46,538 nucleotides of DNA from a virus (lineage: Duplodnaviria > Caudoviricetes). Below are positions 1-46,538 of the stretch, in pieces. The stretch is taken from positions 1-46,538 of IMG/VR virus record IMGVR_UViG_3300034777_000158; one strand, 5' to 3'. A program made the position numbers and the translations under genes. The notes beneath the pieces were generated by a model that was not told the DNA's origin, made no database searches, and worked only from the letters and a program-made list of their open reading frames with translations. The stretch's first letter is position 1. Each line of letters begins with the position of its first letter.

Positions 1-2
1 CA

Positions 3-215
3 CCCCCGCATTACAACACTGGAAATATAGAGTGCATAGACGCCATCGAGCAGTCTATGACACCCCACGCTTTCAAAGGTTACTGCAAAGGTAATGCACT
101 GAAATACATTTGGAGGATGTCCTATAAGGGCAAGCCGGTAGAGGATCTCCGTAAAGCTGTGTGGTACTTAGAACGTCTTATTAAGTTTGAAATAGATAAT
201 CCAACCAACAAATGA
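3..215 (+). CDS. DUF3310 / T7 gp1.7-like nucleotide kinase (5' truncated)
   Basis: Manual translation: PPHYNTGNIECIDAIEQ...YCKGNALKYIWR...KGKPVEDLRKAVWYL, the typical family signature. Confidence 0.85.
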   Translation, partial: PPHYNTGNIECIDAIEQSMTPHAFKGYCKGNALKYIWRMSYKGKPVEDLRKAVWYLERLIKFEIDNPTNK

Positions 216-517
216 CTACGCCCTTTACTGATGTATCAGCAGCAGTAGAAGAGGGGCACTTCATACAACACGAACTCAAAAAGACCTGTTACCTGGTCTG
301 TGATGACGACCGCAACTTATTTGTAATCACTGATGATCAATACAGTCGTGAGAAGTGGAACGCACACACAGTCATCGAGATATTTCATCGAGGAGGATGC
401 AATGAAGACAAAAGAGTTTTTCCAAAACTTGTCGAGCCTAGAGGACGACAACATACACCCCGAGTTCCACGTCTATACCGCAGTATGGATGAAGTCGCGG
501 ATGCCAGAGGCATATAA
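212..517 (+). CDS. Hypothetical phage protein
   Basis: ATGA-coupled to the upstream gene; its 3' part overlaps the next ORF. Confidence 0.5.
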   Translation: MTTPFTDVSAAVEEGHFIQHELKKTCYLVCDDDRNLFVITDDQYSREKWNAHTVIEIFHRGGCNEDKRVFPKLVEPRGRQHTPRVPRLYRSMDEVADARGI

Positions 518-605
518 AGAACTCAAATCCAGCTTCAAAAACATCGAAGGCGAGATCATGGCGCAATACGCCTGTGACGACAACAACACGGAGCTACCTT
601 TCTAA
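402..605 (+). CDS. Hypothetical phage protein (MKTKEFF...ELPF)
   Basis: AGGAGG RBS before ATG 402; TAATG-coupled to polA. Confidence 0.6.
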   Translation: MKTKEFFQNLSSLEDDNIHPEFHVYTAVWMKSRMPEAYKELKSSFKNIEGEIMAQYACDDNNTELPF

Positions 606-2404
606 TGGATGTGGTTACTCTCGACTTTGAAACCTATTACGCCAAAGATTTATCCCTAACCAAAATGACCACAATGGAGTACGTCAGCCACGAGAAATTC
701 AAAGTGTGGGGCGTAGGCATCAAGATTGATCATGATGAAACCGAATGGTTCGGCGAGGACGAGTGCGAAGACGCTCTACGGTCCCTGGACTGGGACAACG
801 TAATGCTTGTATGCCACAACACACCATTCGATGGGTATATATTGACGCAGTATTACGGACTAGTGCCAAAATACTACGTTGACACCGCAGCAATGAGTCG
901 CGGCTTATATCCAGGTCAAAGCGCCCGTTTAAAAGACGTAGCTATACGCTGTTTCCCCAATGACGCGACAATGCGTAAAGGTGAAGAGCTAGCCAATGCT
1001 AAAGGTGTATATGACTTAGATCCTGAGTTAGAAGAATCCATTGCAGGCTACTGCATACAAGATGTCGACCTAACCTACGCTATCTATAGACAGTGGCTAG
1101 ATAAGATGCCGACTAGCGAGTTAGATCTTATAGACCTCACATGTCGCATGTTTTGCGAACCCAAGATAAAAATTGACCGCGAACGACTGACAAAGTACCA
1201 CGCACAAGAGTTCGAGAATGCCGAGTCAACTATCGCTGCAGCAGGCATCGATCGCAAAGTGCTGAGTTCCAACCAACAGTTTGCGCAATACATCCATGAG
1301 CTTGGCCTAGTACCACCAACAAAGGTCAGTCCAACCACTGGTAAAAAAATACCAGCACTAGGTAAGAACGACAAAGCGTTTACTCAAATGCAACAGATGT
1401 ACCCTGAACACCAGCACTTATGGGATGCACGTATTGCAATAAAGAGTCGACTTACTGAAACCAGAGCAAAGCGCTTCTTAGAAGCTGCCTGGAAGGATGA
1501 CTGGCTACCCGTTCCACTGCGGTACTACGCAGCACACACCGGACGATTCGGCGGTACTGACAAACTAAATATGCAGAACCTACCTAGAGGTGGTGAGCTA
1601 CGCAAATGCATCGTAGCACCAGACGACGAACTCCTGTTCGTTGCTGATCTGTCTAACATTGAAGCACGGATGTTAGCCTGGTTAGCTGGTGAAACAGAAC
1701 TTGTTGAGCAATTTCGTAGTGGCGACGACATCTACAGTAACTTCGCCTCTAAGATTTATGAGCGACCTATTAATAAGAAAGACGATCCTATTGAACGCTT
1801 CGTAGGTAAGACAGCTATCTTAGGTCTTGGTTACGGCATGGGTGCTCAGAAGTTCAAGGACACATTAGAAGCTGGAGCTATGGGCCCACCCGTACACTTT
1901 ACTCTTGAGAAAGCAAAGCAGATCGTCAATACATATCGCAATACATACTCAGGTATACAAAATCTGTGGCGTAAACTAGAAGACTTACTCAAGCAAACTA
2001 TGCACTCAGACAACTGGGGCAATAGGTACGGGCCACTGACCGTTGGCAACAACACATTACAATTGCCAAATGGCTTAGGACTTAGATATCACAACCTGAG
2101 ATCTACTAATCAAGGATTGATGTACGACTCCCGCAACAAGAATGAATACACGTACGGCGGACGCATAACAGAAAACGTAATCCAAGCCTTAGCTCGCATA
2201 GTTATTACAGACAGCATGTTGCGACTAGACAAAACTCACGATGTTGCACTAACAGTACACGATGAAATAATTATTACTAGCACTAATAATGATGCTGATG
2301 CTACAATGGAAAACATCATTTCTGACATGTGTATAGCACCTTGTTGGGCACCTGATTTACCGCTAGATGCAGAAGGCGGTTATGCCAAGGAATACAGTAA
2401 ATAG
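605..2404 (+). CDS. polA: Family A DNA polymerase with 3'-5' exonuclease domain
   Basis: ExoI LDFET, HTGRFGG, motif A DLSNIEAR, motif B KTAILGLGYG, motif C TVHDE. Confidence 0.95.
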   Translation: MDVVTLDFETYYAKDLSLTKMTTMEYVSHEKFKVWGVGIKIDHDETEWFGEDECEDALRSLDWDNVMLVCHNTPFDGYILTQYYGLVPKYYVDTAAMSRGLYPGQSARLKDVAIRCFPNDATMRKGEELANAKGVYDLDPELEESIAGYCIQDVDLTYAIYRQWLDKMPTSELDLIDLTCRMFCEPKIKIDRERLTKYHAQEFENAESTIAAAGIDRKVLSSNQQFAQYIHELGLVPPTKVSPTTGKKIPALGKNDKAFTQMQQMYPEHQHLWDARIAIKSRLTETRAKRFLEAAWKDDWLPVPLRYYAAHTGRFGGTDKLNMQNLPRGGELRKCIVAPDDELLFVADLSNIEARMLAWLAGETELVEQFRSGDDIYSNFASKIYERPINKKDDPIERFVGKTAILGLGYGMGAQKFKDTLEAGAMGPPVHFTLEKAKQIVNTYRNTYSGIQNLWRKLEDLLKQTMHSDNWGNRYGPLTVGNNTLQLPNGLGLRYHNLRSTNQGLMYDSRNKNEYTYGGRITENVIQALARIVITDSMLRLDKTHDVALTVHDEIIITSTNNDADATMENIISDMCIAPCWAPDLPLDAEGGYAKEYSK

Positions 2405-2405
2405 A

Positions 2406-2585
2406 ATGTCGAGACTCGTTTTGACCAGAAAACTAAATGAATCTGTCGTCGTCCATCAAGACGACAAGGTTCTGCTTGCGGTCAAAATATCCAAGATCGA
2501 TAGAAACCAAATTCGCCTCGCGTTTGATGCCGATAAAGAAGTAAAGATCGATCGGCAAGAGGTGTTTGAGAAAGCCGAAGACTAG
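2406..2585 (+). CDS. csrA: CsrA/RsmA-like translational regulator
   Basis: MSRLVLTRKLNESVVV...QIRLAFDADKEVKIDRQEV parallels CsrA MLILTR..GE....VRIGV.APKEV.VHREEI; 59 aa. Confidence 0.85.
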   Translation: MSRLVLTRKLNESVVVHQDDKVLLAVKISKIDRNQIRLAFDADKEVKIDRQEVFEKAED

Positions 2586-2654
2586 CACCCATCTACTTTA
2601 CCTGCGCCCATCTGCAGAAAGTACGTTAGTTGCAGGCTCAGGAGGAGCTTTAAT

Positions 2655-5165
2655 TTGCGCATCACTTTTCTAGAGGCTACAAACGGCCTCCCACTTAGTA
2701 AGCACTACACAAAAGGTAGTGGGTTCAAACCATATCCACATGTGAAAGCAGTTACGTCTCATCGTTACGACATAAATGTCGACACAGGTTTAGAAGACTT
2801 CGAACGCCTTATCCGAGAGCATGGCAGTAAAGGCCATTGTCTTATGAAAGGTAGTCTAAAGCGCGATTTAGTAGATGAGTCTCGTGCCGGACAGACAAAT
2901 AGAACAGAGCTAACAAACCTTCTTGTATTAGACATTGACGGCATTCGACTACCTAAGTCTACTAATTCAGGCGACAAGCTATCCAGTACAGACGTTACGT
3001 TTCTAGCTAATCAAATCGTCGCTGAGCTACCTATAGAACTACGAGACGTGAGCTATGTTGCTCAAGCCTCGGCTAGTTTGGGTCTGAAAGGCGACAAAGT
3101 ATCAATGCACATCTTTATGCTGCTATCAGTGGCAATGCCAGCTAAGTCAGTGAAGCTATGGTTACAAGACTGCAACTTTGAGTCTGATATATTCAGCGAG
3201 CAAATGGAACTGTCTGTCAACGGACAGTCACTCAAGTACCCACTAGATACTTCAGTAGCCGACAACTCAAAGATTATATTCATAGCACCACCAACGTTTA
3301 GTCATGTACGATCTAATCCATTTGAGACTGACGAAGACCGGATTGTCAAAGTAGACCGCGGACAACCGACAATCGACCTAGCATCTCTGATGTCTGACAT
3401 AAGTCCTCAACGATGCCACGAAAAAGCTCAGAAGCACAAAGATAAGTTGCGCGATGCAGCAGGCTTCAGCAAACGTCAGACTAAGATTCGCGTAGCAACC
3501 ATCGACAATCAGACCGAAGAAGTTTTATCTAACCCTGACAAGATGGCTATCGCGATCGTCGACGAGACTTCATTTCCGTACATACGCTGCAACATCAACG
3601 GTGGTGACTCAGGCGCGTACTACTTCAACATGTCCAAACCAACGTACATGTACAACTTCAAAGATGAACCATTATTTGAGATCGAGAAAGCTGACAAAGA
3701 CTTCTACGTATCTATATTTGACCGCTATGAAGAGCGCCTCGAAGAAGTAGGACATGCGATCAAACCAATCGTTCTGCGTGATTACTCAACAGATACTTTT
3801 TTCAACGGTGTATACGATCCGAACACCAAACAATTTGCCAAAGAGTATCCACTAACACCTGTTGCCAAAAACAATATTGAAGACTTCTTTATGAACCACG
3901 GTAAAGTCCCACCTGACTTTATCCCAGACGGACGAGTTATCTTTGACCCTACGTCTAATGAAGAAGCAATCAACTTTAACCAAGTTCCGTATTACGTAAA
4001 CACGTACCAAAGAAGCGACTACGTGCGTAATGCAAAGACGCCTAGTGCGCCACTAGAGATTGGCCACGGACAACGGATAAAGGACACCTGCCCACTGATA
4101 CATACCATCATCTACCACATACTTGGCAATGGTGATGAAGAATACGAACGCTTTATTAACTGGTTAGCTTATATCTACCAGACTAGAAAAAAGACAGGAG
4201 TATCCTGGGTACTGACAGGCACACAAGGTACTGGTAAAGGTATCTTTTATTCGAAGATACTCAGAGGATTGTTTGGCACACCACATGTGCCTATGAAGTT
4301 TCTGCAAAGCATGGAAGAACAGTTCAATCTGTATATGCGAGATGCGCTATTCCTGGTAGTTGATGAGTTCCATATGGCTTCAGCATCATCTAGCGCAGGT
4401 AAGATGGCAGACAAACTAAAGAACCAGATCACTGAACCTACGATCACAATACGTGGCATGCGTAGCAATCAGGTAGAAGTCGAGAGTTACACCAACTACT
4501 TGTTCTTAACGAACCGAGTAGATGCAGTGAACATCGAGACAGGAGATCGCCGGTACAACATTGCACCTAAACAAGAAGAAAAGCTGCTCGATAAGTTCCC
4601 AGGCATTGCTAAGCAATTAGACTCAGGCAAGCTGGAGAAAGAACTGTATGAATTTGCTGGTCTTATGCAGACATACAAAGTAGATGCCCACTTAGCTAAG
4701 ACTGCAATCAACAACCTTGCTAAAGAGCAGATGCGTAACGTATCAATGTCTGTGTTTGAAGAGTTCTGCCAGGCACTTAAAGAAGGCAAGCTAAGCTACT
4801 TCACTGACATACTAGATATCAACACAGCAACTGTACTGCACTCCAACGAGATTGAAGCAGCGCAGCGACTTGTTAAATCATGGATTGCAACCGCTAGAGA
4901 TCCATTTGCAGTAATACCAATGGAACACTTGCGCACTGTATTTCACGTACAGACAGAGCAAAACCCGCGCCTTTCACAACGTGAGTTCACAAAACGCATG
5001 AGTAGAAACGGCGTCGAAACAGAGCGTAAACGCCCGTACGGAGCAAACAGAGACGCCAGCGTAATACGCGGAGTTGTTACTACGTGGCAGTCAAACGAAT
5101 TAGAACTCAAGCGATTGCAAGAATCATATTTCACGGAACACGACCGTAAATTGCTTACGGTTTAA
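2655..5165 (+). CDS. Primase fused to SF3/DUF5906-type helicase
   Basis: N-terminal LDIDG and H motifs; Walker A GTQGTGKG, Walker B VVDE, LTN sensor; GGAGGAG RBS before TTG start. Confidence 0.85.
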   Translation: MRITFLEATNGLPLSKHYTKGSGFKPYPHVKAVTSHRYDINVDTGLEDFERLIREHGSKGHCLMKGSLKRDLVDESRAGQTNRTELTNLLVLDIDGIRLPKSTNSGDKLSSTDVTFLANQIVAELPIELRDVSYVAQASASLGLKGDKVSMHIFMLLSVAMPAKSVKLWLQDCNFESDIFSEQMELSVNGQSLKYPLDTSVADNSKIIFIAPPTFSHVRSNPFETDEDRIVKVDRGQPTIDLASLMSDISPQRCHEKAQKHKDKLRDAAGFSKRQTKIRVATIDNQTEEVLSNPDKMAIAIVDETSFPYIRCNINGGDSGAYYFNMSKPTYMYNFKDEPLFEIEKADKDFYVSIFDRYEERLEEVGHAIKPIVLRDYSTDTFFNGVYDPNTKQFAKEYPLTPVAKNNIEDFFMNHGKVPPDFIPDGRVIFDPTSNEEAINFNQVPYYVNTYQRSDYVRNAKTPSAPLEIGHGQRIKDTCPLIHTIIYHILGNGDEEYERFINWLAYIYQTRKKTGVSWVLTGTQGTGKGIFYSKILRGLFGTPHVPMKFLQSMEEQFNLYMRDALFLVVDEFHMASASSSAGKMADKLKNQITEPTITIRGMRSNQVEVESYTNYLFLTNRVDAVNIETGDRRYNIAPKQEEKLLDKFPGIAKQLDSGKLEKELYEFAGLMQTYKVDAHLAKTAINNLAKEQMRNVSMSVFEEFCQALKEGKLSYFTDILDINTATVLHSNEIEAAQRLVKSWIATARDPFAVIPMEHLRTVFHVQTEQNPRLSQREFTKRMSRNGVETERKRPYGANRDASVIRGVVTTWQSNELELKRLQESYFTEHDRKLLTV

Positions 5166-5166
5166 A

Positions 5167-5183
5167 TATTAGTTATACTAATA
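5167..5183. promoter_or_regulatory. Operator-like palindrome TATTAG-N5-CTAATA
   Basis: tattag ttata ctaata, intergenic and overlapping a TATAAT. Confidence 0.7.
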
Positions 5184-5209
5184 TAATAGAACAATATAGA
5201 AGGATTCAC

Positions 5210-5959
5210 ATGGTTCAGCTGACTCAGGACGTGAGGCCAGATGGCGACAAGCCAATGGAAAAACCAAAAGAACTAGGTCCGCTCAGGGCTTGGTCTTACT
5301 CCGCATTGAAAGTATACGAAGATTGTCCCTACCGATCGTACATTCAGAAAGTAAAGAAGATACGAGAGCCTTCAGGTGCTGCAGCAGAACGCGGCACTAT
5401 GATCCACCAAGAAGCAGAAGACTACGTCAACGGTACGCTTGGCGAGTTCCCTGACTCATGCAAGAAATTCAAAAACGAATTCGAAGAACTACGCGCTGGA
5501 TTTATTGATGCGAAGGTTGAGCTTGAAGGTGAGTGGGGCTTTGATCTTGACTGGCAACCAGTCGGATGGATGGAAGCTGCTACATGGGCTCGTATCAAAC
5601 TAGATGCTCTTGTACATGAAGACGAACAATCAGCACGAGTTATTGACTATAAGACAGGCAAAAAGTTTGGCAATGAGATAACGCACAGCCAACAAGGTCT
5701 GCTCTACGCCATAGGCACGTTCTTTAGATTCCCACAACTCGAGTTTGTACAAGTAGAGTTTTGGTATCTCGACAAAGGTGAGACAACCAAGAAGCAATAC
5801 AGCAGAGAGCAGGCTATGCAGTTTGCTCCAGGGTGGCATAAACGAGCAATCATTATGACTACCGCTACAGAATTTGATCCAACACCCAGTAAAGACAGTT
5901 GCAGATGGTGCTCTTACCGTAAAGGTGATCATCCAGAATGCCACTGGGGCGTTGACTAA
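5210..5959 (+). CDS. PD-(D/E)XK (RecB/Cas4-like) exonuclease
   Basis: WSYS...CP, GT.IH, KLD...IDYKTG, Q..LY, C-terminal CRWC...C. Confidence 0.9.
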   Translation: MVQLTQDVRPDGDKPMEKPKELGPLRAWSYSALKVYEDCPYRSYIQKVKKIREPSGAAAERGTMIHQEAEDYVNGTLGEFPDSCKKFKNEFEELRAGFIDAKVELEGEWGFDLDWQPVGWMEAATWARIKLDALVHEDEQSARVIDYKTGKKFGNEITHSQQGLLYAIGTFFRFPQLEFVQVEFWYLDKGETTKKQYSREQAMQFAPGWHKRAIIMTTATEFDPTPSKDSCRWCSYRKGDHPECHWGVD

Positions 5960-5989
5960 CCAACTTACTCCTCCCCGTGTAAGCCTTTT

Positions 5990-6022
5990 GCCCTGAAGAC
6001 TGTATGTGTCAGGGCTTTTTTT
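5990..6022 (+). terminator. Rho-independent terminator
   Basis: gccctga...tcagggc stem followed by T7. Confidence 0.75.
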
Positions 6023-6066
6023 CGCGCATAAAAAAGCACAACAACAACACTTTTAAGGACCAATAA

Positions 6067-6177
6067 ATGTTTCGAGTCATCCTACAAGTAATAGGTATTT
6101 TTGAGCTATACGGCTATTACAAAAAATTCAAAGAAAAACAAGAAGACGAGGGTAAAAAAGATGATCCAGATATTTGA
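6067..6177 (+). CDS. Small hypothetical protein (36 aa)
   Basis: Manual translation MFRVILQVIGIFELYGYYKKFKEKQEDEGKKDDPDI; TAAGGA RBS. Confidence 0.45.
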   Translation: MFRVILQVIGIFELYGYYKKFKEKQEDEGKKDDPDI

Positions 6178-6292
6178 ATACTTGTTAGCAGGCATAGTTT
6201 TTATTGTCTTCGCCATCCTAACTTATGGCGGTTACCTATTAGAGAAAGACGAACAAGATGAATGGGAGAAACGCAATGACGATAAATTATAA
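6161..6292 (+). CDS. Small single-TM membrane protein
   Basis: Hydrophobic YLLAGIVFIVFAILTYGGYLL followed by a charged tail. Confidence 0.5.
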   Translation: MIQIFEYLLAGIVFIVFAILTYGGYLLEKDEQDEWEKRNDDKL

Positions 6293-6330
6293 AGAGCTGC
6301 TGTGCGGCCACATGAAGGAGATGATCGACG

Positions 6331-6642
6331 ATGCATATGTACTACAAACGAGACGGGAGCCAAGTCGAATACAAGCTCGTCACAGATCCGAAGGAAGCGA
6401 CAGTGTGGAGTACACACCGTTTGAAGAAGTCAGAGATCAAGATCATGACCAAAGCAGACAGGACAACAGCCGCTAAACTACGAGAGGAGATACTCGATGA
6501 CATCCTTAGCAGAGAACCTAATCCCAGTAAAAAATCTACGTCCGCCACACACGAGGTACCGCAAAGGCGTAAAGCCTCCCAGCCTCAACATGTTAAAGCG
6601 CGGCAAACAAAACAAAAAGCTAGGCGACAAAGTAAGCGTTAA
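6331..6642 (+). CDS. Hypothetical protein
   Basis: AAGGAG RBS; overlaps both neighbouring ORFs. Confidence 0.45.
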   Translation: MHMYYKRDGSQVEYKLVTDPKEATVWSTHRLKKSEIKIMTKADRTTAAKLREEILDDILSREPNPSKKSTSATHEVPQRRKASQPQHVKARQTKQKARRQSKR

Positions 6643-7192
6643 GAAGTGGAAGGGTATGACTATGTACTCTCTCACGCTTGAAGAACGCGCTACGTGTCCT
6701 AGTGACTGTGAGCAGTGGGACAACTGCTATGGCGACAACATGCCGTTCGCTCATAGGTTCGACCACACCGACCCGACCTTCAAAGATCAGTTAGGTATGC
6801 AACTAGAGCAATTAAACCGTAAGCACCCAGAAGGTTTCGTTGTGCGCTTACATGTCCTCGGTGATTTCTATGACGGTCTGTACATTGTCCAGTGGCAGTT
6901 GTGGTTACACCAGCTTGAGAACCTACATGTGTTTGGGTACACACACCATTCATATACTTCACAGCTAGGCACCATGATTAGCAACGTTAACAGTATCCAC
7001 AGTGACCGCTTCCGTGTCCGGTTCTCAGATGATTGGGATACAGAACTGAGTGCGCATGTGGTCCAATCAAGAGATTTAGAGTACGTCGAGCACGGTGTTA
7101 TATGTCCAGAACAGCTCGGCAAAACAGACAGCTGTGCCTCTTGTGGCTACTGCTGGTCCAGTGATCAGCCTGTCGTTTTTATTGAGCATTAA
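6497..7192 (+). CDS. Gp88-like Cys-rich (probable Fe-S) protein
   Basis: NKKLG, TCPSDC...CY, RLHVLGDFY, GYT, CP...CASCGYCW; GAGGAG RBS. Confidence 0.7.
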   Translation: MTSLAENLIPVKNLRPPHTRYRKGVKPPSLNMLKRGKQNKKLGDKVSVKKWKGMTMYSLTLEERATCPSDCEQWDNCYGDNMPFAHRFDHTDPTFKDQLGMQLEQLNRKHPEGFVVRLHVLGDFYDGLYIVQWQLWLHQLENLHVFGYTHHSYTSQLGTMISNVNSIHSDRFRVRFSDDWDTELSAHVVQSRDLEYVEHGVICPEQLGKTDSCASCGYCWSSDQPVVFIEH

Positions 7193-7209
7193 TATTAGTA
7201 AGGCTAATA
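7193..7209. promoter_or_regulatory. Operator-like palindrome
   Basis: tattag taagg ctaata. Confidence 0.7.
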
Positions 7210-7210
7210 A

Positions 7211-7387
7211 ATGAAGTTAACAACCCGTGAGTTACTACAACTCACACCGAAAAAAATAAAGGTGTCAGGCCACTATGGCTTCAAAGAACAAGAATGCAGA
7301 AAAGCATATTGCAAATGCCCGCCTGAGTGGCGCATAGGTGAGTGGCCTAACAACTGTAGAAGCTGCGGAAGACGGCACCGTATTTGA
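7211..7387 (+). CDS. Small Cys-rich (zinc-ribbon-like) protein, 58 aa
   Basis: Manual translation ...CRKAYCKCPPEWRIGEWPNNCRSCGRRHRI; fills the gap between two operators. Confidence 0.5.
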   Translation: MKLTTRELLQLTPKKIKVSGHYGFKEQECRKAYCKCPPEWRIGEWPNNCRSCGRRHRI

Positions 7388-7394
7388 ACCAAAA

Positions 7395-7411
7395 TATTAG
7401 TTATGCTAATA
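7395..7411. promoter_or_regulatory. Operator-like palindrome
   Basis: tattag ttatg ctaata, just upstream of the helicase start. Confidence 0.7.
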
Positions 7412-7431
7412 TATTAAACCATCAACGAGTG

Positions 7432-8787
7432 ATGACTATGTACGAACCTTTCGAACATCAAAAAGTCACGACTGACTTTATCATGCAGCACCCCCGCTGC
7501 TTAATTACATCTGATCCAGGCACTGGCAAGACACGTTCAGTGCTCGATGCAATCAAGCAAAGTAAAACCCGCACTTTAGTTTTAGCACCTCTGTCTATTC
7601 TCGAAAGCTCTTGGGGCGACGACATAGCGAAGTTTACGCCTGAGATTACATACTCTATTGCGTACGCTAAAAACCGTGAGAAAGCATTCCTGGGCACAGA
7701 GGATGTTGTGATCACTAATCACGATGCCGTTAAGTGGATTAAAAAGAATTACCACGTCTTGTGTGGCTTCGACACGCTAGTCATTGACGAGTTCACAGCG
7801 TTCAAGAACAAAGACAGCCAACGCAGCAAAGCGTGCCGGAAGATTGCAGAAGCATTTAGTAACCGTATCGCTATGTCTGGTACGCCCAACAGCAACACAA
7901 TCACGGACATCTGGCACCCGACACTTATCGTTGACGATGGTGAACGGTTAGGTCATCGCTTCTTTTCATTTAGAAGCAGTGTATGTACGTCTAGCTTTAA
8001 TGGTTTTGCTAACGAGTGGCATGACAAACCAGAAGCTCAAGAAATAGTTGGCGCTGCGCTAAGCGACATAAACATTAGGTACGAATTAACTGATTGTATC
8101 GACATGCCAGCGCAAAGTGTACACACCACGTACGTAACACTGCCTAAGAAAATACAGCAGCAGTACGAACAACTGGCCGAGGACAATGTCCTTTACACCG
8201 GACAAACGACAATCAACGCTGTGCATGCTGGTGCCAAAGTCAAAAAGCTGTTGCAGCTGTGTACTGGTTCAATATACGACGAACATGGTACAGCGCAGGG
8301 CATACACGCAGAGCGCTACGAGTTAGTAATGCAGCTTGTTGCTGAGCGTTCTCAATCGCTTGTCGCCTTCAACTGGAAGCACGAACGTGAGCAGCTAACC
8401 ATGCTCGCGGAAAAGATGGGCATTACCTACGGCGTCATTGATGGCTCCGTACAAGCGTCTAAACGAAAAGATATCGTCGACCGATTGCAAGCAGGCCAGC
8501 TGCAGGTGGTGTTCTGTCACCCCCAATCAGCAGGACACGGCCTGACTATGACCAAAGCAAAAACAGTCATATGGGCATCACCAACGTACAACGCCGAGCA
8601 TTACGTGCAATTCAACCGACGTATCTATCGAGCTGGTCAAACAGAAAAAACAGAAGTCATTCAAATCGCAGCTAAAGACACCTGGGAAACCGATGTGTAT
8701 CAAAAGCTAGCAGGTAAAACAGGAAAGATGGAAGAACTACTTTCAGTACTAAAACAACTACACACCAACCGGAGGATTGCATCATGA
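7432..8787 (+). CDS. SNF2-like superfamily 2 helicase
   Basis: HQ, DPGTGKT, VIDE, SGTP, SAGHGLT, Q..RIYRAGQ; start chosen downstream of the operator. Confidence 0.9.
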   Translation: MTMYEPFEHQKVTTDFIMQHPRCLITSDPGTGKTRSVLDAIKQSKTRTLVLAPLSILESSWGDDIAKFTPEITYSIAYAKNREKAFLGTEDVVITNHDAVKWIKKNYHVLCGFDTLVIDEFTAFKNKDSQRSKACRKIAEAFSNRIAMSGTPNSNTITDIWHPTLIVDDGERLGHRFFSFRSSVCTSSFNGFANEWHDKPEAQEIVGAALSDINIRYELTDCIDMPAQSVHTTYVTLPKKIQQQYEQLAEDNVLYTGQTTINAVHAGAKVKKLLQLCTGSIYDEHGTAQGIHAERYELVMQLVAERSQSLVAFNWKHEREQLTMLAEKMGITYGVIDGSVQASKRKDIVDRLQAGQLQVVFCHPQSAGHGLTMTKAKTVIWASPTYNAEHYVQFNRRIYRAGQTEKTEVIQIAAKDTWETDVYQKLAGKTGKMEELLSVLKQLHTNRRIAS

Positions 8788-9188
8788 AATTAGTAAAGCT
8801 AGAAGAATCGAGTTTGGAAAACCAAAGCATTACAGAACTAATCAACCATCGTGCCGACCTTAAAGGTCAGATGGATCAGCTGAACAAACAGCTAAAAGAA
8901 TTGCGTGGAGAACAAGATTACGTAGACGTTCTCCTGCTCAAGAAGATGGACACAGAAGGGGTTTCAAGAACAGCAAATGAAAACGCTTCTGTATCAATCA
9001 ACGAAGACACTGTGCCGAACGTAGATGACTGGGATGCTCTCTATGAGCATGTCACATCCACTCAGGATTTCAGTTTGCTTCAACGACGCGTTAGCTCCAC
9101 CGCTTACAAAGAGTTGCTCAAGATGGGAGAAAGCGTCCCTGGCTTGTCGCCTCGCTCTGTAAGGCGCGTTAACTTTCGAAAACTGTAA
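8784..9188 (+). CDS. Conserved-type phage protein with N-terminal coiled coil
   Basis: ATGA coupling, GGAGG RBS, heptad pattern, C-terminal VPG motif. Confidence 0.6.
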   Translation: MKLVKLEESSLENQSITELINHRADLKGQMDQLNKQLKELRGEQDYVDVLLLKKMDTEGVSRTANENASVSINEDTVPNVDDWDALYEHVTSTQDFSLLQRRVSSTAYKELLKMGESVPGLSPRSVRRVNFRKL

Positions 9189-9237
9189 CCGTAAAACTTA
9201 ACCATTAACAAATGACATTTAACAAGGAACAATCGAT

Positions 9238-9903
9238 ATGGGTAGCACAGCGTTAGCAATTAAAGAAGACAATGTACCAGCACACGTAGCAGCCTCAATG
9301 GGCTCTGGACGTGGTAATGAAAACGTTGGATCAGAGGTTCAGATCCCTCGTTTGAAATTGCTGCAGAAAATGCACGACGAAGTAGACAAAAACCACCCCA
9401 AGTTTGTGAAAGGGGCAGAGGTAGGTTTGTTCTACAACACACTTACCGACGAAGTCTATTCAGATACTCTCCACATCATCAGCATCACTTTTAGCAGTGA
9501 ATACACTGTCTGGAAAAACCGTGAAGCTGGCGGTGGCTTACTTGGTAGTTACGGCTCAGCAATCGCAGCCGAAGAAGCTATCCAGGCAACAGGTAGACCT
9601 GATGACTACACGGTAAATCCAACACACCGACACATGTTAGTACTCAAAGACGCCGAGACTGGCAAGCTAGAAGGCCCAGTAGTTATGGACTTCGCTAACA
9701 CCAAGCTCAGAGTATCTAAGACTTGGAACAGCCAGATTGGTATGAAAGGCGGCGACCGTTTCGCTGGCTTGTGGACCATGCAAGCTGTACCAGCAAGCAA
9801 CGATAAAGGTTCATGGTTGAACCTAGACGTTTCGTTTGCAGGCTGGACCAAAGAAGAAGACTACCGATTTGCTGAAGGACTATACGAACAGCACGGTCAG
9901 TAA
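9238..9903 (+). CDS. Putative ssDNA-binding / annealing protein
   Basis: IPRLKLLQ...FYNT motif and position in the replication module; function inferred. Confidence 0.45.
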   Translation: MGSTALAIKEDNVPAHVAASMGSGRGNENVGSEVQIPRLKLLQKMHDEVDKNHPKFVKGAEVGLFYNTLTDEVYSDTLHIISITFSSEYTVWKNREAGGGLLGSYGSAIAAEEAIQATGRPDDYTVNPTHRHMLVLKDAETGKLEGPVVMDFANTKLRVSKTWNSQIGMKGGDRFAGLWTMQAVPASNDKGSWLNLDVSFAGWTKEEDYRFAEGLYEQHGQ

Positions 9904-9985
9904 CTATTCCTCCAGGTCAAGGGCGCGGGATTGCGTCCTAATTCAACGGGCTGGCCCACCGTTGACCGAAACGGGCTCTTAATCT

Positions 9986-10417
9986 ATGAACGAGCACAGT
10001 TTTGTAAGATCTATACATAACGCTCTGTCACCCGACGTGTATAAGTGGAAGATCCACGATACATATACGGGAGGTGTCCCCGACGCCATGTATGCAGGTC
10101 CTGCAGGTGTGCTCTTCGTAGAGTATAAGTACGTTAAATCCCTTCCCAAGAAAGACACAACCGTGATCCGTCATTCGTTGTCCGCGCTTCAGTGTGCGTG
10201 GCTCGAGCGCATGAAAGGGTCAACAAATGTCGCACTAATATTAGGAGTAGGTACTACGGCACTAATAATAGTAGATGACTTCTCAGCTAATATATGTAAA
10301 TCTACATATGTAGAGCAAAGTATTCCACGTCGGCAGGTAGCCCAGTGGATTTATGATGTAACACACTCAGGACGAGCACATGAAAAAAACAAGCGAACTG
10401 CCCCAAGCCGTGAATAA
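9986..10417 (+). CDS. VRR-NUC / Holliday-junction resolvase-like nuclease
   Basis: E...GVPD...FVEYK...LSALQ..W. Confidence 0.8.
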   Translation: MNEHSFVRSIHNALSPDVYKWKIHDTYTGGVPDAMYAGPAGVLFVEYKYVKSLPKKDTTVIRHSLSALQCAWLERMKGSTNVALILGVGTTALIIVDDFSANICKSTYVEQSIPRRQVAQWIYDVTHSGRAHEKNKRTAPSRE

Positions 10418-10961
10418 TTTGCGAGCTATCTGGGAAAAGAAAAAAGTAGAAATGCAATTCACCCAAGTCGAGGCTGCCAAAGAGCTCGGCTGGTCACAAG
10501 GTGCTATCTCGCACTACCTCAATAACATTACAGATCTAGGTACCGCCGCAACTATTAAGTTTGCTAATTTTTTAGGTGTAGACCCTATAGAGATTGACCC
10601 AGATATAACAGAGTTCATGCCTGACATACGCACTCGAGTAATAAAGTACGACGCAACTAACCTTTCAAAACCAATCAAAGAAAAAATTTACCTCAGTCAC
10701 CCTGACTCAGCTTTTTTAGTTAGAACCCACACATCTACATTCATTCCCTTAAATCCCAACATCATTGAGAAGGTTGATGTTGAGTACTTAACGCGAGTGT
10801 GCCCGCCCAAAGACTATCCTGGTGCCAGTATTTTTTTAGTACAGCTGAAAGGTAAAAAAGAAGCCCTAATGTACCGAAAAGAAAACCTCCCGCCCGAAAA
10901 AACAATAGCAAAAAAGTACGCCGTACTTTCAACTGCGATGCTCTCTAAAACGAATTTGTAA
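10380..10961 (+). CDS. XRE-family (lambda CI-like) transcriptional regulator
   Basis: LRAIWEKKK...TQVEAAKELGWSQGAISHYLN HTH. Confidence 0.85.
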   Translation: MKKTSELPQAVNNLRAIWEKKKVEMQFTQVEAAKELGWSQGAISHYLNNITDLGTAATIKFANFLGVDPIEIDPDITEFMPDIRTRVIKYDATNLSKPIKEKIYLSHPDSAFLVRTHTSTFIPLNPNIIEKVDVEYLTRVCPPKDYPGASIFLVQLKGKKEALMYRKENLPPEKTIAKKYAVLSTAMLSKTNL

Positions 10962-10975
10962 AAAACCTCGACACT

Positions 10976-11007
10976 TAATACTAAAGCTAATATTATTAAC
11001 TCTAATA
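10976..11007. promoter_or_regulatory. Two degenerate tandem operator copies upstream of xis
   Basis: taatac-taaag-ctaata and tattat-taact-ctaata, followed by TATAAT. Confidence 0.45.
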
Positions 11008-11040
11008 TAATGATTCACATTATTGCAGGAGGCATATTAA

Positions 11041-11253
11041 GTGGAAGAACTCTTATTAGAGAAGTACGGCCCATTCATGGATTTAGAAGAACTGGCCGTT
11101 CTACTAAGAATTAAAAGACAGTCTTTATATCAACAGATCTACCGGCGCGGTTTAGACATACCTCATGTAAAACGCGGGAAAAAATATCTTTTCCCCACCC
11201 AAGAAGTATCTAACTACCTTACATCCCAGCTAAGTCTGCCGGTCGGAGATTAA
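11041..11253 (+). CDS. Excisionase / AlpA-like HTH protein
   Basis: MDLEELAVLLRIKRQSLY...IPHVKRGKKYLF; AGGAGG RBS; convergent with the integrase. Confidence 0.8.
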   Translation: MEELLLEKYGPFMDLEELAVLLRIKRQSLYQQIYRRGLDIPHVKRGKKYLFPTQEVSNYLTSQLSLPVGD

Positions 11254-12217
11254 CGTACCTAGAAAGCTGATCAAGGGTGCGGTGACCTGACACTACCCGT
11301 ACCTGTTCTACCCTCATACCCTTCTCAAACAACCGACTTATCGCTTCGTGCCGCAAATCATGGAAGCGTAAGTCGACAATCCCTAACTTCTTAGTCATCT
11401 TGGCAAACTTGTCAGAAATGCTCGCTGCACGCTTTACAGGGATAAGGTTTGGCCCTTGCCCAAACACATTCTGTGCACGTAGGAGCGCCTCTCTCACGCC
11501 CCCTAAAAGCGGTATTTGCTGCTCTGATTGGCCGCCCTGGGCGTCCTTATCTTTGCGCATTAATCGGATCACACCTTTACTTTCGTTGATATCTGACCAC
11601 TTCAGCGCGTGTATTTCACCCTGGCGCATGGCCGATTCGATTGCCACGTCTATTGCAGCAGTCATCCAATGTCCTGCTGCCTCATCCATCAACGCTTCAT
11701 ACTCTCCTGGTTCTAATCGACGGTCCCGCCGCTTACTCCCCATGATTAATTTCTTCTTCTTCAGCTCGTCGATCGCCATGTCCACAACAGGCAGCTCAGT
11801 TTTTATCCTGCTGTTCTCGACGGCCTGCTTCAGGTAGTACATTTGTGTCTGCAGTGTGCTTGCGCATATTGTCTCTAACCGAAATGCAGCGAAGTTCAGA
11901 CAGTCATCGAAAGTCATATCGTGTATCGATACACCGTAAAAGTATTCTTTGATTTGGTTTAACTGACCCAATTTAGGACCAGCGACCTCTAGGCCAAACC
12001 TTTCGTAGGAGTAGACAAGGTCATCGACAATGTCCTCAATGAGCGAGGACCGCGAACAACGGGTATCGATCCACGAACCGTTGTCCATGCTCGACTCTAT
12101 GCGCCGTGTCCAGGCGAGAGCTGCTGCTTTAGTTAAGAAAGATTTTGATTGAGGCGAATGCCCCTTGATGCGTACCTGTGCCTGGTACTTCTTGCCCCGT
12201 TTCCGTACGGTTGCCAT
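11219..12217 (-). CDS. int: Tyrosine integrase
   Basis: R (AMRQGE), K, HDLRH, GH...Y catalytic residues; N-terminal arm-binding domain. Confidence 0.95.
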   Translation of the reverse strand: MATVRKRGKKYQAQVRIKGHSPQSKSFLTKAAALAWTRRIESSMDNGSWIDTRCSRSSLIEDIVDDLVYSYERFGLEVAGPKLGQLNQIKEYFYGVSIHDMTFDDCLNFAAFRLETICASTLQTQMYYLKQAVENSRIKTELPVVDMAIDELKKKKLIMGSKRRDRRLEPGEYEALMDEAAGHWMTAAIDVAIESAMRQGEIHALKWSDINESKGVIRLMRKDKDAQGGQSEQQIPLLGGVREALLRAQNVFGQGPNLIPVKRAASISDKFAKMTKKLGIVDLRFHDLRHEAISRLFEKGMRVEQVRVVSGHRTLDQLSRYVNLRPADLAGM

Positions 12218-12287
12218 AGTGTGACCCTGGTGTGACTGAGGGTCTAATTCTATAACTTTTCCTATCTAAATCATACACTTACATGTG

Positions 12288-12307
12288 TGGCGGAGAGGGA
12301 GGGATTC
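12288..12307 (-). other. attP core matching a tRNA-Ser 3' end
   Basis: Minus strand reads GAATCCCTCCCTCTCCGCCA (T-arm 3' side, acceptor strand, discriminator G, CCA), about 70 bp upstream of int. Confidence 0.8.
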
Positions 12308-12336
12308 TGTCCTCCGCATCGCACCTTTTCGTTCTA

Positions 12337-12404
12337 TATCAATAAGTTAGGTACTACTTATGTCTATCTGTACTACAACTCCAGTTTTACGTAACTTATT
12401 GATA
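12337..12404. promoter_or_regulatory. Inverted pair of IHF consensus sites in attP
   Basis: TATCAATAAGTTA at 12337-12349 and its exact reverse complement at 12392-12404 fit WATCAANNNNTTR. Confidence 0.7.
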
Positions 12405-12447
12405 CTACTACTTAATTTATTTTATATCATTTTGCACTGTGACAATG

Positions 12448-12519
12448 TCACAGCTTCAAGTCCTGCTTGGCGATAGCACCTAGTGCTACCAGGATAAACC
12501 CTATTACGTAAAGAATCAT
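12448..12519 (-). CDS. 23-aa hydrophobic peptide
   Basis: MILYVIGFILVALGAIAKQDLKL; AGAGG RBS; TATAAT at 12551-12546. Confidence 0.45.
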   Translation of the reverse strand: MILYVIGFILVALGAIAKQDLKL

Positions 12520-12594
12520 GTGTGCCTCTGGTTGGTTGAGGCGGAATTATATAAGGGGTCAGGTCATGAATCTAATGCATTAAATGCATGGGGG

Positions 12595-12828
12595 TTATGC
12601 AAATCTATATGATCCACGATTCTTCTTACGGCTCACTACCTTCACATTACTGCTCTTGTTGTTACGGGGGTTCCCGTCCTTGTGATGCACGTCTTTTTTG
12701 TCACCCTTCTTTACCTTACCACTAGCTAAAGCTGCACGGCGCGCCTTGTTACGGCCTGCTCGACGCTTCTTCTGCTCATCAGTTTTGTGGTATTTATATT
12801 CTTCTTTGTAATCGCGCTTAGTAGCCAT
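12595..12828 (-). CDS. HNH endonuclease-like protein
   Basis: DVHHKDGNPRNN...N....NR. Confidence 0.8.
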   Translation of the reverse strand: MATKRDYKEEYKYHKTDEQKKRRAGRNKARRAALASGKVKKGDKKDVHHKDGNPRNNKSSNVKVVSRKKNRGSYRFA

Positions 12829-12829
12829 T

Positions 12830-13249
12830 CTATTCTCCGCTCGGGGGCTCTGGTAGTAACTGCTCTACGTAAAATTCTGATCCTACGTTACCCGCCAATT
12901 CCTCGTGAGCAGCAATCTCCGCTACCATTGCGGGGAAGTTTCGTAGCTCTTGTCTGTAACTTGCCCAAGCTGCTTTTACTTCTGTGCTCAGAGGGCTGTC
13001 TGCAGCCTGTGTCCAGTCGGTATCTGCTAAAAAACCTGTACGCAAGTCCCGTGCATAGCTAACTGGATCAAACTCAGGTAGGTCTAGAGGCATTATTTTT
13101 CCGCTGACAACCTGTATATCAACAAGTGCCCGCTCTTCTTCAGTCATTTGAAGGTGAGCTTCTCCCTCCTCAAGGTTAGCGTCAGCAATGGCCTGAGATG
13201 ACACTGTCATTCGCGGTTTACCTGTAGCAACATCGTAAATCAAAAACAT
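12830..13249 (-). CDS. Tail fibre assembly chaperone
   Basis: R...LADTDWTQAADSPL....AWASYRQELR; immediately downstream of the fibre gene. Confidence 0.75.
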   Translation of the reverse strand: MFLIYDVATGKPRMTVSSQAIADANLEEGEAHLQMTEEERALVDIQVVSGKIMPLDLPEFDPVSYARDLRTGFLADTDWTQAADSPLSTEVKAAWASYRQELRNFPAMVAEIAAHEELAGNVGSEFYVEQLLPEPPSGE

Positions 13250-13252
13250 AAT

Positions 13253-16200
13253 TTAAGTACTCTTATGGATTTTAAACACGCGAATAAATCCCCCATACAT
13301 CCCCTTAGAGCTGCTTGAAGCGTGATCACTAAACCCTTTGATATGACCAAATAGTTTTATCTTGTAGTCAAAAGACTGGTCAAGATATACATCCGCTGCC
13401 CCGTTACGATACGTTAAGGGCAGAGACCCATTTCGCGTTGAAGTACCTCGTCTACTCGTGACATAGGTGTATGTGCTCGAAGATGGAGCCTTTCGCAAAA
13501 TATCTAATACAATCATACTGGCTGACGTTGAAGAGTTGTTCGATAGCGACCCAAAAGGCTGCGCCCCAAAATCGATAAAATAAGTACCGCTCTCTTTTAA
13601 CGATGAAGCGGGGATATTAAGTCCATTAGGTAGTAGTTCAGATAAAGTATGAGTTGCCTGAATGGCACCGTACTGATCTAATTGCACGTACGTGCTCCAA
13701 GGCGTGGCGCTTGTAAAGAAAGATGGATTATAAGATTGATTATTCATAGTCAAGTTCCCACTCTGGAGCCCCTGAGCAATCACGCCCACTGCATCAAAAG
13801 ATAGGTTTTCATACTTCACGCCGGAGCCGTCGTTGCTCGACACCGTCTTCAGCATCAACTCGCCGGAGCTATTTTCAGCTAAAAAGTTATTGTCGATTGA
13901 GAGCTTACTCGCTTCGATAGCGTTAGTTTCAATAAGCCCCGTAACGTTTAGTGAGCCAGAGCTAATCGTGTCAGCATTGACAGACCCAATTTGTGCAGAC
14001 GTAATATCGGCGTGCTTGATACGTGCCGTATTCATGTAAACGCCGCGTGGAATAAACGGAGTAAGCAAGTTACCGTCAGTATCGAATGTCGCTGGGATAT
14101 TATTTGCTTCAATAACAAAAGGTGAGTGTCCCGCTTCTTCCCAAAGAAGCGCAGCGGAACCACTACTACCGCCTGGTCCAAGATTGGCGTGGTTTACCGT
14201 GTAGTTACTAGCTGCCTGATTGGTGCTAGTATTTACTAACTTGAACATCCACACTTTACCATTGTGGGTCACAAAGTCCCCAGTGGAATAAGAGTTGCCC
14301 ACAGCAAAAGCGGGAGCGGCGCTGGTAAGGTCGGGAGTAATCGCAAAACGATCAGCGTTTACGTAGAACTCACTTGTGTTACTGCCAGAGGCAGTAGTCG
14401 TGTTCGCTAATCCAAAGCCTGCTACGTGCCCGTTACTATCGATCTTGACAGTGTACTGTGATTCTAGGTCACCGATGTCAGTTGCTTGAGCAGTAAACTT
14501 CTGCTCCATTGTTACGTCACCAACGTTATCGATACGCAGTTCAATTGCGTCTGTTTTATCGACTAACCCTGTGCCGTTAGCATTTACAGTTGTATCCAGC
14601 GTGCTCAACGCACCAGCAAACGCCAGAGTATCAAGCTCCCATCTTGGGTTGGAACCAGTGATATTGTTATGGGGAGTAAGGTTGAAGTTAGCTATGAGCG
14701 CTTTGTAAACCTTACGGTTAGCTGTACTAGTCTCCCTATGCACGACTCTATCGCCTACTGCATAGGTGGTCGTAGTGTCCCAATCGGGCAAGCCTGTCAT
14801 CTCAGTGAAGATCGCGGCGTATGCAGCATCTACAGCGGTAGCGGTGGCTGTGTTCTGATTCGCTGTTGTTGTGTAGCTCTCAAGTAAACCAGCAGCCGTA
14901 CCTGCGTTTTCTTTAGCTGAAAACTGACCAGTTAAAGTGGCAGTTGTTGAGTAGTCGTTTGTCACTTTCGTGTCTAGGGCACTAACCGTAAGCGCACTAG
15001 CCAGAGTGTCTAATGACCACGTCGGTGTAGACCCGCTTATATTGTCGTGTGGCGTAGTGTCGCTATTGGCAATCAGAGCCTTGTAGAGCTTTTTCACGCC
15101 ATTAGTTTCTGTGTAAACAACTCTGTCACCTACTGCATAAGTAGGCGTGGCGCTCCAGTCAGCAACACCTGTCATGCTGTTGAAGATGTTGCTCTGTAAC
15201 ACCGACACGTCGCTGCTTTTTGCGTATGCAGACTCTACCTGATCAGCCGTGGTTAAAGTGTCTTGCTCCCACTTGGCAGCATCTGTGCCTGGCTCAACAT
15301 TAGTGCTAGCTGCTAGCGCTTTAAACAGCTTACCGTCGTGGGTGACAAAGTTCCCTGCAACGTAATCTACTGCTGTCACGCCTTCGGATGTACCAACCCA
15401 TGCAGAAACATTAATAAGATCAGCAAAGATTGACGACTCAAGACTATTGAGATTAGCTGCCGTCGCGTAAGTGTTCCCCGCGGTTGTTTCTGAATTTTCT
15501 ATAGCTTGCGCGATATTAGTCGCTGACTGGGTTGCGCTGATCTTAAAGGCTAACAGGTCAGTTAGATCTGAGGAGGTCGTGTAGTCGTCGTTTACTTTTG
15601 TATCTAACGCGGTCAATGCAGACGCCGCAGCAGCTGGATCAGTTAGCCATTTTGTAGTGTCCGTACCAGGCTCGACATCAGTGCTAGTAGCCTTTGCTCG
15701 GTAGATTTTACGACCGAAGTAAACTCGCGCGCCGATAGCGTAAGCGGTTGCAGAGTCCCAAGCATCAACGCCCGCAACATCCTCGAACACTGCTGCGTTC
15801 AAAAGTGAGAACTCACTTGCTGAAGCGGAATTATCGTCTGCGTATGTCTTCGCGTCTTGTAAAGCTTGAGCTGCAGCGCCAGACGTTTCTTTGCCGCCGA
15901 GAGCCGCGTTAGTTACAGCCTGACTTGCTATCGTATCTTCGTCCCAGTATTCAGGGACCGTGGGTGCCTGCTGATCGCTTGCGCTAGAGGCGTCTGTTGC
16001 TATGTAAATTTTCTTCGCATCACCAGTGCCATGCGTTACACGGTCACCAACAGCATAAGTCGTATCTGCATCATATGCAGACAGACCTGTGAGGTTGCCA
16101 AATGTTGCTGACTCCAAGTTGGTCAGCTGTGAGCTGGTAGCGAAGTTGTTATCGGCATAAGCCTGAGCGTCAGTTAGTGCTTGAGCCGCCGCACCAGAGT

Positions 16201-18043
16201 CTTCTTTATCTGCCAGCAAAAGACCTGTAGCTTCCGCTGTAGCGTAATCATCCGTAAGAGTAGTTGATAATTCACTAATCGCAGATGCAGAACTTAGGGT
16301 ATCAAGCTCCCAATAAGTACTATTTGGTGGTACCCCGTCTGTTGACGCTGCAATAGCGCGATAGAGTTTCTTACCTGAAATTACTTTGTCACCTATCTCG
16401 TAAGCAGTAGAGTCATTCCAGTCTGCGACGCCTGTCATATCGTTAAAAACAGCTGTCTCTACAGCAGTCAAAGCTGATGAGGTAGCAAAGTTGTTGTCCG
16501 CATAAGCCTGAGCATCAGAGAGCGCCGTTGCAGCGGCGCCAGCGGTCTCTTTTCCTGCAAGTAAAAGATTGGTATCAGCAGCCGTAGCGTAGTCATCAGT
16601 TAATGTTGTGGACAGATCACTAACCGCAGACGCAGAACTTAGAGTGTCAACAACCCAGTAACTTGAATTCGGTGGCTCTTCATCTGTAGATGCGTCGCTG
16701 GCGCGGTACAGCTTCTTACCTGAAATTACCTTGTCACCTATCGCATAAGTAGCGGAGCTACTCCAATCCGACACGCCAGTCATGTCGTTGAAGACCGCAG
16801 TTTCAAGACTTGTAAGATTGTTAGCTGTTGCAGCCAAACCCGTATCAGTATGGTTAACAGCGTTAGACAACGTGGTTAAAGCGCCCGCTGTAGCTGAAAG
16901 ACCAGTGGTCGGATCGGCAACGGTTGTTTGCAGCCCCTTAATCGCAACAGCAGCAGCGGAAGTGCTATCTGATGACACGTTATTAATTTCTGTAATCGCC
17001 GCGCTGTTATCAGCAGTGACACTGGCTAGACTTGTATAGTCGCCAGTAAGTTCCCAGTCGCTATTGGTACTAGCACCATCACTGTAGGTAGGTTCAGAGT
17101 CACTGTTCGCTGCATCTGCTGACCACAGTTTGTCATCGTGCCGTACCTTATCGTCGATACTGTAAGACTCAGTGCTGTCCCACGCAGCTATACCTGTAAG
17201 GTCGTTAAGCTGCGCTTGAAGCGCGTTGGCAGAACTTGTGATGGCTGTAGCTCTAGCCGTAGCCTCGTCACTAAGTGCTGTAGCTCTCGCAGAAGCCTCA
17301 CCGCTAACCGCCGTAGCTCTAGCAGCAGCCTCATTACTAACCGCCGTAGCTCTAGCAGTGGCTTCAGCAGCAACTTGGGCTGCTACAGACCCAGCAACAG
17401 TGATGTCCCCAGAGATCTTATCGATTTCTGTTTGGAGATCAGTCGCTAACTCACTTTCAGTTATTGCATCTGTTAACACACCAAGTAGGTGGTCTACATC
17501 GGCAGCTGTTGTAGCCAGCGTGCCAGTACCAGAGTTAAATGGCCCAATGATATTAGATTGCGAAACGAACCTTATCCAGTAGTAGCGAGATGCACCTGAT
17601 CCAATTGGGTCTGCATAGGCGCGACCAGAAGACACACCTATTAACTGCGCATCACCTATCGTATCTGAATCATGCCCATAGATTTCGGCGAAAGAATGGT
17701 TGCTGTAGTTCGGGTAGTCCCAGCTCAGGTTCACTTGTGAGTAAGCTGCATTAGCCTGAAAGTTTTGAGGCGCAGGTGGTTTACTAGTATCTATTACCTC
17801 ATTCGGTCCAAAACCCCTGTTGGTACTGTTCGGGTTATTAGGGTCCCACGGCGCTGCTTTAAGGTCTTTCACCAATCCTGAATCAACCAGTTCTCGAAGC
17901 GTAACAGCCCTGTCTTTAGGATCACCTCTTCGACCAAGCCGAATCTCCACAGCCTCGATCAGATTTGTGAGGAGACCTGCAGTGTTGCGGTCAACCGAAG
18001 CGGGAGGCTTAGGTATCCCTGGTACTTTGGTTGGCTTGCTCAT
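13253..18043 (-). CDS. Large tail fibre / host-specificity protein with nine CBM5/12-like modules and a DUF1983-like region
   Basis: FN3-like N-terminus, ARATA hendecad coil, repeated W....Y.IGD.V...KLY.A modules, YTVKIDSNGHVAGFGL...FYVNADRFAI. Confidence 0.85.
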   Translation of the reverse strand: MSKPTKVPGIPKPPASVDRNTAGLLTNLIEAVEIRLGRRGDPKDRAVTLRELVDSGLVKDLKAAPWDPNNPNSTNRGFGPNEVIDTSKPPAPQNFQANAAYSQVNLSWDYPNYSNHSFAEIYGHDSDTIGDAQLIGVSSGRAYADPIGSGASRYYWIRFVSQSNIIGPFNSGTGTLATTAADVDHLLGVLTDAITESELATDLQTEIDKISGDITVAGSVAAQVAAEATARATAVSNEAAARATAVSGEASARATALSDEATARATAITSSANALQAQLNDLTGIAAWDSTESYSIDDKVRHDDKLWSADAANSDSEPTYSDGASTNSDWELTGDYTSLASVTADNSAAITEINNVSSDSTSAAAVAIKGLQTTVADPTTGLSATAGALTTLSNAVNHTDTGLAATANNLTSLETAVFNDMTGVSDWSSSATYAIGDKVISGKKLYRASDASTDEEPPNSSYWVVDTLSSASAVSDLSTTLTDDYATAADTNLLLAGKETAGAAATALSDAQAYADNNFATSSALTAVETAVFNDMTGVADWNDSTAYEIGDKVISGKKLYRAIAASTDGVPPNSTYWELDTLSSASAISELSTTLTDDYATAEATGLLLADKEDSGAAAQALTDAQAYADNNFATSSQLTNLESATFGNLTGLSAYDADTTYAVGDRVTHGTGDAKKIYIATDASSASDQQAPTVPEYWDEDTIASQAVTNAALGGKETSGAAAQALQDAKTYADDNSASASEFSLLNAAVFEDVAGVDAWDSATAYAIGARVYFGRKIYRAKATSTDVEPGTDTTKWLTDPAAAASALTALDTKVNDDYTTSSDLTDLLAFKISATQSATNIAQAIENSETTAGNTYATAANLNSLESSIFADLINVSAWVGTSEGVTAVDYVAGNFVTHDGKLFKALAASTNVEPGTDAAKWEQDTLTTADQVESAYAKSSDVSVLQSNIFNSMTGVADWSATPTYAVGDRVVYTETNGVKKLYKALIANSDTTPHDNISGSTPTWSLDTLASALTVSALDTKVTNDYSTTATLTGQFSAKENAGTAAGLLESYTTTANQNTATATAVDAAYAAIFTEMTGLPDWDTTTTYAVGDRVVHRETSTANRKVYKALIANFNLTPHNNITGSNPRWELDTLAFAGALSTLDTTVNANGTGLVDKTDAIELRIDNVGDVTMEQKFTAQATDIGDLESQYTVKIDSNGHVAGFGLANTTTASGSNTSEFYVNADRFAITPDLTSAAPAFAVGNSYSTGDFVTHNGKVWMFKLVNTSTNQAASNYTVNHANLGPGGSSGSAALLWEEAGHSPFVIEANNIPATFDTDGNLLTPFIPRGVYMNTARIKHADITSAQIGSVNADTISSGSLNVTGLIETNAIEASKLSIDNNFLAENSSGELMLKTVSSNDGSGVKYENLSFDAVGVIAQGLQSGNLTMNNQSYNPSFFTSATPWSTYVQLDQYGAIQATHTLSELLPNGLNIPASSLKESGTYFIDFGAQPFGSLSNNSSTSASMIVLDILRKAPSSSTYTYVTSRRGTSTRNGSLPLTYRNGAADVYLDQSFDYKIKLFGHIKGFSDHASSSSKGMYGGFIRVFKIHKST

Positions 18044-19815
18044 GAGGTGCGGATCTCCTCCATGCTCTGCGCTAAACAGAACTCGTTAATATCAGTACCT
18101 TCAACCTGGATCTCCCACTCCTGCGCAACAGCCGCAGGCATACGCATGATTGGCTCCCGTAAAGTACCGTTGCTGATACCACTAGGCACAGTAGTAGCTT
18201 GGGTATAAGTTGAGCCAGACTTGGTCAGGGTATAGTGGGCAAGCAATGTGCCATCGCCATATACTTTTACAGTCACTGGATATACATCTGCGTTGACTGA
18301 GACCCAACCCATAGACACCGGAGCGGGAGTCACGAACTTCTTACTCTTGAACTTGAGTGTATTGTTGGTTGAGCCGCCCTGGTACTTCTTGATCTTATTA
18401 CCAACGATGATGTACAGCTGTCCATCTTTAGGATTGCGGTAACCGCCACGTACATCTGTTGAGATATCTAATGTAGAAAGAGTAGCCTCACCCCCTCTTG
18501 GGTCATAAACCCAGCCGCCTGATGCGTGGAACGCAACATAGGTACCCTCATGTCTGAACGCGCGGTAGGTAGTCGGACTAAAGTCAGCGTTCCACTGCTT
18601 TACAGATATCATCCCATCAGTGACCACGGACCCCTGACTACTTTCAATAGCGCAAAGGCCATCTGGCCCTGCATAAAGAACATAGGAACCCATGTCCACG
18701 ACACTGTGTACGTTGACACATGCCTGTGCTAAATCTATACGGACCGCGGTCATTGCACTCGGTTCGGTGCCCGTGATGAAGTAAGGCTGCCCATCAGTCA
18801 GAGCGGCTACACCATTAGAGGTAGACGCGATTGCGACGATATCTTCTTCAGTCGTGATCCGGTATTGGATCGGCCAGGCATGTGGAAGGAACGGTTCGCT
18901 AAGACAGAACCGTTTGCCAGTAAAGCCAGCCATCGTGCCCTGGGCTAGTGGTATCAATCCTTGTAACGGTCCGTCAGGGTACAAACTAGTGTCATCATCA
19001 GGTGGGCCAATCCACGAATCACTTGGTAGCACCTCACCCAGTAGAGCGGGGTCCGTAGCAGCTCCGCTGACATAACTGCCAACGCCTCCAAGAGACATCA
19101 GCGCGAATAGGTCGGCCATATCGTCATCTGAAGTTGTTTCAGTTGCTATGGGAATTGCCTTTAAATACTGAAAAGCCGTTGCGCTGCTACCAGAGTTTGA
19201 TCTATAGATTCGTTTATAGCTGCCAGTGCCAAGATTATGGCCGCTCGCAAACATCTCGTTTGTAAGCTCCAAAGAAGCTGACCGACCCCCTGGCACCTCA
19301 AGAACAGCAGACGGGGGGCTAGGTGGACCCTCTCTACCATCAGCAGTTACGTACGTATACACGTACGATACGTCGTTGGGTGTCAGTGTTTCATCTGTTG
19401 CGCCAGAGTTCAAAGTCACCGTGGGCGCGGACGACGGAGCGGGAACCCCGAGCCGGTAGGAGTTATTCGGATATGACGAGCCGCTAACAATGGTGGTAGA
19501 CCAACCGATACGCGGGTAGTCATCGCCAGTAAAGTACAGGCGATCAGTTGTATCACCAGGTATAGGACCAGGGACGACATCTACCTCTTCGTTCCACTGG
19601 AGCCACACTGATGATGAGCTGCCATACTCGTACTTGTAGATACTTCTTCGAGTATCGTTGGCTAGCGTAAATTCGTCAGTGTCTGTCTTGGTAGATACGA
19701 GCCGACCAGACTCAAAGTCTATGTTCTCTGCTATCTGGCCAAACTGGTCTGCCAGGAGTCGTGGGCTGACTCCTGGTGCAATGCCTGCAAATCTGTCTCG
19801 TTTAAAATACGCCAT
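18040..19815 (-). CDS. Tail / virion structural protein (nozzle or stabilisation-like)
   Basis: SYVYTYV...EGPPSPPS, SEPFLPHAWP, beta-rich; lies upstream of the fibre gene. Confidence 0.65.
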   Translation of the reverse strand: MAYFKRDRFAGIAPGVSPRLLADQFGQIAENIDFESGRLVSTKTDTDEFTLANDTRRSIYKYEYGSSSSVWLQWNEEVDVVPGPIPGDTTDRLYFTGDDYPRIGWSTTIVSGSSYPNNSYRLGVPAPSSAPTVTLNSGATDETLTPNDVSYVYTYVTADGREGPPSPPSAVLEVPGGRSASLELTNEMFASGHNLGTGSYKRIYRSNSGSSATAFQYLKAIPIATETTSDDDMADLFALMSLGGVGSYVSGAATDPALLGEVLPSDSWIGPPDDDTSLYPDGPLQGLIPLAQGTMAGFTGKRFCLSEPFLPHAWPIQYRITTEEDIVAIASTSNGVAALTDGQPYFITGTEPSAMTAVRIDLAQACVNVHSVVDMGSYVLYAGPDGLCAIESSQGSVVTDGMISVKQWNADFSPTTYRAFRHEGTYVAFHASGGWVYDPRGGEATLSTLDISTDVRGGYRNPKDGQLYIIVGNKIKKYQGGSTNNTLKFKSKKFVTPAPVSMGWVSVNADVYPVTVKVYGDGTLLAHYTLTKSGSTYTQATTVPSGISNGTLREPIMRMPAAVAQEWEIQVEGTDINEFCLAQSMEEIRTS

Positions 19816-19841
19816 GCGTACCTCTGATTAAGTTGTTATTT

Positions 19842-19858
19842 TATTAGTTGCGCTAATA
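19842..19858. promoter_or_regulatory. Operator-like palindrome
   Basis: tattag ttgcg ctaata upstream of the tail gene. Confidence 0.7.
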
Positions 19859-19871
19859 TATAGCAACAGCA

Positions 19872-20399
19872 TTAAACGTAGTAAAAGTATGGGTCTTCTC
19901 TGTACGCCTCTAAAAATTTCGAGGATGTTGCCAGATGTGACCCTACAACTTCTGGCACTATTTTATAAATTGTTACTGCGGTGCGTTGTCCAGGTATCCT
20001 CGAAACGCTGTGAGGAACAGCAGAGCAGTGGAAGTACCATTGGTTTAATTCATAAGTAACGGCCTCTGCTATTTCACTATTCGCGTCGTCTTTCCATCGA
20101 GTGACCGCCCCTGCACCGTATAGGGTGTAGTTGTAAGACCACTTTCTCAGCGCGTCTGTGTGAAAATCCGCGTAGTTGGTGTCAAAGCGCTGTATGGTGA
20201 CCACCCAATCGTCATCTATTTCAATGGGAATATTTACAATGACCCATTCGCGCAATGACCAAGGAGCTTTCAGCATCGAAAAAGGCTCTTTTTTTGATGC
20301 TGAAATGGCTCTTTCGGAAGACAAAGACCATTCTTTAAGTTCAGTAGCCATCTGGTCGGGAAAAGAAGGCCACTTTTTCTTCTTGTAATACTTACTCAT
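19872..20399 (-). CDS. Putative 2OG-Fe(II) oxygenase / cupin-fold protein
   Basis: FHTD...PHSV...R: HxD..H triad plus a distal Arg. Confidence 0.45.
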   Translation of the reverse strand: MSKYYKKKKWPSFPDQMATELKEWSLSSERAISASKKEPFSMLKAPWSLREWVIVNIPIEIDDDWVVTIQRFDTNYADFHTDALRKWSYNYTLYGAGAVTRWKDDANSEIAEAVTYELNQWYFHCSAVPHSVSRIPGQRTAVTIYKIVPEVVGSHLATSSKFLEAYREDPYFYYV

Positions 20400-21078
20400 T
20401 TAGCGGCTTTACTGAGTTGTAGAACGCTGTGTCGTTGGCAAAGTACAGCTTCATTTTTTCATAGCAGTCCGATGGCAACCAAGTTTCTGCTGGCCGCCTA
20501 AATTCTCTAGGTGTACCATTCTGATTCATCTGTATATTAGGTAAATTAATAGAGACAGTTTTTCCAAGGGTCTCACTAAGAATCTTGTTTGTAGCCGCTT
20601 CAACATCTTCAAACCTATATGCTTCAACGACTTTGTTTTCGTTGTAGTAGAAAAATTGTTCGTAGCTGAATGGCCGCTCAACACGCTGGCCAACGAACAT
20701 GCGTCCAGCAAAAGGCATCTGTGATTTCCCTCGCACCAAATTGCATATCTGAGTAAATGCATCCTCTTTTGGGTCGAGTACCTTAGTAAATCTTGCTAAA
20801 AATATACTCGATACCCACCTTTCAAATGGTTCGCGAACAAAGGCAAAGGCTCTTGACTCATTAAGCTCATCCGCACTAATCACGCCTGTTTCTACTAAAA
20901 CAGACGGCATCATGTGGTAGTCCCTTATGTTGTTAAAATCTATTGGTGAGCTAAGAGAACGAACTATGTCCGTTTCATCCGCTATCTCAGAATTTACTAG
21001 CGCGCGTTGTACAGAGTTAGATGCGGTGCGAGGGACTGCGATAAACAATAATTTGTGTTTCTTTGAAAAATACATCAA
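20392..21078 (-). CDS. Sulfotransferase family 2-like protein
   Basis: LLFIAVPRTASNSV (5'-PSB loop), FVREPFERWVS (3'-PB), YRFE, YFAND. Confidence 0.8.
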   Translation of the reverse strand: MMYFSKKHKLLFIAVPRTASNSVQRALVNSEIADETDIVRSLSSPIDFNNIRDYHMMPSVLVETGVISADELNESRAFAFVREPFERWVSSIFLARFTKVLDPKEDAFTQICNLVRGKSQMPFAGRMFVGQRVERPFSYEQFFYYNENKVVEAYRFEDVEAATNKILSETLGKTVSINLPNIQMNQNGTPREFRRPAETWLPSDCYEKMKLYFANDTAFYNSVKPLNE

Positions 21079-21653
21079 GGCGCTCCTGTGGTGTCTGCGT
21101 ACCCGTCTCTAACAAGAGCTTTGGGCGTAAGTTTGCGTATCAAGTCTTCTTGTTTAGGTCCAACAGTTTCCCCTTTCCAGCGGGCGGCGACCGTTGTAGG
21201 TGTTAAGCCATCTTTCCATTTTTGAAAAGCTAGTAGCCCAAACCCAGTGTCCAAACCGCTTTTCTCTTTAAAATTTTGTCCCGCGCCGTGACTCTCGCCT
21301 TGATACAACGTGGTTGAAGCCTCCTGTCGAGAGGTTTTTATCACGCTGCCTTCATGTGCAAGAAAAGTATCTAGGCGCATTTTTATAACTTCTACGTCTG
21401 GATGCTCGTGCCTCGGTAGGTTGGGCGAAGGGTGTATAAGATAAAGCTCGACTTGGAACTGACCATATCTAAACAAAGCAAAAGATGTAGCGTCATCGCT
21501 AAGATTAACCGTTTCGCTTGGTGGAGCTAATGGGCAGCCACTATCTGCCCACCATTTTGCAAACTCACGGACTGACTGCCATTCAGGTATCTCCACACCC
21601 TCGAGAGGGTTAGGCATCAGAAAACCGGCTGTCTTTTTCCCTAGCTTTATCAC
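21075..21653 (-). CDS. Cupin-like protein
   Basis: PRHEHPDVE...HG metal-binding pattern. Confidence 0.5.
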   Translation of the reverse strand: MIKLGKKTAGFLMPNPLEGVEIPEWQSVREFAKWWADSGCPLAPPSETVNLSDDATSFALFRYGQFQVELYLIHPSPNLPRHEHPDVEVIKMRLDTFLAHEGSVIKTSRQEASTTLYQGESHGAGQNFKEKSGLDTGFGLLAFQKWKDGLTPTTVAARWKGETVGPKQEDLIRKLTPKALVRDGYADTTGAP

Positions 21654-21655
21654 GT

Positions 21656-22015
21656 TTAGGACTCCGCTAGCAGGTCTATATCTTTTTCTACGAATGTTGC
21701 ATTATCTATTCGCTTTGCTAAGTCATCCGCATGGCCGCCCTCAAGCAATGAATCTAAAAATCTTGACCCGCCTTGTTTATCAAGCGCCCACTGTAAAATT
21801 TGTGTTTGGGTTACGGCTTCATAAGGGGTATATGTATCCGCAGATATGGCGTCTACATCTAAGTATGTTTCTATCAACCCCTTGCTTTTTATGTCAGGGT
21901 TATCCGTATCGAAAAAAGAAACCGACCAAAGAACTCTTTTTACAACATCAGTAAAAGTGTCCTGCGAAGCGATAACATATACCTCACCTAATTCCATCTC
22001 GTAATCAATATTCAT
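21656..22015 (-). CDS. Hypothetical (fibre-associated-type) protein
   Basis: DVVKRVLW...YTPYEAVTQTQILQW; ATGA coupled. Confidence 0.55.
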   Translation of the reverse strand: MNIDYEMELGEVYVIASQDTFTDVVKRVLWSVSFFDTDNPDIKSKGLIETYLDVDAISADTYTPYEAVTQTQILQWALDKQGGSRFLDSLLEGGHADDLAKRIDNATFVEKDIDLLAES

Positions 22016-22734
22016 TGTGATATTCCTATTGGTAAATTTTGAGCTAACCCTTTTCTGAGTTTTGCTGCTCGTTTAAGTGTTTTAGCGGCGACCGCTTCAA
22101 CCTTTTGTTTAGCTGACTCAGGCATACCTTCAGTAAGTCCCAAAGCAGCTTCTAATCGGTAAGCAAACATTTCGTTCCCGTTTGCCGTACCGCGTTCGTA
22201 GATAGGCACGTAGTTCATTACGGATGCCTGTTCACCTAGCATTCCGTAATCCATCGCTATCTTTGCGCTGATAGCTTTGGGAATGATCGAGTCACATTTG
22301 TGGTTCATGTGCCGCGGCATTCTTAGCCTTTTTACTTTTGCCAGAACCCCTGCATCTGTTGCCGGTGTCCGTATCCAACGTTTCGGATTTATAATAAAGA
22401 TCGATAAATCCAGAGATTTCTTATTGAGGCCGCTGCCTATCAATCCATATATATGTCTATTCGGACGGCTATCTGTAAACACGCCTTCACGGCTTACACA
22501 TATGTCGTACTGCTCAAGCAGTTCCCGTTCGGGTAGGTCACCATCTTGGATGTCCAATATGATGCCGCTCTTTACTACCAGGCAAAGCTCCTCGGAATTT
22601 CGCAAAGCTGTCGGTATATACCCACCCTGATAGGGAACGACTTTGTATTCCCAATCAGGCATATTCTGCTGAATGCTGTTAACCGTTAGCGCGGTCAGCT
22701 TGTTGCACTCGACCACTAAAATTTTTAGGCGCAA
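22012..22734 (-). CDS. Putative glycosyltransferase-like protein (divergent GT-A)
   Basis: ILVV...LTVNSI...; LSIFIINPKRW resembles the GT8 core; AGGAGG RBS before TTG 22734; no clear DxD. Confidence 0.4.
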   Translation of the reverse strand: MRLKILVVECNKLTALTVNSIQQNMPDWEYKVVPYQGGYIPTALRNSEELCLVVKSGIILDIQDGDLPERELLEQYDICVSREGVFTDSRPNRHIYGLIGSGLNKKSLDLSIFIINPKRWIRTPATDAGVLAKVKRLRMPRHMNHKCDSIIPKAISAKIAMDYGMLGEQASVMNYVPIYERGTANGNEMFAYRLEAALGLTEGMPESAKQKVEAVAAKTLKRAAKLRKGLAQNLPIGISQ

Positions 22735-23578
22735 CGTGCTCCTCCTGAAGGTATTGCTTAAAAAACCGATCAATCCGCTCGGACGGATTTTCGATACTTG
22801 CAGGGATAAGCCCTGAATCTTTACAAGATAAGATTGCCTTCAACTTGTTTTGCTGAAGCTGATCTTTATCCAGTAACGCTCTGTATATGGCGCTATAGGT
22901 ACACCACGCATCGTCCTGTCCAAACCTGTACACCGTCTTACCTTTAGCAAGTGCGGCTATGCCCATCTCGCTGTTATCGCAGCACCCGACAATAGAGGCG
23001 TTGTTAAGTATTTCCTGGCCGCTCGCTTTCTTTTCAATAACTCTGTCAGCGCCATATTTATGCATTAAATGCTCATACGCTGGTGCCGCTGTTAGGGGGT
23101 GGCACTTGAGCTTCGCCCCTTGACTCATTGCGTTGTCGATGCGTCCCCAATTAACAACTTTGTCGAGGATGTTTGTCCCAGGTAAAAAGATAACGAAGTC
23201 TTCTTTTATACCCTTGGCCCTAAGCCTGTACTTGTCGCCACTGTTGTCCGCTATCTCTCTAAACAAGCGCTCGCCTTCTTCAGTGATATCTGCCTTAGCG
23301 GCTTTTTGCATGGCAGCGGATGCCCTGATACGGCTAGCAACGCGCAGGTATAGAAACTGAGCCAGCACGTCTGTATACACATACCCGTGGATACGCTTAT
23401 CTTCACCAAAGTCATACCAAATGTCGTACTCAACTTTCGTACCGTTGGTCGATTTATCTGGCATCAAGGACTTCAACTGCGTCAGGCGGTCGTTGTCTTT
23501 GCTACGTAACACGTTCCCAGATTTAAAAAAGTGAGCTACTGGATTACCCAGTTCCTCGTTATCCGCTAGCTTCTTCAA
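22679..23578 (-). CDS. Capsule polysaccharide biosynthesis (KpsC/KpsS-like) GT-B protein
   Basis: LKCHP...ILNNASIVGCCDNSEMGIAALAKGKTVYRFG fits the KxHP...NS.G.EAL..GK.V...G pattern. Confidence 0.6.
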   Translation of the reverse strand: MKKLADNEELGNPVAHFFKSGNVLRSKDNDRLTQLKSLMPDKSTNGTKVEYDIWYDFGEDKRIHGYVYTDVLAQFLYLRVASRIRASAAMQKAAKADITEEGERLFREIADNSGDKYRLRAKGIKEDFVIFLPGTNILDKVVNWGRIDNAMSQGAKLKCHPLTAAPAYEHLMHKYGADRVIEKKASGQEILNNASIVGCCDNSEMGIAALAKGKTVYRFGQDDAWCTYSAIYRALLDKDQLQQNKLKAILSCKDSGLIPASIENPSERIDRFFKQYLQEEHVAPKNFSGRVQQADRANG

Positions 23579-23702
23579 GTGCTCTCCTAAGTCTTTCCAC
23601 CTCGTCCTCGAGGTTCGTGATTCGATCTTCTGTTTCGCTAAAATGCTCCATAATTACTTCAAGAGCGTTTTCTAGTTTTCCGTTAATATCCGAAAAGTTC
23701 AT
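23559..23702 (-). CDS. 47-aa coiled-coil protein
   Basis: MNFSDINGKLENALEVIMEHFSETEDRITNLEDEVERLRRALEEASG; TAATG-coupled to the Thr-rich gene. Confidence 0.6.
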   Translation of the reverse strand: MNFSDINGKLENALEVIMEHFSETEDRITNLEDEVERLRRALEEASG

Positions 23703-26700
23703 TAGTCTTCCGTCCATTGCGAACCGTCCCAATAACGACCGTTATGCGCGCTGCCGCTAGTTACTTCGGTTTGGTTTCCAGTAGCTGTAAGGCGCTCGTA
23801 AACAACCGTCGATGTGTTTCTGTTAGTCGTTGTTGCTCTACTAGTGCCCGTTAGGTGGTTAGTAGAACGGTTAGTTGTTGTGTCGAACGAAGTCGTGAAT
23901 GCAGTAGTCGTCGCGCGGTTTGTGTTCGTATTGAACGCAGTCGTATAGCTAGTAGTCGTTGCGTTGCTGGTATTTGTGTTAAACGCGGTAGTCGTAGATT
24001 TACTTGTGCCATGCGATGTACCAGTAGCATACGCAGTAGTCGTAGACTTACTTGTGCCATGTGACGTACCAGTGGCATACGTAGTAGTTGTGCCTCTGCT
24101 AGTTCCGTGTGAAGTACCAGTCGCATACGTAGTAGTTGTACCTCTGCTAGTACCGCGAGATGTACCAGTAGCAGTCAGATATGCAGTAGTCGTGGACTTG
24201 CTAGTACCGTGTGAAGTGCCAGTGGCATAGGTAGTAGTCGTGGACTTGCTAGTACCGTGTGAAGTGCCAGTCGCAGTCAGATATCCAGTAGTCGTGGACT
24301 TACTAGTACCATGCGACGTGCCAGTTGCAGTCAGATACGAGGTGGTTGTAGATTTACTGGTGCCTCTACTAGTGTTTGTATTAAATGCAGTCGTGTAGGC
24401 AGTAGTAGTAGCTTTGCTAGTGTTTGTATTAAACGCCGTAGTGAATGCAGTCGTAGTCGCTCTGCTGGTGTTTGTATTAAACGCTGTAGTCGTTGACTTG
24501 CTAGTTCCACGCGACGTGCCAGTTGCAAACGCCGTAGTAGTGCCTCTGCTAGTGCCGTGCGACGTGCCGGTTGCAAACGCGGTAGTGGTGGACTTACTAG
24601 TACCATGCGAGGTACCAAACGTAGTCGTATATGCAGTAGTCGTAGACTTGCTCGTGCCATGACTTGTGTTCGTGTTGAACGCAGTAGTTGTGCCTCTGCT
24701 CGTGCCGTGAGATGTACCAAACGTAGTCGTATACGCAGTAGTCGTTGACTTACTAGTACCACGGCTTGTATTTGTATTAAACGCTGTGGTCGTTGAATGG
24801 CTAGTACCACGGCTAGTGTTGGTGTTAAACGCGGTAGTCGTAGACTTGCTAGTGCCGTGCGAAGTGTTGTAGCCAGTCGTGTATGACGTGGTCGTAGACT
24901 TGCTAGTGCCATGAGACGTGTTATAGCTAGTCGTGTATGACGTGGTCGTAGATTTACTGGTGCCATGCGACGTGTTGTAGCTAGTCGTATAACTAGTAGT
25001 TGTTGCCTTGCTCGTACCGCGGAAAGTACCAACTGCAGTCGCCGCCATGTAAGCAGTTATCGTATCGTTCGACGTTTCGTAAGTGGTGGTGTAGCTGGTC
25101 GTGGTTGATTTCGAAGTCGTCCGTGAATAAGAAGCTGGTTGGCCTCTGTAAATGCCGTAATTAAAATTTGTAAAAGTGCCTGCGTACTGATCGTACCCAG
25201 TGGACGTAGAGACTAGGGTGCCTCTGTAATAAGTCCATCCACTTTCAGTGTATGACGTAGCGTTTTCCGACCAACCGTCAACACCAGAGAGGGAAACAAG
25301 TGACCCACTCCAATAAACATAAGCACCGAATAGGCTCTTTTGCCAGAGTTCCGAAAAAGGGTAACTAGTATCGGCGTACTGCCCAGAGCTAGGCTGACGA
25401 TTGTTTATCTGAGACCAGCTAGTGGTATACGAGGTCGTTGTAGACTTACTAGTGCCACGCGACGCGTTGTAGCTGGTAGACGTCCAACGAATTTTCTGCG
25501 TATCTCGGCTTGTGTTGTAGTTCGTTGTGAAATGAGTAGTCGTTGACTTGCTAGTACCGTGACTAGTCCCATAAGTTGTTGTGTAACTAGTCGTAGTCGC
25601 TTTACTTGTGCCGTGAGAGGTTCCATACGTTGTCGTGTAACTGGTCGTAGTCGCTTTACTTGTGCCGTGGCTCGTTCCGTACGTCGTCGTGTAACTAGTC
25701 GTAGTCGCTCTGGACGTACCAGTAGCAAACGTTGTTGTGTAACTGGTCGTAGTCGCCCTGGATGTGCCGGTAGCAAAAGTCGTGGTGTAACTAGTAGTAG
25801 TGGCGTGAGACGTCCCACGGCTTGTGTTGTAGCTAGTCGTGTAAGCAGTAGTTGTCGCTCTGGACGTGCCAGTGGCGTAAGTCGTCGTATAACTAGTAGT
25901 AGTGCCGTGTGACGTTCCGCGGCTGGTATTGTAAGCCGTGGTGTAGGCAGTAGTTGTCGCGCGGCTGGTAGTGGTGTCGTAAGCCGTGGTGTAGGCAGTA
26001 GTTGTCCCACGGCTGGTCGTGGTATTGAAAGCCGTAGTGTAACTGGTCGTAGTTGCCTTCGACGTACCAGTAGCAAAAGTTGTCGTAGTAGAACGGCTGG
26101 TTCCTCGAGAGGTACCAGTAGCAAAAGTTGTCGTCGTAGAGTGACTTGTTCCGCGAGAAGTGCCAGTAGCAAACGTTGTCGTATAGCTAGTTGTAGTAGC
26201 GTGCGACGTGCCTTTTGTTGTGTCGTATGCCGTGGTGTAGGCAGTAGTTGTCGCGTGCGACGTGCCTTTTGTCGTGTTGTACGACGTAGTGTAACTAGTT
26301 GTTGTCGCGTGATTTGTATTAGTGTTGTACGACGTAGTGTAACTAGTTGTAGTAGCGTGCGACGTACCTTTTGTCGTGTTGTACGAAGTAGTGTAGCTAG
26401 TTGTAGTAGCGTGGTTGGTGTTCGTGTTGTACGACGTAGTAAAGCTAGTCGTCGTCGCGTGGTTTGTATTTGTGTTATACGACGTAGTGTAGCTAGTTGT
26501 AGTAGCGTGATTAGTAGTAGTGTCGTACGCAGTAGTGTAGCTAGTAGTAGTTGCTCTAGAAGTACCAGTTGCAAAAGTTGTAGTAGTAGAGTGGCTAGTA
26601 CCACGAGAAGTGCCAGTAGCAAAAGTTGTGGTAGTTGAGCGGCTAGTACCACGGGAAGTGCCCGTCGCGAACGCAGTGTTATACGTAGTCGTTGTGTTAA

Positions 26701-26890
26701 ACGCTGTGGTAGTAGAGAACGCTGTAGTAGTACTACGACTTGTGCCGTAGACCGCGTTCCATACAGTTGCCAGCGTACCGTTGTTATTAGCCACTACATA
26801 GTTAACGCCGTAAAGCGTACCCAGGTCTCCTTTTACAAAGATCTGAGCAGGCTCTTTTAGGGTGCCACTGTCGTTAACTTTAATAGTCAT
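23702..26890 (-). CDS. Thr/Ser-rich mirror-repeat fibre protein
   Basis: Long open frame of even-length TTT-anchored repeats around a unique central domain; likely start MTIKV at 26890. Confidence 0.85.
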   Translation of the reverse strand: MTIKVNDSGTLKEPAQIFVKGDLGTLYGVNYVVANNNGTLATVWNAVYGTSRSTTTAFSTTTAFNTTTTYNTAFATGTSRGTSRSTTTTFATGTSRGTSHSTTTTFATGTSRATTTSYTTAYDTTTNHATTTSYTTSYNTNTNHATTTSFTTSYNTNTNHATTTSYTTSYNTTKGTSHATTTSYTTSYNTNTNHATTTSYTTSYNTTKGTSHATTTAYTTAYDTTKGTSHATTTSYTTTFATGTSRGTSHSTTTTFATGTSRGTSRSTTTTFATGTSKATTTSYTTAFNTTTSRGTTTAYTTAYDTTTSRATTTAYTTAYNTSRGTSHGTTTSYTTTYATGTSRATTTAYTTSYNTSRGTSHATTTSYTTTFATGTSRATTTSYTTTFATGTSRATTTSYTTTYGTSHGTSKATTTSYTTTYGTSHGTSKATTTSYTTTYGTSHGTSKSTTTHFTTNYNTSRDTQKIRWTSTSYNASRGTSKSTTTSYTTSWSQINNRQPSSGQYADTSYPFSELWQKSLFGAYVYWSGSLVSLSGVDGWSENATSYTESGWTYYRGTLVSTSTGYDQYAGTFTNFNYGIYRGQPASYSRTTSKSTTTSYTTTYETSNDTITAYMAATAVGTFRGTSKATTTSYTTSYNTSHGTSKSTTTSYTTSYNTSHGTSKSTTTSYTTGYNTSHGTSKSTTTAFNTNTSRGTSHSTTTAFNTNTSRGTSKSTTTAYTTTFGTSHGTSRGTTTAFNTNTSHGTSKSTTTAYTTTFGTSHGTSKSTTTAFATGTSHGTSRGTTTAFATGTSRGTSKSTTTAFNTNTSRATTTAFTTAFNTNTSKATTTAYTTAFNTNTSRGTSKSTTTSYLTATGTSHGTSKSTTTGYLTATGTSHGTSKSTTTTYATGTSHGTSKSTTTAYLTATGTSRGTSRGTTTTYATGTSHGTSRGTTTTYATGTSHGTSKSTTTAYATGTSHGTSKSTTTAFNTNTSNATTTSYTTAFNTNTNRATTTAFTTSFDTTTNRSTNHLTGTSRATTTNRNTSTVVYERLTATGNQTEVTSGSAHNGRYWDGSQWTED
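23852..25105 (-). repeat. C-terminal repeat arm (24 units, 418 aa), mirror of the N arm
   Basis: Unit lengths 34,18,18,18,16,16,18,16,18,16,16,12,16,20,18,18,16,18,16,16,16,12,16,20. Confidence 0.9.
25442..26695 (-). repeat. N-terminal repeat arm (24 units, 418 aa)
   Basis: Unit lengths 20,16,12,16,16,16,18,16,18,18,20,16,12,16,16,18,16,18,16,16,18,18,18,34. Confidence 0.9.
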
Positions 26891-26898
26891 GGCTGGCC

Positions 26899-28761
26899 CT
26901 AACTCACTACATACCAAACGTGTCCGTTAGGGAAACCGGAAGCACTCGTGGGTGCTGTTGTGACGACAGACTGTGTGCCGACTTTCTTTGTATCTGCCAA
27001 AGTCGTCGAGCCAGCGTATATATCTCCCTTGACTACAAGGGCAAGAGTTCCGGTTGTCGGGTACTGACTATTGCCAGACGCAGCGTCTAGGACTAGACCA
27101 TAACCAGCGACAGGTAACTCGCTATCAAATTCGTTGTGGTAAAGACTTACGCCTTGGTTGTTAGTCGTGGTGAAATTTATCTTTGGGAACGAGCCGGTGC
27201 TGCTATTAGTATCATATAAAGTTATTTCTGGGCTGGTCTTGTTTATTGCAAGATTACCAGTCAGCGTACCACCAGCCAGCGGGAGCTTAGTTGCAATACT
27301 GTTTGTTACGGTGGTCGAGAAGTTAGCATCATCGCCTAACGCAGCTGCTAATTCGTTCAGCGTGTCTAAGGTGCTAGGAGATGAATCGACAAGGTTGCTA
27401 ATCTGAGTTCCAACGTAAGACTCAGTGGCGTAGCCAGACAGAGACTGGTGGCTAGTTAAATACCCCCCACTCGAGTGGTCACCCCAGCCATAGGCTGTAT
27501 TCCAGTTAGCGGAGTTGTCAGTGAACGGCAAGGAATAGTTGTTCGCGCTTGCGGCTATGCCATCTAGTTTAGTCTTCAGCGTGGTGGTGAAGTTCTTCTG
27601 AGTTAAACCACCGTCTTCCACGGAGTAGGTGGTATCTGTAAACACAGCATTCCCTGGTACATCTGTTAGAACCTGGGAGTCGTCTACTTTACCGTCTAGG
27701 GCGGTTTGGAGTCCTGTTATAAAACTAATTGTGTGCGCAGAGGGATGACTATAGTTATTTGCACTTGTGGCAATGCTATCCAGTTTAGTCTTTAGCGTAG
27801 TCGTAAAGTTCTTCTGAGTTAAACCACCATCACCTACTGAGTAGGTGGTGTTTGTGTCGGTAGAACTGATGGTTCCGTCAGCAGCTATAGCTACATTAGT
27901 ACCAGCGGTTAATGCCGCTACTACATTTGCTGTATCAGTAACATCAGCGCTAGCCTCGATACCATCCAGTTTGGTTTTAAGCGTAGTCGTAAAGTTCTTC
28001 TGAGTTAAGCCACCATCTTCCACGGAGTAGGTGGTGTTCGTATCAGTTGAGCTAATTGTTCCGTTGGCCGCTATAGCCACGTTAGTACCGGCAGTTAACG
28101 CTGCGACCACATTTGCTGTATCAGTTACATCGGCGCTAGCCTCTACGCCATCCAGTTTAGTCTTTAGCGTTGCAGTGAAGTTCTTCTCAGTAAGCCCACC
28201 GTCCTCCACCGAGTAGGTGGTGTTGTTGTCAGTAAAAACTGCATTCGCTGGCACATCCGTCAGAACCTGGGAGTCGTCTACTTTACCGTCTAACGCAGTT
28301 TGAAGCCCTGTTATAAAACTAATTGCGTGCGCAGACGGATGGCTGTAGTTATTTGCACTAGCCTCGATACCGTCCAGTTTAGTCTTTAGCGTTGCAGTGA
28401 AGTTCTTCTCAGTAAGCCCACCGTCCTCCACCGAGTAGGTAGTGTCCGTATCAGTATCCGCCTGGGTGGCAACATCGTTTAAACCGCCAGCAGTCAAGCG
28501 ATTCTCAGCTTTGTCACCCGCAGCAAAAGAGATACCCGAAGTTCCGTCTTGCGCGCGGACAGCCGTCAGTGTATTCGAGCTTACCGAGGTGACTTTTAGT
28601 ATCTCCACACTACCGCTGACATTTTCCAGCGTCATGTAGAAGTATTCACTGCCTGTTATAGACGGAAATACAGAAGCGTCTGCTACAACAATTGATGTAG
28701 CAGAGCTCGATACTCCAGACGACAACGTGGTCTTGCCGTTGTTGGAAAACTTAACGGACAT
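26899..28761 (-). CDS. Tail fibre protein with modular repeats
   Basis: Five TTYSVEDGGLT.KNFT.TLKTKLD repeats; LVDSSPSTLDTLNELAAALGDDANF fibre motif. Confidence 0.8.
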   Translation of the reverse strand: MSVKFSNNGKTTLSSGVSSSATSIVVADASVFPSITGSEYFYMTLENVSGSVEILKVTSVSSNTLTAVRAQDGTSGISFAAGDKAENRLTAGGLNDVATQADTDTDTTYSVEDGGLTEKNFTATLKTKLDGIEASANNYSHPSAHAISFITGLQTALDGKVDDSQVLTDVPANAVFTDNNTTYSVEDGGLTEKNFTATLKTKLDGVEASADVTDTANVVAALTAGTNVAIAANGTISSTDTNTTYSVEDGGLTQKNFTTTLKTKLDGIEASADVTDTANVVAALTAGTNVAIAADGTISSTDTNTTYSVGDGGLTQKNFTTTLKTKLDSIATSANNYSHPSAHTISFITGLQTALDGKVDDSQVLTDVPGNAVFTDTTYSVEDGGLTQKNFTTTLKTKLDGIAASANNYSLPFTDNSANWNTAYGWGDHSSGGYLTSHQSLSGYATESYVGTQISNLVDSSPSTLDTLNELAAALGDDANFSTTVTNSIATKLPLAGGTLTGNLAINKTSPEITLYDTNSSTGSFPKINFTTTNNQGVSLYHNEFDSELPVAGYGLVLDAASGNSQYPTTGTLALVVKGDIYAGSTTLADTKKVGTQSVVTTAPTSASGFPNGHVWYVVS

Positions 28762-28774
28762 TTGTAACCTCTCT

Positions 28775-29200
28775 TTAAGAAGCGGTAATGGTCCAGGTAA
28801 TGGTCATGGCGTCGTTTGCGCCTTTGTTGACAACACTGAATACCGTTCTGCAAAGAAGGTCGCCGTTAGAGCTACCGTTCAAGATACCTGCTTCAGTTAA
28901 TGCACCAGTGCCAGTACCTTCGGCAAAAGTAGCAACGTAGGTGATTGTGTTGTTAGAAACAGTGCTTGAAGTTAAAGAAACGCGAGCGGCCTCTGAACCA
29001 AGTGTGGTGTTACCTGCTGCTGCAGCAGTACCTGAAGTACCAACAGCCATGTGGCTCATAGCGCCTTTGCTAGTATCTTTCATACGTGAAGTAACGTAAG
29101 CCTTGCCTGAAGTTACAACCAGGTTAGGGATCTCTTGGACCACTTCGCCGTTAATCGCGACGCTTACGTGGCCTGTTAATTTGAGTTCTGAAGTAAACAT
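28775..29200 (-). CDS. Virion structural protein (fibre-anchor type)
   Basis: NLVV..G, MAVGT, F..GTGTGALTEAGI, TITWTIT. Confidence 0.6.
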   Translation of the reverse strand: MFTSELKLTGHVSVAINGEVVQEIPNLVVTSGKAYVTSRMKDTSKGAMSHMAVGTSGTAAAAGNTTLGSEAARVSLTSSTVSNNTITYVATFAEGTGTGALTEAGILNGSSNGDLLCRTVFSVVNKGANDAMTITWTITAS

Positions 29201-29211
29201 GTTTTTTTCCT

Positions 29212-30849
29212 CTAGGAATTAAGGGTATAAGTGTTAAATGCTGAGGTATTCAGCGTTGACGAAGCGGTGTTAATAATTGAAAAGCTAAAATTCTCACTAA
29301 TAACAAAAGAGTCTTGTTCGGATTTACTAAGTGAGAATTCTTGGGTGTCGCTGATTGCAACTGCATCAGTCAGCTGTTTGGCGACAGAGAAATTTTGAAC
29401 GTCGTTAAAGCTAAAGACGTTAGCTTTGTTGGCTGCTGTGTCTTTAGCAAAAGCGTCGACAGTAGCTGCGTCGTCCAATGAAAACGAATCTGTAAACGCC
29501 CTGCTAAATGTCGCTGCGCGAGAAAATTGGTCTGATACAGAAATTGATTCACTCACTGGTTTTGAAGTAAGCAGCGATGCCGACTCACTAATCGCAATAG
29601 AGTCAGATTTGCTCAGCGCTAAGACAGCTGTCATAAGATCAGACAGTGATACCGTTTCTGCTACATTCTTGCTTACCAAAGATGTGGTTGAGTCAGAAAT
29701 CGCGTAGGTGTCGCTCGCTGGTTTTTGCGTATGTAAAGAGGCTGTCTCGATCAATTGAAGTGCATCGGACAGTTCTTTGCCTACCAGGAAGGCTTGCGTG
29801 TCAGTCAAGCCTACTATGTTTGACTTGATGGCTGCTGTGTCTTTAGTAAATGCATCGACGGTAGCAGCGTCGTCCAGAGTGAAGGTATCACCAAACGCCC
29901 TGACGTATGTGACTGCGCGAGCTAGCACCTCTGTCATAGAGACAGAGTCACTCTCAGCTTTCGAAGTGTTTAACGCAGCCGACTCAGAAATAGATATTGA
30001 GTCAGATTTCCCTAAGTCTGCTGCAACTGCTGCAATATCGCTGAAAGACACTGCTTCAGAAACGCCCTTATCAACCGAAGCAGACGTTGAGTCAGACAAC
30101 GCGTAAGAATCGCTCGCTGGTTTTTGCGTATGTAAAGAGGTCGTCTCGACTAGGGACAGCGCTTCAACAAACGCTTTGCTCATTGTAAATGCTTGCGTAT
30201 CGGTAAAGCTAAAGACATTCACTTTGTTAGAATCAGTATCTTTAGTAAACGCGTCAACCGTAGCTGCATCGTCTAGCGAGAATTGGTCTGAAAATGCTCT
30301 GGCGTACGTGACTGCGCGCGCCAACACATCTGAAATAGATACCGAGTCGCTCTCAGCTTTTGCGGTGCTCAGAGTAGCTAACTCAGTAATAGCGAATGAG
30401 TCACTCTTGGTAATGGCCAAAGCCATCTCTACTACTTCAGATAAAGAAACAGAGTCAGATACACTCTTATCAAAAGACAGAACAGTGACATCAGACAACG
30501 CATATGCATCATCTAGCGAGCGTTGTATTAATAGAGCAACGACTATCTCATCAGAAAAAGAGACGGCGTCTGCGAGTGCTTTCTGTACTTCCAGGATCTG
30601 ACTGTCAGAGAACGAGAACGCATCTAAGGTAGTCTTCTCGAACCCAACCGATAGTACTTCTGACAGGCTTATCGTGTCATCGCGTAGATATCTGTTTAGG
30701 CTATCTGGGTCCAAAGCGATCTGGGCGGCAACTACATCTTGCCAGCTGATATCACCCTCGATGAACTGATACGCGGATTCTGCGTCGATCTTTACAAAAG
30801 ACGCCTCCGACTTAATATCGAGGTAAGTGAAACCAGACTTTGTAGCCAT
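29212..30849 (-). CDS. Ser/Asp-rich 19-aa-repeat structural protein
   Basis: K..SDS.S.S. units with three higher-order copies of RAF.D.F.LDDAATVDAF.KDT. Confidence 0.65.
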   Translation of the reverse strand: MATKSGFTYLDIKSEASFVKIDAESAYQFIEGDISWQDVVAAQIALDPDSLNRYLRDDTISLSEVLSVGFEKTTLDAFSFSDSQILEVQKALADAVSFSDEIVVALLIQRSLDDAYALSDVTVLSFDKSVSDSVSLSEVVEMALAITKSDSFAITELATLSTAKAESDSVSISDVLARAVTYARAFSDQFSLDDAATVDAFTKDTDSNKVNVFSFTDTQAFTMSKAFVEALSLVETTSLHTQKPASDSYALSDSTSASVDKGVSEAVSFSDIAAVAADLGKSDSISISESAALNTSKAESDSVSMTEVLARAVTYVRAFGDTFTLDDAATVDAFTKDTAAIKSNIVGLTDTQAFLVGKELSDALQLIETASLHTQKPASDTYAISDSTTSLVSKNVAETVSLSDLMTAVLALSKSDSIAISESASLLTSKPVSESISVSDQFSRAATFSRAFTDSFSLDDAATVDAFAKDTAANKANVFSFNDVQNFSVAKQLTDAVAISDTQEFSLSKSEQDSFVISENFSFSIINTASSTLNTSAFNTYTLNS

Positions 30850-31223
30850 TAGTCGAAATCGCTCCGAACCTTAAACTTGATCAAGTCGTACACGGTCTGT
30901 ATGCCGCCGCCCGAGAAAGTGATTTCGATCTCACCCTCAAATGTACCGGCGGTATCTAACGTACCCGTAGGGAAGTCTGTTGCTACCTTGCCTGCGCTAC
31001 CATCAGTGATTGCACAGGTCAGAGTGCTTTTCACAGCAGTGCTGCCCAGCTCTCTCAGCCGGAGACGCACAGCGCCATCTGTCACATCTATAGGAGCCCA
31101 AGTAGAACTATCATTAGCGTCCAGTGTTTTCCCGCTCGCAGCAGACTGACTGTCCTTCAGCGTGAAGGTAAGCTCTGGCAGGGTGTCACCTGTAACTAAG
31201 TTAATTGTTTGCGAATACGCCAT
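30849..31223 (-). CDS. BppU-N-like structural protein
   Basis: GDT.P.L.FTL...G...GEIEITF..G.IQT. Confidence 0.6.
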   Translation of the reverse strand: MAYSQTINLVTGDTLPELTFTLKDSQSAASGKTLDANDSSTWAPIDVTDGAVRLRLRELGSTAVKSTLTCAITDGSAGKVATDFPTGTLDTAGTFEGEIEITFSGGGIQTVYDLIKFKVRSDFD

Positions 31224-31250
31224 CTTATGTACCTATAGGTCTCTTCATTA

Positions 31251-31267
31251 TATTAGCGTAACTAATA
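31251..31267. promoter_or_regulatory. Operator-like palindrome
   Basis: tattag cgtaa ctaata upstream of the fibre operon. Confidence 0.7.
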
Positions 31268-31279
31268 TAATACCAGTAA

Positions 31280-31627
31280 TTAATAGCACCAGAGGACAGG
31301 TGTTGTGTCTCTGATATCTACGTGGACAAAGCCTTTTGCGACGCCCACGCCTGTGAAATTAAGCTCAAGTGCTTTCTGGACGACAGCCTTACGCTGTGCG
31401 CCGCCTTGCACTGCTATGTCAGCGGCAATCCCGCGTGAATGAGTGCCAGGATTTTGCTTGGCTTTCTCTATGCTGTGGCCCTCGGGGCAGCGGTAACCGC
31501 TTGTTATATAGAAAGGGAAGCCACAAGCCTCACGTAACTCGTCTAGACGGTGTATAAACGCCTCTGACATTTCGTTGTTGCCAGTCTCTTGGCAGTCAAA
31601 ATCTGCTATCTTGAAATACTTAAACAT
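31280..31627 (-). CDS. Peptidase M15A endolysin
   Basis: ITSGYRC, H..G.AADI, FVHVDIR. Confidence 0.9.
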   Translation of the reverse strand: MFKYFKIADFDCQETGNNEMSEAFIHRLDELREACGFPFYITSGYRCPEGHSIEKAKQNPGTHSRGIAADIAVQGGAQRKAVVQKALELNFTGVGVAKGFVHVDIRDTTPVLWCY

Positions 31628-31629
31628 TC

Positions 31630-31911
31630 TTATTCCTTAAATATAAAAACAACTGCACCTAGCAAGGCCGCCCATATGGACGCCACAATACCCTGGCCTA
31701 CCTTTACGACCTGGCTATTAGTGGCTACCTGTTCGGTAACGTCTTCGATCTTTTTCTCGTGCTCATCGAGACGAAACTCGTGGCGCTTGAGGCGTGCATC
31801 AGTCCCTATCAGTTTCTCTTCAACGCGAGCTACGTTAGTTAGTACTTCAGTCAGCTTGTCGATCTTTACTTCAAGACGATCAAACCGGCGATTTGTTTCT
31901 GGGTCGGTCAT
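31630..31911 (-). CDS. Coiled-coil protein with C-terminal TM (lysis-associated)
   Basis: Start MTDPE is ATGA-coupled to the holin; C-terminal hydrophobic helix. Confidence 0.6.
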   Translation of the reverse strand: MTDPETNRRFDRLEVKIDKLTEVLTNVARVEEKLIGTDARLKRHEFRLDEHEKKIEDVTEQVATNSQVVKVGQGIVASIWAALLGAVVFIFKE

Positions 31912-32285
31912 TTGCGCATTCCCATAAGTTTCGATGCGCCCTTGATTCCAAATGAACTCGAGATCGCGATAAATAGAAGGTATTGGTACCATTCTGGTAG
32001 TTCGTTCAACGTGCTAAATGCTTGCTGAACGCGCTCAACGACTGTCATGTCATTGGCTATGATCGCGTAGCCAACCATAAATATTGGTATAGCTAATATT
32101 ATAGTCCAAAACTCATCTTTCCACGAGGTGGCAGACGCATCTACCATCTTGGCTTCCCAGTCAGCGTCGTTCTGAATGACATTCATCTTGGCTTCGTGTT
32201 TAGCCTGTTTCTCTTCAGCCTTGTTGCTCAGATAGGTCTTACCTAAATCTGCTACTGGGCCGAGTAGTGCTGTGAATATGCTCAT
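31908..32285 (-). CDS. Putative holin
   Basis: Hydrophobic helices, SWKDE, LPEWY, FG motifs; adjacent to the endolysin. Confidence 0.65.
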   Translation of the reverse strand: MSIFTALLGPVADLGKTYLSNKAEEKQAKHEAKMNVIQNDADWEAKMVDASATSWKDEFWTIILAIPIFMVGYAIIANDMTVVERVQQAFSTLNELPEWYQYLLFIAISSSFGIKGASKLMGMRK

Positions 32286-32294
32286 ATAATTCTC

Positions 32295-35200
32295 CTAGTA
32301 AACTAAGCTATAGCCAGGGATCAGACGGTCAGGCACGATCTCCCAACCTTCGCCTCGATACAGTCCCATACCAATATCATCAACAATAAAGCCTGCGGTA
32401 GGACCAAATAGAGAGATACCCGTGCCACCGTACTTCTCTGCATTTAAGGCGCTGCTGAATATGGACAGCGGTCCTTGGAAGCCAGCTCGGTCAAATATCT
32501 CAGATGTGTAGGTGCCAATGTCCATTCGATCTGACCTGAAGTAACGCGCGTCTGCGCTTACGCCAGGAAGTGCGCCAGCTATACCAGCTTTTGCAAGTTC
32601 ACGAAGTTCTAGCGAGAACATAGCCAGTGGCATGAATGCGGCAGCTGACAGCAGTCCCATCATTCCGATGCTGCTCATGGCTTGGAACTTAGTGTCTGAC
32701 TCGCCATAACGGGTAACCATCTCGCGTGCTATTCCACCCATGATTACTTTACCGAACGAGTAGAGGTAGCTTTTAAGAGCCCAAACAAGCGCGAACCGCG
32801 GGTCGTTACCATAGGCTGTTCGCTCTGCGGCATTCGGACGGAGCATTGAATTCTCTACAAACCTACGTAAAGCTGCTTTTACAGCTTCGCCTTCTGGTCC
32901 TTGGAAGTTGTAGTGCTCGCCTTCGACCTGATTGCTCTCCCACTTACGAACTGTTGCCGCATCAACTCCATGCATACTGAGATACCGCTCTGATCGAGGG
33001 TTCTTAGTATCTGGAGATGCATGGTTCTTGAGAAACTCAACCGCCATACCTGATGCAAACTCTCGTGTAAATCTAGTAAAGAAGTCGAGACCAATAGCCT
33101 TAAAGAACTTATCGGAGTATTTACGGACTCTGGGGTCAAGGTACTCATCATCCGCTTGCGTCAGGCCGAGGTTACCCATGGCCGTTGATACCGTAACGCC
33201 AATACTTCTGGCTAGCTGGACGCCTTGTTCCCGATTGTTTAACTGCTTTTTAATTGCTTCGAGAGACATCCCGAAACCATTAAACTCCCTAGTGTTCAAG
33301 ATTGCGCCACCCATCTCAGGTATGGAGCTAATTGTCGCTAGCGGCAGCAGAGTCACCCAGTTAAACAACTGGAAGTAGCTGTTTACTTTCTGGAGCTTTG
33401 GATTTAGAGGTGTCTTGGTATAACCAAGATATCGCTCGATCATGTCTGTGACTTTTTGTCGATCGGCAGCGTTCAACTTATTTAGTTCAGGCTCTAATAG
33501 ATCCTTACCATCGATGTTACGAGTGTGCCGCAAGAACTCATTACGTATTACTTGGTGGCGTACGTATCGAATCAACGCTACTTCAGGAGACTCAGTAAAC
33601 TTCCTGAGCGCTTGTGGAGGGACATTCTCAGTAAGTATTCTCGCCTCTTCAACAACCTTCAGCGGGTTGGTGGCATCAAACTCAATCTCACCATCTGCCA
33701 GGATGTGGGCGCGCTGGGCAACTAACCCATCGACAGTCTTTCGTATGCTCGCTTCGTTTGCCTCGGGGTTCCACTGAAGAATAGTTTGGATGAATTCTTC
33801 TGGCGCACCGTAGATACCTGCGAGGTCCAAAGCGATAGGCCAGTAGTTTTCTCGGAAACCAACCTCGTTGCCTGGAGACTGTGAGATGTAATCTTCATGT
33901 AGTTTGGTAAACCAGTCACGAAGTTCGCGTCCCTTACCTTCCATCGTCGCTGTTTCGGCATCGGAAGAAGCTAAGTCGAGAGCATCTCTTACTTCTTGAG
34001 TTTCCCAGTCTGTGCCAAGGATATCCTCGAGGTCGTTAAGCAGTTCATTACGCTTGTCATTCTTAGCATTCAAGAAACCTAAAGCGCTGCCCTTATTTGT
34101 GCTGCCTGCCTGTACGTAGAACATGTCAGCAATTTTAGGGCTGATGGCGCGCATCATATTGTCTTCAGCAAGAATCCACTTAGTCAGCTCGCGCGACTTG
34201 TTGCCGAACATTATCTTCTGGAAAAGGTTTGTGGATTTCTCAGCCCCTTCCTTCTGCTTATCAGACATCGCCGCTTCCATGTCGCGCACCAGTTTTTTGG
34301 TGTAGAAGGGTACGTTGCTGACAGAGCCGTCTCGTTCGCTGTTTCTTCTGTGCTTCTGGACAACGTTGTCCATGAAGTCGTCAAACTTAGGTGAAAATTC
34401 GTTATTGCTAAATCGCTTGCGCAGTTCGCCGCGTACGGCTTTCCACATCTGCTCTAGCTTGCCTGCTATCTTACCGAACGTGCGTTGAATGATTCCGCGA
34501 GGCTGTGCCCGCGCGTCTTTCCTGGCTAAATCTCGTTTAGACCATATAGCGACTTGATCAGCAAACCACTCTTCGAAAGCTAGATTCTCTTCGCCTCGAT
34601 ACGCCTCGGGAGCGTCTTTATCGGCTCTAGCCCTTTCGAAAGCTCTCCACATGTACTGACGAAGCATAGGGTTCTCAAGAATCCCGTCTTTCTCTTCTTG
34701 GAATAAAACGTGACCTAGCTCGTGAGAAGCAACCAAAGCCTGTTGTAGTTCGTTGCCTTTGGTGTTGTCTATCAAGATCATATGGGCATTACGGTAGCCC
34801 ATGTAGTGACCGAAGGCTGTTGGGCGACCCTTCATGCGCTCTGCCTGACGTTTTACATCAGCTATCACCGCTGGGTGATCAAACATCTCGCGCAGTTCTA
34901 CATCTGTCTTCGCCAATATTTCTTTGACGCCCATAATCGCGACAGGCTTGCTAGGACGTATAACGCGCATAGCACGGCCTATAGCCTGACTTACTGTGTC
35001 GCTCAACGCACCGACTGGGTAAGTAGCTGTTGCTGCACCTACCTTTTTACCTGCACCAGGCTGAGGTCTTGGGGCGCGGCGCGGTAGCGCACTTCTGCGA
35101 TCCATCTGGAATTTGGGGTTGCTCTCCAGGTTCAATGTTGTCATTGGCACGCCGTCATACAAGCGTTTGCCAGTGTCAGGATCTATGTTGTAGTCGCCTT

Positions 35201-38200
35201 GTTGGAGACCAGTTTCGTCGCCTGTCACAGCGTCTGGATCAGACTCAGACTTAGGCTCTAGCTGCATACCAACTTCTTCGACTTTTACGTTGTCGAAGCC
35301 AAACTCATTTTTTAGTCGGGCTGCGTATGCGTCTGCTTCTTCTGGGTTAAAGAAGGTTTTTTGTTCAGATTGCTCGTTGCTGAATTCTTGTTTGGCTCTA
35401 TCTTGCTCCATACGAAGACTGTCAGCGTTGTACTGAGCTATAGCCTGTTGTCTCCCCATCGATTCTTGCGCGTTACTAGCTGGACCTGACTGCGGAGCAG
35501 GAGCATCACCTGATTTAACTTGGGTAGATGAACCGCGAGTACCTTCGCTAGGCCTCAGTGATTTCCTAATATCCGTAAGTATGCGAGGGAATTCTTTTTT
35601 CCAGACGCCTCGGTCTTGGGTGTGTGTAATACCCGCTTGACCAGTGTCGGTTAGTGCTTTTGCGGCATCGGCGTTTTGTTCAAAAGACGCTTTCATTAAC
35701 TCTTCCATTAGAGTTATGTTGGCGTTGTCTTTTGTAACTGCCCGTGGTCCAGCAATCTTCTTACCAGTCGCGTCAGGCAAACGGTTGTAAGCGTCGTAAG
35801 TTTTCTGATCGAAACTACCACCTTTAAGGGTCTGATAGGCGTGCTCAACCGTCAGATAGTCGCGCTCTCCGTAGGCAAATGGGCGAGCCGCTAAGTTGCT
35901 AAGAGAGGCATTTTCACCAGAACCGTAGAAAACGTTGACGGGTGGCTCGCGCTTTATAGGCTGCTTAACTAGACGCTTGCCCGTAACAACATAGACTGGA
36001 CCTTTAGGCTTTAAGAATGCTTCTGCACTCCGGCCATCAGCTTTGGCACGAGCAGCCGCTTGCTTTGCGCTTCGCAGATCATCGTAGCGTTTGTACTCAG
36101 TCTTAAACTCGCCTTTAGTTTCATCGGGGTAAGTTAGTACGAAGGCTCGACTTCTAGATGTATCTTCACTGGGGGGTTGAAGCACTTCAGTAAGAGGTAT
36201 TTCTTCCCCATTAACCATAGCCCCCGTAGGATTTTCTTTGTCGTTTTTTGCCCCACGAGTAAAGGTCTCGCCTCCAGCCGTCATTGTTTCTGTTCGGGCA
36301 GGTATCTGAGGTCCTAACGGTCCGTTATTCACCCCGTAAAGAGATACGCCATTTACTAGAATGTCGTAGGCTGGGTCTATTTGTTTAAGTTCAGACAGGA
36401 ACTCAGGCAGACCCTTACGGGCCATCTGTTGCTGAGCGCCGCCCTGGAAAGTAAGGTCACCACGTTTTTGTAGTAATCGTCGTCCAGAGTCCGTCAGGTT
36501 TACTAGGTTAATAGGTGCTACTTCACCAGTAGGGAGCACGATCTCAGCACCTGACCCATCCGCAAATGTGCTGTTCATGGCTAACTTTAGCTCGTCTTCA
36601 ACGAACTCTTTGTTCGGAGCCTGTTCGTCGCGTTTAAAATCAGTACGGGTCAAGCGATACGCTGTAGGCTTACCAAGCAGGTCACGATCTACCTGTAAAT
36701 CTACGTCGCCGAACTCTTGTTTAGTCGAAGCGGCCTGACGCAAAAACGCTTCTGTCATATAAGCGTATGTAGGATCAGTGAAGTCTGTATCGCCAAATGC
36801 CTTTTCGTAGGCATCACGCGATTCTTCAGTGTTAGGAAATACTCTGGTCGGGTCTGCCTTTACTGCGTTCTCAGTTACTGGGTATTCTTGAGTGGCTTCT
36901 TGATAACCTTCAGCTTGGAAGAACTCCGATATCTGCTCGTCGGTAGCGCCATCGGTCGTACTCGGGTCGATATACTGTTCGTCCCGTTGCGGTCCAAACA
37001 TAGTCGAGAGAATGCCATCGCGTACTGACTGATTGCCTGCGACGTATCTTGTAGCAAGGTTTTGGATACGCTGGTCGTTAGGGTTTTTCGCAGCAAGACT
37101 CTCAAACGCAGTTGCTGCCTTTTCGCGGAACTGAGCCTGGAGTGTTATTTTTTTATCACCAGTCTCCATATCGCGCTTTACAGGTTCTTCGGGACCCCCA
37201 TAATTGTCGTAGTAGTCCATCTGCAGCTGAGAAAACTCATCTTGGTCCTTTACTGACTCGATGTCTGCGCGTTCTTCTGTTGTAGGTTCGTACGGTGCGT
37301 TCTCGCTAGGCGGGGGTTGATTACCTTCTTCTTCTATCTCGTCAGCTATGCGTTGTTCTTGAGAGTCCTCAACACGCTGCTTCGCCTGATCAAAGATAGA
37401 ATTAGCAGCTTTAGCTGAGCCAGCCATAGCACCGCCAGCACCACCAGCGATCTTACCTGCAACGCCGCCCTGGAACGCCGCTTGCGCGATACGCATGTAG
37501 CCATCTTCGAACTCGAAGTTGGGGTCCATGTCAGCACGGTTAAGTACAGATATAGTCTCTTGACCGGCTTCTGTAATTGCCTCTGTTGCGAAGCCTTTAC
37601 CAGCGCCAGCCAGTGTTTCTTTCAGCAGAGTACTAAGGATGCCGTCGCTCGCATCTGCGGTCTTAGCAGCAACCTTAGAGAAGTTTTTAAGCATTGCAGC
37701 AGGTGACGCAAGCTCTAATGCGGCCTGTGGTGCTGCAACAAACAGCGACCGTATTGCCAGGTCTGTGTCTACCTCTCTACCAGACTCAATACCTTCTGAC
37801 AGGTTCTCACCGGACAGCGGTACAAAACCAGCGGCAAGACCGCCAGCAATAGCGCCGCTCTTAAAGTTGAGGTTCTTCAGACCACCATAGATACCTTCAA
37901 CCAACTCTCGCTCGGCAGCATCAGCTGTACCGTCTGCGACTTTATCGGCTGAGTTCTTAATAACTTTTTTGACAGCCGCTTTGCGACCTACGTCGATGAC
38001 GCCTCTGCCCAACATGCCCGTGAGCATCGCTGTGCCGCCGGTTGCGATGGATGCAGTAATAGTTGTTGCGAGGGAAGGGATGCCTTGACCGCCAGCGATC
38101 ATGAACTGCTCTATGCCAGACTCAAACGTAGGTGCTTCTAAGAAACCCTCGAACGTCTGTAGCCCAGACAATGCGTCAGCAGCTTCTCTATCATGCCGCT

Positions 38201-38459
38201 CTGCTTGCTTGAGTGATTCTTGGACGCCTTCGTCGTCGCCCATCAGCGTACTGGCAATAGCACCAAAGTAGTTGCCACTAGCACGCATGCCAGAGACACC
38301 GGCTTCGAGACCGCGGCCAAATAACTCAGCGTTGCTTCTTGTCGGATCGCGCTCTGTCAGTACTTCAGGGGTTATGCCTTTGTTTGTTGCTGCATATTCA
38401 TCAGCTTCAAAAAAACTCTGAATTAAAGAGTCGGCTGTGCCCTCCATCGGATTGGACAT
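32295..38459 (-). CDS. Giant internal virion / DNA-ejection polyvalent protein with NADAR-like and zincin domains
   Basis: 2054 aa; Gly/Ala-rich N-terminus; LSNL...TVEHAYQ..K; HELGH...EEWFAD. Confidence 0.75.
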   Translation of the reverse strand: MSNPMEGTADSLIQSFFEADEYAATNKGITPEVLTERDPTRSNAELFGRGLEAGVSGMRASGNYFGAIASTLMGDDEGVQESLKQAERHDREAADALSGLQTFEGFLEAPTFESGIEQFMIAGGQGIPSLATTITASIATGGTAMLTGMLGRGVIDVGRKAAVKKVIKNSADKVADGTADAAERELVEGIYGGLKNLNFKSGAIAGGLAAGFVPLSGENLSEGIESGREVDTDLAIRSLFVAAPQAALELASPAAMLKNFSKVAAKTADASDGILSTLLKETLAGAGKGFATEAITEAGQETISVLNRADMDPNFEFEDGYMRIAQAAFQGGVAGKIAGGAGGAMAGSAKAANSIFDQAKQRVEDSQEQRIADEIEEEGNQPPPSENAPYEPTTEERADIESVKDQDEFSQLQMDYYDNYGGPEEPVKRDMETGDKKITLQAQFREKAATAFESLAAKNPNDQRIQNLATRYVAGNQSVRDGILSTMFGPQRDEQYIDPSTTDGATDEQISEFFQAEGYQEATQEYPVTENAVKADPTRVFPNTEESRDAYEKAFGDTDFTDPTYAYMTEAFLRQAASTKQEFGDVDLQVDRDLLGKPTAYRLTRTDFKRDEQAPNKEFVEDELKLAMNSTFADGSGAEIVLPTGEVAPINLVNLTDSGRRLLQKRGDLTFQGGAQQQMARKGLPEFLSELKQIDPAYDILVNGVSLYGVNNGPLGPQIPARTETMTAGGETFTRGAKNDKENPTGAMVNGEEIPLTEVLQPPSEDTSRSRAFVLTYPDETKGEFKTEYKRYDDLRSAKQAAARAKADGRSAEAFLKPKGPVYVVTGKRLVKQPIKREPPVNVFYGSGENASLSNLAARPFAYGERDYLTVEHAYQTLKGGSFDQKTYDAYNRLPDATGKKIAGPRAVTKDNANITLMEELMKASFEQNADAAKALTDTGQAGITHTQDRGVWKKEFPRILTDIRKSLRPSEGTRGSSTQVKSGDAPAPQSGPASNAQESMGRQQAIAQYNADSLRMEQDRAKQEFSNEQSEQKTFFNPEEADAYAARLKNEFGFDNVKVEEVGMQLEPKSESDPDAVTGDETGLQQGDYNIDPDTGKRLYDGVPMTTLNLESNPKFQMDRRSALPRRAPRPQPGAGKKVGAATATYPVGALSDTVSQAIGRAMRVIRPSKPVAIMGVKEILAKTDVELREMFDHPAVIADVKRQAERMKGRPTAFGHYMGYRNAHMILIDNTKGNELQQALVASHELGHVLFQEEKDGILENPMLRQYMWRAFERARADKDAPEAYRGEENLAFEEWFADQVAIWSKRDLARKDARAQPRGIIQRTFGKIAGKLEQMWKAVRGELRKRFSNNEFSPKFDDFMDNVVQKHRRNSERDGSVSNVPFYTKKLVRDMEAAMSDKQKEGAEKSTNLFQKIMFGNKSRELTKWILAEDNMMRAISPKIADMFYVQAGSTNKGSALGFLNAKNDKRNELLNDLEDILGTDWETQEVRDALDLASSDAETATMEGKGRELRDWFTKLHEDYISQSPGNEVGFRENYWPIALDLAGIYGAPEEFIQTILQWNPEANEASIRKTVDGLVAQRAHILADGEIEFDATNPLKVVEEARILTENVPPQALRKFTESPEVALIRYVRHQVIRNEFLRHTRNIDGKDLLEPELNKLNAADRQKVTDMIERYLGYTKTPLNPKLQKVNSYFQLFNWVTLLPLATISSIPEMGGAILNTREFNGFGMSLEAIKKQLNNREQGVQLARSIGVTVSTAMGNLGLTQADDEYLDPRVRKYSDKFFKAIGLDFFTRFTREFASGMAVEFLKNHASPDTKNPRSERYLSMHGVDAATVRKWESNQVEGEHYNFQGPEGEAVKAALRRFVENSMLRPNAAERTAYGNDPRFALVWALKSYLYSFGKVIMGGIAREMVTRYGESDTKFQAMSSIGMMGLLSAAAFMPLAMFSLELRELAKAGIAGALPGVSADARYFRSDRMDIGTYTSEIFDRAGFQGPLSIFSSALNAEKYGGTGISLFGPTAGFIVDDIGMGLYRGEGWEIVPDRLIPGYSLVY

Positions 38460-38462
38460 AAG

Positions 38463-41021
38463 CTACTTCCCTTTGTTCTTCTCAGCCTGCACGCGCTGCT
38501 CGATCGCTGTGTTTTGAGCGGCGATGTTAATGATGCTTTCAACAATTTCAGAGCTATAGCTTCGTCTTAGGTTCGATATACTGCCGCCAAAGTCCAAGCG
38601 TTTGCTAGTGGTTGCAGGATCTCGGAAGTAAATGCCTGTCACCTTGCCATCTTTAACCTCAGCGCGAAGCTGTCTAGCGGCTGGATTAACACCTGCGCGT
38701 ACCTTGGCATTTTTGTTAAACCAATCTTCCCAACGATCGCCGAAATTAAAGAAGGACGCTGAGCCTTGCTCTTTGCCGACCATCATATCTGTCAGTACTG
38801 CTTCTAGACCCGCATGCTCATAAGCCAGTCGTTCTCTTCGGTTCGGAGCGTTACGGCCTTTTGCAAAAAGCGTACTGGCAGCATTAATAGCATCTTGCCG
38901 TTTATCAAGCGTGTAACCGCCGTCAGGATCTGTGTATAGATTTCTAATTTTTTCTAAGTCGTCCACTACAGAGTCCAAAGTAGCTCTGTCAGGTCGTGCG
39001 TCTTTAGACTGCTCGAACTCAAACTCCTCCTGCTGTCTTACCTCAGCTTGTGCATTTATGTAAGCGTTCTCCGCAGAGATAGCGGTCTTCTGCATTTGGT
39101 CAAAATTCACGTCCTGGCTACCAGTAACAAACTGATTCGACATCTTCTCAACTAGCGCCAATTGTTCTTTTACCTCAAGGTTGGCGTTTTTAGCTACGGC
39201 GAAAATAGCTCGGTACTGCTCTTCTGTCGGCAGTTTTCTAACCTCAGTATTGAAGTTGCTTGCGTTAATACCTCGGCTCTGTAAGAACTGCTTAGTAACC
39301 TCTGAGTCGGGGTCACTAGCCTCGTTCATTATGGCTTCACGTAATGCATCGTCTGAATTAAATCTAAACGTTGGTGCTATGCCTGTCTCGACTTCAGCTT
39401 CAGACGGGGCCTGCTGCTCCGCCTCGTCAGCAGTCTGGCGATAGGCCAACGCGCCCGCGCTTATAACGCCTGCCTTAGTTGGTGAGATCTCTAGGTCATC
39501 GTAGCGACCTCTAGGAGCAGCACCGCCGCCAGGAAGTGGTGAGCTAGTTCGTACTTCGGGTTTACTTGTTCGATTTACCCAACGTGTATCGTAGTCACTA
39601 TAATCACGTCTCTGAAACGCCTCGTCGGCTCTGCGCTGGTTCTGAGTTGCTATAACCTGTTCTCGAGACTGCTTTGCTGCTCCGCCTTTTGGTGCGCTAG
39701 GGGCCGGTTTCTTACGTGTAAGTGCTTTCTTCGCAATCCACTCTAGCGCCTTTGGTGCGCCCCTGAGTACAGCTGCACCTCCACGGACTGCTAAGCCTGT
39801 TGGGTTAAGTAACAACAGACCGCTGCCAACCATCAATGCGGCGTCAACTGGGTTTTCTTTCGCCCATTGCAAAGCAGCTTCTGCTTTCTCGCCTGCTACT
39901 TCTACAAAGCCCTCAGCCTTATCGGTCTGCTGCTTTCTACCTTCGCTGTTAACCAGTTTTTTAACTTCAGGATCAGCGCCCTGTTTCTTGAGATCGTTTA
40001 AGATTTTCTGAGCGCGTTTCGGGTCAGAGAAGGTTACCTTCCCGTTGTCGTCCGTCGATCTTAAAGAATCTAGCTCACTGACCAACGCAGCGTCTGGCTC
40101 TGCTTGAACCGCTGTGTCTTTAGGTGTGTCCTGTAAGCTCTTAGCTTTTTCGGTAGCAGCATTACGGATTGCTTGCGCATCCAGCTTTAGGAACTCAGCA
40201 ATTTGATCAAGTTCGTTAGTGTCCGCCGCCTTTACTTGCACTTGAAACTGTCGGTATTTACTAGGATCAGCACCCACGTTCATTTTCTGTTGAGCTTCTT
40301 CTTGCACAGCAACGCGTACCATCGCGTTTTCGAGATCGGTCATGTCCTCGTATTGGGTATTACGGTTGAACCTGCCAATAGCATAACTATCACTCATTGC
40401 ATTTGTAGTGATCTTTCTAAAGGTCTCCATGTCCATTCTTTCTATGGGGTCTGCGTTATCCGCAGTAGTGCCAACCGTTACTGGTCCTTCGCTAGAGCCG
40501 TCTACGCGCTTGTTTGTAAACACTACGCCTGTCGCTTCGGCCCGCGTCGTTGGTCTATTGAGGTCATCGACATACTGGAAGTCCGTTATCTCATTCGCGA
40601 TAAGCTCGCCACCAGTCCCTTTGCCGATGTTGTATTTGTAGTCAGCATTAAATATCTGAATTACTTGCTGTTTCCCGTCATCGAGAATTCCGTCGATATT
40701 AAAGTCAAACGTTTTACCGTTCGTTCCATCCGTAACGAAATCACCCATACCCTCAAGACGGCCCCAGGCAGTTACATAACTAGCTGCTTTTTGGGACTCG
40801 TACTGCTTATCTTGAGAGTCTTGATTTGTAATTTCGGCTGTTTGTATATCGAGTTGCTGTTTTTTCAGCTTCCCAGCATGGAGTTCTTGTTGGCGCTTAT
40901 TCTCTTCTTCAGCGAGCTTTAGGCTGCCTTCTCGATAGCTATTGTAGTCGGCGTTCTTCTGCATCTTCGATGCTCGATCGAGAACACTAAGGAACCCGCT
41001 TCCAAAATCTGCATATGACAT
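38463..41021 (-). CDS. Internal virion (ejection) protein
   Basis: 852 aa, helical with a central hydrophobic segment; position between pilot-like and giant proteins. Confidence 0.6.
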   Translation of the reverse strand: MSYADFGSGFLSVLDRASKMQKNADYNSYREGSLKLAEEENKRQQELHAGKLKKQQLDIQTAEITNQDSQDKQYESQKAASYVTAWGRLEGMGDFVTDGTNGKTFDFNIDGILDDGKQQVIQIFNADYKYNIGKGTGGELIANEITDFQYVDDLNRPTTRAEATGVVFTNKRVDGSSEGPVTVGTTADNADPIERMDMETFRKITTNAMSDSYAIGRFNRNTQYEDMTDLENAMVRVAVQEEAQQKMNVGADPSKYRQFQVQVKAADTNELDQIAEFLKLDAQAIRNAATEKAKSLQDTPKDTAVQAEPDAALVSELDSLRSTDDNGKVTFSDPKRAQKILNDLKKQGADPEVKKLVNSEGRKQQTDKAEGFVEVAGEKAEAALQWAKENPVDAALMVGSGLLLLNPTGLAVRGGAAVLRGAPKALEWIAKKALTRKKPAPSAPKGGAAKQSREQVIATQNQRRADEAFQRRDYSDYDTRWVNRTSKPEVRTSSPLPGGGAAPRGRYDDLEISPTKAGVISAGALAYRQTADEAEQQAPSEAEVETGIAPTFRFNSDDALREAIMNEASDPDSEVTKQFLQSRGINASNFNTEVRKLPTEEQYRAIFAVAKNANLEVKEQLALVEKMSNQFVTGSQDVNFDQMQKTAISAENAYINAQAEVRQQEEFEFEQSKDARPDRATLDSVVDDLEKIRNLYTDPDGGYTLDKRQDAINAASTLFAKGRNAPNRRERLAYEHAGLEAVLTDMMVGKEQGSASFFNFGDRWEDWFNKNAKVRAGVNPAARQLRAEVKDGKVTGIYFRDPATTSKRLDFGGSISNLRRSYSSEIVESIINIAAQNTAIEQRVQAEKNKGK

Positions 41022-41023
41022 GC

Positions 41024-41824
41024 TTACGCTACCTTCTTAAATTCTACGTCGACTTTGCTGTAGTCAACTTTCATGTATCCGTTGTCGGCTTCAACAGTCG
41101 CCCAAGGCACTTCTGCAGCCATTACACCCTGGTAGCGGCCTTCTGCACCTGTGTAGTTAAACTCGTAGATATTTACGCCGCTCTCAGAAACACCCACTTT
41201 CTCGATGTCGTGCTTGAGACGTCTATCACTAAATGCAGCTATTAGAATCGCAGTAGAAGCAAGCGCACCGACGGTCTGATACGTAGCGGCTTTGTTAGCT
41301 GCTTTAGCTGATTCGTAGGCTGCGTTGCGCTGTGCCTGACCCGAAGCTGCGGTGCCCATCATCTGCTGGGCATTTACGTTAACGCCTTGACCAATAGATA
41401 TTAGGTTCGCTGCTAGACTCTGGTTGAGGTCTTTCTGTCTCAACTTGGCGTCATTTACTGCTTGGATGCCGCCCAGGGTTGACGCGCTTTCTGAGCTACG
41501 CTCCATTGCTTGGCGTTGTGCTGGAGTTACTGCAGCACCGTAACGGCCTAAATTACGTTCGTTGATGCCTTCGGCTAGCTTTTTTGCATCTACAGAGTCA
41601 GTTCTGGCAGCGTCAATTAAGCTCGTGTCAGTACGCGCTTTGTTGATCAAGTCTTTCTCGTACTGCCCAAAGTTGTTCTGAAAGTCCAAATACTCCTGAC
41701 GGGTGATGTTAGCCATCGCCTGTTCAGGATCAGATACGGGGGTCAACCCCATATCGCTATTGTTGTAATAGTAGTAATTTGGGTCACGTCGGCCCATCAC
41801 ATATTCTGAACGTCCCGTGCTCAT
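41024..41824 (-). CDS. Internal virion protein with C-terminal peptidase-S74-like domain
   Basis: Ala/Gln-rich body, hydrophobic segment, then SDRRLKHDI...Y...GVMA.EV...VDY. Confidence 0.7.
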   Translation of the reverse strand: MSTGRSEYVMGRRDPNYYYYNNSDMGLTPVSDPEQAMANITRQEYLDFQNNFGQYEKDLINKARTDTSLIDAARTDSVDAKKLAEGINERNLGRYGAAVTPAQRQAMERSSESASTLGGIQAVNDAKLRQKDLNQSLAANLISIGQGVNVNAQQMMGTAASGQAQRNAAYESAKAANKAATYQTVGALASTAILIAAFSDRRLKHDIEKVGVSESGVNIYEFNYTGAEGRYQGVMAAEVPWATVEADNGYMKVDYSKVDVEFKKVA

Positions 41825-42378
41825 TAGCCCATCCCCATCATCATATCAGCGCCTTTTGCCCATTTACCACCTGCTGATTTAGCGCCAAACAGCATTGAGG
41901 CACCCGCAACTTCACCTATCGCCGCGTTCTTAGCGGCGGCTACTTTTTGCTCATCTCGAAGTTTAGAGAGCCCTTTTTGGGTATCAATGTTTGATAAGGT
42001 CTGCATGCTACCCATCGCCACCTGACCCTGACCTCGGGCGGTGTTAAGTACCTGACTCGAGGCGTCGTTATTCGCTTCTAGCGCCGTGGCTCGAGCTAAA
42101 CCCTGTTGATTAGATTGAGCATCAGAAATAAGACCGGCAGTATTAAGAGCTGTCTGCCCGCTAGACGACAAGGTACCGAGTTGGGATGCCGCTTGCATAG
42201 TGTCTGCGTTAGTTCGACCACGCGCTATGTTCTCGTTATCTTTAGAATTCGTTGCGTCTCGCTGCTCAAGTAACAAAGGCCCAAAGTTCTCTTTGAAGTT
42301 GTTGTACTCAGCTTGAGCAACAGCAGCGGTCATCTTCTCATTTGCTGACGGTTGTGGTTTTTTAGGTTTGCTACTCAT
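41824..42378 (-). CDS. Internal virion protein
   Basis: Ala/Gln-rich, MSSKPKKP start, coupled to neighbours. Confidence 0.55.
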   Translation of the reverse strand: MSSKPKKPQPSANEKMTAAVAQAEYNNFKENFGPLLLEQRDATNSKDNENIARGRTNADTMQAASQLGTLSSSGQTALNTAGLISDAQSNQQGLARATALEANNDASSQVLNTARGQGQVAMGSMQTLSNIDTQKGLSKLRDEQKVAAAKNAAIGEVAGASMLFGAKSAGGKWAKGADMMMGMG

Positions 42379-42791
42379 TACAGTTCTCTCGTGTAAATTA
42401 CAGTGTCTTTCTTCCAGCCCTCGGCAAGTAAATAACCTTCTAACGACGTGACTGGCGTTCTGACTTCTATACTAGTAAAACCATGTTCTTTTGCTGCTTG
42501 AGCGAAGAAGGAGTAGTACTTAATTACGCAACTTTGTCCGCGCTCCTTTGCCCATGCGAGCCATACTAAAAAAGTCTTTGCCCCTGTAAACTCATCACAC
42601 TCTTCAGTAGTGATTACAAATCCCTCTGGTGCTACCCAAAGGAGGGCTTCCCCGTTTAGAACAGCTGCATAAACATCTTCTGGTCTAAACGTAAGCTGAG
42701 GCTGCTCAGCTATAATTTCTTCTATGCCGCGTTTTACCCAATCCCATTCTCGCCTTACGTTGGCAAGTAAGGGTTTATCCGCCGTGACCAT
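42378..42791 (-). CDS. GNAT-fold-like virion assembly protein
   Basis: GFVI...LVWLAW...A.EHGFTSI...GW; likely start MVTAD. Confidence 0.5.
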   Translation of the reverse strand: MVTADKPLLANVRREWDWVKRGIEEIIAEQPQLTFRPEDVYAAVLNGEALLWVAPEGFVITTEECDEFTGAKTFLVWLAWAKERGQSCVIKYYSFFAQAAKEHGFTSIEVRTPVTSLEGYLLAEGWKKDTVIYTREL

Positions 42792-43455
42792 ACCTTCTGC
42801 GTCTCGTGCGCCATGCGCCTGAAGCTCCGCCATACTTAACACTCCTGTGGATTGCGGTGTCTGCATTACGTGCTCTACGCTCGGCGTCATCTACGCCCCT
42901 GCTAAATAGCTCCCCATAGACCGCCGCTCCTTTCATATCGGACCAGTCTTTGTTGGGGATTCTTAACAAGCGAAATAGCGCGCCATTAATAATCGTGTCG
43001 CGATAATCATTCATCACGTCGTTGTCGCACGACGTACTGGTGTGTGTAGGTCGTAGAACTGCACGAACAATTGTGCTGCCTACGATGGTCACACTAGGGA
43101 TTGGCGCTAATATAAAAGTAGCTGAGTTCTGTTGGATAAAGTATTCAGGCACACCAGAGTCTTCACGCCACTTGGGTAACCGCTGCTCAAGCAGGGTAGT
43201 AGTCGTTGGCTCGAGGTCTTTACCTTGATGCGTTGCCCATAGGATCTTCCTAACGGATGTTCCCGAAGGTGGCTCAAGGTCGTATTCGAACAGGCCGGAC
43301 ACTGTGGTTACAGGATCTAACTCTGCTTGGTAGACACTTGCTTTATCACAAAGCTCTACGACTGCTGCTCGAATATTGTTTTCGATCAGTGTGTCGGGAC
43401 AACCTGGGACCATAGGTAAGATCTCAGGTAGTAACGACTCATAGGTAATCGCCAT
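42775..43455 (-). CDS. Head-tail adaptor / tail tubular-like protein
   Basis: PGCPD, EYDL, LAPIP, I..GAL.RL..IP.K.WSD; position after the capsid genes. Confidence 0.6.
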   Translation of the reverse strand: MAITYESLLPEILPMVPGCPDTLIENNIRAAVVELCDKASVYQAELDPVTTVSGLFEYDLEPPSGTSVRKILWATHQGKDLEPTTTTLLEQRLPKWREDSGVPEYFIQQNSATFILAPIPSVTIVGSTIVRAVLRPTHTSTSCDNDVMNDYRDTIINGALFRLLRIPNKDWSDMKGAAVYGELFSRGVDDAERRARNADTAIHRSVKYGGASGAWRTRRRRYGHGG

Positions 43456-43458
43456 GCG

Positions 43459-44154
43459 TTACACCATTTGTGGTTGAACTTGTTGTCTACGTTCCATATT
43501 TGGGTTAGTGATCGCGTCTATCTGACCTTTGCCCGTTACAGAAGCAGTAAATAGCTGGAAATGGCTCGAGGCGCGCTGCTGGTTACCAGCATATTCAGCG
43601 TCTTTCATGTAAGCCATATACAGCACGTAGTTCAAGACGGCGTTAGCGAATATATCGGGGATCGATAAATTACCTGACTGGGCAACAGTGGCTGGGTTGG
43701 AGCTATAAACGATTTCTAAGAAAGCGTCGCCATCAACACCAGGGTACACGTAGAAGTTTCTTGGGTTTTGCTCTTCATACACGTAGTGCTTAACAATATT
43801 AGTGTGCGCTGCATCACCAGCTACTGACGGGTCGTGCCAGTCTGGGGTTTGTCCGTTAAGAACTTCTGCATCTACAAGCCGTACTGAGCGCTTACCCGTG
43901 CCGTTAGAGGCTGCAGACATATTGCGTATTACCTTGAGCAAGCGGTTACCGCCTGATGGAATCTCTTGCTTAGTGCCGTCTACCAAGGTAATAGTAGTGT
44001 TTGTCGCACTAGCGTCTGGCTTCAGTAAAGCAATCTCTCGCTGCGCATCATTAATCCACAAAACCAACTCGCCGACTACTGGCCATCTAACGCCTGTAGT
44101 GTCTTGAAGTACTGTTTGCGCTCTGTCAATAACGCTTTGAACTGTGACTGCCAT
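43459..44154 (-). CDS. Head-tail adaptor-like protein (DUF6682-like)
   Basis: LQD....RW...EL..WINDAQ, FYVYP, YVLYMAY.KD.E. Confidence 0.65.
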   Translation of the reverse strand: MAVTVQSVIDRAQTVLQDTTGVRWPVVGELVLWINDAQREIALLKPDASATNTTITLVDGTKQEIPSGGNRLLKVIRNMSAASNGTGKRSVRLVDAEVLNGQTPDWHDPSVAGDAAHTNIVKHYVYEEQNPRNFYVYPGVDGDAFLEIVYSSNPATVAQSGNLSIPDIFANAVLNYVLYMAYMKDAEYAGNQQRASSHFQLFTASVTGKGQIDAITNPNMERRQQVQPQMV

Positions 44155-44163
44155 GATATTTAC

Positions 44164-44544
44164 CTATGAGTTGAGTGCTATTTCCCAAGCTGCTTCTCGA
44201 TCTTCACTTCTCACAGTGCGACCTAGCATCTTGTTCACGACGGCTGCTTTCGGCGTACCATCGTTCTTAAATGAGTTTGGATCAGCTTCCTCGATCAGTT
44301 TTTGTAGTGCTTCGACTAGTCCCTCGTCGATCTGTACAGAATCCTGTACATCAGTTATTTCTTCGAACACTGCTTCTTCAGCATTTTGTTCTTCGACATA
44401 TTTGTCGTTGTATTCTTTCGCGCCCATCTGAATTGCTATTAGGCCAACTTCATCTGCAATTTCGCGGGGTACACCGGCTTCAAACAACACGACGGCGCCA
44501 CCAAGGGTCGTCACTCGTAATGACTCACTGCTTACAATCTTCAT
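44164..44544 (-). CDS. Hypothetical protein
   Basis: AAAGG RBS; lies directly after the capsid terminator. Confidence 0.6.
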   Translation of the reverse strand: MKIVSSESLRVTTLGGAVVLFEAGVPREIADEVGLIAIQMGAKEYNDKYVEEQNAEEAVFEEITDVQDSVQIDEGLVEALQKLIEEADPNSFKNDGTPKAAVVNKMLGRTVRSEDREAAWEIALNS

Positions 44545-44557
44545 GATTAATACCTTT

Positions 44558-44587
44558 AAAAAAGAAAGCCCCCTCCGAAGAGGGGGC
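44558..44587 (-). terminator. Rho-independent terminator after the capsid gene
   Basis: GCCCCCTC-TTCG-GAGGGGGC followed by TTTCTTTTTT on the minus strand. Confidence 0.9.
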
Positions 44588-44594
44588 GATTGTC

Positions 44595-45740
44595 TTACTG
44601 TGCGGAGTCTAGAGCGATGATGCCGAAGTCCTGTACAGAGCCACTGATGTCGCTGTTGTACTTAGGCTTACGGAGACCAAAGATCTTGCCTACGCTGATA
44701 CCAGACTGGTTGCCATAGTCGAAAGTATCTTCAACCATTTCAGGCAGACCGATGTCAGCCAAAGCCAGAGCCTGAGCACCACAGAACAGAGCACGTCCGC
44801 CAACTACGTCAGCATCAGCACCCCACTTGTAGCCAGCTGCGCCAGCGTTCTCTGAAGTACCAGTAGTAGCGCCAGAAGTGTTAAACACATGGCGGAACTC
44901 GTGGATCATTACACCGTCAACCATCAGGCTAGAAGAACCAGCGAACAAGCTGTTGCTTGATCCGCGTACGCCAGCGTTACGAACGTTAGCGATGAAGTCA
45001 GAATCTAACTTCAGGTCAGCCATTTGCTGTGGAGTAACAAACATGTGGAAAGTTTCCTGGTTACCAGCACCACGAATACCACGGATGTAGTTATCTTTAG
45101 CATATGCTTTCAGGTTTACGATGTGCTTGTAGCCGATCTTGTCAGCTGCAGTTACAGCAGTAGTATCACCGGCAGACAGGTTTACACCGTTGATTCGCAG
45201 GTGACGATCTGAAGTAGGAGCAGATACGTCTGAAGCGAACTCAAGGTCAACCAACTCGTGTCCAGCTGTACTAGAAGTGGCACGCAGACCGCCGTTGTTT
45301 TTGTAAGTGTATGCAACGCCAGACATAGACAAGAATGCCAACTGGTCACAACGGTCAGCCATTGCATAAGCAAGAGCGTCGCGTGATTGCTCACGGAAGT
45401 TAACTACAGTCTTCTGGTCGGTCATACGGCCAGCGATGCGGTTAGCAAAACGTAGCTGATCCAGCTCAATGGTGATGTCATACGCGCGGAGGGCTTCTTC
45501 GTTCCCTTCCAGCGTGTTGTCACCAGTGATACCGTCACCAGTCATGTCAGCAAGCAAAGTAATGTTAGCTTTGGTGCCTTTTTGGTTTTTAGTCAGTTCA
45601 GTTACGCGCTGTACCATTGCGTTTGAACCAGAACCAGCGAACTGGTTGATGAAAGATTGGTTGCGAGCTACTTTCCAGAAGTCGCGGCTCCAGGTTTGGA
45701 GTTGGTCGCCAGTAAGCGTACCGAAATTTGTTAAAGCCAT
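44595..45740 (-). CDS. Major capsid protein (DUF4043 / N4-gp56-like)
   Basis: GDNTLEGNEEAL, DQLR, GAQAL...E..DYGN; strong GGAGG RBS; downstream terminator. Confidence 0.85.
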   Translation of the reverse strand: MALTNFGTLTGDQLQTWSRDFWKVARNQSFINQFAGSGSNAMVQRVTELTKNQKGTKANITLLADMTGDGITGDNTLEGNEEALRAYDITIELDQLRFANRIAGRMTDQKTVVNFREQSRDALAYAMADRCDQLAFLSMSGVAYTYKNNGGLRATSSTAGHELVDLEFASDVSAPTSDRHLRINGVNLSAGDTTAVTAADKIGYKHIVNLKAYAKDNYIRGIRGAGNQETFHMFVTPQQMADLKLDSDFIANVRNAGVRGSSNSLFAGSSSLMVDGVMIHEFRHVFNTSGATTGTSENAGAAGYKWGADADVVGGRALFCGAQALALADIGLPEMVEDTFDYGNQSGISVGKIFGLRKPKYNSDISGSVQDFGIIALDSAQ

Positions 45741-45774
45741 GATGGCCTCCTATTAAATTGACGAAATAATTTAT

Positions 45775-45952
45775 GCGGCACATGCCGCCTTATCAGCCGA
45801 CTTAAAGGAGCGGCTAATCCGTATCTACGTATCGTGTAGCAACGGGTTAGCGCTTATTAACGAGGTGCGACCTCGACAGGTTTTACGCCTTTGTAGGCGA
45901 GGGGTACGTTTTTTACGGCTACGGGCCGACCACATATCGTAGTGATGGACGT
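45775..45952 (-). ncRNA. Candidate structured RNA / capsid mRNA leader
   Basis: At least six adjacent inverted repeats in about 180 non-coding nt. Confidence 0.45.
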
Positions 45953-45960
45953 ATAAATCA

Positions 45961-45977
45961 TATTAGTACAGCTAATA
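45961..45977. promoter_or_regulatory. Operator-like palindrome
   Basis: tattag tacag ctaata, next to TATAAT and upstream of the capsid leader. Confidence 0.7.
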
Positions 45978-45991
45978 TTATAATGCAAACG

Positions 45992-46468
45992 CTATTTTAA
46001 AGGGTTAGAGACATAATCGAGCGCCTCCCAAACAGAATCTAAATCCCGTCCGATTGCCTGAATTCTTTTGTCGATATCTTCGCTCTTAGCTGTAATTAGT
46101 TCAGCCTGCTTTACTGTGGACTTCATGGTCTCAATGTCTTTCTCAAGATCAGTGACCTTTGTCTTTATATCCAGTAGACCAGACTGCTGATCCTTAATGG
46201 TTACGAGGTTTACGCCCAGCTCAGCTAGTTTGCCTTGCAGCTGACCTACATCATTTGCTTCAAGCTCTTGCTCAACCAGTAAAATCTTTTCTTCCAATGG
46301 CGCGATGTCTGGAATCTTCTTTGATTCGACTGCCTCTAATCGACTGTACAGCGAGCTTGCTGTCCACACGCCACCGCCAAGAGTGGTCGCAAGGCTTAGT
46401 AGTATGGCTATGTAGACGCCTTTGAAAGACGTTCCGCCTATCGTTAATTCAGTTTCAGCTAAACTCAT
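45992..46468 (-). CDS. Membrane-anchored coiled-coil protein
   Basis: N-terminal TM VYIAILLSLATTLGGGVW followed by heptads. Confidence 0.6.
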   Translation of the reverse strand: MSLAETELTIGGTSFKGVYIAILLSLATTLGGGVWTASSLYSRLEAVESKKIPDIAPLEEKILLVEQELEANDVGQLQGKLAELGVNLVTIKDQQSGLLDIKTKVTDLEKDIETMKSTVKQAELITAKSEDIDKRIQAIGRDLDSVWEALDYVSNPLK

Positions 46469-46538
46469 GACCCACCTGACTCTGTAGATTCATCGCATTC
46501 TTTACCATAAACAAAGCACTGGTAACCTAAGTTTGTCG
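46465..46538 (-). CDS. 3' end of a truncated hypothetical gene
   Basis: ...TNLGYQCFVYGKECDESTESGGS*, ATGA-coupled to the next gene. Confidence 0.4.
   Translation of the reverse strand, partial: TNLGYQCFVYGKECDESTESGGS

Follow-up and report, generated by a model that had tools for sequence, protein, structure and literature searches.

A mirror-coded protein with a predicted fold-back stalk, encoded behind phage tail-fibre genes

How a phage protein could carry two arms that mirror each other, and what fold such an order might specify, is the question raised by a gene lying directly behind the 620-aa tail-fibre gene of a virus record. The window (the whole stretch of 46,538 nucleotides that was analysed, IMGVR_UViG_3300034777_000158) is a 46.5-kb virus record, 79% complete according to CheckV, which is represented in seawater metagenome runs; no RNA dataset was found among the listed runs containing its DNA. 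As it encodes DNA polymerase A, a primase, a helicase, an integrase and two SU10-type adaptors, with a capsid protein closest to that of Pseudomonas phage KPP25/phiR18 (~52%), the source of the window is likely a temperate marine podophage. The features discussed below are collected in Table 1. Contigs from run X12, a run that is not flagged as a possible source, cover most of the mirror gene piecewise with zero differences; contigs from X15 and X16 skip 48 bases at a 39-base repeat, where other runs are split into separate contigs, and this skip may be an assembly collapse or a real unpaired loss.

Table 1. Coordinates of the mirror gene, its parts and its neighbours in the window
Feature	Position	Strand	Basis and remarks
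Mirror-coded fibre/adhesin gene (putative), 1062 aa from ATG	23702..26890	-	37% Thr, no Cys
Head, aa 1-47; three beta-hairpin-like repeats, period 14-15; putative docking cap	26750..26890	-	Self-similarity
N arm of stem, aa 54-493	25412..26731	-	Gap-free alignment to reversed C arm
Tip domain, aa 494-588; beta-structured, variable, located at the turn; likely binds the receptor	25127..25411	-	Divergence, RL2RES_228 profile match, AlphaFold fold in homologues
C arm of stem, aa 589-1028	23807..25126	-	Gap-free antiparallel register
Conserved tail, aa 1029-1062; YWDG.QW hairpin motif at end	23705..23806	-	Invariant alignment columns
Upstream tail-fibre gene, 620 aa, ending in TT.P....G.VWYVV; putative trimeric carrier	26899..28761	-	PHROG tail fibre E=1.4e-71
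Acidic ORF of 47 aa, coiled-coil-like, immediately downstream of the mirror gene; possible chaperone	23559..23702	-	Similar short ORF or tblastn match behind the gene in homologous loci
KpsC/Capsule_synth-like glycosyltransferase-type gene, 299 aa	22679..23578	-	Profile match to PDB KpsC 8fuw; 39/41 loci
Second conserved downstream gene, 253 aa; glycosyltransferase-like by eye only	22012..22773	-	Neighbour kept in most loci

Mirror register and pairing code of the protein

The original prediction was that, when the protein is cut at each unit-opening TTT, the unit lengths of the C arm are those of the N arm in reverse. This was reproduced in full: the N arm (aa 66-483) gives the series 20,16,12,16,16,16,18,16,18,18,20,16,12,16,16,18,16,18,16,16,18,18,18,34, and the C arm (aa 596-1013) gives its exact reverse. 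The probability of such a mirrored order arising by chance is ~1e-11; restricted to the inner 22 units, it is 3e-9. The proposed arms of 418 aa are indeed mirrored, but the pairing extends beyond them, aa 54-493 aligning with aa 1028-589 over 440 rungs without a gap.

When all antiparallel registers were scanned, the best one (i+j=1082) brought together 78 aromatic:basic pairs, compared to 41 at the runner-up; mutual information was lower in parallel registers (0.82, vs 1.37 antiparallel). The opposite class is faced by 78 of the 87 aromatic or basic residues of the N arm and by 78 of the 79 in the C arm, in keeping with the claim that partner units are complementary, and permuting the unit order of the C arm left only 29.7±5.3 such pairs (maximum 54 in 2000 permutations). 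The pair of units offered as an example proved exact (the unit at 380 with the unit at 684; Y5-H15, F9-R11, R15-F5), whereas the matching of TTKG with YLTATG units needs refining, the Lys of all three TTKG units facing Thr and not an aromatic residue. Thr, aromatic and basic residues lie on one face as expected, even positions being nearly all T/Y/F/R/K/H and odd positions mostly S/T/A/G/N; 130 of the 220 coded-face rungs are Thr:Thr. The protein contains nine Trp residues, with almost none in the stem.

At the DNA level, no inverted repeat of at least 16 bases was found and identical units diverge at 4-11 of 48-51 bases; the mirror is therefore confined to the protein level, and a DNA palindrome as its source was ruled out. 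Searches of Pfam, PHROG and NCBIfam yielded no real family for the protein, the ser_rich_anae_1 match being far below cut-off. There was also no match in a protein search with region 440-640, in a PDB sequence search with profile A1, or in a tblastn search of GenBank phages with the head, two tips and the short homologue P0066, and the atlas returned only viral clusters without a name, below 0.9. In the mostly open-access literature covered, no description of such a protein was found.

Register, arm length and strand geometry across homologues

A scan of viral contigs produced 61 loci, from which 41 distinct complete proteins of 325-1781 aa were retained after removal of fragments, duplicates and the frameshifted L057. 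For each of these the register was predicted from the termini alone, using the head Trp and the tail Tyr/Phe as anchors and an offset taken from the window protein, which as the source of the offset was left out of the test. Of 121 registers compared, the terminal-anchored one came out on top in 39 of the 41 homologues; the exceptions were L017, which has 20 unpaired residues, and L061, whose register drifts beyond residue 207. In L060 and L059 the predicted register is still top-ranked, but it shifts by 22 and 44, respectively, further out. L060 differs from L058 only in that its C arm has lost 66 bases at a 23-base repeat; this loss is either an assembly collapse or a tolerated bulge. A second set comprised 29 proteins (28 found by head profile, plus P0012), of which 13 lacked the C-terminal motif and one an anchor; in the 15 that were tested, all complete and one second-set protein being identical to L051, the predicted register was strictly first in 13 and tied in 2. 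A 1028-aa protein reached solely via the downstream gene had a mirror score of 313, compared to 33.5±3.6. The score was not significant for a 116-aa protein of Cr30, P0034, P0051, pieces of the DLP6 fibre and three other window proteins.

It had also been predicted that every repeat gain or loss in one arm must be matched in the other. Equal gains were indeed found in close relatives (L052/L042, +40/+40 at 93% DNA identity; L005/L011, +28/+28; L032/L039, +134/+134), but the rule does not hold strictly, as L017 (20), L060 (22) and L059 (44) each carry one unpaired block and L061 drifts. The 19 pairs aligned at the DNA level comprised six with exactly equal non-zero gains, two with no stem indel, three that were near-equal and eight that were unequal; five of these eight join proteins that are each gap-free, with gaps that spill around exchanged tips. 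Paired gains may have arisen stepwise via tolerated bulges, for which L060, L017 and L059 are candidate states, or by double cross-overs swapping the tip together with both distal arms.

On the coded face of the 41 pooled stems, Phe:Arg, Tyr:Lys, Tyr:His and Thr:Thr pairs are enriched, and aromatic:Thr and basic:Thr pairs are nearly absent. In L045 and the L036 group a turn of 6-8 residues replaces the tip domain. Taken together, the data clearly show that the mirror is real, well beyond chance, conserved, and not accounted for by any family tested. Since the register is kept by relatives of widely differing length, the chain likely folds back into a two-stranded stalk, and that it folds back on itself is, as judged from sequence, very probable.

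A further regularity concerns the spacing of successive long-residue rungs. In the window protein, basic-to-aromatic rungs occur at four-residue spacing in 0 of 23 cases, whereas the remaining kinds of transition, three in number, do so in 36 of 52. The share of basic-to-aromatic steps at this spacing was lower in 20 of 20 representatives, which owing to kinship do not amount to 20 independent trials, and in the pooled data it was 21 of 226, against 56-63% for the other kinds. This rule was first seen in the ladder of the window protein, then reasoned out and then tested. In a right-twisted hairpin, as described in passages of PMC10096425, i:j-2 is the diagonal pair at non-hydrogen-bonded sites (peptide residues 2 and 9). 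By this geometry residues i and j-4 would meet over the intervening Thr:Thr rung, and cations would be juxtaposed only in basic-to-aromatic steps. The spacing rule thus supports true cross-strand stacking in a twisted ribbon whose coded face would lie at non-hydrogen-bonded sites. The opposite face holds large residues at 12 of 428 positions in the window protein; a face so nearly free of them would suit the buried interior of a barrel as well as a lone ribbon.

The original prediction of a fold-back antiparallel beta-ribbon is therefore supported at the sequence level by the register in 39 of 41 homologues, the equal gains, the short turns and the direction-specific spacing rule. The length of ~140 nm given for it is retained as an upper bound (~140-145 nm) for a flat ribbon only: with a rise of 0.33 nm for each rung, a flat stem would reach at most 145 nm in the window and, in the family as a whole, 25-280 nm; coiling would shorten it.

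Ends, tip and neighbouring genes

The mirror gene is a separate gene directly behind a fibre gene in all 41 loci, and in all 41 the upstream gene, which varies in length from 76 to more than 700 aa, ends in the same motif. As collagen repeats precede this motif in 4 of 34 distinct ends, the upstream carrier is presumed to be trimeric. The head displays a three-fold repeat (self-similarity of 0.51 in 24 heads, vs -0.44±0.06 in shuffles), and the tail has invariant columns in alignment A4, with a weak DUF2510 match below cut-off (E=0.003). The three-fold head and the conserved upstream end suggest a single-copy adhesin that would cap the trimer. Counting against a single copy, a hairpin repeat of 14-15 residues is also the unit of homotrimeric beta-spirals.

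The tip differs markedly from the ends: in six close relatives it retained 30-37 identities in 60-81 aligned residues, compared to 89-96% identity in the head and 94-100% in the tail. In AlphaFold models of two short homologues the tip is folded at a pLDDT of ~75-95 and the stem is below ~50; in that of P0066, low-confidence strands at 118-130 and 209-221 correspond to segments paired by the register (341). The best BFVD match of both models (E=0.003-0.006) was a protein of Rhizobium phage RL2RES labelled gp38-like (RL2RES_230). A profile of 42 tips run against 1130 ORFs, drawn from 150 kb of the RL2RES genome, detected RL2RES_228 with E=1.1e-8, while RL2RES_230 reached E=0.1; pairwise and profile comparisons of the tip with RL2RES_230 were not significant. 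Both proteins belong to phrog_10745, and RL2RES_230 has a sub-threshold Pfam GP38 match. RL2RES_228 is 21% Gly and lies behind a tail-fibre gene. By eye, it starts with three hairpin repeats and the preceding fibre ends in a similar Pro/Gly/Trp motif; neither the head profile nor the upstream-end profile picked up these look-alike motifs of RL2RES_228/229. We read the tip as one mobile adhesin domain, for which either the mirror stalk or a polyglycine scaffold would serve as carrier. PDB fold searches with the low-confidence AlphaFold models gave a best Z of only 3.0-3.2.

Downstream, a KpsC-like gene was matched in 39 of the 41 loci, the remaining two having less than 200 bases of flank. The assignment is putative: the profile of the 299-aa gene matches KpsC 8fuw with E=0.0046 over 75 positions, Capsule_synth is found in 13% of the members of its atlas cluster, and the homologue in the Caulobacter phage DCM matches Capsule_synth below cut-off (E=0.0016). 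The 253-aa gene that follows had no match in Pfam, PHROG or NCBIfam. Because KpsC-like homologues were also found in DLP6, Cr30 and KVP40, where the proteins tested or listed included no mirror neighbour, the link between the two genes is not exclusive. That these neighbours glycosylate the Ser/Thr-rich stalk is a speculative suggestion.

Tracing the KpsC-like gene led to cultured Caulobacter podophages, in which a mirror gene follows a T7-type tail fibre gene. The mirror score was 33.5 for DCM gp043 (WCA46238.1; 16.2±1.8, maximum 21.2, in 100 shuffles) and 44.5 for Lullwater gp041 (ATI16348.1; vs 16.4±2.2); both genes lie between the tail-fibre gene and a KpsC-like homologue, and near-identical copies of gp043 are present in BL198, BL199 and ERS. 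Like the window protein, the two products are Thr-rich with a significant mirror register under the family pair scores; unlike it, they are of ~215 aa and have different ends, with no such tip seen, and they are annotated as hypothetical. In the passages covered of a paper dealing with these phages (PMC11053796), the protein is not discussed.

A proposed fold-back adhesin and its alternatives

The mechanism proposed here builds on the register and pairing code, both conserved, on the order of the genes and on a tip domain common to the mirror protein and a gp38-like protein. The protein would be the distal adhesin of a tail fibre, a single chain that docks by its head, zips back on itself and displays a tip, and to this reading we assign a probability of roughly 0.6. 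The three-hairpin head of one chain would dock on the end of the upstream-encoded trimeric fibre; the chain would run outward as one beta-strand, fold the receptor-binding tip and zip back along itself, bringing the tail back to the base, next to the head. One face would alternate Thr:Thr rungs with aromatic:Arg/Lys/His rungs at non-hydrogen-bonded sites, and the right-handed twist would stack the long side chains over the intervening Thr rungs to form an unbroken cation-pi ladder, which would substitute for a hydrophobic core and set the register; small residues would form the opposite face. Stalk length would be tuned by matched repeat gains and tips would be swapped between phages. We are confident, to a degree just short of that for the fold-back itself, that the mirror protein forms a fibre of the virion and binds a receptor by its tip, gene context being what points to the virion; that one copy caps the trimer is a moderately favoured part of the reading.

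A fold-back hairpin in each chain is known from the trimeric needle of T4 gp37, which was reportedly described by Bartual et al. in 2010 as a six-stranded fold-back barrel. At the level of sequence the mirror protein appears to share with it a chain that runs out and back antiparallel, a receptor-binding tip at the turn and a place in the distal part of the fibre. T4 gp37 (needle domains D10/D11) is a homotrimer with seven His-bound irons, as stated in passages of PMC6957217, and has a needle region of ~230 residues, whereas the window protein has 440 rungs, is Thr-rich, carries an aromatic:basic mirror code and belongs to a family with a five-fold range of length; its length and pairing code set it apart. 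With gp38 adhesins (T2/T6/S16 type, PF05268), which are monomers according to excerpts of PMC12032242, it shares a separate gene behind the fibre gene and a variable, putatively host-facing part, and with RL2RES_228 (phrog_10745) the tip domain and, by eye, the three-fold hairpin start; unlike gp38 it has no beta-helix and no polyglycine sandwich, the tip being placed on a self-complementary stalk, and neither a GP38 Pfam match nor glycine runs were found in its sequence. The thrombospondin type 1 repeat, as outlined in part of PMC2173040, is likewise a thin antiparallel fold with a core of stacked aromatic and Arg residues from neighbouring strands. That repeat is a short, three-stranded, disulfide-capped Trp/Arg domain, whereas the mirror protein combines Tyr/Phe with Arg/Lys/His, has no Cys, draws either class from either strand and has ~80 such rungs in one run; no Pfam match to the repeat was found in it. 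The mirror protein thus lacks defining features of each of the three.

The same hairpin and register might also be used by three (or two) chains that pack their small faces into a six-stranded antiparallel barrel or sandwich with the ladder outside, like an extended T4 gp37 needle. The strict smallness of one face and the presumed trimeric carrier would fit such a barrel, phage receptor-binding proteins are mostly trimeric according to sections of PMC12032242, and small-face volumes anti-correlate at slide -2 in 19 of 20 representatives, a post hoc hint of a second register. However, volume complementarity of the small face was not found at the main register (it was negative in 11 of 20 representatives), inspection of the arm sequences revealed no His-x-His iron motif, the His residues of the window protein facing Tyr across the register, the tip domain is shared with a protein of gp38-like type, and three head repeats fit a one-on-three cap; we regard the barrel as the main rival, though a less likely one. 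Intra- and inter-chain pairing being indistinguishable from sequence, the code might instead act between molecules, with one chain's N arm pairing with another's C arm in domain-swapped dimers or a polymer. This is improbable, as equal arms anchored at the termini and turns of 6-8 residues are most simply intramolecular, and in the model of P0066 the strands, at low confidence, flank the tip at register-paired segments.

Of still lower probability is a genuine hairpin that is not a virion adhesin, such as a buoyancy head fibre or a polyanion-binding filament: the strong positive charge of the stem (+51, from Lys/Arg) would suit it, but in all 41 loci the gene immediately follows a fibre-type gene whose end is conserved, in the Caulobacter podophages the mirror gene comes after the T7-type tail fibre gene, and the variable tip is common to a tail-fibre-associated gp38-like protein. 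The low stem pLDDT, the Thr/Ser-rich composition and the glycosyltransferase-like neighbours could alternatively indicate a disordered or solenoid, mucin-like glycosylated stalk without arm pairing, in which the mirror is a by-product of repeat turnover. This is the explanation to which we give the least credence, since there is no DNA inverted repeat, partners are complementary rather than similar, permutation and shuffle controls fall well short of the observed pairing, the register is held across the five-fold length range, and the stems are almost free of Pro.

In its fullest form the proposal, of a fold-back adhesin, would describe a monomeric 'beta double helix' of 100-280 nm with a reverse-complement side-chain code and a handedness rule, capping a trimeric fibre and possibly glycosylated, which would serve as a length-tunable stalk for an exchangeable adhesin, with short versions in Caulobacter phages; for this whole we see about an even chance. 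If true, it would provide a natural protein whose self-pairing resembles that of a nucleic-acid hairpin, with register kept over hundreds of residues by a simple side-chain code, and a two-stranded ribbon that far exceeds known hairpins and is stable without a conventional core. It would also offer a design rule for programmable beta-filaments, and pose an evolutionary puzzle in the paired gain of repeats far apart within one gene. The short versions in cultured Caulobacter phages make the model directly testable. For the phages themselves, it would represent a new means of extending their reach, with the host-binding tip held far from the virion.

A contig skip in the C arm and variation among family members

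Within window 24184-24233, which lies in the C arm of the mirror fibre, 48 bases corresponding to one C-arm unit were absent from the contigs of two runs belonging to different studies. This skip sits at a 39-base repeat.

The homologue at L061 (6001-8784) and the proteins P0072-P0074 form a divergent subfamily whose three-fold head is very regular. In the L061 protein, pairing was observed up to approximately residue 220 and drifted beyond it, across Asn/Thr-rich repeats with Cys. P0073 represents a minimal form of 165 aa comprising the head, a short Thr-rich part and the tail. The homologue at L057:5238-9618 is split into two overlapping frames of 556 and 991 aa, through either an assembly error or a genuine frameshift, and was excluded from the homologue counts. 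Three further Thr-rich proteins (P0027, P0048 and P0007) carry N-termini of other kinds, that of P0007 being baseplate-like by eye; in P0027 and P0048 the mirror signal (one antiparallel register scoring above shuffled sequences) barely exceeded that of their own shuffles, with a register step of 2 residues.

Related proteins in cultured phages

Short mirror-coded proteins were found in two cultured Caulobacter podophages (Table). The long fibre-like ORF of Stenotrophomonas phage DLP6 displayed no mirror code in the mirror-score test; it appears to cross the terminal repeat and to end in a Hint-like domain, the latter as judged by eye. Downstream of it, as at the mirror locus, lie the short coiled-coil ORF and the cassette of two genes (a KpsC-like gene and a second conserved gene). 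In Rhizobium phage RL2RES, the products of genes 228 and 230, each preceded by a fibre-type gene, contain an inserted beta domain resembling the mirror-fibre tip; relatives of these proteins are present in other Rhizobium phages.

Table. Positions of the features discussed
Feature	Position	Strand	Remarks
DCM short mirror-coded Thr-rich protein	L075:6330-6983		annotated hypothetical
Lullwater short mirror-coded Thr-rich protein	L079:2533-3180		annotated hypothetical
DLP6 long fibre-like ORF	L078:11894-14490 and L074:1-1655		unannotated; appears to span terminal repeat
RL2RES gene 228	L082:27810-28829	-	glycine-rich, gp38-like
RL2RES gene 230	L082:30362-31507	-	glycine-rich, gp38-like
1596-aa tail protein	window 13253-18043	-	matches to CBM5/12 (carbohydrate-binding) and Phage_Tail_Tip
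Sulfotransferase-family gene and two small proteins	window 19872-22015	-	small proteins: weak dioxygenase-like matches
545-aa acidic Ser/Asp-rich repeat protein	window 29212-30849	-	upstream of mirror gene
2054-aa internal-virion-type protein	window 32295-38459	-	weak NADAR and Peptidase_M78 matches

Other genes of the window

The 545-aa Ser/Asp-rich protein, kept in many related loci, was not mirror-coded when its mirror score was tested. The sulfotransferase-family gene and its two small neighbors, which come after the glycosyltransferase-like pair and were found again in related loci, possibly constitute a virion-modification cluster. Because of its domain matches, the 1596-aa tail protein is a candidate for a second receptor-binding protein.
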